NCBI GenBank assembly: GCA_905215935.1
Contig: CAJMRY010000006.1
Location: forward strand, 12,168-76,167
Direction: 5' to 3'
Source: an uncultured bacterium
GTDB taxonomy: Bacteria; Bacillota; Clostridia; TANB77; CAG-508
Length of the DNA: 64,000 nucleotides
Shown here one piece after another: positions 1-64,000 of the stretch (its first letter is position 1; each line of letters opens with the position of its first letter). Made by a program: the position numbers and the translations under genes. The notes beneath the pieces were generated by a model, which ran no database searches, had not been told where the DNA came from, and saw only the letters and a program-made list of their open reading frames with translations.

Positions 1-43
1 TGTACAATATTAAGTTTTTTATTATATATATTAAAGAACAAAC

Positions 44-73
44 AAACCTACTATCCTTTTGGATAGTAGGTTT
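44..73 (-). terminator. Intrinsic terminator hairpin downstream of the Cys-rich CDS
   Basis: Perfect 13-bp stem aaacctactatcc/ggatagtaggttt with a tttt loop. A T-rich tract follows on the minus strand. Confidence 0.6.
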
Positions 74-98
74 ATTTGGTTAGCAAGTAAAGACAAGA

Positions 99-800
99 TT
101 AACATTCACTGTTATCAGTAGAACAATAGCTACAGCCATAGCCACCATTTAAATAGCTGCCACAACAACAGTCAAGATCGGGACAACCACATACACAGCC
201 ACTATTGGAGCAACTGCCACATTCATGGTCATCATTAGGTTTACACTTATCATTGCAACAATCGTCACATCCACAGTTACCATTGCAACCACTGTCACAC
301 TTATGGTCATCGGTGGATTTGCAGCTATGATTAGAACAACCGCGAGATGCACAGTCTCCATTGCAACTACTGTCACACTTATGGTCATCGGTGGATTTGC
401 AGCCATGATTAGAACAACCGCAAGATGCACAGTCTCCATTGCAACAATTGTCACATTCGCAGTCATCATCTAAACAACTTCCACATGCACAGCACTCATT
501 ACAACAACATTTACATGTACAGTTGCAACAGTCGTATTCATGGTAGTCATAAAGGTGTCCTGGAACTCCTTCTTTAGAATGATCAAAGTAGATCATAGAA
601 AAAGATTCCTCTGGATTAGCAAAGAACCATCTTGTTACATCATAGCCATCTGCAGTAAGGTTGTTAGCTACTTCATCAAGAATGATTCCGTCAGGGAATT
701 TGTATTGTGTTATTCCCTGATTAGTAAGCTGGTCTAATTTCTTCCGAATGGCATTCTCTTGGATTGGTACAGCCCTCATCCTGTTTTCAATTGCGTTCAT
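99..800 (-). CDS. Cysteine-rich repeat protein, possibly spore coat or exosporium-like
   Basis: ATG at 800 is preceded by caggagga. The soluble N-terminal domain is followed by a C-terminus made almost entirely of C/G/N/D/S/H, with 26-aa repeats (CNGDCAS.GCSNH.CKSTDDHK). It contains an ordinary in-frame CGG at 744-746. Confidence 0.6.
   Translation of the reverse strand: MNAIENRMRAVPIQENAIRKKLDQLTNQGITQYKFPDGIILDEVANNLTADGYDVTRWFFANPEESFSMIYFDHSKEGVPGHLYDYHEYDCCNCTCKCCCNECCACGSCLDDDCECDNCCNGDCASCGCSNHGCKSTDDHKCDSSCNGDCASRGCSNHSCKSTDDHKCDSGCNGNCGCDDCCNDKCKPNDDHECGSCSNSGCVCGCPDLDCCCGSYLNGGYGCSYCSTDNSEC
279..460. repeat. Tandem 78-bp coding repeat, about 2.3 copies
   Basis: The unit starting actgtcacacttatggtcatcggtggatttgcagc recurs at 291 and 369 (period 78 nt) with a few substitutions. 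Confidence 0.85.
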
Positions 801-1042
801 AGTATTTTCCTCCTGTTGTAAAAATAAATTTTGTGTTTCAAACATATAGGAATAAGATAATGAAATGTAGAACATTCCATAATACCTGAGAAAGAAATAT
901 CTTCTTCCACATTACATAAGAAAACACTAACAATATTTTACAACAATTGACATAAAAAGTCAACTCATATTGTAACATTATGCATTGCATATTAAGTCCA
1001 AATACAAATAAATTAAATATTGTAAATAAATAAGTAAAATAA

Positions 1043-1097
1043 AAAGCACTAATTAGTATCATATATAGATTTGTATGATACTAATATCAAGTGCTTT
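1043..1097 (-). terminator. Intrinsic terminator after the small Cys/Gly peptide gene
   Basis: Long imperfect hairpin aaagcactaattagtatcata ... tatgatactaat.tcaagtgcttt, followed by a T-run on the minus strand. Confidence 0.6.
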
Positions 1098-1173
1098 ATT
1101 ATTAAATATTATACTCTAAAGATAACTATTTAAATTTAATATTTAGAAATCAGGCAAATTGTTTGCTAATCTT

Positions 1174-1299
1174 TTAGCAACAACCACCTCTATTTCCACC
1201 GCAACAACAGCAGATTAATATTAAAACGATTATTATCCAAATACAATCATCTCCGAATCCGAATCCACATCCGCATCCGCAACCTCTATTTTCTGGCAT
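1174..1299 (-). CDS. YjcZ-like small sporulation peptide, 41 aa, not in the ORF track
   Basis: Hand translation gives MPENRGCGCGCGFGFGDDCIWIIIVLILICCCCGGNRGGCC. A G-rich SD (gaaagggggg) lies upstream. Gly/Cys-rich ends flank one TM helix, as in YjcZ-family tiny sporulation proteins. Confidence 0.6.
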   Translation of the reverse strand: MPENRGCGCGCGFGFGDDCIWIIIVLILICCCCGGNRGGCC

Positions 1300-1372
1300 A
1301 GAAATTCCCCCCTTTCAAAATGTACAAAACTTTCTTTAGTTCTACTTTTCTTTTTAGGCTAAGAAGAGTTTT

Positions 1373-1495
1373 TTAGCAACCGCATCCACAGTCGTTATTA
1401 CAGCATCCTCTGTTACCACAGCTGCAGAAAAGTAGTAAGAATAGAATAATGAACCATAAAACTTCACTATTGCCATTATTACAACAAATTCCCAT
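1373..1495 (-). CDS. YjcZ-like small sporulation peptide, 40 aa, not in the ORF track
   Basis: Hand translation gives MGICCNNGNSEVLWFIILFLLLFCSCGNRGCCNNDCGCGC. SD aggagg lies 7 nt upstream. It is a paralogue of 1174..1299. Confidence 0.6.
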   Translation of the reverse strand: MGICCNNGNSEVLWFIILFLLLFCSCGNRGCCNNDCGCGC

Positions 1496-1785
1496 ATTAC
1501 TACCTCCTATAAAGAATGTTTTTTTTCTTGTTCTTTAGTATGATATATATTATTCTAAAAACTAAAAAGTGTTACATTTCTGAAAAAGCATATTGATAAA
1601 ATTAAAAAAGTATGAAATAATCTGTACAAAGAGAATAAGTTAGTGGTATAATTTCAAAAACTGAAATATTACATAATACTTCAAGTGATATATGAACTAT
1701 AAAATGAAGAAATGAAACTGTTAAATATAAATAAAATAAGGTTATTAAATATTAACGAAGTATAGATAAAGTTTGGAGGCACGAA

Positions 1786-4129
1786 ATGGGAAATATAGTA
1801 TTATTAGATGATTTAACAATAAATAAAATAGCAGCTGGTGAAGTTATTGAAAGACCAGCTTCAGTAGTTAAAGAATTAGTAGAAAATTCAATAGATGCAG
1901 GTGCAACCAATATATCAATAGAAACAAGAAATGGTGGAATATCTTACATAAGAATAACTGATAACGGAAAAGGATTTATGCCAGATGATATGGAAATCGC
2001 ATTCGAGAGACATGCAACAAGTAAAATAAGAAAAGCTGAAGACTTAGAAACTGTTAAGTCTATGGGGTTTAGAGGAGAAGCTTTAGCTAGTATTGCAGCA
2101 ATTTCTAGAGTAGAATTAACATCAAAAACAGAAGAAGCAAGCTTTGGATATAAAATAATAGTAGAGGGTGGAAAAATAATAAGCAAAGAAGAAGTAGGAT
2201 GCCCTAAAGGAACTACTATAACAGTAGAAAACTTATTTTTTAATACACCAGTTAGATATAAATTTTTGAAGAAGGATTTTACAGAGGCTGGCTATATAGA
2301 AGATGCAGTTACAAGAATTGCTCTTGTAAATCCTAATATTGCAATTAAGTTAATAAACTCTGGTAAAATAATAATTCGGAACTAATGGAAATGGTGATAG
2401 TAAAAGTGTTATATATAATATATATGGTAAAGATATTGCAGAAAATATATTAAATGTAGATTATGTATATGATGATATTAAAATTACAGGAGTAATTGGA
2501 AAACCAGTAATTGCACGTTCTAATAGATCTAATCAATTATTTTTTGTTAATAAAAGATTTATAAAAGATAAAGCGTTAACTAGTAGTGCAGAACAAGGGT
2601 TTAAAGGAATGCTAACAATAGGTAAATATGGTTTCCTAATATTAAATTTAGAGGTGGATCCTCATAAAGTAGATGTAAATGTACATCCAGCAAAATTAGA
2701 AGTACGATTTGAAGAAGAGAGTAAAGTTTTTAAGGCAGTTTATCATGCAATAAAAGAAACTCTGTTAAATTCAGATTTAGTAAGAGAAACAGAAAAAACA
2801 TCAGAATATAATACAAACAAACAACAGGAACAAACATCTACAAATAATGTAGAAGAAAAAAGTAGCATTGAAAAACTAGAAAGTATAAATCCTACATTTG
2901 GAGCTTTATTTAAAAAGATAGTTAACAATAATTCAATGGAAAATCGAAGCAATATGCAAAATAATGTAATTGAAGAATTATTTAATAATAAATTTGATAA
3001 AAAAGAGATAGATAAACCGAACAATTCTACTTTGGAAGCTGAAAATATACAAGACACAATAAATATAAAAGAAGAAGTAAAAGAAGAACTGCAAAAAGGT
3101 ATAAATAATGAAGAGATAAAAGAGTTACAAAATGATATAGAACAGGAAAATAGAAAAGAGCTACAAAATGATATAAAACAAGTAGAACTTGAAAAAGAAA
3201 TTGAACAAGAGAATAATATAAATATAGAAGAAACAAAAATTGAAGCAGAAAGTAACAATCAAAATAGTGAGATTGTAAATAATTTAAACAATGAAGTCAA
3301 TATTGAAAACGAGCAAGAGATTAATCAAGAAAATATCAAGAAAATTATAGAAAATATAAATAAACTTGAAGAAAATAAAATAGATATAGATGATAAAAAT
3401 TTCGAAGAAATGTATGCTAAAATGTTTGGAAAATTACCAAATAAAGATTTACAATTAAAGGAAGATGATGAAGAATATAAAATTAAAGATTTAAGTACTT
3501 CAGTTTCAGCAGAAAATATTAGTTTGTTTGCAAATAGTAGTTATAATAGTATTCCAGATTACAAATTTATAGGAATTGCTTTTTCTACATATATAATAAT
3601 TGAAATGAATAAAGAAATATATATTATAGATCAACATGCTGCACATGAGAGAATTATGTATGAGAAAATCAAGAAAAATTATTATTCAGATGGTCCAAAA
3701 GAATCTCAATTAATGTTATTGCCAGATATAATAACATTAACACATAAAGAAATGGGAATTGCTAAAGATAATATCAAACTATTTGAAAAAGCAGGATTTA
3801 CTTTAGAAGAATTTGGAGAAAATACTATAAAAATTTCTGGAGTTCCTAATATATGTATAGATTTAGAAACTAAAGAGTTATTTTTAGAAACACTTGATGA
3901 AATTAATACTGTGGCAAGAACTGCTAAACAAGAAATAGAGGAAAAATTTATTGCAACACTTGCGTGCAAGTCTGCAGTTAAAGCTAATATGGCTTTAACA
4001 AAAGAAGAGGTAGATAATTTAATGAAAGAACTTTTATTATTACCAAATCCTTTTACTTGTCCACATGGTAGACCTACAGCAATAAAAATGTCAAAGATAG
4101 ATATAGAAAAGAAGTTTTCTAGAAGATAA
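1786..4129 (+). CDS. mutL: DNA mismatch repair protein MutL; needs a +1 shift at the CGG at 2377
   Basis: N-terminal GHKL motifs are present (NKIAAGEVIERPASVVKELVENSIDAG). The C-terminal dimerisation/endonuclease part is in ORF 2609..4129. The +1 frame is open from 2378 (GTNGNGDSKSVIYNIYGKD...). A long E/N/K-rich linker separates the domains. Confidence 0.9.
2377..2380 (+). other. In-frame CGG +1 site (C skipped, GGA read as Gly)
   Basis: att CGG aac taa in frame 0. Skipping the C gives KIII-G-TNGNGD. Confidence 0.8.
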
Positions 4130-4151
4130 AAATAAGAGGAAAGATTTTAAG

Positions 4152-5073
4152 ATGATAAAACCAAAAGTTATAGTTATATGTGGCCCTACAGCATCAGGCA
4201 AAACTGCTCTATCTATAGAACTTGCCAAAAAAATAAATGGAGAGATTATATCAGCAGATTCTATGCAAATATATGAAGATATGGACATTGGAACTGCTAA
4301 ACCAAGTAAAGAAGAAATGGAAGGTGTTAAACATCATCTAATTGGACATGTATCTCCTGAAGAAAGATATAGTGTTGCAAGATATAAAAAAGATGCAATA
4401 AAAAAGATAGAAGAAGTATTAGAAAAAGGAAAATTCCCAATTATAGTTGGTGGAACAGGATTATATGTGGATTCATTAGTAAATTGGGTAGAATATGATG
4501 AAATCGAAATTGATTTACAATATAGGGATTACTTAGAAAGTTTAATGGAAAAAGAAGGATTAGAATATTTATACAATAAAGCAAATGAAATAGATTCAAA
4601 AGCAATGGAAAAAATAAGCAAAAATGACAAAAAAAGAATATTTAGAGTGCTTGAAATATATCACTCTACTGGAAAAACAAAAACAGAGCAAGAGATAGAA
4701 TCAAGAAAAAAAGATAATCCATACGATTTTAGAGTGTTTGGTATTAATATGGAAAGAGAAAAGCTATATGAAAGAATTAATCTAAGAGTAGATATAATGA
4801 TGAATCAAGGATTAGTTCAAGAGGTAGAAAATATAGTGAAAAAATATAAGCGGTTATCCAACTGCTATGCAAGCTTTAGGATATAAAGAAGTGTATGAAT
4901 ACTTAAAAGGTGAAATAAATAAAGATGAAATGATAGAAAAAATAAAACGTGAATCAAGAAGATATGCAAAAAGACAGATAACTTGGTTTAAAAGAAATCA
5001 AAATATAATATGGTTAGATGGATTAGAAAATAAACAAAATAATATAAAAATTATTTTGGAGGGAATAAAGTGA
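4152..5073 (+). CDS. miaA: tRNA dimethylallyltransferase MiaA; needs a +1 shift at the CGG at 4851
   Basis: P-loop VICGPTASGKT and SADSMQIYEDMDIGTAKP are present. The C-terminus QALGYKE...YAKRQITWFK sits in the +1 ORF 4867..5073. Confidence 0.9.
4851..4854 (+). other. In-frame CGG +1 site
   Basis: aag CGG tta in frame 0. Skipping the C gives KKYK-G-YPTAMQALGYKE. Confidence 0.8.
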
Positions 5074-6340
5074 ACAGAAAAAATACAAAAGTAAAAAATA
5101 ATTTTTTAGCGAAAAATAAGAAAAAAATTGTTTTAATTATATTAATGATTATAATTATATATGCTATATGTATGCTATGTGTATTACTAAGAAATCCAGT
5201 TGATACAGTTTTAGTTGAAAAAGGAAAACTTTATTTAGAAGAAGCAACGGCAGGCTATATAATAAGAAATGAAACAGTAGTAGAAGGTGAAAATTATAAA
5301 AATGGAATTGTACCAATAAAGACTGAAGGAGAAAGAGTTTCTAAAGGAGATTCTATATTTAGATATTATTCCAATAGTGAAGATAATTTAATAGAAAAGA
5401 TACAAGATTTGGATAAAAAGATACAAGAAGCAATGAGCAAAGAAAATAATTTGTTTTCTAGTGATATTAAACTATTAGATAGTCAGATAGAATCTAAATT
5501 AAATGACATATATGAATTAAATGATATACAAAAGATAACAGAATACAAAAAAGATATTAATACATATATAACAAAAAAAGCTAAAATTGCTGGAGAACTT
5601 AGCCCAGCTGGTTCTTATATAAAAAAATTAATAGATGAAAGAAGTGGATATGAAAAGAGTCTAAATAATAATTCAGAATATGTTGACGCACCAATTAGTG
5701 GGCTTGTTTCATATCGTGTTGATGGATTAGAAAATGTTTTAACAACAGATGATTTTTCAAAATTAAATAAAGAATTTTTAGAAAAACTAAATATAAAAAC
5801 AAGTCAAGTTATAGCATCTAGTAGCGAAAAAGGAAAAGTTATTGATAATTTTGAATGTTATTTAGCAACTATTATTGATTCTGAAAAAGCAAAAGAAGCC
5901 GAAGTAGGAGATAGAATTAAAATTAGATTACCAAATAGTAAGGAAGTAAATGCTAAAATAGAATATATTGAGTCAGATAATGGAAATATAGTTCTTGTAT
6001 TAAAAATACAAGAGTATGTTGAAGAACTTATTTCATATAGGAAAATAGCATTTGATATAATATGGCGGAAGTGCAAGCCGGATTAAAAGTGCCAAATACA
6101 GCTATTTATTATGAGAATGATTTGGCTTGTGTAGTTAGAGATAGAGCGGGATATTTAGAAAAAATATATGTAAAAGTGTTAAAACAAAATGATAGATATT
6201 CTATAGTAAGTAATTATTCAAGTAAGGAACTAGAAGAATTAGGATATGATTCTGATTTTATTAGTAATAAAAAATCCATTAGTTTATATGATGAAATTGT
6301 ACTTAAAATGACGGAAGATAAGATTAAATCAATTAAATAG
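5070..6340 (+). CDS. HlyD/membrane-fusion-like protein (N-terminal TM, coiled coil, beta-barrel); needs two +1 shifts at 6066 and 6079
   Basis: The GTG start overlaps the miaA stop, with SD ggaggg. ORFs 5070..6086 and 6062..6340 join as ...DIIW-G-SAS-G-LKVPNTAIYY... Confidence 0.55.
6066..6069 (+). other. In-frame CGG +1 site
   Basis: tgg CGG aag. Skipping the C gives W-G-S-A-S. Confidence 0.7.
6079..6082 (+). other. In-frame CGG +1 site; in frame only after the shift at 6066
   Basis: agc CGG att. Skipping the C gives S-G-LKVPNTA, which enters the frame of ORF 6062..6340. Confidence 0.7.
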
Positions 6341-6532
6341 ATATATCTACTAGACTAGTATGTGACCATTAAGGAGATGTGAAGAGTAATACTGACTAAT
6401 ATTACATTAATGTTACAGAAATATTAAGTTATTATTACAGAAAGTAAAAAGTATTGACAAATGCTTTGAAAAGTTAGATACTATTGCTAGTAAATTAATG
6501 CAAATGAAGAGATGTTTTAGGAGGTTATAAGG

Positions 6533-7015
6533 ATGTCAGGAGCTATTATGAATAAAGTATGGGATTTGTTTGGTATGGATACAGCAGAGGATAAAGAAGA
6601 TGATGTATACGATATGGAAGATGAATATACTGCAGAAGATGAAGAAATAGAAGAAAGAAGAGTATGGGGAAAACGTAGCAATAATAATAAAGTTGTTAGT
6701 ATGCCACAAATTCAACAAGTAAAGATGGTAATATCACAACCTACCTCTTTTGAACAATCAGAAAGTATATGTGACTTATTAAAAGAAAAAAAATCAGTAA
6801 TTGTAAATTTAGAATATGTAAATAAAGATGTTGCAAGACGTATTGTAGATGTTATTAGTGGAGCAGTACATGCATTAGACGGTCATATTCAAAAAGTTTC
6901 AAATTCCATATTTTTAATTGCACCATACAATTACGATATAACAAATGATATGGCTAGAGAAGAAATTAAGAACAAACTTTCAGTTTCATGGCTTAGAAAC
7001 AATGGTAATGAATAA
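6533..7015 (+). CDS. sepF: Cell division protein SepF
   Basis: SD aggagg is present. The C-terminal SepF domain reads QPTSFEQSESICDLLKEKKSVIVNLEYV...DVISGAVHALDGHIQKVSNSIFLIAP. Confidence 0.85.
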   Translation: MSGAIMNKVWDLFGMDTAEDKEDDVYDMEDEYTAEDEEIEERRVWGKRSNNNKVVSMPQIQQVKMVISQPTSFEQSESICDLLKEKKSVIVNLEYVNKDVARRIVDVISGAVHALDGHIQKVSNSIFLIAPYNYDITNDMAREEIKNKLSVSWLRNNGNE

Positions 7016-7054
7016 TGAAGGTTTACGTTCATAAAAAAAGTAGGAGGAATTATT

Positions 7055-7504
7055 ATGTTTACACCACTTGATATAGAAAATAAAAAATTTGCAAAACAAA
7101 TTATGAACGGATATAGTGTAGAAGAAGTTGATGATTTTTTAGATCAATTAACATTAGATTATGAAAAAATGTATAAAGAAGCATCTGAGAATAAAAGAAA
7201 AATTGAAGAATTAGAAAAAAGCGTAGAGCATTATAAAACAATTGAAAGTACACTTCAAAATACTTTGGTAATGGCTCAATCTGCAGCTGATGAAGTAAAA
7301 AATATTGCAAAACAACAAGCTGATCAAATAATAAAAGAAGCGCAAGGTTCTGCTAGAAAATCTGCAGATGATTTAGATCAAGCTATCGTTCTTAAGAAAA
7401 AAGAATTAGAAGACATAGAAAAGCAATTTGATATATATAAAGCTAAAATGGAATCACTTTTAATTTCACAATTGGAACTAATTAAAGATATGAAAAAAGA
7501 TTAA
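7055..7504 (+). CDS. divIVA: DivIVA-domain cell division protein
   Basis: The N-terminus MFTPLDIENKKFAKQ..GYSVEEVDDFLDQL is followed by a coiled coil. Confidence 0.85.
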   Translation: MFTPLDIENKKFAKQIMNGYSVEEVDDFLDQLTLDYEKMYKEASENKRKIEELEKSVEHYKTIESTLQNTLVMAQSAADEVKNIAKQQADQIIKEAQGSARKSADDLDQAIVLKKKELEDIEKQFDIYKAKMESLLISQLELIKDMKKD

Positions 7505-7585
7505 TAAATTAAACACATAAGATAAAACGGGGGTTATTAAAAATATTAGCCTCTGTTTTTTGATTTTGGTATTTAAATTTAAACA

Positions 7586-7614
7586 TTGAAAATATAGAAT
7601 AAATAGTGTATAAT
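7586..7614 (+). promoter_or_regulatory. Sigma-A-type promoter upstream of rsmD
   Basis: TTGAAA, 17-nt spacer, TATAAT. Confidence 0.5.
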
Positions 7615-7728
7615 ATAAAATGCGTTACGCATAGATTACAAACGTATTAAATATATGTTACATTTTAGTGAATTATATTGACATATTAATAAAAAAATAT
7701 AAAATATGAATAGACAAAAAGAGGGATT

Positions 7729-8295
7729 ATGAGAGTAATAAGTGGAATGGCTAGAGGAACTAAATTAGATACTATAGAAAGTATGAATACAAGACCTACA
7801 TTAGATAGGGTTAAGGAATCTTTTTTTAATATAATACAAAAAGATATAGAAGAAGATTCAGTTGTATTAGATTTGTTTTCAGGTAGTGGTTCTATAGGAA
7901 TTGAATTTATAAGTAGAGGTTGCAAAAAAGCTTATTTATGTGATAAATCATATGAAACAATTAATGTTATAAAAAAGAATTTACAAAAGACAAGATTTAC
8001 AGAATCAGCAGTTGTTATTAATAAAGATTATAAAAAGTGTTTGAAAAATTTAAGTGAAGAAAATGTAAAATTTGACATTATATTTTTGGATCCACCATAT
8101 GATGCGAACATATCTATAGATGCTGTAAAAACAATTTTATCATTAAATTTATTAAATGATAGTGGAAAAATAATCATAGAAACAGATAAGGAAGAAAGAG
8201 AATTAAAAGGTCTTAAAGAACTTAATCTCAATGTATATGATTGTAGAAAATATGGGCGTGTAAGTCTCATATTCTTAAGCTTGAAAGGAGTTTAG
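7729..8295 (+). CDS. rsmD: 16S rRNA (guanine966-N2)-methyltransferase RsmD
   Basis: MRVISG.ARG..L......TRPT.DRVKES.FN; SAM motif VLDLFSGSGSIGIE; FLDPPY. Confidence 0.85.
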   Translation: MRVISGMARGTKLDTIESMNTRPTLDRVKESFFNIIQKDIEEDSVVLDLFSGSGSIGIEFISRGCKKAYLCDKSYETINVIKKNLQKTRFTESAVVINKDYKKCLKNLSEENVKFDIIFLDPPYDANISIDAVKTILSLNLLNDSGKIIIETDKEERELKGLKELNLNVYDCRKYGRVSLIFLSLKGV

Positions 8296-8297
8296 TC

Positions 8298-8735
8298 ATG
8301 GAAATATTTACGTTATTAGAAACTTTAGAAGATATATTAGAGAGAAGCAAAGGTGTTCCTTTTTCTACTAAATGTGTTGTTGATAAAGATGAAGTTTTAG
8401 AGATAATAAAAGAGGTAAGATTAAAATTGCCAGATGAATTAAAACAGGCGAAGTGGGTTAAAGAAGAAAGACAACGTATATTAGATGAGGCACAAAGAGA
8501 AGCAGATAGCATAGTTAAAGAGGCTGAAAACAGAATAATATCAATGATAGATGAACATGAAATAACTAGAAAGGCATATGAGAAAAAGGCAGAAATAATA
8601 GAAACTGCAAATGAAATGTCTAGAGAAATTTCAAAAGGAACTAAAGATTATGCAGATAATATTTTAGCAGGACTAGAAGTAGCTCTAGAAGATGCTTTGA
8701 AAATTGTTCAAAACAATAGAAAAGAACTTCAATAA
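8298..8735 (+). CDS. Hypothetical coiled-coil protein
   Basis: Intact ORF translationally coupled to rsmD. Charged heptad-like sequence; family not recognised. Confidence 0.5.
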   Translation: MEIFTLLETLEDILERSKGVPFSTKCVVDKDEVLEIIKEVRLKLPDELKQAKWVKEERQRILDEAQREADSIVKEAENRIISMIDEHEITRKAYEKKAEIIETANEMSREISKGTKDYADNILAGLEVALEDALKIVQNNRKELQ

Positions 8736-8975
8736 ATTTATTCTAAAGATGTATTTATTTAGAAATCGGGTTTAATAGTCAATTTAGAAAATTGATTTTC
8801 CGGTTTCTTTTTTTGATTTTTAATACATTGAGTAAACCATTAAATTAGAGATCATCTAACCAATAACACAAAATGATAAAAAAATTCTTTTCTTATGTAA
8901 ATTTTTTGTGGAAAAAAAATTTTGTTTGTGATAAAATGTGAATGAATTTTTATACGTATAGGAGGAGACTTAAAA

Positions 8976-11419
8976 TTGGCAAAAGCAAAAAAAGGAAGAA
9001 AAAAACAGAAGAAAGTTAATTTAGATGTAGCGGTAGTAGTAATGATAGTTATTAGTATACTATTAGCAGTACTTATATATACAGAATCACGGATATATAG
9101 GAGAACACTTAAGTCCAATGCTTGGAGGAATATTTGGATTTATTAAATATATTATTCCAATAGGGACTTTTGCAATTAGTATATATTTAGCATACGACGA
9201 TAAAGATTATGTAACATCGAAATTGATACAATATGGAATTGTAATAGTATGTATATGTGCAGTAATGAGTATTTATCAGATATCGATAGGAAGTATAGAT
9301 GTAGAACAAGAACTTGGTAATGTTTTAGAAGTAGCATACTCTTTAGGTGAAAAAAATGCAGGTGGAGGAGTTATAGGAACTTTAGTTGCAATTCCATTTA
9401 TAAAAATGTTTGGTATGCTTGGAACTGTTATATTAGCATTAGGAATAACTGTTGTGTTTGTAGTATTTATATTTGGATTTAAACCAACAGAATTTATATC
9501 TGATTTCTTATATGATATGCAAGAAAAGAAAAATGAGAAAAAAGAAGAGAGAGTATCAAGAGAGGCTAATATAGAAGATAGAGTAGAAAGTGTAGAAGAT
9601 AGAAAAAATCGAAAAAGAAATAAAATATATAATGTAGAAGAAGATATGGATATACCAGTAAAAGAAACAAGAGAAACTAAAAAAGAAAGAAAATTAAGAG
9701 AAGCAGAAGAAAAAAGAAGACAAGCTCTAGAGTTAGATCAGTTAACAATTAATAATTTAGAAGAAGTAAATGACAATCAAGATGGATGGTCTAAAAAGTT
9801 TAAACATAATAAAGATGATTTAATGCCTTTAGGAATGGAATCTTCACCAAAACAAGCTCCAGATTTTATAGAAGAAAATTTATTTAAACAAGAACAAGAA
9901 AAGAAAGAAGAAAAAGTAAAAGAAGTATTACAATTGGAGCACACTTTAACTGTAGAAGATGAACATTATGAATTTCCTCCAATTACATTATTAAGTGAAG
10001 GAGAGAAAAAGGGAATAAAAGGTGGAAAAAAAGCTGTTACAGATACTGCATCAAGACTTCAAAAAACTTTATATAGCTTTGGTGTTTCTGCAAAAGTAGA
10101 AAATGTATCTGTTGGACCTGCTATTACAAGATATGAATTAAAACCAGCAGAAGGTGTTAGAGTTAGCAAAATTGCAAACTTAGCAGATGATATAGCTCTT
10201 AATTTAGCAGCAGAAACAATTCGTATAGAAGCTCCAATTCCTGGAAAACAAGCAGTAGGAATAGAGGTTCCAAATAAAGAAAATGAAATAGTACATTTAA
10301 GAGATATTATAGATACTGAGGAATTTTATTCGCATAAATCAAAACTTGCTTTTGCACTTGGAAAAGATGTTGGAGGACAAGAAGTAGTAACGGATATTGC
10401 AAAAATGCCTCATGTATTAATTGCAGGTTCTACAGGTTCTGGTAAAAGTGTATGTATAAATACATTAATTTCTAGTATAATTTATAAAGCAAAACCAAGT
10501 GAAGTTAAACTTGTTATGGTTGATCCAAAAGTGGTAGAGTTATCAGTATATAATGGAATACCACACCTATTAATTCCAGTAGTAACAGATCCTAAAAAAG
10601 CAGCTGGTGCTTTAACATGGGCTGTTCAGGAAATGGTTAATAGATATAGTTTATTTGCAGAGAAAAATGTTAGGGATATAAAAGGTTATAATGAAGCTGT
10701 CTCTAAAGAAGGTGGAGCTGAAAAGCTTCCACAAATAGTTATAATTATAGATGAGCTGGCAGATTTAATGATGGTTTCACCAAAAGACGTAGAAGATGCT
10801 ATATGTAGACTTGCACAAATGGCAAGAGCTGCTCGGAATGCATTTAGTAATTGCAACACAAAGACCTTCTGTAGATGTAATTACAGGTATAATTAAAGCA
10901 AATATTCCTTCAAGAATTGCATTTGCAGTGTCTTCACAAGTGGATTCAAGAACAATACTTGATATGGTTGGTGCAGAAAAACTTTTAGGAAAAGGTGATA
11001 TGTTATTTTATCCATCTGGTGCGGCAAAACCTGTAAGAGTTCAAGGTGCCTTTGTATCAGATAAAGAAGTAGAGAAAATAGTTGGCTTTGTAAAGGAAAA
11101 TGGAGAAGCAACATATAGTGAGGATATCTTAGATAAAATTGAGAATAGTACGAGTGCAGACAAAGAAGCACTCGAACAGGATTCAGATGATGATTCAGAT
11201 CCATTTTTAATGGAAGCAATAGACACAGTTGTTGAAACTGGTCAAGCATCTACATCTTTTATACAAAGAAGATTTAAAGTTGGATATGCAAGAGCAGGAA
11301 GAATAATTGATCAAATGGAAGAAAGAGGTATTATTTCTGGATATCAAGGAAGTAAACCAAGAGAGGTACTAATGACTAAAGAGCGTTGGGAAGAGTTAAA
11401 GATGCAAAGTGCAGAATAA
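8976..11419 (+). CDS. ftsK: DNA translocase FtsK/SpoIIIE; needs +1 shifts at 9090 and 10834
   Basis: TTG start lies 9 nt after aggagga. TM-rich N-terminus. Walker A is GSTGSGKS; [22 protein letters not shown] spans the second break. The C-terminal gamma domain reads [21 protein letters not shown]. Confidence 0.9.
9090..9093 (+). other. In-frame CGG +1 site
   Basis: tca CGG ata. Skipping the C gives [22 protein letters not shown], joining the TTG-initiated N-terminus to ORF 9118. Confidence 0.75.
10834..10837 (+). other. In-frame CGG +1 site
   Basis: gct CGG aat. Skipping the C gives [17 protein letters not shown], a conserved FtsK motif. Confidence 0.85.
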
Positions 11420-11453
11420 ATTATCCCAAGGTTCGGAATAGGAGAGGTATATT

Positions 11454-13001
11454 TTGAAAAAAGAAAAAATATTATCTAAGTTAAATTTGAATATGAAAGA
11501 TTATAATATAGAATTAGAGGAGATTTTAGACAAAAAAGCTTTTAATGTGGAGGTTCAGAATCTCCTTTTAAGCATGTTTTATAAAATAGAAAATTTTTAT
11601 TCAGATTATAAACAAGTAAAAAGGCAAGTACCAAATAGAGATGAATTTATACAAGAACTAATAAAAACAATTTCAAATAATTGTAAAGAAATAGAAGTTA
11701 TTAAACCAAAAGGAATAAAAAAACAAGAAAAATATTCTGTTAATTCAAGTAAGGGGATTATAGAGACATTTCCTAATGAATTAATACTTATATATGCTTT
11801 ATACAAGATAGATCAAATAAAAAGTATAGAAGAAAAAGCATTAATAAATAATGCAGTTATAGATGTATTAAATGAAGGAAGAACTCTTAATTGTTCAGAA
11901 CTAGTAAGAGATTTTAATGGCTGGTCATGGACTACTATGTTAGATAAATTAGATTCTATTCAATATAATTTAGTATTCCAGAATTTATTACTACTATTAG
12001 GTTATGAAAAAATATCGTATATAAGCAAATTAAGTGATAAAAATCAAATTGCATTAAATTTGCAAAAAGAAATAGAATCTAAATATGGTGAAGAAAATGG
12101 AAATGAATTTTCAAGATTATTTTTTAGTATATGTATTTTATTAAAAAGTAGTATGGATGAAAAATATAAAAAAGAAGTATTAAATGAGAAGAAAAAATTA
12201 ACAGAAAAATTAGAAATGTTGCAAGATAAGGCAAGATTTTTAAGCAGAATAACAAACGATAAAAAAGAATTAACAAATAAAATTAAGGAAATTGATAAAA
12301 TATTAAATAATGTAGATTTATTAAAAGAAGAATATAAAAAAAGAAATAAAAAGTTATCTAAAGATGAGCAAATTTTTAGCATTAGCAATTTTGTAGATAT
12401 TATAGAATCAGAAAGAATGGAATTTATCCAAGATATAAAAGAATATAATGATTTAATTGATCCAAGAAAGTTTGGAGATATGAAAAAACAAATAGAACAA
12501 AAACAAGTTTTCTTTAATAAATTAGACTTATTTGAAAATAAGAAAGAGCCTATTAATCAGTATATTTTGGATATTCAAAAACAATTTCTTAAATGTTTTA
12601 AAATACAGGTAGAAAAATGTGCATTAAAGAAAGATATGATAGATTTAATATATGAATATAGATATTATAGATTTCTTAAATATAATAAAGAAAAAAATAT
12701 AAAAGAAAATAGATATTTAAATAAGCTTAATCAAGATATTATAGATTCAATTATAAAAAAAGCAGAAGAACTAAAAGTACTGGAAAACATATCTAGTAAT
12801 AAAGAATATAATAAAATTGTACTAGAAGAAATATTTAATACAAGAATAATTACTCTTGAAAATATTTCTGTGCAGATTATGCAAGAAGACGGAAAAATGT
12901 TTGTACAGTATTTTGATGGGAATATTTTAGAAAGTAAAAAAGAAATCCAAATTAAAGATAATAGTATTAAGTTAAGAAAAAAAATAAAACTCTTTGTATA
13001 A
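11454..13001 (+). CDS. Hypothetical K/N/E-rich protein (515 aa)
   Basis: Long intact ORF with a TTG start after SD ggagagg. No recognisable motifs. Confidence 0.5.
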   Translation: MKKEKILSKLNLNMKDYNIELEEILDKKAFNVEVQNLLLSMFYKIENFYSDYKQVKRQVPNRDEFIQELIKTISNNCKEIEVIKPKGIKKQEKYSVNSSKGIIETFPNELILIYALYKIDQIKSIEEKALINNAVIDVLNEGRTLNCSELVRDFNGWSWTTMLDKLDSIQYNLVFQNLLLLLGYEKISYISKLSDKNQIALNLQKEIESKYGEENGNEFSRLFFSICILLKSSMDEKYKKEVLNEKKKLTEKLEMLQDKARFLSRITNDKKELTNKIKEIDKILNNVDLLKEEYKKRNKKLSKDEQIFSISNFVDIIESERMEFIQDIKEYNDLIDPRKFGDMKKQIEQKQVFFNKLDLFENKKEPINQYILDIQKQFLKCFKIQVEKCALKKDMIDLIYEYRYYRFLKYNKEKNIKENRYLNKLNQDIIDSIIKKAEELKVLENISSNKEYNKIVLEEIFNTRIITLENISVQIMQEDGKMFVQYFDGNILESKKEIQIKDNSIKLRKKIKLFV

Positions 13002-13110
13002 TGGTTGCGATTCATAGCTGTTTTAGTTAAGTTACAATGTTAACGCTTAGCTAATTGTTTTATATATTTTGATGAAAATTTTTTAATAGACGAAAGGATT
13101 GGTTTTTTAT

Positions 13111-14760
13111 ATGAAAGTTACTTTTTTAGGAGCAACAAAAACTGTTACTGGCTCTAATTTTTTAGTAGAAGGAGCTGGTAAGAAATTTTTAATAGATTGT
13201 GGAATGTATCAAGGTCAAGCAGCAGATGAAGTACAAAATGAATCTCCATTTTTGTTTGATGTTAATGAGATTGACTTTATGTTGTTAACACATGCTCATA
13301 TAGATCATTCAGGTAGAATTCCTAAATTATATAATGAAGGATATAGAAATCCTATTTTTGCAACAAAGGCAACTTGTGATTTGTGTTCTATAATGCTACC
13401 AGATAGTGGACATATACAAGAGATGGAAGCCGAATGGAAAAATAAAAAAAGAAAAAGAAAAGGTGAAAAAGAATTACCTCCAATGTACACAGCAGAAGAT
13501 GCTGCAAGATGTTTAGAGGTTTTTGTACCAATAAAATATGATGAATTAATTGAAATAGATCCCATGATTCATGTTAGATTTAATGATGCAGGACATATGC
13601 TTGGATCTAGTATAATTGAAATCTGGGTAAGAGAAGATGATAAGGAGACAAAAATAGTATTTACAGGAGATATAGGAAATAATGATATCCCATTATTATC
13701 AGAACCTACAATGATTGAAAGTGCAGATTTTCTAGTAATGGAATCTACTTATGGTAATAGACTTCATATAAGAAATGATGAAAAAGCAGAAGAGTTTTTA
13801 AAGATTGTTTCAGAAACATTAGATAAAGGTGGGACAGTAGTAATTCCTTCTTTTGCAGTAGGAAGAACACAAGAAATTCTATATGAATTAAATAATCTAA
13901 AAGATACAATGCATGATGAAGAGTTTTATAGGGAATATGAGACAATTATGAAAGCTCCTGTATATGTAGATAGTCCACTTGCAATTTCAGCAACAGAGGT
14001 TTTTGAAGATAATATGGATTTGTTTGATGAAGATACTAAAAAGATTATGCAAAGTGGAGATAATCCTTTAGAATTTCCAGGTCTTAAATTTACTAAAACA
14101 GCAGATGAATCAAAAGAATTAAATGAGAGAAATGAATCTGCAATTATAATATCTGCTAGTGGTATGTGTGAAGTTGGTCGTATTAAACATCATTTAAAAC
14201 ATAATTTATGGAATCCAAATAGTACTATTTTATTTGTAGGATATCAAGCACAAGGAACTCTTGGTAGAAAAATTGTGGATGGAGCAAAAACAGTAAAAAT
14301 ATTTGGAGAAGAAATTGCAGTTAATGCAAGAATAGAATATATTGAAGGATATTCTGGTCATGCAGATCAAGAATGGTTACTTAATTTTATATATTCATTC
14401 TTTACAAAACCAAAACATATCTTTTTAGTTCATGGAGAACCAGAAGGACAAAAAGTATTGAGAGATAAAATTATAGAAAATACAGAAATTCCAGTTACTA
14501 TTCCAGAGTTTGGAGAATGCTATGAACTAGATGATAACATAAATGTAATAGGTAAAGTAGAAAATAAACGAGCAAAAGAATATGTACGTCTTGAAGTATT
14601 AGGAAGAATGCAAACATTAAAAGAAGAATTAGAAGATATGGAATCTATAGTAAAAGAAGATATTTTAACAGAATATGCAAATGATGAGGAAATAGCTAAA
14701 TTAAATGATAGAATTAAGGAACTAGAAAGACAAATTGTAAAAATTGTCGAAAATAAATAA
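13111..14760 (+). CDS. MBL-fold beta-CASP ribonuclease (CPSF/RNase J superfamily)
   Basis: MKVTFLGATKTVTGSNFLVE, HxHxDH motif LLTHAHIDHSGRIP, and later beta-CASP motifs (ESTYG, GYSGHAD). Confidence 0.75.
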   Translation: MKVTFLGATKTVTGSNFLVEGAGKKFLIDCGMYQGQAADEVQNESPFLFDVNEIDFMLLTHAHIDHSGRIPKLYNEGYRNPIFATKATCDLCSIMLPDSGHIQEMEAEWKNKKRKRKGEKELPPMYTAEDAARCLEVFVPIKYDELIEIDPMIHVRFNDAGHMLGSSIIEIWVREDDKETKIVFTGDIGNNDIPLLSEPTMIESADFLVMESTYGNRLHIRNDEKAEEFLKIVSETLDKGGTVVIPSFAVGRTQEILYELNNLKDTMHDEEFYREYETIMKAPVYVDSPLAISATEVFEDNMDLFDEDTKKIMQSGDNPLEFPGLKFTKTADESKELNERNESAIIISASGMCEVGRIKHHLKHNLWNPNSTILFVGYQAQGTLGRKIVDGAKTVKIFGEEIAVNARIEYIEGYSGHADQEWLLNFIYSFFTKPKHIFLVHGEPEGQKVLRDKIIENTEIPVTIPEFGECYELDDNINVIGKVENKRAKEYVRLEVLGRMQTLKEELEDMESIVKEDILTEYANDEEIAKLNDRIKELERQIVKIVENK

Positions 14761-14786
14761 ATATGAATATAAAAGCAGTAGAGTAG

Positions 14787-14953
14787 TGCAGGGGGATTTA
14801 TATATTAAAATGCAGTGATGCGCAGTTTGGGAGGACTCCTACTCATACAGATTAGCCAGATTAACTGTTCAAACCATGAAATTTGTATATGCGTGCTCAT
14901 ATGACTAGTCCGACCAGCAAAGAACGAAATTTTAATATATAAATCCCCCTGCA
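14787..14953. repeat. Perfect 25-bp inverted repeat flanking a 117-nt relatively GC-rich core (MITE-like or structured RNA)
   Basis: tgcagggggatttatatattaaaat (14787-14811) is the exact reverse complement of 14929-14953. Imperfect complementarity extends outward. Confidence 0.8.
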
Positions 14954-15021
14954 CGGACTAAACCTATCGCTAACTTAAAAAACAAGAAAACCAAATAACA
15001 AAAGATAAAGGAAGGAATTTT

Positions 15022-16976
15022 ATGAATAATAATAAATATATTAATGATGCTTTAATCGGAAACGGAAAAATGCTAGCAAGTTTTTCTAAACAAGGCGAAC
15101 TACTTAGAATAGCATATCCCACAATAGACTATAAACAAAATATAGACTTTTTTCATGTAGGAATAAAAATAAACGATTCTGCTATTATATATTTACACGA
15201 TGATATAAATAACCATTATGAACAGAGTTATATAGAAAATACAAACATTTTAACTACTAATATAGAAAATACATATTTTAATTTAAATATTAAACAAATT
15301 GACTTTGTCACAATAAAAAAAGATGTTTTAATGAAACAATATATATTTAAAAATAATAATACCATAGACATGAATATAAATTTCTTAATACATTCCGAAT
15401 TTATAAGTAGTACCAATAACCAGGTATCAGCAAGAATCTTTAATGATGCGTTATTACAGTATGACTATGAAAATACTTTTGCCATTTTTTCGAGTGGAAT
15501 AATATCTACTAAACAATTACATAATAGCAAAGATAATATTAGAAGTGGTGAAGTTTATGGAAAAGATTATATAGGAATGACAAAAGATTCTAGTATTTCA
15601 TATAATTTAGGTACATTAAAACCGGGAGAAGAAAAGAAAATCTGTATATATATTTATGCAAAAGAGAATGATAAATCAAATTCTTTTGAAGATATAGCAA
15701 ATGAAATAGATAAATTTAAAAAAATAGATATAGAAAAAGAATATAATAATGTAAAAAAATATTGGGAAAAATATGTAGAAAAATATTATTCTTTAAAAAG
15801 AAAAGATTATAATGAAAAAGTGTATAAAATATATAAAAGAACAATTTTACTTTTTCCACTTCTTACAAATATGGAAACTGGTGGGATTATTGCTGGAATG
15901 GAAATAGATGAAAAAAAAGAAATGTGTGGTGGATATCGGATATTGTTGGACAAGAGATGCAAGTTTCATAGTTAAAGCTATAGATTTATTAGGTATGCAT
16001 ACACAAGCAGAAAAGTTTTATAATACATTTTGTAAGAAAACACAAAGTAAGAATGGTATGTGGGAACAGCGTTTTTATACAAATGGTACTCTAGCTCCAT
16101 GTTGGGGATATCAAATAGATGAAACAGCAAGTGTTATATATGGAATATATGAACATTATAAAATAACAAAAGAAGAAACATTTTTAAAAAACAATTTAAA
16201 AATGTGTGAAAAAGCTTTAGGTTTTTTAATTAAATACATTAAAAATTTACTAAATATAGAAGAAACTGATAATGTAAAAAAAGAATTAACCGAAAAATAC
16301 GAATATAAAGATAGAATATATAAACATGTTAGTTATGATTTATGGGAGATGAATGAGGGCATACATTTATATTCTTTGGCAAGTATTTATTCAAGTTTTA
16401 ATTCTATGATTAATATATATGATTGTGTAAAAGATGAATATAAAAATAATAGGATAAAACAAGAAAAAATAGAAAAAACAAAACAAGAATTAAGAGAGTA
16501 TAATATAGAAATAAAAAAATATATACAAAATAATTTATATGATGATAAACAAAAGATATTACTAAGGAATATAACCGATGCCAAAACAGATATTAGTATG
16601 TTAGGTGCTATTTATCCTTTTGAATTATTTTCTGCAAAAGAAAAGGTAATAGCAAATACTGTAGAGAAAATAAATATGACATTAAGAACATATAGTCGGA
16701 GGATATCTAAGATTTCAAGATGACCATTATATGGGAGGAAATAATCCTTGGCCGATAGCGACTTTATGGATGGCTATGTATTATAGTAAGACAGGAAATA
16801 AAAAGAAGTTTCTAGAATGCTTTGATTTTGTTGTCAATTCTTGTACAGAACACGGATTTTTAGCAGAACAAGTTGATAATAAACTATTAAAATCAAATTG
16901 GGTAATTGGTCTTGGATGGTCTCATGCAATGTTTATAATTGCACTGGATTGGTTGGAAAAAAGTTTATGTGAATAA
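15022..16976 (+). CDS. Glycoside hydrolase family 15 (glucoamylase-like); needs +1 shifts at 15937 and 16697
   Basis: Three track ORFs join as ...CGGY-G-YCWTRDASF... and ...RTYS-G-GYLRFQDDHYMGGNNPWPIATLWMAMYY..., which are GH15 catalytic-domain signatures. Confidence 0.8.
15937..15940 (+). other. In-frame CGG +1 site
   Basis: tat CGG ata. Skipping the C gives GGY-G-YCWTRDASF. Confidence 0.8.
16697..16700 (+). other. In-frame CGG +1 site
   Basis: agt CGG agg. Skipping the C gives RTYS-G-GYLRFQDD. Confidence 0.8.
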
Positions 16977-17029
16977 TGTAAAAATGAATATTTATAAATT
17001 ATAAATATCCTAAATAAAATGGAGGAATA

Positions 17030-18292
17030 ATGAAGCAAAAAATACCAATAAAAGTAATAATGAAAACATTCTTATTTGTTTTACCATATATATTAGTGGA
17101 ATTTACAAATACTTTATTAGTAACAATAGATAAATCGATGTCAAACTCAATAGGAAAAACAGCAATAATAGTTTTTTCTTCATTTATAACATTAAATTGG
17201 GCTATAAATACAATTCAAACATGTATAGGAACAGCTCATACTATAGTATTAGTAAGAGATAGAAAAAATGCAAAACAAATAAACAGTTCAGCAATGTGTA
17301 TAGAAGTTATAAGTTCTATAATAATAGCTTTTGTAATATTTATATTTTCAAAGCAGATTACATATGTATATAATTTAGAAAATGATGCACGTGAGATATT
17401 ATCAATAATATTAAAATTAAAAGCTATACAATTACCAATATTAGCTATTGGCTACATTCCTAAAAATATATTGAAGGTAGAAACAAAAACAAGTGTAATA
17501 TGGATTATAACAGTAATTTCTTCTATGGTTAATATATTAGGAGATTATTTAAGTATAAAATTAGAGTATAATGAAGTTGGAATTTATGTTGCGACAATAA
17601 TATCCACTTTTGTAAATACTATATTGTTATTAATTTTCTCAAAATTTAGATTATACAAAATTGCATCTAACTATATAAAGGAAATATTGAATTTTGCTAA
17701 AGACCTTATATTTAATAAAATAATGCAAAGAATTGTAAATATCTACTATACTAGTGTGGCTAGTTCGTTTGGAACCAATATATATGCAATACATTGTATA
17801 TGTGTATCTATAATAGATACTTTGTGTGAAATAATAGAAGGTTATTATTCAGGATTATTGGTTGAATATTCTAATGATATAGAGTCAAAAAAAGAAGAGC
17901 TTCTAAAAAAAGTTAATACAGTTCAAATATATGGTATAATTTTTTCTAGTATATTACTTCCATTATTTATATATCCAGTATGGTATATGCTTGGAAGAAC
18001 TGTTCCGTGGGAGGATTGTAATCCATATATATGGTTATATTCTATAGAATTTATAGCTACAGTAGCAGGATGCAATTATAGAGCTTATTTGTCTGCAAAT
18101 AAAGATACAAAAGCAATTAGAATGATGGCTTTTATTGGTGGAATTTGTGTTAGAGTACCTTTTTGTTATATTATTCAAAAATTCAATTTTGGATTATTTG
18201 GACTGTCAATTGCATGCGGAATTGATAGAATAGTTAGAGCAACATACCTAAAAATATATATCAAAATAAATAATAAAAAATTAATTACATAG
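17030..18292 (+). CDS. Polytopic membrane protein, MATE/MOP-flippase-like
   Basis: About 12 hydrophobic segments over 420 aa, with a MATE-like N-terminus. Confidence 0.5.
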   Translation: MKQKIPIKVIMKTFLFVLPYILVEFTNTLLVTIDKSMSNSIGKTAIIVFSSFITLNWAINTIQTCIGTAHTIVLVRDRKNAKQINSSAMCIEVISSIIIAFVIFIFSKQITYVYNLENDAREILSIILKLKAIQLPILAIGYIPKNILKVETKTSVIWIITVISSMVNILGDYLSIKLEYNEVGIYVATIISTFVNTILLLIFSKFRLYKIASNYIKEILNFAKDLIFNKIMQRIVNIYYTSVASSFGTNIYAIHCICVSIIDTLCEIIEGYYSGLLVEYSNDIESKKEELLKKVNTVQIYGIIFSSILLPLFIYPVWYMLGRTVPWEDCNPYIWLYSIEFIATVAGCNYRAYLSANKDTKAIRMMAFIGGICVRVPFCYIIQKFNFGLFGLSIACGIDRIVRATYLKIYIKINNKKLIT

Positions 18293-18307
18293 AAGAAGGG
18301 AAATATT

Positions 18308-18862
18308 ATGGAAGAAGAAATAAATTTGAAATATATTGAAATTGATAATAATAATTTAGATTTAGCTGTTAAGATTCAAAATGAAATATTTCCTTTTGAA
18401 GATGGTAGAAAGAATTATATAGAAGGAATAACAAATGACCCATATAGAAAAGAAATGATTAATTATATTGTTTACAATGAAGAATGTCCTATTGGTGTAG
18501 TAGGATTATATTCATATAATGAATATCCAAAAGATTCTTGGTTGAGTTGGTTTGGTGTTTTAGAAAAATATAGAAATAAAGGATATGGTTCAAAGATATT
18601 TAATTTTTTTAAGGAATTATCTATTAGAAAAGGTTATGAATCTATAAGGGTATATACTTCTAATGAATTTGAATCTGCTATAAAATTATATATAAAAAAT
18701 GGGATGATAAAAGAATATTATAAAAATGAATTAGAAAGTGAAGAAGTAAATAATGAAACTATAATATTTTCTAAATCTCTAACAAATAATGAAACTAAAA
18801 AATGGAATAATAAATTTTTAGGGTTAACTGAACAATCTGAAAAAGAAAATTGTGGTAAATAG
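18308..18862 (+). CDS. GNAT family N-acetyltransferase
   Basis: Acetyl-CoA motif VLEKYRNKGYGSKIF. Confidence 0.7.
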   Translation: MEEEINLKYIEIDNNNLDLAVKIQNEIFPFEDGRKNYIEGITNDPYRKEMINYIVYNEECPIGVVGLYSYNEYPKDSWLSWFGVLEKYRNKGYGSKIFNFFKELSIRKGYESIRVYTSNEFESAIKLYIKNGMIKEYYKNELESEEVNNETIIFSKSLTNNETKKWNNKFLGLTEQSEKENCGK

Positions 18863-18939
18863 TAAAAAGTTTATGATATATTTAATATAAAATTAGAGAG
18901 GAGAGTATGCTGGGATTTTTCTAGCATAGGCGATAAGTA

Positions 18940-20311
18940 ATGGCAAAAACAAAAACTGTATTTGTATGTAATAGTTGTGGATATGAATCTGCCAAATGGC
19001 TTGGTAAATGTCCTCGGATGTAATGAATGGAATAGTTTTTATGAAGAAAAAATAAAAAAAGAGTCATCTAATGTGTTAATAAAAGGCGAAACAAAAAAGA
19101 GTACTATACCAAAAAATTTAAATGAAGTTATAGGAAAAGATGCTACAAGAATAGGTACAGGCTCTAGCGAATTAGATAGAGTTTTAGGTGGAGGATTAGT
19201 AAAAGGTTCTCTTGTATTAGTTGGTGGTGAGCCACGGAATTGGAAAATCTACATTGATATTACAATTGTGCGATAAAATGCAAGGTGAGCGGAAAAGTAC
19301 TTTATGTATCAGGAGAAGAGTCTGCAGAACAAATAAAAATTCGTGCAGATAGATTAAAAATTAATAATGATGATATTTTATTTTTAGGAGAAACAGATAT
19401 AGATATAATACAAGAGCAAATACTTTCTATAAATCCAAAACTTGTTATTATAGATTCTATACAAACAATGTATTCTGATGAAATAACTTCTGCAGCAGGT
19501 ACTGTAAGCCAGGTAAGAGAGATTACAGCAAGGATAATGAAAATATGCAAAACAAATCAAATAACAACAATTATTATAGGACATGTTACTAAAGAAGGTA
19601 ATATTGCAGGTCCTAGAGTTTTAGAACATATGGTAGATACAGTATTATACATAGAAGGTGAAAGATATTTTTCATATAGAATTTTAAGAGGTGTAAAGAA
19701 TAGATTTGGGTCAACTAATGAAGTTGGAATGTTTGAAATGCAAAATGAGGGAATGATTGAAATAACAAATCCTTCATCAATTCTTATTTCTGATAGTGAT
19801 GATAATCCTCCAGGTTCTGTAATTGTTGCAAGTATGGAAGGTACAAGACCACTTTTAATAGAACTTCAAGCATTGACTTCTCATACTGTTTTCGGACTTC
19901 CAAGAAGAACTGCAAATGGAATTGATTACAATCGTTTAACATTACTTATGGCTGTACTTGAAAAAAAAGCAGGAATAAATCTTTCAAGCCAAGATGTGTA
20001 TTTAAATGTAGTGAGTGGAATAAAAATATCTGAACCAGCAATAGACTTAGGAGTTTTAGTATGTGTTGCTTCAAGTTATAAAAATATTAGCATACCAAAA
20101 GATCTATTAGTTATAGGAGAGGTTCGGATTAACAGGAGAGGTAAGAGCAGTAAATTTTATCGATAAAAGACTAAAAGAAGCAGAAAAACTCGGATTTAAA
20201 ACTTGTTTAATTCCAGAAAATAACAAGAAACTATTGAAAGAAAGTTATAAATTAGATATAATAGGCATGAAAAATATAAATGATGCAATGAAAAAGTTAG
20301 GATTAAAATAA
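18940..20311 (+). CDS. radA: DNA repair protein RadA/Sms; needs four +1 shifts at 19015, 19235, 19290 and 20125
   Basis: Zn-finger [23 protein letters not shown] and Walker A GGEP-G-IGKSTL are present. KNRFG and the Lon-like C-terminus IGEV-G-LTGEVRAV follow. Each motif is completed only by skipping the C. Confidence 0.9.
19015..19018 (+). other. In-frame CGG +1 site
   Basis: cct CGG atg taa. Skipping the C gives [12 protein letters not shown]. Confidence 0.85.
19235..19238 (+). other. In-frame CGG +1 site inside the Walker A motif
   Basis: cca CGG aat. Skipping the C gives GGEP-G-IGKSTL. Confidence 0.85.
19290..19293 (+). other. In-frame CGG +1 site
   Basis: gag CGG aaa. Skipping the C gives MQGE-G-KVLYVSGEES. 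Confidence 0.8.
20125..20128 (+). other. In-frame CGG +1 site
   Basis: gtt CGG att. Skipping the C gives IGEV-G-LTGEVRAVNFIDKRLKEAEKLGF. Confidence 0.85.
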
Positions 20312-20326
20312 AAAAGTGTCAAAAAA

Positions 20327-20429
20327 GTTGCCAAAAGGGACGGAGCATATTGACAATTTTTTATTAGAGTATACGTTTTTATTTATATTAAATAAAAAAT
20401 TGCCAATATGCTCCGTCCCTTTTGGCAAC
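20327..20429. repeat. 36-bp near-perfect inverted repeat (1 mismatch) with a 31-nt spacer, between radA and disA
   Basis: gttgccaaaagggacggagcatattgacaatttttt (20327-20362) against the reverse complement of 20394-20429. Direct cttttggcaa-like repeats follow. Confidence 0.85.
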
Positions 20430-39683: not shown

Positions 39684-40505
39684 TTAATATAATAATTGTA
39701 TTTCAATTCCTAAAACACCATATTCTTTTTCTTTTTCAGGTGAGTATATTTCATACATTCTTTTTGATTTATTTTGGGCTTCTATTTTATCTGTATAAAG
39801 TTTTTCAAATAGTTCCTTAAAAGTAGAAGCTTTATATAGATTAGTTATTTCTACTTTAAATGTTTCTTTAAGCTCAGGCAATTTTGAGAATTCTATTAAG
39901 TCTCCAACTTTTAATTTTTTACGTTTATCATCATATAGTCTAAATTCAACTTTTTTTGATCCATTTTTTATATTATTAAAAGATCTTTCTAATAATTTCA
40001 TTCTATGAATTTGTTTATTTAATAAAGGAAGTAATCTATCGAAAGCTTCTGCATGTTCTTTTTTAAATTTTCCGCTTGAGCGTAACTCAGAAATTTTTTC
40101 TAGAGAATCCCATTCTATGAAATCAACTTCTTCTTTTTGTAAAACAAGTCCTTGGATATCAAAATCCTTTTTCATATAATACAAATCAAAGAATACTTGA
40201 TCTATATCATCACGGTCAGAATAAAATAATTGTAATTCTTCTGGTGAAACATCTAAACCAATTTCTTCTTTTATTTCTGTAATCATACCTTGAATGCTAT
40301 TTTCGGATGTTTTTGGATGTCCGCCAGTAGAAGCATATTTTCCATCTTTTTGACTACTTCTTTTTTGAATTAAGAATTCTCCTTTTGAATTTTGAATAAA
40401 TACAAGAACCACTAAAATATATCTATCTTTTGGGATTTTTTCATCTTTAAAAATTGTTTCTCCTGTTAAATGTCTATTAATATCATATAAATCACGTTTT
40501 TCCAT
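39684..40505 (-). CDS. Nudix hydrolase fused to a C-terminal ASCH domain
   Basis: ATG after aaggagg. Nudix box GGHPKTSENSIQGMITEIKEEIGL. The C-terminal ASCH-like part reads KKVEFRLYDDKRKKLKVGDLIEF. Confidence 0.7.
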   Translation of the reverse strand: MEKRDLYDINRHLTGETIFKDEKIPKDRYILVVLVFIQNSKGEFLIQKRSSQKDGKYASTGGHPKTSENSIQGMITEIKEEIGLDVSPEELQLFYSDRDDIDQVFFDLYYMKKDFDIQGLVLQKEEVDFIEWDSLEKISELRSSGKFKKEHAEAFDRLLPLLNKQIHRMKLLERSFNNIKNGSKKVEFRLYDDKRKKLKVGDLIEFSKLPELKETFKVEITNLYKASTFKELFEKLYTDKIEAQNKSKRMYEIYSPEKEKEYGVLGIEIQLLY

Positions 40506-40764
40506 GTTGACCTCCTTATAACTATATTTAATAATATAATACAAAATGGTATAAAATCCAATATTTAAGTAAAAAAAGAATAATAAAAATATTTACATGA
40601 ATTTTATTTTTTTATATAATAAAAGCAAGATAAGGGGAGAGGAATATATAATGCTCAATATAATAAAGAGTGCAATGGAGAAAATATAATTAGATGTTAT
40701 AGTTGGTATGATATATATAGTAAAATTAATAAAATGTAAATTATAAAAAATTAAAGGAGATATT

Positions 40765-41622
40765 GTGGAAGATAAGATTATAAAGAATATTGTTAGTAAA
40801 ACAGAAGATGAAAAGAAATCATTTATAGAGAAATTGCATAAATTCAATTGTGAATCTAATATAGGAATTACAGTTTCTGAAGTTAAAGATTTAGAAAAAT
40901 TTAAGGTTGTATATAGTAATTTAATATCAGATTATTGGTGGAATTTTATTTATTCAATAAAAGCTAATAATAAAGAAGAGTTAGATAGAGTAATAGACTT
41001 AGCAGAAAGAGAAATGAATAAGATAAATAGAAAAATGTGTATTTCTATTTCTTCAATTGATGGTGATATATATGAGAAAAAAGAACAATTCTTTGAAAGT
41101 AACCAATATGAATTGCTTTGTAGTGAGTCATGGCAAATATATACTGATTTTGAAAATGTAGAGAATATAAAAACAAATTGTGATTTAGATATTACTATAG
41201 AGAAAGCAAACGATATGAGCTTATTTGGAATAATAAACGATAGAGCTTTTTGTACAGGAAAAGATTATGATCCATATGCAGAAATTGATACTTTATATAT
41301 GGATGTATATAAGAAATATAAACCAATTAATAAAGATTATATTCAAGAATTTTATTTTATTAAATATGAAAATAAAGTTATTGGTGTTACAAGGGTATTA
41401 TATAATGAAGAAATATTTGGGATATATGGATTGGCTATTTTTAGTGAGTATAGAAATAAAGGAATTGGTAAAAACGTTGTTAAACAATTATTAAATATGT
41501 GCAAAAAATTAAACAAAAAAGTAGCTCTTTTACAAACCGAAAAAGGTTTTTATCCAGAAAAAATATATATAAAGATGGGATTTAAAGAGATTTGTACAGA
41601 TTATTATTATCAAAAAAAATAA
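40765..41622 (+). CDS. GNAT family N-acetyltransferase
   Basis: C-terminal motif IFSEYRNKGIGKNVVKQLL. Confidence 0.65.
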   Translation: MEDKIIKNIVSKTEDEKKSFIEKLHKFNCESNIGITVSEVKDLEKFKVVYSNLISDYWWNFIYSIKANNKEELDRVIDLAEREMNKINRKMCISISSIDGDIYEKKEQFFESNQYELLCSESWQIYTDFENVENIKTNCDLDITIEKANDMSLFGIINDRAFCTGKDYDPYAEIDTLYMDVYKKYKPINKDYIQEFYFIKYENKVIGVTRVLYNEEIFGIYGLAIFSEYRNKGIGKNVVKQLLNMCKKLNKKVALLQTEKGFYPEKIYIKMGFKEICTDYYYQKK

Positions 41623-41658
41623 AATAAATTTAAATATAAGAATGAAAGGTTGTATAAT

Positions 41659-42492
41659 ATGAGAATTGCTATTATTTCAGATATACATGGAAATTTAGAA
41701 GCCATAAATGAAACATTAAAAGATATAAAAAAAAGAAATGTAGATAAAATTATATGTCTAGGAGATATTATTGCAAAAGGTGTTCATTCGAAAGAATGTA
41801 TAAGATTAGTTAAAGAAAATTGCGATATTGTATTACAAGGTAATTGCGATAGGCATTTTTCAGAAGAACATAATTTAGAAGAATTACCATTACAAGAACA
41901 AGAAAGAATAAAATGGAATATGTCTATGATTGATGAAGAAGATAGAGACTATTTATTAAGTTTGCCATTTTCATATGAATTTTATATGAGTGGTAGTCTA
42001 GTTAGACTTTTTCATGCAACTCCACAAGATTTAAAAAAAGTAGTACTTAATGTTGATTCTTTTAAAACAAAATTAGATATGTTTTATCCAAGTAAAAATA
42101 CAATTTCTGATGAAATTGCTGATGTTATTATATATGGTCATATTCATCATCCATATATGGATAAAATATATAATAAAACAATTATAAATGTGGGAAGTGT
42201 AGGAAATGCTTTTGATGTTGTAAGAAATCCTCTAAAAGATAGTAATGTATTAGAAACAACAAGAAGTAATTATTTAATTATAGAAGGAGAATATGGAAGT
42301 AAGGAATATAGCTTTGATATTTCATTTCAGTATGTTAAAGTCCCATATAATATTGATAAAGAGTTAGCTTCAAACAGATTAAACATTGAAAAGGAAAATT
42401 ATATGTATGAGTTAAAACAGGGCAGATATCGTGATATGACTAAAATATATGATAATTTTAAAAGATTAAATATAGATGTGGATGAAATATAA
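41659..42492 (+). CDS. Metallophosphoesterase (YfcE/MJ0936-like)
   Basis: MRIAIISDIHGN, LGDII, GHIHHP. Confidence 0.75.
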   Translation: MRIAIISDIHGNLEAINETLKDIKKRNVDKIICLGDIIAKGVHSKECIRLVKENCDIVLQGNCDRHFSEEHNLEELPLQEQERIKWNMSMIDEEDRDYLLSLPFSYEFYMSGSLVRLFHATPQDLKKVVLNVDSFKTKLDMFYPSKNTISDEIADVIIYGHIHHPYMDKIYNKTIINVGSVGNAFDVVRNPLKDSNVLETTRSNYLIIEGEYGSKEYSFDISFQYVKVPYNIDKELASNRLNIEKENYMYELKQGRYRDMTKIYDNFKRLNIDVDEI

Positions 42493-42524
42493 ATTAAGTA
42501 GTAAAAAAAATAAGGAGTAAAATT

Positions 42525-43178
42525 ATGAATGAATCTAATAAAGTAAAGGATTCTGACTGCAATCAAAATAAAAGAGATTTTATTAATTTTCAAAAAATGA
42601 CAAGTAATGTTAACCCAAGAGTTCCAATTTGGTTAGAAAAAACTATAAATAGATTTGAAAGATTTAAAGGTATAGCATATGATTTGGGGTGTGGTGCTGG
42701 AAATCAAGCTATATATTTATTAGAGAATGGTTGGAAAGTTATAGCAGTTGATAAAGAAGTAGATGTATTTAATAAGAAGAAGCAAGAATTAAAAAAAGAA
42801 TTGCAAGATAATCTAGAAATTGTAAAGATGAGTTTTGAAAATTTAAAGTTAGAAGAAAAAAGTGATTTAATTATAGCTATAAATAGTTTGCCTTTTTGCT
42901 CTCCTGATAAATTTGAAGAAATGTGGAAAAATATAGATAATTTATTAAAAATAGGAGGTAGAATTGCTATTACTTTATTTGGTGTAAATGATGATTTTAA
43001 TAAAGAAAACTCTGGAATGACTTTTTTTAATAAAGATGAGATTTATAAGTTGCTAGGAAATTTTGAGATAGAAGGGAAAACAGGTGATATAATAGAAAAG
43101 GAATTTGATGGCAAAATGGTTAATGGTAATAATCATCATTGGCATAAATATATTATTGTAGCTAAAAAAATAAAATAA
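42525..43178 (+). CDS. Class I SAM-dependent methyltransferase
   Basis: Motif I AYDLGCGAGNQAIYL and VIAVD. Confidence 0.7.
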   Translation: MNESNKVKDSDCNQNKRDFINFQKMTSNVNPRVPIWLEKTINRFERFKGIAYDLGCGAGNQAIYLLENGWKVIAVDKEVDVFNKKKQELKKELQDNLEIVKMSFENLKLEEKSDLIIAINSLPFCSPDKFEEMWKNIDNLLKIGGRIAITLFGVNDDFNKENSGMTFFNKDEIYKLLGNFEIEGKTGDIIEKEFDGKMVNGNNHHWHKYIIVAKKIK

Positions 43179-43205
43179 ATAGTGCTAAAATGAGGTAAGA
43201 ATAAT

Positions 43206-43613
43206 ATGAGAAAATTGAATTTAATATTAGTATATAATAAAGATAAAAATAAGATTCTTATGTGCAAAAGAGAAAAAGAACCATATAAAGGTAAATTTAA
43301 TCTTGTTGGAGGGAAATTAGAAGAAAATGAAAATGAGATAGAAGCGGCATATAGAGAGTTAGAAGAGGAAACAGGGATAACTAATAAAGAGATTAGATTA
43401 GAACATTTGATGAATTTTCAATATATAATGGAAGATACAGAATTAGAAGTGTATTTTGGAAATCTAAATAAAGAAATTAATTTGGTAGAAGAAGTTAATA
43501 AATTATATTGGATTAATAGTGATTCTAATTTCTTTGATTCTAACAAGTTTGCAGGAGAGGGGAATATTGGACATTTAGTAAAACAAGCAGAGATTTATAT
43601 AGAGAATAATTAG
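43206..43613 (+). CDS. Nudix hydrolase
   Basis: Nudix box GGKLEENENEIEAAYRELEEETGI. Confidence 0.8.
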   Translation: MRKLNLILVYNKDKNKILMCKREKEPYKGKFNLVGGKLEENENEIEAAYRELEEETGITNKEIRLEHLMNFQYIMEDTELEVYFGNLNKEINLVEEVNKLYWINSDSNFFDSNKFAGEGNIGHLVKQAEIYIENN

Positions 43614-43822
43614 CTTAGAGTTATATAGAAATATATGTTAGAATAAAAATTTAGAAATTAATGGTTAATACATCACATATTTTATACAAATATTGAAATA
43701 TTAAATTATTAATGCTATATTAAAAATGTAGTAATAATTTATTTAGGATTCACAATTAGAATGATATGAATTACGCAATAATATTATGTGAAACATAAGA
43801 AAAAAGGAAGGGGAAAAGAAAA

Positions 43823-44500
43823 ATGAGATATGAAATAATTGGAAAAACAGTACCAGTAGTAGAAGTTACTCTAAATAGAGGAGAATCAATGTATTCACAA
43901 AGAGGAGGAATGTCTTGGCAAACAGAAGGTGTTAATATGACAACTAATGCAAGAGGTGGAGTAATGAAAAGCCTTGGAAGAATGTTTACAGGAGAATCTA
44001 TTTTTATGAATACATATACAGCAGGTGTAGATGGAGCAAAAGTAGCTTTTGCAACTACTGTACCAGGTGATATTGTACCAATTAATGTAGGAGAAAATAA
44101 TGGCTTTACAATACAAAAAAATGCATTTTTATGTGCAGAACCAGGTGTTGATATACAAATAGCATTTACAAAGAGATTTACAGCAGGTTTATTTGGTGGA
44201 GAAGGTTTTATATTACAAAAAGCTACAGGTAATGGAATGCTATTTTTAGAAGTAGATGGAGATCCTGTAGAAAGAGTTTTAGCTCCAGGAGAAGTATTAA
44301 AAGTAGATACAGGTAATGTAGTTGGTTTTGAAAGTACAGTTTCATATGAGATTGAAACAATAAAAGGATTAGGAAATATATTTTTAGGTGGAGAAGGATT
44401 ATTCTTAACAAAATTAGTTGGTCCTGGTAGAGTTATTATACAATCACAAAATTTTGGGGATTTTGCGGGAAGAATATTGGGGTTAATGCCTAAGAAATAG
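43823..44500 (+). CDS. AIM24/TIGR00266 (DUF124) family protein
   Basis: MRYEIIG...VVEV.L..GESMY...GGMSW and the C-terminal GEGLFLTKL.GPG.V.IQS. Confidence 0.7.
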   Translation: MRYEIIGKTVPVVEVTLNRGESMYSQRGGMSWQTEGVNMTTNARGGVMKSLGRMFTGESIFMNTYTAGVDGAKVAFATTVPGDIVPINVGENNGFTIQKNAFLCAEPGVDIQIAFTKRFTAGLFGGEGFILQKATGNGMLFLEVDGDPVERVLAPGEVLKVDTGNVVGFESTVSYEIETIKGLGNIFLGGEGLFLTKLVGPGRVIIQSQNFGDFAGRILGLMPKK

Positions 44501-44743
44501 AGAAATATTATTATTTATCAAAGTTTTGATAGATAATAGGAATAAAACTATAAAGAGGAACAGAGTTATTCTGTTCTTTTTTTATAGAATGGAAAAATTA
44601 GTGTATAAAGTAAAATGCAGTACACATAAAAAATATACGTAAATTGACAGCTAAAAATAAACATAGTATAATGTAATAAAGTTGTAAAACTTTTTTTGCA
44701 CATGCGAAAGAATATTATTTTATCATTAACAGGAGGAAAGAAC

Positions 44744-45928
44744 ATGGGAACAATCAGAATGGGAGCATGGGATTGCGATTATTGTAATAAAAAAGCAATT
44801 CCAGGAAATCTCCGGGAATGTCCAGGATGTGGTAATCCAAGAGGAGAAGATGTAAAGTTTTACTTGCCAAGTGATGCAAAGCCAGTAGAGGATGAAACAA
44901 AGGTTAGTAGGAATCCAGATTGGTTATGCAATTACTGTAAATCATTTAATCCTGATGGAGAAGAAATTTGCATATCTTGTGGACATGCAAGAGAAGACAG
45001 CGATTTAGACTATTTTCAGCATCACAAGAAGAACTCATCAAAACAGGCGTATGACGAATCAGATTCATTTCACACTGAATATGGTAGTCATGTTTTGGAT
45101 GATGAAAGTGACACAGGGGATAATTTTTTTGAGGATTTCGAAGAATATGAAAATCCAAGTGCGAATGAGAAAAGCTCTAAGGTGGCAAATGCTAAAGCTT
45201 TAATTTCAGCAGGATGTGAAAAATTGTCCAAAGTTTCAAAAGCTAAACTGTTAATATGTTTAGCAACAATTGCAGTAGTGATATTTTCCATAATTGCAAT
45301 TGCAGTTCCTAGAACAGAAACCATGAAAGTGGAAAAAGTTATCTGGGAATATAGTATGGATATTGAGAAATATCAAACTGTAAATGAAGATGATTGGTTC
45401 TTGCCAGACGGTGCCAGAGTACAACGAACGGCAAGAGAGATACACCATTATGAATCAGTCCTTGATCATTACGAAACAAAAAGTCGTGAGGTGTCAGAAC
45501 AGGTTCTTGTAGGATATGAAGAGGTAGTTGTAGGCCACAGAGATTTAGGCAATGGCTATTTTGAAGATATAACCTCACAAAAACCTATATATGAGACCAG
45601 GTACAAGACAGAGTATTATGAAGAACCCGTATATAGGGATGAACCTGTATACAAAACAAAGTATTATTATGAAATCGAAAGATGGCTATATGATAGAACA
45701 GAAACTTCAACAGGTTTTGATAGAAATACATATTGGCCAGAAGTAGATTTGAGTGATAATGAAAGGATTTCAGATAAAGATTCAAAATATTTTGTACAAG
45801 TTATCAATAAAGATGAGGAATCTGAAAAGATATCTGTGAAATATGATGAATGGTGTGAAATTGAAGAAGGAGATGAAGTGACAGTTAAAAAGTGGATTTT
45901 CCACAAGAAAATAGTATTTGAAGAGTAA
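44744..45928 (+). CDS. Double zinc-ribbon, single-pass membrane protein
   Basis: ATG after aggagga. WDCDYCN..CPGCGNPRG and WLCNYCKS..CISCGH, one TM segment (LICLATIAVVIFSIIAIAV), and a Y/E-rich ectodomain. It contains an ordinary in-frame CGG at 44813. Confidence 0.6.
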   Translation: MGTIRMGAWDCDYCNKKAIPGNLRECPGCGNPRGEDVKFYLPSDAKPVEDETKVSRNPDWLCNYCKSFNPDGEEICISCGHAREDSDLDYFQHHKKNSSKQAYDESDSFHTEYGSHVLDDESDTGDNFFEDFEEYENPSANEKSSKVANAKALISAGCEKLSKVSKAKLLICLATIAVVIFSIIAIAVPRTETMKVEKVIWEYSMDIEKYQTVNEDDWFLPDGARVQRTAREIHHYESVLDHYETKSREVSEQVLVGYEEVVVGHRDLGNGYFEDITSQKPIYETRYKTEYYEEPVYRDEPVYKTKYYYEIERWLYDRTETSTGFDRNTYWPEVDLSDNERISDKDSKYFVQVINKDEESEKISVKYDEWCEIEEGDEVTVKKWIFHKKIVFEE

Positions 45929-45947
45929 AAATAGTATTTGATTAAGC

Positions 45948-45987
45948 ACAAAGTAAGCATTCGAAATGAATGCTTACTTTGTTTTTT
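45948..45987 (+). terminator. Intrinsic terminator
   Basis: Perfect 15-bp stem acaaagtaagcattc/gaatgcttactttgt followed by T5. Confidence 0.85.
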
Positions 45988-46383
45988 CGATTATAAATTA
46001 ATTTGACTGTTAAAATATTTGTATCTATTTAGTTTTTTATTTTCTTTTGGCATATGAGAAATTTAGAGTAGTATATAGTATTTTATTATTACTCAGAATT
46101 AATTTCATCTGCAACAGGTGAAATATATCGTTTTTATGCAAATTTAACAGTGAAAATTAATATGAGTTTCTTATGTTGCCATATTTTTTTTAGTTAAAAT
46201 AATATAATCAATAAGATACTTGAGGAATGTAATAATGTATGATATATTAATGTAAAATTCAACATATAATTAGTATTTTACATAGGAAAAAAAGATTATA
46301 AGAGATATTATATGAATAATAAAATATTAAATAAACAAATTTCAATTATATAATTAAAAATAAAGAAAACGAGAGGTAAAAAT

Positions 46384-46731
46384 ATGGATAAATACGAGTT
46401 GAAACAGGATCTAGATAAATTAAGTAAAAAAAGTAGTGTAGAAGATTTACAAAAATATATTAAGGACATGATTGAGGTTAAAGGGTTTAAGACAAGTTTA
46501 TTAGAAAGAATGTGTTTATTAACAGAGGAAATAGGAGAACTTGCAAAAGAGGTTAGAAAAACAGACAATAATTTAACAATAGATATTAATAAAGATTATA
46601 GTTCTAGTTTAGAGAATGAGATAACAGATGTATTTATATGTTTGATGGGAATGTGTGAATTACTAGATATGGATATTGTTCAAGGATTAAAGAATAAAGA
46701 AGAAATTAATTTTAATAGAGAGTACAAGTAG
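46384..46731 (+). CDS. MazG-like nucleotide pyrophosphohydrolase
   Basis: LTEEIGELAKEVRK ... ENEITDVFICLMGMC (EEXXE/D metal motifs). Confidence 0.7.
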   Translation: MDKYELKQDLDKLSKKSSVEDLQKYIKDMIEVKGFKTSLLERMCLLTEEIGELAKEVRKTDNNLTIDINKDYSSSLENEITDVFICLMGMCELLDMDIVQGLKNKEEINFNREYK

Positions 46732-46794
46732 ATTTTATTTATATCATATTACATAATAAATAGCTAAAGTATAAAGACAGCAAAGGGGGATAAG

Positions 46795-47388
46795 ATGGAA
46801 TTAGTTAGTATAGATATTAAAGAATTTAAAAAAGATGTGTATGAAGATTATAAAAAGTTATTTCCAGAAGAAGAGAGAAAAGCTTTTAAACATTTAAAAT
46901 CATCTTTTGAAAAAGGAATAACAACATTTCTTAAAATTATGATAGAAGAGAAATTTATAGGATTCTTTATTGTTAATATAGTAAAAGATATAAAATGTGC
47001 GCATTTGGATTATTTTGCAATATTGCCAGAATATCAATCAAAGGGATATGGAACAGAAGCTATTAGAAAGCTAAAAGAAGAATATAAAGATTATTATGGG
47101 ATTTTTATAGAAATAGAAAAAGTTGGTGAAGGAAGAACTTTAGAAGAAAATGAAATTAGAAAGAAAAGAGCAAACTTTTATGAAAGAATTGGGTTTAGTA
47201 AAATGAAATTTGATATAGATTTATATCAAGTTATATATTCTGCATATATTTTACAATGTAGTGTAGATGATATAAAAGAAGAAAATGTTATAGAAGATAT
47301 TTGGGAAATATATAGAACAATTATGGGAGAAAAAAGATTAAGGAAGAATTGTAAAGTGATAAAGGATATAGGTACCCTGAATAAATAG
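46795..47388 (+). CDS. GNAT family N-acetyltransferase
   Basis: ILPEYQSKGYGTEAIRKL. Confidence 0.7.
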   Translation: MELVSIDIKEFKKDVYEDYKKLFPEEERKAFKHLKSSFEKGITTFLKIMIEEKFIGFFIVNIVKDIKCAHLDYFAILPEYQSKGYGTEAIRKLKEEYKDYYGIFIEIEKVGEGRTLEENEIRKKRANFYERIGFSKMKFDIDLYQVIYSAYILQCSVDDIKEENVIEDIWEIYRTIMGEKRLRKNCKVIKDIGTLNK

Positions 47389-47434
47389 GACGTAGTTTAG
47401 TAAAAATATAAATTTATTATAAGAGGTGGAAGAT

Positions 47435-47968
47435 ATGGGATTAATTTGTGTACTTAAAGATAAGGATATAGGACAAGAACCAATAGAAATGAATGAGAAC
47501 CCAGAGTTGAGATTAGGCTCTAGAGGGATAGTAATAAGAGAAGATGGAAAAATTGCAATATTTAACAAAAGCAATAAAAATGAATACAAACTTCCAGGAG
47601 GAGGCATAGAGGGAGATGAATCTCCTGAAGAAGCCTTTAAAAGAGAGGTTTTAGAAGAAACTGGATGTGTGGTTGAAATTATAAAAAAGTTAGGAACAAC
47701 AGAGGAATACAAAAGCCTAACTAATTTTAAACAAATATCTAATGTTTTTATTGGAAAAGTTATAGAAGATACGAAAAAATTAAATGTAACCGAAAAGAAA
47801 AAAAGTGAAGGGGCTAAATTAGTATGGGTAGAGCCACAGGAAGCTTTAGAGTTAATAACAAATTGCTATGATAAATTAGTTGCATCTGATTATGAATCTA
47901 TATACCAAACTAAGTTTATAGTTTTAAGGGATAGGAAAATATTGGAATATTATTTAAAGAATTGCTAA
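47435..47968 (+). CDS. Nudix hydrolase
   Basis: Nudix box GGGIEGDESPEEAFKREVLEETGC. Confidence 0.8.
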   Translation: MGLICVLKDKDIGQEPIEMNENPELRLGSRGIVIREDGKIAIFNKSNKNEYKLPGGGIEGDESPEEAFKREVLEETGCVVEIIKKLGTTEEYKSLTNFKQISNVFIGKVIEDTKKLNVTEKKKSEGAKLVWVEPQEALELITNCYDKLVASDYESIYQTKFIVLRDRKILEYYLKNC

Positions 47969-48018
47969 TAAAGGAATTTTAGTTTTATATTTTGAGAATA
48001 GAAATATGGAGGGGAAAT

Positions 48019-48468
48019 ATGGAAGAACAAATAGATGTATTAGATGAAAATGGAATGAAAACTGGGGAGATAGTTACTAGAAAAGAAGTTCATGTACGAG
48101 GATTATGGCATAGAATAATAGTAGTTGCAATTATAGATAAAAACGGTCATCTATTAATGCAACAGAGATCAATAAAAAAAGAAACAAATCCAGGTAAATG
48201 GGATGTATCAACAGCAGGACATGTATCTGCAGGACAGAGTTCTAAAGAAGCAGCTATAAGGGAAGTGTCTGAAGAAGTTGGAATGAATGTTCAGGAAGAT
48301 GAATTAGAATATATTTGTACATATAAAACTATAAATAAAATAAAAGAAGATTATATTGCAAATCATATTTATGATTTTTATATTGTGAAAAGAGAGAATA
48401 TAGAAATGAGTAATATTAAGATGCAAGAAAGTGAAGTAGATCAAGTAAAGTTATGTAATCTTGATTAA
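48019..48468 (+). CDS. Nudix hydrolase (IDI-like) with an apparent premature in-frame TAA
   Basis: GLWHR...QQRS..K...PGKWD.S.AGHV.AG.S..EAAIREVSEEVGM. After the TAA at 48466, 25 further in-frame sense codons (VEEMLDNKQVVKRDEVYRELIKYLK) run to the TAG at 48546. Confidence 0.7.
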   Translation: MEEQIDVLDENGMKTGEIVTRKEVHVRGLWHRIIVVAIIDKNGHLLMQQRSIKKETNPGKWDVSTAGHVSAGQSSKEAAIREVSEEVGMNVQEDELEYICTYKTINKIKEDYIANHIYDFYIVKRENIEMSNIKMQESEVDQVKLCNLD

Positions 48469-48565
48469 GTAGAAGAAATGTTGGATAATAAACAAGTAGT
48501 AAAAAGAGATGAAGTTTATAGGGAATTAATTAAATATTTAAAGTAGGGGAGTTGTTGAGAATAGT

Positions 48566-48808
48566 ATGGAAGAAAGTAGAATTGTAAAAGAAGGACAAGT
48601 ATATAAACATTTTAAAGGAACAATGCATAGAATTATCTGTATTGCGAAACATTCAGAGACAAAAGAGGATATGGTGGTTTATACTCATGATGATGATAAT
48701 GAAGTTTGGGCAAGACCACTAGATATGTTTTTGTCGGAAGTAGATCATGAGAAATATCCTGAGATAAAGCAGAGATATCGTTTTGAATTACAGGAGGATG
48801 TTAGATAG
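48566..48808 (+). CDS. DUF1653 domain protein
   Basis: YKHFKG..Y.........HSET.E.MVVY ... WARPL.MF. Confidence 0.65.
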   Translation: MEESRIVKEGQVYKHFKGTMHRIICIAKHSETKEDMVVYTHDDDNEVWARPLDMFLSEVDHEKYPEIKQRYRFELQEDVR

Positions 48809-49033
48809 GGGAAGCGTAGAATTTTGGGAAAATGCTATGAAATGTGATATGAGAAGTTTGAGTTTTATAGAATAAGAAATAGCCTAGAGATTTAGATCTA
48901 GGCTATTAAAGTGCTTTTAGGTGTTGATATTTGTTTAGATCGAGAAAGTTAAATGTTGATATATGTAATAGAAAAAGACAATGATTGCAATTAAAGAGGA
49001 ATTAGGAAATTAAATAAAGAAGGGAGAGAATAA

Positions 49034-49435
49034 ATGGAGTGCGAAAAATCATGTGGATGTATTATTATAGAAGATGAAAAAGTTTTATTGGTTAAGCAGA
49101 CAAAAGGTCATTGGGGATTTCCAAAAGGGCATGTGGAGGCTGACGAAACAGAGGTGGAAACAGCAATTAGGGAAGTAAAAGAGGAAGCTAATGTAGATGT
49201 AGAGGTTGAAGGGAATAAAAGATATACAATGAGATATGTTACAGATAAAGGAAATATGAAAGAGATTGTATATTTTGTTGCTAGAAAAGTTGGTGGAGAG
49301 ATAAAAGAGCAAGAATGTGAAATAGATGGGATAGAATGGTTAGATTTTAGAGATGCTTTAGAAAGAATTACGTATGATAATTGTAGAGAATTGTTTAGGG
49401 AGGTTATAGATAATATTGGAGAAAGATGGAGTTAA
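49034..49435 (+). CDS. Nudix hydrolase
   Basis: Nudix box GFPKGHVEADETEVETAIREVKEEANV. Confidence 0.8.
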   Translation: MECEKSCGCIIIEDEKVLLVKQTKGHWGFPKGHVEADETEVETAIREVKEEANVDVEVEGNKRYTMRYVTDKGNMKEIVYFVARKVGGEIKEQECEIDGIEWLDFRDALERITYDNCRELFREVIDNIGERWS

Positions 49436-49548
49436 ATGTTTTTTGATTAGACAAATATGACAAAATATGTTAAAAATTTCATATTTTATTGAGAAAAAGT
49501 AATGTTTATGATATAAAATTTATATGAGTTATGATAATGGAAATGTAG

Positions 49549-49875
49549 GTGGATAAAATGCAAGAGATAATGAAAGAGATAAAACAATTTAATGAAGAAA
49601 GAGAGTGGGACAAATTTCATTCTCCAGAGAATTTAGCTAAATCAATATCGATTGAAGCGGGAGAACTATTAGAATGTTTTCAATGGAATAGTGAAGAATA
49701 TAATAAAGAAGAAGTTTGTGAGGAATTAGCAGATGTTTTTACTTATTGCATTCAAATGGCTATGAAATTAGACGTTGATCCAAAGGAAATTATATTAAAA
49801 AAATTGGAAAAAACAGAAAAGAAATATCCAGTTGAGAAATCAAAAGGAGTAAGTACAAAGTATAATAAATTATAA
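49549..49875 (+). CDS. MazG-like nucleotide pyrophosphohydrolase
   Basis: FNEEREWDKFHSPENLAKSISIEAGELLECFQW ... ELADVFTYC. Confidence 0.75.
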   Translation: MDKMQEIMKEIKQFNEEREWDKFHSPENLAKSISIEAGELLECFQWNSEEYNKEEVCEELADVFTYCIQMAMKLDVDPKEIILKKLEKTEKKYPVEKSKGVSTKYNKL

Positions 49876-49894
49876 GAAAATTTAAGGGGTAATA

Positions 49895-51676
49895 ATGATG
49901 AATTCAAATTTGGAAGTTAAAGGATATGAGTTTAATACAGACACATTAGACAGTATTAATCCAAAATATATTAATTGGCCAGTAGTTTATTTAATAAATA
50001 ATAATAATGAAATATATATTGGTGAAACATCAAATATAAAAAGTAGAATGAAACAACATTTAGATAATCCAGATAGAAAATATTTGGAATTAATAAACAT
50101 AATATTTGATAAGCAATTTAATAAATCTGCGATATTAGATATAGAACAAAATTTAATTCGTATGTTCTATGCTGATACCAGGTTTAATTCAGATAATGGC
50201 ATATTAAATAAAAATAATGGACAATCTTCGAAACATAATTATTATCAAAGAGAAATGTATTTAAATAAATTAGTGAATATATGGGAAAAACTTAAGCAGA
50301 AAAAGTTAGTTAATAAATCTTATAATAATATTATAAATTCTGATATATATAAATATTCTCCGTTTATTTCATTAACTAATGAGCAAGAAGATATAATGTG
50401 TAAAATTATTAATAATATATTGGATTGTTTAGAGGGAAAAAGCACGAATGAAACTTCAATTATTACAGGTCTTGCAGGAACAGGTAAAACCATTTTGGCA
50501 ATAAATTTAATATATAATATAGTTAATGCAAATCTTATCAAGATTGATACTTTCAAAGAAGATAGTGAAGTAGAAAATTTATTGGAATTTGATAAAACTA
50601 TGCATAGGCTAAGAAAATATATATTATACAATGAAAAAATAAAAATTGGATTTGTAGTTCCAATGCAGTCTTTAAGAAAGACTTTAAATGTTGTATTTAA
50701 ATCAATAAATAGTAAAAAACTAAAAAATATTGTAATTGGACCAGGTGATGTTACTAAAGATAATTATGATGTAATTATATGTGATGAAACCCATAGGTTA
50801 GCACAATATAAAAATATTCAAAATATGGGATATTTTAAGAAAATATGTAAAGAACTTCAAATTGATGAAAAAACATCTACACAACTTGATTGGATAAGTA
50901 TGAAATCAAAATATAAAGTATTATTTTATGATGGAAATCAAACTATTAGAGGATCAGACATTTCAGCAGAAAAAATGAACGAGTTAATACAAAGAAATAG
51001 TGATAAATGTTACTCATTAACAACACAATTAAGGTGTAAATCGGGGGAACTATTTTTAGATAATATAGATAAATTATTTAAATGTACGTTAAAAGATAAA
51101 ATAGAATCATCTAAAGATTTTGAAATAAAAGTATTCAATGATCCTAATGAAATGATTGAAAAGATAAAGCAACTAGATAAAGAAATGGGATTATGTAGAA
51201 ATGTTGCAGGAAATGATTGGGAGTGGAAATCGGAACGTAAGTCAAATGAAGAGATAAGAAAAAATGATTTATACGATTTTGATTTTGAAGGAAAGAAATA
51301 TATATGGAATCGTACAAAAAAAGGTTGGATACTATCAAATAATGCAGTAAATGAAATTGGATGTGTGCATACAGTACAGGGGTATGACTTAAACTATGTT
51401 GGAGTAATTATTGGTCCTGACTTAAGTTATAATAAAGGGAAAAATAAGATTGAAGTTCATATTGATAAATTAAAAGATTTAAATGTAAAAAAAGGAACAG
51501 ATGAAGAAACTGTAAAAAACTATATAATTAATACATATAAGATTTTATTGGAACGAGGAATTAAAGGTTGTTATATTTACGCATGTGATGAAAGTATGCA
51601 GAGATATTTGGAGGAACATATAGAAAATTATAATTCTAATAAAGAAGAAACTAAACAAGTAATATTAAAAAATTAG
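49895..51676 (+). CDS. GIY-YIG nuclease domain fused to a DUF2075 P-loop NTPase/helicase-like protein
   Basis: GIY-YIG motifs VVYLINNNNEIYIGETSNIKSRMKQH. Walker A GLAGTGKT, Walker B ICDETHRL, and the DUF2075 C-terminal motif IGCVHTVQGYDLNYVGVIIG. Confidence 0.7.
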   Translation: MMNSNLEVKGYEFNTDTLDSINPKYINWPVVYLINNNNEIYIGETSNIKSRMKQHLDNPDRKYLELINIIFDKQFNKSAILDIEQNLIRMFYADTRFNSDNGILNKNNGQSSKHNYYQREMYLNKLVNIWEKLKQKKLVNKSYNNIINSDIYKYSPFISLTNEQEDIMCKIINNILDCLEGKSTNETSIITGLAGTGKTILAINLIYNIVNANLIKIDTFKEDSEVENLLEFDKTMHRLRKYILYNEKIKIGFVVPMQSLRKTLNVVFKSINSKKLKNIVIGPGDVTKDNYDVIICDETHRLAQYKNIQNMGYFKKICKELQIDEKTSTQLDWISMKSKYKVLFYDGNQTIRGSDISAEKMNELIQRNSDKCYSLTTQLRCKSGELFLDNIDKLFKCTLKDKIESSKDFEIKVFNDPNEMIEKIKQLDKEMGLCRNVAGNDWEWKSERKSNEEIRKNDLYDFDFEGKKYIWNRTKKGWILSNNAVNEIGCVHTVQGYDLNYVGVIIGPDLSYNKGKNKIEVHIDKLKDLNVKKGTDEETVKNYIINTYKILLERGIKGCYIYACDESMQRYLEEHIENYNSNKEETKQVILKN

Positions 51677-51745
51677 AAAAGACAAAGAAAAAATATCCAG
51701 TAGAAAAAGCTAAAGGAGTAAGCACAAAATATAATTAATTATAGA
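51662..51745 (+). pseudogene. Remnant of a second MazG-like gene 3' end, duplicating 49791-49875
   Basis: About 85 nt at roughly 80% identity. An out-of-frame reading gives LKKLEKTKKKYPVEKAKGVSTKYN, against ILKKLEKTEKKYPVEKSKGVSTKYNKL in the intact gene. Confidence 0.7.
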
Positions 51746-51771
51746 AATAATAATTAATTGGAGGAATTATT

Positions 51772-53730
51772 ATGATAGTATATGAAGCAACAAAGCAGCT
51801 ATTTGTAGAAGATGTTGTAAAAGATAAAATTGAAGAGAATATAGATAGAAAATTTTATGAAAAAATGGGATATCACACATCACAGAATGAAAGAAAAGCA
51901 TGGAATAATTCTATGCAATATATGATGAAAGTTTTGATAGATAATAATATACCTGGAAATGTAGGAATAGCTATTGAATTTAAAATTCCAAATACATCTA
52001 AGAGAGTAGACTTTATAATTACAGGTAAGGATGGTAAATTTAAAAATACAGCTATTATTGTTGAATTAAAACAATGGACTGAAGTTGATATAATTAATGG
52101 AAAAGATGGAATAGTACAAGCATATACAGGACATGCTTTAAGAGAAGTTGTACATCCATCATATCAAGCATGGTCATATGCAACAACAATAGAAGATTAT
52201 AATGAGAGTGTACAAGATAGACAAATAGATTTACATCCATGTGCTTATCTTCACAATTATTTAACTGTAACACCTCCAACACTATTATCAGATAATTATA
52301 AGTATTATTTAGAAAAGGCACCAACTTTTGTAAAAGGTGATGTAGAAAAGTTAAGAAATTTTATCAATAAGTATATTAAACATGGCGATGATAAAGAAAC
52401 ATTATATATGATTGAAAATGGAAAAATTAGACCATCTAAGTCCTTACAAGATACGTTATCAAGTATGTTAAAAGGTAATCAAGAATTCATTATGATTGAT
52501 GACCAAAAACTTGTATATGAAACAGCTTTAGAAATGGCAAGAAAATCATATAGAGATGGAAACAAAAGAGTTTTAATAGTTAAAGGTGGACCAGGTACAG
52601 GAAAATCAGTATTAGCAATCAATTTGTTAGTTCAATTAACAAATGAAAATATGGTTTGTTCATATGTAACAAAGAATTCAGCACCTAGAAATGTTTATGC
52701 TACGAAGTTAAGTGGAGATTTTAGAAAAACAAGAATCAATAACTTGTTTAAAGGATCAGGATCATTTGTAGAATCTGTAGAAAATGAATTTGATGTTTTA
52801 ATAGTAGATGAAGCACATAGATTAAATGCAAAATCAGGAATGTTCCAGAACTTAGGTGAGAATCAAATAAAGGAAATTATTAAAGCCTCTAAATTTTCAA
52901 TATTCTTTATAGATGAATCACAAAGAGTAACTTTAAAAGATATAGGAAGTATCGAAGAAATACAAAAATATATTAGACAAGCTAATGCTGAATCAGAAAT
53001 AATGGAATTAGAATCACAATTTAGATGCAATGGATCTGATGGATATATTGCTTGGCTTGATGATGTATTAGAAATAAGAAATACTGCTAATAGTGATGGA
53101 TTTGATTTGGATTATGAGGTTAAAGTATGTGATACTCCAAATGAAGTAAGAGATATAATATTTGAAAAGAACAAAATAAATAATAAAGCAAGATTACTTG
53201 CAGGATACTGTTGGAACTGGATAAAAGAAGGAAAAAATAAATCAGATATATTTGATATAACCATTCCAGAATATAATTTCGCAATGAGCTGGAATTTAGG
53301 GAATAGTCAAACATGGGCAATTGATTCAGAGTCAGTAAATGAAATAGGATGTATACATACAGCACAAGGACTTGAATTCGATTATGTTGGAGTAATTATT
53401 GGAAATGATTTAAGATATGAAAATGGTAAGATAGTTACAGATGTTACAGAAAGAGCAAAGACAGATCAATCAATAAAAGGAATATATAAAATGTTTCAAC
53501 AAGATTTTGATAAAGCAGAGAAAATAGTAGATGAAATAATAAAAAATACATATAGGACATTAATGACAAGAGGACAAAAAGGATGTTATATTTATTGTAC
53601 AGATAAAAACTTGTCAAATTATCTTAAGAAAAGATTAAATCAAAAAGATGAAATAACTTATTCAATTGATGAAGATGAGAAAAATAACTTAATGGTTGCT
53701 GAAGAAGGAGAAGAATATAGGTATGAATAA
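51772..53730 (+). CDS. PD-(D/E)xK-like nuclease domain fused to a DUF2075 P-loop NTPase/helicase-like protein
   Basis: The N-terminus VDFIITGKD...AIIVELKQW has a D...ExK pattern. Walker A GGPGTGKS, Walker B IVDEAHRL, IGCIHTAQGLEFDYVGVIIG. Confidence 0.7.
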   Translation: MIVYEATKQLFVEDVVKDKIEENIDRKFYEKMGYHTSQNERKAWNNSMQYMMKVLIDNNIPGNVGIAIEFKIPNTSKRVDFIITGKDGKFKNTAIIVELKQWTEVDIINGKDGIVQAYTGHALREVVHPSYQAWSYATTIEDYNESVQDRQIDLHPCAYLHNYLTVTPPTLLSDNYKYYLEKAPTFVKGDVEKLRNFINKYIKHGDDKETLYMIENGKIRPSKSLQDTLSSMLKGNQEFIMIDDQKLVYETALEMARKSYRDGNKRVLIVKGGPGTGKSVLAINLLVQLTNENMVCSYVTKNSAPRNVYATKLSGDFRKTRINNLFKGSGSFVESVENEFDVLIVDEAHRLNAKSGMFQNLGENQIKEIIKASKFSIFFIDESQRVTLKDIGSIEEIQKYIRQANAESEIMELESQFRCNGSDGYIAWLDDVLEIRNTANSDGFDLDYEVKVCDTPNEVRDIIFEKNKINNKARLLAGYCWNWIKEGKNKSDIFDITIPEYNFAMSWNLGNSQTWAIDSESVNEIGCIHTAQGLEFDYVGVIIGNDLRYENGKIVTDVTERAKTDQSIKGIYKMFQQDFDKAEKIVDEIIKNTYRTLMTRGQKGCYIYCTDKNLSNYLKKRLNQKDEITYSIDEDEKNNLMVAEEGEEYRYE

Positions 53731-53899
53731 AGATGAAATGATGCCGATTGTAAAATTCATAGCTGAAATGGACAAGAAATTTATAGACGATGATAACAGA
53801 TATAATTTATCAAAAGAGCAAAAAGAAATATTAAAGCACTTTGTTGATGAATGCTACGAAAATTTTAAGAATGATAACTGGAGAAAAGCAATTATTTGA
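53723..53899 (+). CDS. Hypothetical small protein (58 aa)
   Basis: ATG after gaaggag, overlapping the end of the DUF2075 gene (translational coupling). Confidence 0.4.
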   Translation: MNKDEMMPIVKFIAEMDKKFIDDDNRYNLSKEQKEILKHFVDECYENFKNDNWRKAII

Positions 53900-54061
53900 A
53901 TAAATGAATATAAATTATGAAGAAAATTTTTCTATCATATTTTAATTGGTGTAGAACAAAAGTATAATTTTTATTATCAATGGAAAATTACTATAATTTA
54001 TGTTATTTAGTCATATATAAAATTTATAAACTTGATCAATACTATTATATGGAGGTACTAT

Positions 54062-57000
54062 ATGAATAATTCCAAAGAAAGAGGATATATATTTCAAGAT
54101 GCTTTTTCGTCATATATAATATCTGAGTATATTAATAGAATATTAAATGGAGAGCATATTGATACTAGAGTAGTATTAGATAAAAAATCAAATATAGAAG
54201 ATAAATTTGATGATTTAAAAATAATAGAAAAAGATATTATTAAAGAAATTCAAATTAAATATAGTGAATCAAAAGAAATTCTTGATTGGTCAGATTTAAA
54301 AAATGCAAGTAGTGATTATAATTTGTATCAATTTATTAATAGCTATAAAGTATCAAAAAATAATAAAAACATTCTAATTATAAGAAATACCTCAGGAAAT
54401 ATAAGTACGGAATTAGAAAAAAAGTTATTAAAAAATGGACAAAAGGGATTCTTTTTACAATCAAGGTTATATAAAATAAAAAATGAGGAAAAGATTATAA
54501 ATGAACTTTTTGATTGTAGAATAATAAAAAGCAAAAAAGAAAGAAAACAACCATTTAAGAGTATTACGAAAAATGACATAAAAGATTTTATAGATAATTT
54601 CATAATAGAAGTAACAAATCAAGGATTAGAAAATGATGATTTTAGAAATTTAATATTAAATTCTTTTGACAGCGGAGTTATTGGTTATGCTAAAGGCACC
54701 AATCAAAGTATTTATAATACTTTATTAAATACTATAAGAACTTATAGAGCCGAAGATAATTATGTGGAAAAACAAATAAATGAGATTTCTAACGAAATAA
54801 TGAAAGCTTTAGGATTAGAAGAATATTTAAGTCCAGTTTCAAATAAAATGGAAATTGATGAATTATTAGAAATAAAAAGAAGTAACGATATAAATAATAT
54901 TATTAATTTATTAAAAGAAAATAATTTGTTGCATATATATGGAGCTCCAGGAGTAGGAAAAAGTTGGTTATCAAAACAACTAAAAGATAAAATAGAAGAA
55001 AATTCACTAATAACAACATATTATTTCTATTTTAATAGAAATGATGAGGAAAGAAGTAAGAGAATAAAAGAAATAAATTTTCTAACTACATTAAATTATC
55101 ATTTACAAAAAAAACATGGGTTTAATATTAACTTATTTAACAATGATATTAATTCTATAATAGATCAAGCTAATAAAGATGATAAAATTCATTATCTGTT
55201 GTTAGATGGAATTGATCATATAGAAAGAGAAGATACGGATCAAAAGATTGTTATTAAGGAATTATTAAAATCATTGACACAGATAGCAGATAGTACAGAA
55301 AAAATGAAAATAATTCTTATTTCTCAACCAATTGATGAAATTGACGTGAAATGTAAATATGAAATTAAAAATTTCCATATAGAAGAGACTAAAATAATAG
55401 TAGGAAAGTTTTGTAAAAAATACGATTTAAATATAAATATTAGCATTGAAGAAATACATAGGAAAACAAATGGTAATCCATTATTAATTAACTATTTAAT
55501 GAGAGAGTATATGAATAAAGGTAATATTCCAGCAAATGATTTTAATACATTAGATGAATATTATGATTATATTTTTCAAGGATTACAATTTTATCTATAT
55601 ATGTATTTTGCTATATTACAGTTTCCTGTAACGGTAAATGAATTAGCTGAATTGAGTAAAACTGATTATGTTGAAGTTAATAATGAGATAGGAAAGATAA
55701 AGAATGTATTAACTAAAAATGAAAGAAATGAATATATGATATTCCATGAAAGTTTGAAGAGATATATTTTAAAAAATCCTAAAATAGAGACTAACTTATT
55801 GAAAAATAATTTGGTTGATTGGCTTAATTCATTAGACATATATGAAAACGAGAAAGCATTTAATTATTTGCCAGAATTAATTGTTAATACTAATAATTTT
55901 TTAAAGTTTAATAAAGAATATAATATTGATAAACTAATTAATTGCATTTTTGAAAAAGGGATATCAATTAAAGAAATAGAGAAATTTAATGTGTGCTGTT
56001 ATAAAATATTTTCGTTGAGAGAGGAATTCGAAAAAATATATTATATAGAACATTTTTCAGATATTTTAAATACATATCAATATGAAGTAGATTTAGATAT
56101 ATTTGAAGATTATATAAGAATATTATATTTAAGAGGTGAAAAAGAGTTATTAGAAAAAATCTTATATAAAAGAGGATTAATAAAATATGCTAACCACGAG
56201 CAGGAATGGGAATATATTAGAAAAATTTGTATATATCTATTAAAAAATAATGTAAAATTAAATTATGAAAATATAATCAATATTTATTTTGAAAATTATA
56301 ATAAAAGAGATTTGACACAAATAGATAAATTGATTATTCCAAAAAATGAAATAGGAATCATGGTTAATTTTATAAAGTTATATAGTGAAAAGAAAGAGAA
56401 AATTATGGAAGAAATAGGTAGAAAAGATAATAGGCTAAAGGAAACCATAAAGAAATTTATAGAAGGAAAATTAGATGGATATAATACAAAATTACTAGAA
56501 TATGGTTTGCTGGTTCCTGATAAAAAAATTGATATAGAAATAATCAAAAGAAAATATAAAGGCCAAAAGTACATTAGTAATATAGATGAAAATATTTTAG
56601 CTTATTTTTTCAATAATGGAATAAATAAAAATATCGAATATTTAAATAATGTATGGGAAAAGGAATATTTAGAAATTCCTAAATTTTATAAATTATTAGT
56701 TAGTTTAATTGAAGTTTTCACTAATACAGAATTAAAAGATAACAAGAGTAAGTTCGAAGAAATATTTGACAAATTAAATTACTATGATTTGAATTTTGAA
56801 GGAAATATTATTAATTCTGAAGAAAAATTAGACTTTCTTGGAAATTTATTTGTTAAAAATGAAAATAACAATTATATAATTATTAAATTTATGGAATTTT
56901 ATGAAAAAATGAAAAAAGAAAAATCAAATAGACATGAAGGAATTTTACCATTTTTGGGAAATATATATAAATCTATTGTATATAATATAAAAAAGAATAA

Positions 57001-58861
57001 TATAAAGTTAGAAATCGATACATTAAGATATTTATTCTTTAATATTGATTCAAGAGAAAGTAATTATTCAAATTTGAGAAATTTAATGACGAATTACATA
57101 ATGCTTTATTTAGTAAATGGAGATCAAATAGAAATTTACAAAGAAATAAAATGCTTAATGTTCTCTTATGGAAGTTATAGAGATATTCAAATATGGGAAT
57201 TAATTGATATTTATGATAGATTAAAAGAAGAAAAATTATTAGACAGACAAAAATTTTTGAAATTATATACAATAGCATATAATGCAATTGAAAGAATGGA
57301 TAGAGCTAAAGATGTTTGGCATATTTTAAATGAATTGCTAGAAAAATATGCAAAAGATTTTTCTGCAGAGGAGGCTATGAAAATATTCTTTTATACTATG
57401 GAAATAAGTTATAATGGTATAAGAGATGAAGATATTTTATTCTCTGAAATATATGAAAATATCAAACTTAAAGATTATAAAAAAAATAAGTTTTTATATT
57501 ATTATTGGAGGTATATATCTGGCAATATTCAATATTCTATAAATAATAGAAATAGTTATTTAAAAAGTTGTATAAAATTTGCTACAAATAAACAATACAA
57601 CTATATAAAGAAAGAAATTATAGAAAATATCAAAATAAAGCAAGATGATATTATTGAAGGAGAAATAGAAAAGATTATAAATAATAAGAAGAAGTTTATG
57701 GAATATGAGAAAAATGAAGAACAAAATGAAAAAGAGAAAGAAATAGATTATATCTATATTGACAATTTTAATGATTTTATTTTAAAGATTAATGATACAT
57801 ATCTATCAGTTCATGATATTGCTTATGAATCGATATGTAAAATTATTAATTCTTTACCAGAAGAAGAAGAGATCATAAATAAAATTTTAACTATAAAACA
57901 ATACACATCAATAAACTATATTTATAATATATTATTAAAAAATTCTTATGATTTTTCAACTTCAAATAAAAACAAACTAGTTCCTTTTTTAGTAGGACTG
58001 TATTATAGAGGAAATGGTAATGTTACCAATATGGAAAATGATGAAATCTATGAAAAATGTTTAGCAATGGATAGAGATATGACAGAAAAAGTTTTAAAAA
58101 AATATTTTAAAAAAGATGAAGAATATCAAATTGGAAACAAAGCTGGGAAATTATATAAATATTTGGTAAAAAAAGAACATATCCCATGTGTATATGAAAA
58201 TTTAATTACTATGTATAATGAAAGATTACCTCAATTAATAGATTTTACAAATGAATATTATAGCAACTATAACCTAGGAGATAAAAACGACATCCTTTTA
58301 AATTATTTTATGTTAAAATTGAAAGAAAATGAAACACGTTTTCCCTCAACTGTCGATGAATTATTATTTGTTAATTTATATGATGTAAAATGTAATAAAA
58401 ATTTTTTTATAAAAAATGATAAGGCTATTTTCTTGGCACTTACTGTGTATGCGATATATTTATCTGATCTTTGGCTTATGAAAAATTCTTTTTTGAATTG
58501 GAATCAATTAACAGAAAAGAATATTATTGTATGTGAAATAAATCAAAATAAAACTTCAATAAATATGAATATGGAAAATTGTACAAATTCAATAAAGAAA
58601 AAAATCATATCAAATCCGAGAGGATTATTAGCAATGAATGGACATGAATCCTATAAATATGTGTCTAATATGTTTCAATTATTTGACATTTATGGAGGAA
58701 TAGAAGATAGAAATATAATAAAAAGAGAATATAAAATTGGCAGAAATAGTAGAATAAAATATGTTATGATAAAGCAACAAAATAATAATAAATTAAAAAA
58801 ATTAGCAAAAGTACAAAATATTTATAAGATAAGAAGCATGCTGGAAGAATTTTTGTTTTAG
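54062..58861 (+). CDS. Giant STAND-type NTPase (1599 aa) with an N-terminal Cap4/DUF4297-like nuclease domain; Avs-like defence candidate
   Basis: ATG after ggagg. N-terminus ERGYIFQDAF..., DDLKII, EIQIKYSE (GYxFQ / D / QxK pattern). Walker A IYGAPGVGKSWL, Walker B HYLLLDGIDHIE. An all-helical repeat region of more than 1000 aa follows. Confidence 0.65.
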   Translation: MNNSKERGYIFQDAFSSYIISEYINRILNGEHIDTRVVLDKKSNIEDKFDDLKIIEKDIIKEIQIKYSESKEILDWSDLKNASSDYNLYQFINSYKVSKNNKNILIIRNTSGNISTELEKKLLKNGQKGFFLQSRLYKIKNEEKIINELFDCRIIKSKKERKQPFKSITKNDIKDFIDNFIIEVTNQGLENDDFRNLILNSFDSGVIGYAKGTNQSIYNTLLNTIRTYRAEDNYVEKQINEISNEIMKALGLEEYLSPVSNKMEIDELLEIKRSNDINNIINLLKENNLLHIYGAPGVGKSWLSKQLKDKIEENSLITTYYFYFNRNDEERSKRIKEINFLTTLNYHLQKKHGFNINLFNNDINSIIDQANKDDKIHYLLLDGIDHIEREDTDQKIVIKELLKSLTQIADSTEKMKIILISQPIDEIDVKCKYEIKNFHIEETKIIVGKFCKKYDLNINISIEEIHRKTNGNPLLINYLMREYMNKGNIPANDFNTLDEYYDYIFQGLQFYLYMYFAILQFPVTVNELAELSKTDYVEVNNEIGKIKNVLTKNERNEYMIFHESLKRYILKNPKIETNLLKNNLVDWLNSLDIYENEKAFNYLPELIVNTNNFLKFNKEYNIDKLINCIFEKGISIKEIEKFNVCCYKIFSLREEFEKIYYIEHFSDILNTYQYEVDLDIFEDYIRILYLRGEKELLEKILYKRGLIKYANHEQEWEYIRKICIYLLKNNVKLNYENIINIYFENYNKRDLTQIDKLIIPKNEIGIMVNFIKLYSEKKEKIMEEIGRKDNRLKETIKKFIEGKLDGYNTKLLEYGLLVPDKKIDIEIIKRKYKGQKYISNIDENILAYFFNNGINKNIEYLNNVWEKEYLEIPKFYKLLVSLIEVFTNTELKDNKSKFEEIFDKLNYYDLNFEGNIINSEEKLDFLGNLFVKNENNNYIIIKFMEFYEKMKKEKSNRHEGILPFLGNIYKSIVYNIKKNNIKLEIDTLRYLFFNIDSRESNYSNLRNLMTNYIMLYLVNGDQIEIYKEIKCLMFSYGSYRDIQIWELIDIYDRLKEEKLLDRQKFLKLYTIAYNAIERMDRAKDVWHILNELLEKYAKDFSAEEAMKIFFYTMEISYNGIRDEDILFSEIYENIKLKDYKKNKFLYYYWRYISGNIQYSINNRNSYLKSCIKFATNKQYNYIKKEIIENIKIKQDDIIEGEIEKIINNKKKFMEYEKNEEQNEKEKEIDYIYIDNFNDFILKINDTYLSVHDIAYESICKIINSLPEEEEIINKILTIKQYTSINYIYNILLKNSYDFSTSNKNKLVPFLVGLYYRGNGNVTNMENDEIYEKCLAMDRDMTEKVLKKYFKKDEEYQIGNKAGKLYKYLVKKEHIPCVYENLITMYNERLPQLIDFTNEYYSNYNLGDKNDILLNYFMLKLKENETRFPSTVDELLFVNLYDVKCNKNFFIKNDKAIFLALTVYAIYLSDLWLMKNSFLNWNQLTEKNIIVCEINQNKTSINMNMENCTNSIKKKIISNPRGLLAMNGHESYKYVSNMFQLFDIYGGIEDRNIIKREYKIGRNSRIKYVMIKQQNNNKLKKLAKVQNIYKIRSMLEEFLF

Positions 58862-59129
58862 ATGTAAAATAATTAGAGTATATCTCTTAAAACATATAAT
58901 AATGAATTATTAAAATTTTTAAATCAATTATAAAAGTGCAAGGTCTGGATGATTCAGACTTTGTATTATTATACAAAATATAACATATCTAGTTTCAAAC
59001 ATATGATTAGACACATTTTTCAATATGATTTTATATATTTTTAAAGTGTAAAAATTGCACTTTAAAATAATAAGCAAGTATAATAAAATTCAAAAATATC
59101 AATAAATTTGAGAAAATATCTCAAAAATG

Positions 59130-59158
59130 TTGATATTTTTTTGATTTTAGCATATAAT
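59130..59158 (+). promoter_or_regulatory. Sigma-A-type promoter of the AAA ATPase gene
   Basis: TTGATA, 17-nt spacer, TATAAT. Small palindromes lie upstream (aaagtg-N10-cacttt at 59043-59064; ttgag-N7-ctcaa at 59108-59124). Confidence 0.55.
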
Positions 59159-59183
59159 ATATAAAGTAAAGGAGGATTTTAAC

Positions 59184-60392
59184 ATGTTAATAAGATTTAG
59201 TTTTAAAAATTTCAAATCATTTAAAGACGAAAATTGTTTAGATATGGAAGCAACAGTATTAAAAGAACATGAGTATAATGTTGCTAAAATAGATAATGGT
59301 GAATATTTAAAAGTATCTGCAATTTATGGTGCTAATGCTAGTGGAAAAACTAATGTATTACAAGCTTTTGATTATATGAAAAATAGAATATTAATAAGCG
59401 ATGATTCTAAAAAAAGTTCTCCAATAGATGAAGAAAATATATATAGTTTTATGATAAATGAAGAACCAATTGCTTTAGAAGTAGAAATACTAGCAAAAAA
59501 TAATAAAATATATAAATATGGTTTTGAATTAATAAAAGATAATATAATTTCAGAATGGCTATATGAAAAAAGAGTTAACAAATTTTATTCTATATTTGAA
59601 AGAGAAAATAATAATGTAACAATGAAAACAAATAAAATAGCTAGTTTGTTAAATATATATGAAAAGACATTATTTTTGAATATATATAGTAAAATAGATA
59701 AAGATAACGAAGACTTTGCAAATGTTTATTATTGGTTTATGAATAGCAATTATTTAGATTTAGGAAATCCTGATTTTGATAGAATCATTGATAAAAGGGT
59801 TTCATTTAAAATATTAACTGATAAAAATTATAAAAGGGAATTATTAAAATTTATAAAATCATTTGATGCTGGAATAGAAGATATAAATACTATACCAGAT
59901 TCTGTAGAAGCAGTAAAAAACAATAATGTAATTGTAGATATTAAGGTTACTCATAAAAGAGAAAATGGAGAAGAAAAGGCATTGCCATTTTACCTAGAAT
60001 CTAATGGCACTAGAAAAATGTTTTACTTATTTGATTTTTTTATGGATGCATTAAAAAATGGAATGGTGTTATTTATTGATGAATTAGACACAAAATTACA
60101 TCCATTATTAACAAGATATATTATTAATCTATTTCATAATAGTGATACGAATAAAGGAAATGGTCAGTTAATATATTCAACACATGATACAGTAAATTTG
60201 AATAAAGAAACTTTTAGAAGAGATGAAATTTGGTTTGCAGAAAAAGATAAGGATGGAATTTCTACAATATATTCTTTGGCTGATTACAAAATTAATGATG
60301 TAAAGGTTAGAAATGATGCAACTTACAATAAAGATTATTTATCTGGAAGATATGGTGCTATTCCAGTATTAGAGAATTTTGTAAAATTTTAA
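59184..60392 (+). CDS. AAA_15/AAA_21-type ATPase (ABC/SMC-like, abortive-infection-type)
   Basis: MLIRFSFKNFKSFKDE, Walker A GANASGKTN, Walker B LFIDELDTKLHP, STHDT, and the C-terminal YLSGRYGAIP. Confidence 0.7.
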   Translation: MLIRFSFKNFKSFKDENCLDMEATVLKEHEYNVAKIDNGEYLKVSAIYGANASGKTNVLQAFDYMKNRILISDDSKKSSPIDEENIYSFMINEEPIALEVEILAKNNKIYKYGFELIKDNIISEWLYEKRVNKFYSIFERENNNVTMKTNKIASLLNIYEKTLFLNIYSKIDKDNEDFANVYYWFMNSNYLDLGNPDFDRIIDKRVSFKILTDKNYKRELLKFIKSFDAGIEDINTIPDSVEAVKNNNVIVDIKVTHKRENGEEKALPFYLESNGTRKMFYLFDFFMDALKNGMVLFIDELDTKLHPLLTRYIINLFHNSDTNKGNGQLIYSTHDTVNLNKETFRRDEIWFAEKDKDGISTIYSLADYKINDVKVRNDATYNKDYLSGRYGAIPVLENFVKF

Positions 60393-60399
60393 TAAAGTA

Positions 60400-60451
60400 T
60401 TGACTTTTGTTCATAGCCATGGTACAATTAAATTGCCATCAAAAAGTGGCA
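60400..60451 (+). promoter_or_regulatory. Near-consensus promoter plus candidate operator for the toxin-antitoxin pair
   Basis: TTGACT (60400-05), 17-nt spacer, TACAAT (60423-28). An inverted repeat tgcca-N8-tggca lies at 60434-60451, before SD aaggag. Confidence 0.6.
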
Positions 60452-60476
60452 CATAAATATAAGGAGATGGCATATA

Positions 60477-64000: not shown

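Follow-up and report, generated by a model that had tools for sequence, protein, structure and literature searches.

The protein of 1599 amino acids encoded at positions 54062–58861 of the 64,000-nucleotide stretch of DNA analysed here (the window) is probably a single-protein, Avs-type (antiviral STAND) sensor-nuclease that acts against phages. A Cap4-like nuclease domain, a STAND NTPase, and a helical sensor are predicted along its length from the translation, homologues, and structural models. This gene and all of the features described below lie on the + strand.

The gene and its family

The open reading frame starts at an ATG (54062), and its stop codon ends at 58861. A Shine–Dalgarno sequence, GGAGG, is present at 54051–54055, and the ATG is 6 nt downstream of it. 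The mechanical list of open reading frames had used an upstream TTG (54032). We placed the start at the ATG because all 24 full-length homologues begin at the corresponding methionine, in the motif MNxKERGY. The GGAGG, the ATG, and the homologues show that the gene proposed in the first-pass annotation is real; a frame of 1599 open codons at 21% GC cannot be due to chance. The GC content of the gene is 20.9%, compared with 26.0% for the window. The host is an uncultured, very AT-rich gut Firmicute.

The 24 homologues (cluster representatives; identity 37–95%) come from metagenome-assembled genomes of low-GC gut Clostridia and Bacilli, and all are unnamed. A profile search with the head found only 86 clusters among 1.84 billion. 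Of these, nearly all complete ones are proteins of 1400–2030 amino acids with the same head and NTPase. The module common to the window protein and its large relatives (1435–2037 amino acids) stops at residue ~600–640.

Curated models gave little. PADLOC, which the first-pass annotation had suggested as a check, returned 0 matches to the window protein, its bNACHT and Avs models included, and we read this as divergence and not as refutation. NCBIfam likewise gave nothing, Avs models included. The Pfam check was divided: DUF4297 was not found in the window protein, and no Cap4_nuclease, TPR, or NACHT match was above cutoff and none to WD was seen, but NPHP3_N was matched. Profile searches with the family, the heads, and the ~2000-residue relatives reached no solved STAND protein by sequence, SeAvs3 and Avs4 included. 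Judged by these searches, the window protein has diverged too far to be recognised by any current defence-gene detector.

The N-terminal head

The head comprises residues 1–262 (54062–54847). The AF2 model of this region (pLDDT 86.8, pTM 0.83) has an alpha-beta-beta-beta-alpha-beta core followed by a helical C-terminal half. Its best structural matches in Foldseek are LmuA (9ux7_C, E 2.9e-5), HamA (8zue_A, E 5.2e-5), and HerA-DUF4297 (8ziq_A, E 3e-3); the SeAvs3 chain was not found among the best 50. The Pfam search found no match to PF14130 (Cap4_nuclease) in the window protein itself. This model is, however, matched by 20 of 61 superfamily members (best E 2.2e-6), and the head of one relative, P0039, matches the PADLOC model of LmuA (E 6.6e-8). 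The structural matches, together with those of the relatives, support a Cap4/DUF4297-type PD-(D/E)xK nuclease fold, as the first-pass annotation had suggested, in a predicted N-terminal effector of divergent sequence.

Cap4 (CBASS), LmuA (Lamassu), HerA-associated DUF4297, and HamA (Hachiman), which share the fold of residues 1–262, are defence effectors switched on by oligomerisation. As elsewhere in the Cap4/DUF4297 superfamily, an N-terminal G-[YF]-x-[YF]-Q precedes D...Q-x-K, which lies on the PD-(D/E)xK core. In the window protein these are G8-Y9-I-F11-Q12, D50-D51-L52, and Q64-I65-K66, all of them (near-)invariant in the family. The nuclease is fused to a STAND NTPase here, whereas Cap4 carries a SAVED domain. 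LmuA, HerA-associated DUF4297, and HamA differ in working with SMC-like LmuB/C, HerA, and the HamB helicase, respectively. No LmuB/C, HerA, or HamB partner is encoded near the window gene.

Among the 61 superfamily members, no alignment column is invariant other than those of D47, D50, D51, Q64, and K66. In the family, too, these residues do not vary. They lie in the segment D47-K-F-D50-D51 ... Q64-I-K66 (residues 47–66; 54200–54259), which maps to core strands beta2–beta3 (strands 52–56 and 59–67 of the model). We predict this to be the active site and infer a catalytic role for these five residues.

The STAND NTPase

Conserved motifs support residues ~270–620 as a complete STAND module. The nucleotide-binding domain (residues ~270–430; 54869–55351) matches Pfam NPHP3_N over residues 281–421 (E 5.3e-10; 40.2 bits, the cutoff being 24.8). 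The Walker A motif, GAPGVGKS (G294–S301; 54941–54964), and the Walker B motif, LLLDGIDH (L379–H386; 55196–55219), are (near-)invariant in the family. Both are present just as the first-pass annotation had read them, as is its N-terminal pattern GYxFQ...D-DL...QIK. The helical and winged-helix part (residues ~431–620; 55352–55921) contains a GxP motif, G471-N-P-L474, and a winged-helix motif, F561-H562-E-S564 (55742–55753). Neither the GxP nor the winged-helix histidine motif varies within the family or among 35 wider relatives. The NPHP3_N score and this full set of motifs bear out the STAND centre claimed at first reading. In the motif alignment of 36 proteins R389 is invariant, and S421-Q422-P423 occupies the sensor-1 position. 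The window protein has glutamine there in place of the usual arginine, and its nucleotide cycle may therefore differ.

The module resembles bNACHT/NPHP3_N-type STAND proteins in its NPHP3_N match above cutoff, its Walker B of the form hhhhDGhD-, and its winged-helix F-H-x-S. It differs from bNACHT in that NACHT (PF05729) scores 21.9 bits, just below the gathering score, in having S-Q-P for the (T/S)-S-R-P of sensor-1, and in the missing PADLOC match. Avs1b (AVAST type 1) is the only curated Avs model touched by the wider relatives; this similarity, in their NTPase region, is weak (E 1e-4 to 1.5e-12, 19–44 bits) and far under the equivalog cutoff of 1500 bits. The window protein has no Avs1b match, and it has a nuclease where Avs1b has a protease. 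Avs1 is reportedly very similar in structure to Avs3 (PMC13601566).

The atypical sensor-1 position, the lack of a defence HMM match, and a best Pfam match, NPHP3_N, named after a ciliary protein would also suit a STAND NTPase that works outside defence, in regulation or as a housekeeping switch, or a STAND NTPase with a catalytically dead head that serves only in DNA binding or oligomerisation. Defence and non-defence STAND clades are, moreover, intermixed (PMC13581612). We nevertheless hold such a role to be very improbable. No DNA-binding HTH output domain was found, and the gene is patchy, low in GC, and set amid R-M, Abi, TA, and mobile-element genes in several lineages. That the only columns left invariant over 61 diverged proteins are those of the PD-(D/E)xK signature argues that catalysis is retained.

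The C-terminal sensor and its possible ligand

The part of the protein after the STAND module is ~980 residues long (621–1599). The AF2 model of residues 561–1599 (pLDDT 84.1, pTM 0.78; 63% helix, 5% strand) supports a large helical sensor region. The "more than 1000 residues of helical repeats" of the first-pass annotation were thus roughly right, although the stretch is slightly shorter and includes a small beta-rich module. No TPR or WD signature had been recognised by eye, in agreement with Pfam. The N/K/I/Y richness noted for the sensor is real (44.8%) but not specific to it; the share is 41.6% in the head, 41.1% in the NTPase, and 32% in ten other open reading frames of the window.

In the model, an alpha-helical, TPR-like repeat array spans residues 621–1486 (55922–58519) and includes a strongly conserved block at residues 1033–1092 (FSYGSYRDIQIWEL ... 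ERMDRAKDVWH). It is followed by the beta-strand-rich module (residues 1487–1561; 58520–58744), in which DSSP assigns four main strands (model positions 927–933, 940–945, 973–981, and 992–1001) and G1521, Y1531, Y1533, Q1539, and D1549 are invariant. By analogy, this module as a whole may correspond to the "C-terminal sensor" described for Avs2/Avs3 (PMC13601566). A long terminal helix (residues 1564–1598; 58751–58855; model helix 1004–1038) is poorly conserved, with 33% column identity.

Structure prediction with Foldseek, also suggested at first reading, led from the head to LmuA, HamA, and HerA-DUF4297, and from the sensor to SeAvs3. The only significant PDB matches of the sensor model are the two chains of the SeAvs3–terminase structure, 8dgc_A and 8dgc_B (E 3.4e-4 and 7.2e-4; TMq 0.38 and 0.30). 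The match is moderate (TMq 0.38, rmsd 13 Å, 12% identity) and compares a predicted model with a ligand-bound structure. Other solenoids reach a TMq of only ~0.1–0.13, EcAvs4–portal gave no significant match, and a viral-library control with the sensor model found nothing. The sensor, as modelled, is therefore not new at the level of fold, only at that of sequence; of the "divergent or new sensor type" suggested earlier, the divergence stands and the new fold does not.

Avs3 (SeAvs3, AVAST type 3; PDB 8DGC) is a terminase-sensing antiviral STAND protein with a Cap4-like nuclease. The window protein shares with it, in the same order, the Cap4-type PD-(D/E)xK nuclease, the STAND NTPase, and a large alpha-helical sensor with a beta-rich end; a single-gene organisation in defence islands is common to both as well. 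It is ~430 residues shorter (1599 against 2028), has glutamine and not arginine at sensor-1, and has a head that resembles LmuA and HamA in structure more than it does the SeAvs3 chain. No sequence similarity to Avs3 was detected, even with profiles run against PDB sequences, and no PADLOC or NCBIfam Avs model was matched, so the connection to Avs3 rests on one moderate Foldseek match.

As the SeAvs3 terminase sensor is the only significant structural relative, the large terminase subunit of a phage is the most likely ligand, a tentative assignment from fold to which we give slightly less than an even chance. A different cue, either another phage protein (portal, capsid, tail component, or replication protein) or something other than a protein, is less probable but a serious alternative; the likeness to SeAvs3 would then reflect common ancestry of the scaffold and not a common ligand. 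[quoted passage not shown] TPR-like Avs sensors have at least 14 further ligand specificities, and unrelated sensors may converge on one target while related folds may diverge (PMC13581612). Terminase is favoured over such a cue by three points: SeAvs3 alone was matched significantly among solved structures that included EcAvs4–portal and many solenoids, the terminal beta-rich module resembles the terminase-binding C-terminal sensor common to Avs2 and Avs3, and the NTPases of the relatives are nearest to Avs1b, which is also a terminase sensor.

Genomic neighbourhood

We compared nine independent genomic contexts. In the window, the neighbours include AbiO/Nhi-like helicases, an AbiLi-like ATPase, and an MqsRA/Panacea pair; other loci have type II R-M, type I R-M, integrase/Mob, or serine-recombinase elements, and there is no conserved partner. 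The neighbours vary from lineage to lineage and yet are mostly R-M, Abi-type, toxin–antitoxin, and mobile-element genes, which points to a single-gene system carried in defence islands, in keeping with the single-gene defence candidate of the first-pass annotation.

A multi-gene system would be suggested by the MazG-like gene and the DUF2075 helicase that adjoin the STAND gene in the window (49549–53730) and at locus L006. The L006 copies of this pair are 63% identical to those of the window, against only 37% identity between the two STAND proteins. At L001 a DUF2075 helicase lies upstream of the STAND gene. Even so, we find it improbable that the MazG-like protein and the DUF2075/Schlafen-type helicases are parts of one system with the window protein. 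Gene order, orientation, and spacing vary among the loci that bear them, and the pair is not adjacent at L002–L005 and L007–L012, where R-M or mobile-element genes are found instead. The defence models that the helicases match, AbiO and Nhi, describe stand-alone systems, and characterised Cap4–STAND Avs proteins act alone (PMC13581612).

Proposed mechanism

The analysis shows how the domains are arranged and folded, which motifs they carry and how well these are conserved, and in what genomic setting the gene lies; ligand binding, oligomerisation, nuclease activity, and a defence phenotype we infer. The mechanism is modelled by analogy on SeAvs3 and SeAvs7, which are known to have the Cap4–STAND–TPR architecture, to form tetramers, and to cleave dsDNA (PMC13581612). 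The capsid-sensing Avs7 (SeAvs7) shares this architecture with the window protein (PMC13581612), but the window protein itself did not match Avs7, and no Avs7 chain was among the matches listed. In its resting state the window protein would be an autoinhibited, ADP-bound monomer. A conserved protein that the phage makes in the course of infection would be bound by the C-terminal helical array together with the beta-rich module at its end. This would open the STAND module, and ATP binding would then drive oligomerisation, probably to a tetramer. Oligomerisation would join the N-terminal Cap4/DUF4297-type domains into an active dsDNA nuclease (D50/D51, Q64, and K66), and the resulting DNA degradation would abort the infection. 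On sequence grounds, the proteins that may act in this way are a previously unnamed, highly divergent family of low-GC gut Firmicutes, new at the sequence level.

Results and Discussion

The gene is an intact open reading frame of 1599 codons (window 54062–58861, forward strand) with a GGAGG sequence 6 nt upstream of the ATG. An upstream TTG at 54032, taken as the start in a mechanical ORF list, was ruled out because every homologue begins at the conserved MNxKERGY. An open frame of 4.8 kb in 21%-GC DNA cannot have arisen by chance. The motifs quoted in the first-pass annotation are all in place in the translation: G8-Y9-x-F11-Q12, D50-D51-L, and Q64-I-K66 near the N terminus, the Walker A motif at G294–S301, and the Walker B motif at L379–H386. 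The GC content of the gene is 20.9%, compared with 26.0% for the window, and this is accompanied by a richness in N, K, I, and Y. That richness is real (41–45% in all three parts of the protein vs 32% in the other ORFs of the window). However, it is gene-wide, and the idea of a bias specific to the sensor was rejected. In this AT-rich DNA a promoter scan was uninformative (55 promoter-like sites vs 60.6 expected), and a terminator scan found none.

Searching 5.8 billion protein clusters returned 24 full-length relatives of 1578–1621 amino acids and 37–95% identity, none of which has a name. Three distant proteins from the same search match just the first 38–46% of the protein. Conservation in the family alignment is fairly even along the length, with a mean column identity of 60% and no hypervariable part. 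The genome matches are metagenome-assembled genomes from gut samples, assigned to uncultured Clostridia, Clostridium sp., and Bacilli, all with 22–25% GC. One 90% cluster holds 133 member sequences, and one of these members was found on 135 contigs. The family occurs commonly in gut metagenomes of humans and animals.

Avs proteins are the equivalent in bacteria of the NLR immune receptors. We took the Avs architecture to consist of an effector, a STAND NTPase, and a sensor of 400 amino acids or more. All three parts, as proposed at first pass, were located in one polypeptide: a nuclease head (residues 1–262), an NTPase and winged-helix module (about 270–620), and a sensor (621–1599).

The head was not recognized by Pfam, PADLOC, or NCBIfam, either alone or through 13 family heads. 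The Cap4_nuclease model PF14130 (DUF4297; gathering score 26.2 bits) matched neither the protein, the head alone, nor any of the 13 heads from the family at a threshold as lenient as E≤10; the Pfam check suggested at first pass thus fails for the protein itself. A head profile searched against PDB sequences found nothing. The proposed Cap4/DUF4297-like fold is nevertheless borne out by the predicted structure. From the family alignment, AlphaFold2 yields a confident model (pLDDT 86.8, pTM 0.83) whose strand and helix order is alpha-beta-beta-beta-alpha-beta, as in the restriction-endonuclease-like core. Foldseek against the PDB ranks first the Lamassu nuclease LmuA (9ux7_C, E 2.9e-5, TMq 0.50; also 9nxx and 9hr5), Hachiman HamA (8zue_A, E 5.2e-5), and a HerA-associated DUF4297 protein (8ziq_A, E 3e-3). 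The lower matches, to Holliday-junction resolvases, McrC, and HincII, are weak and generic for PD-(D/E)xK folds.

An exhaustive profile search found the head in just 86 of 1.84 billion cluster representatives, and the complete proteins among these are nearly all 1400–2030 amino acids long. PF14130 matches 20 of the 61 relatives scanned at E≤0.1 (best E 2.2e-6) and is the sole recurrent non-NTPase family among them. One of the wider relatives, P0039, matches the PADLOC LmuA model (E 6.6e-8). These wider relatives supply a bridge, at the level of sequence, from the head to the Cap4 nuclease. The PD-(D/E)xK marks of this nuclease type, a G-aromatic-x-aromatic-Q helix at the N terminus and a D...Q/E-x-K catalytic signature, are present in the family as the invariant residues G8, Y9, F11, Q12, D13, D50, D51, Q64, and K66. 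Over the 61 relatives, only the equivalents of D47, D50, D51, Q64, and K66 are invariant; at least 90% of the aligned proteins share G8, Y9, Q12, D13, D40, and K42. The conserved residues sit on strands beta2–beta3 of the model. We regard the head as a divergent nuclease of the Cap4/DUF4297 type, and probably a catalytically active one.

The same fold occurs in other defence systems. A Cap4 head could belong to a CBASS effector, in which the nuclease is fused to a SAVED sensor domain and the operon holds a CD-NTase gene, or the head could belong to Lamassu. No SAVED or CD-NTase family was found in the protein or its neighbours, no LmuB match lies nearby, and no neighbour is conserved between loci. 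In Lamassu, LmuA adjoins the SMC-like LmuB (and LmuC), whereas the neighbours here are helicases, an AbiLi/AriA-like ATPase, and a toxin–antitoxin pair. We rejected both readings because SAVED, CD-NTase, and LmuB are absent.

The NTPase assignment is supported. Pfam NPHP3_N covers residues 281–421 (E 5.3e-10, 40.2 bits vs a cutoff of 24.8). The NACHT and AAA_16 models named at first pass stay below their Pfam cutoffs, as does nSTAND6, but the related NPHP3_N passes; for NACHT (PF05729) the score is 21.9 bits against a gathering score of 26.7. In an alignment of the protein with 35 wider relatives (36 proteins), four motifs are invariant: G-x-P-G-x-G-K-S-W; hhhh-D-G-h-D-H-h-x-R; GN(P/A)L(Y/L), which is GNPL in the window protein; and (F/Y)-H-E-S-(F/L)-(K/R)-R, which is FHES in the window protein. 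We take these to be the standard STAND Walker A, Walker B, GxP, and winged-helix histidine motifs. The sole curated Avs model touched by the NTPases of the relatives is Avs1b (E 1e-4 to 1.5e-12), with scores far below its 1500-bit cutoff.

In NACHT-type STANDs the sensor-1 arginine lies within a (T/S)-S-R-P motif. The window protein differs from NACHT and bNACHT proteins in having SQP at this position (window 55322–55330, residues 421–423), as do the family and nearly all of the 35 aligned relatives. An invariant arginine follows seven residues past the Walker B aspartate (R389, window 55226–55228). The glutamine at sensor-1 together with the arginine after Walker B may form an altered nucleotide-sensing arrangement. 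Conserved across the superfamily, the substitution is an oddity of this STAND switch that lends itself to testing.

The region in common with the wider relatives stops at about residue 600–640, and few relatives align past it. A shared head and NTPase with an unaligned remainder is the pattern expected if effector and NTPase are kept while sensors diverge.

Pfam finds no TPR, WD, or any other family in the sensor, in agreement with the earlier reading by eye. The model of residues 561–1599 is confident (pLDDT 84.1, pTM 0.78) and 63% helical, and its C-terminal end forms a beta-strand-rich module (about 1487–1561) followed by a long terminal helix. The sole significant PDB matches of this model in Foldseek are two chains of SeAvs3, the terminase-sensing Avs3 of 2028 amino acids, in complex with the PhiV-1 terminase (8dgc_A, E 3.4e-4, probability 1.0, TMq 0.38 over 1091 columns; 8dgc_B, E 7.2e-4). 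The next matches are unrelated solenoids (E≥1.4e-2, TMq about 0.1–0.13, with 0.12 for the first of them), and a viral structure library used as a control gave background only (best E 0.029, TMq 0.11). The sensor is thus predicted to adopt an SeAvs3-like fold, with moderate agreement between a predicted model and a bound-state structure.

In SeAvs3 and EcAvs2, the sensor is made up of a TPR array and, after it, a beta-rich "C-terminal sensor" to which the terminase ATPase binds; a resemblance to Avs3 is predicted for Avs1 (PMC13601566). SeAvs3 contacts the ATPase and nuclease domains of the terminase, and the bound ATP is touched by Y1714 and the H1770 loop (bioRxiv 10.64898/2026.08.25.746987). 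The window protein is arranged likewise, with a helical array first and then a beta-rich module. It is about 430 amino acids shorter than SeAvs3, and its sensor is about 300 amino acids shorter.

There is no sequence similarity to SeAvs3 when PDB sequences are compared with profiles of the family and of the relatives of about 2000 amino acids, which leaves fold and architecture as the only ties to Avs3. PADLOC, named at first pass as a check, gave 0 matches to the protein at E≤1, and NCBIfam gave no match and no Avs3 model. No Avs, NLR, or Cap4 chain was found among PDB sequences with the protein, the head and full-family profiles, two distant relatives, or a profile of eleven relatives of about 2000 amino acids. 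Pfam, PADLOC, and NCBIfam searches of the whole protein, the head, the C terminus, and the 13 family heads likewise returned no Cap4, LmuA, Avs, TPR, or WD. The earlier suggestion of a divergent or new sensor type therefore stands at the level of sequence, but the fold resembles that of SeAvs3.

Conservation within the sensor is highest at residues 1033–1092 (window 57158–57337; FSYGSYRDIQIWEL ... NAIERMDRAKDVWH), a block with many invariant residues. It is also the sole sensor segment that aligns weakly with some relatives of about 2000 amino acids (hmm 977–1115, i-E to 2e-5). It is a candidate site for contact with the ligand or the NTPase.

SeAvs3 and SeAvs7 are established examples of the Cap4-STAND-TPR architecture (PMC13581612). 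In both, a ligand on the sensor relieves autoinhibition, ATP binds, and the protein tetramerizes through the NTPase, which joins the Cap4 domains into an active dsDNA nuclease (PMC13581612; PMC13601566). By analogy, the window protein would work alike. A phage ligand would bind the sensor and lift autoinhibition, ATP binding would then drive tetramerization via the NTPase, and the Cap4-type heads would assemble into an active dsDNA nuclease. We consider it probable that the protein is such an Avs-type sensor-nuclease. The phage large terminase would be the most likely ligand, an assignment that we put forward with somewhat less than even confidence.

Association with defence is judged by whether the effector is of a defence type, whether defence genes lie close by, or both (PMC13581612). 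The effector here is a Cap4-type nuclease. The neighbours across loci include AbiO/Nhi-like and AbiLi-like genes, MqsRA-Panacea, type I and type II restriction–modification systems, and integrase or recombinase elements. Upstream in the window lie a NUDIX gene (49034; PADLOC candidate PDC-S07, E 5.6e-13), a MazG-like gene (49549–49875), a GIY-YIG-headed DUF2075 helicase (49895–51676), and a second helicase of the DUF2075/Schlafen type (51772–53730; PADLOC AbiO, Nhi, and PDC-S41). PADLOC matches over the MazG-like and helicase genes together (49549–53730) are AbiO, Nhi, PDC-S41, and PDC-S14. Downstream are an AbiLi-like ATPase (59184–60392; PADLOC AbiLi, E 2.6e-90, also AriA-like) with no recognizable AbiLii partner, an MqsR-like toxin below the Pfam cutoff (60477–60833), and a 338-residue antitoxin with MqsA, HTH_3, and SocA/Panacea domains (60835–61851).

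Several other features of the window were observed. A 67-residue ORF (53696–53899), a candidate gene with no significant family match, overlaps the helicase at its 3' end and immediately precedes the STAND gene; at the equivalent position, the 95%-identical locus L001 has a 653-residue gene. Upstream of the island, positions 40765–49435 hold an unusual run of small "house-cleaning" genes: four NUDIX genes (43206, 47426, 47992, and 49034), two GNAT acetyltransferases, a MazG-like ORF (46384), a TehB-type methyltransferase, a metallophosphoesterase, and AIM24. The last 1.7 kb (62300–64000, about 21% GC) has no ORF of at least 100 amino acids on either strand and may be a non-coding, degraded, or repeat region.

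In relatives of 71% identity, the STAND gene lies in the same chromosomal region as in the window, and the AIM24 gene is 90% identical. There the STAND gene follows AIM24 nearly directly and is itself followed by a Bsp6I-type restriction–modification system, a GIY-YIG protein, and a helicase. AIM24 and the STAND gene are about 9.5 kb apart in the window (43823–54061), compared with about 0.7 kb in homologue loci L007–L010 (7632–9000). The downstream cargo is wholly different, a restriction–modification system in L007–L010 and AbiLi/MqsRA in the window. This arrangement resembles a defence hotspot of variable content that occupies a constant position in the chromosome. No tRNA gene marking an integration site was found.

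Other family members have other surroundings. One adjoins a methylase and a MutH-like nuclease, one shares an integrase/Mob element with a type I restriction–modification system, and one is in a region with FtsK, SSB, serine recombinase, Fic, MazG-like, and DUF2075 genes. The recurrence of the last two could reflect an obligate partnership of the STAND gene with the DUF2075 helicases or the MazG-like gene. A counterpart of the MazG-like/helicase region of the window is present in L001 (1222–3198), where a DUF2075 helicase lies upstream. In L006 (14908–17340) the identity to the window copies is 63% for the MazG-like and helicase genes, although it is only 37% for the adjacent STAND proteins. 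This suggests that a separate MazG-plus-helicase module accompanies the STAND gene through the same islands. An obligate partnership was judged unlikely because neighbours vary between loci, and no neighbour is conserved across all the loci compared. We read the STAND gene as a single-gene system that moves among defence islands and mobile elements; these contexts back the single-gene defence candidate named at first pass.

Conclusion

About 90 Avs families have been proposed, most of them characterized in Enterobacteria. By sequence comparison, the protein described here appears divergent and new, falling outside Avs3, all PADLOC and NCBIfam Avs models, PF14130, and PF05729. Lee et al. 2026 described 589 STAND clades and 684 sensor clusters (PMC13581612). 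The wider superfamily is probably included in their catalogue, since Cap4 was used as a seed (PMC13581612). Tentatively, and with more doubt than we attach to the ligand, the protein could be the founding example of an Avs family beyond every named family and perhaps beyond the published sensor clusters. It would represent a compact Cap4-STAND lineage of uncultured low-GC gut Firmicutes, within a rare superfamily (86 clusters in 1.84 billion) with a glutamine at sensor-1, in which an SeAvs3-like scaffold has been adapted to minimal terminase recognition or to a different phage ligand.

The family matters for its escape from all detectors, its frequency in gut metagenomes, and its unusual sensor-1 position; apart from these points, both the kind of gene and its location are as expected. 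If the terminase prediction is true, a sensor about 300 amino acids shorter than that of SeAvs3, and with no sequence similarity to it, would help to define the minimal structural needs of terminase recognition. PADLOC, NCBIfam, and the Pfam effector model can all miss a complete Cap4-STAND-sensor receptor. As the family is invisible to these detectors yet common in gut metagenomes, the defence inventories of low-GC gut Firmicutes are likely undercounted.
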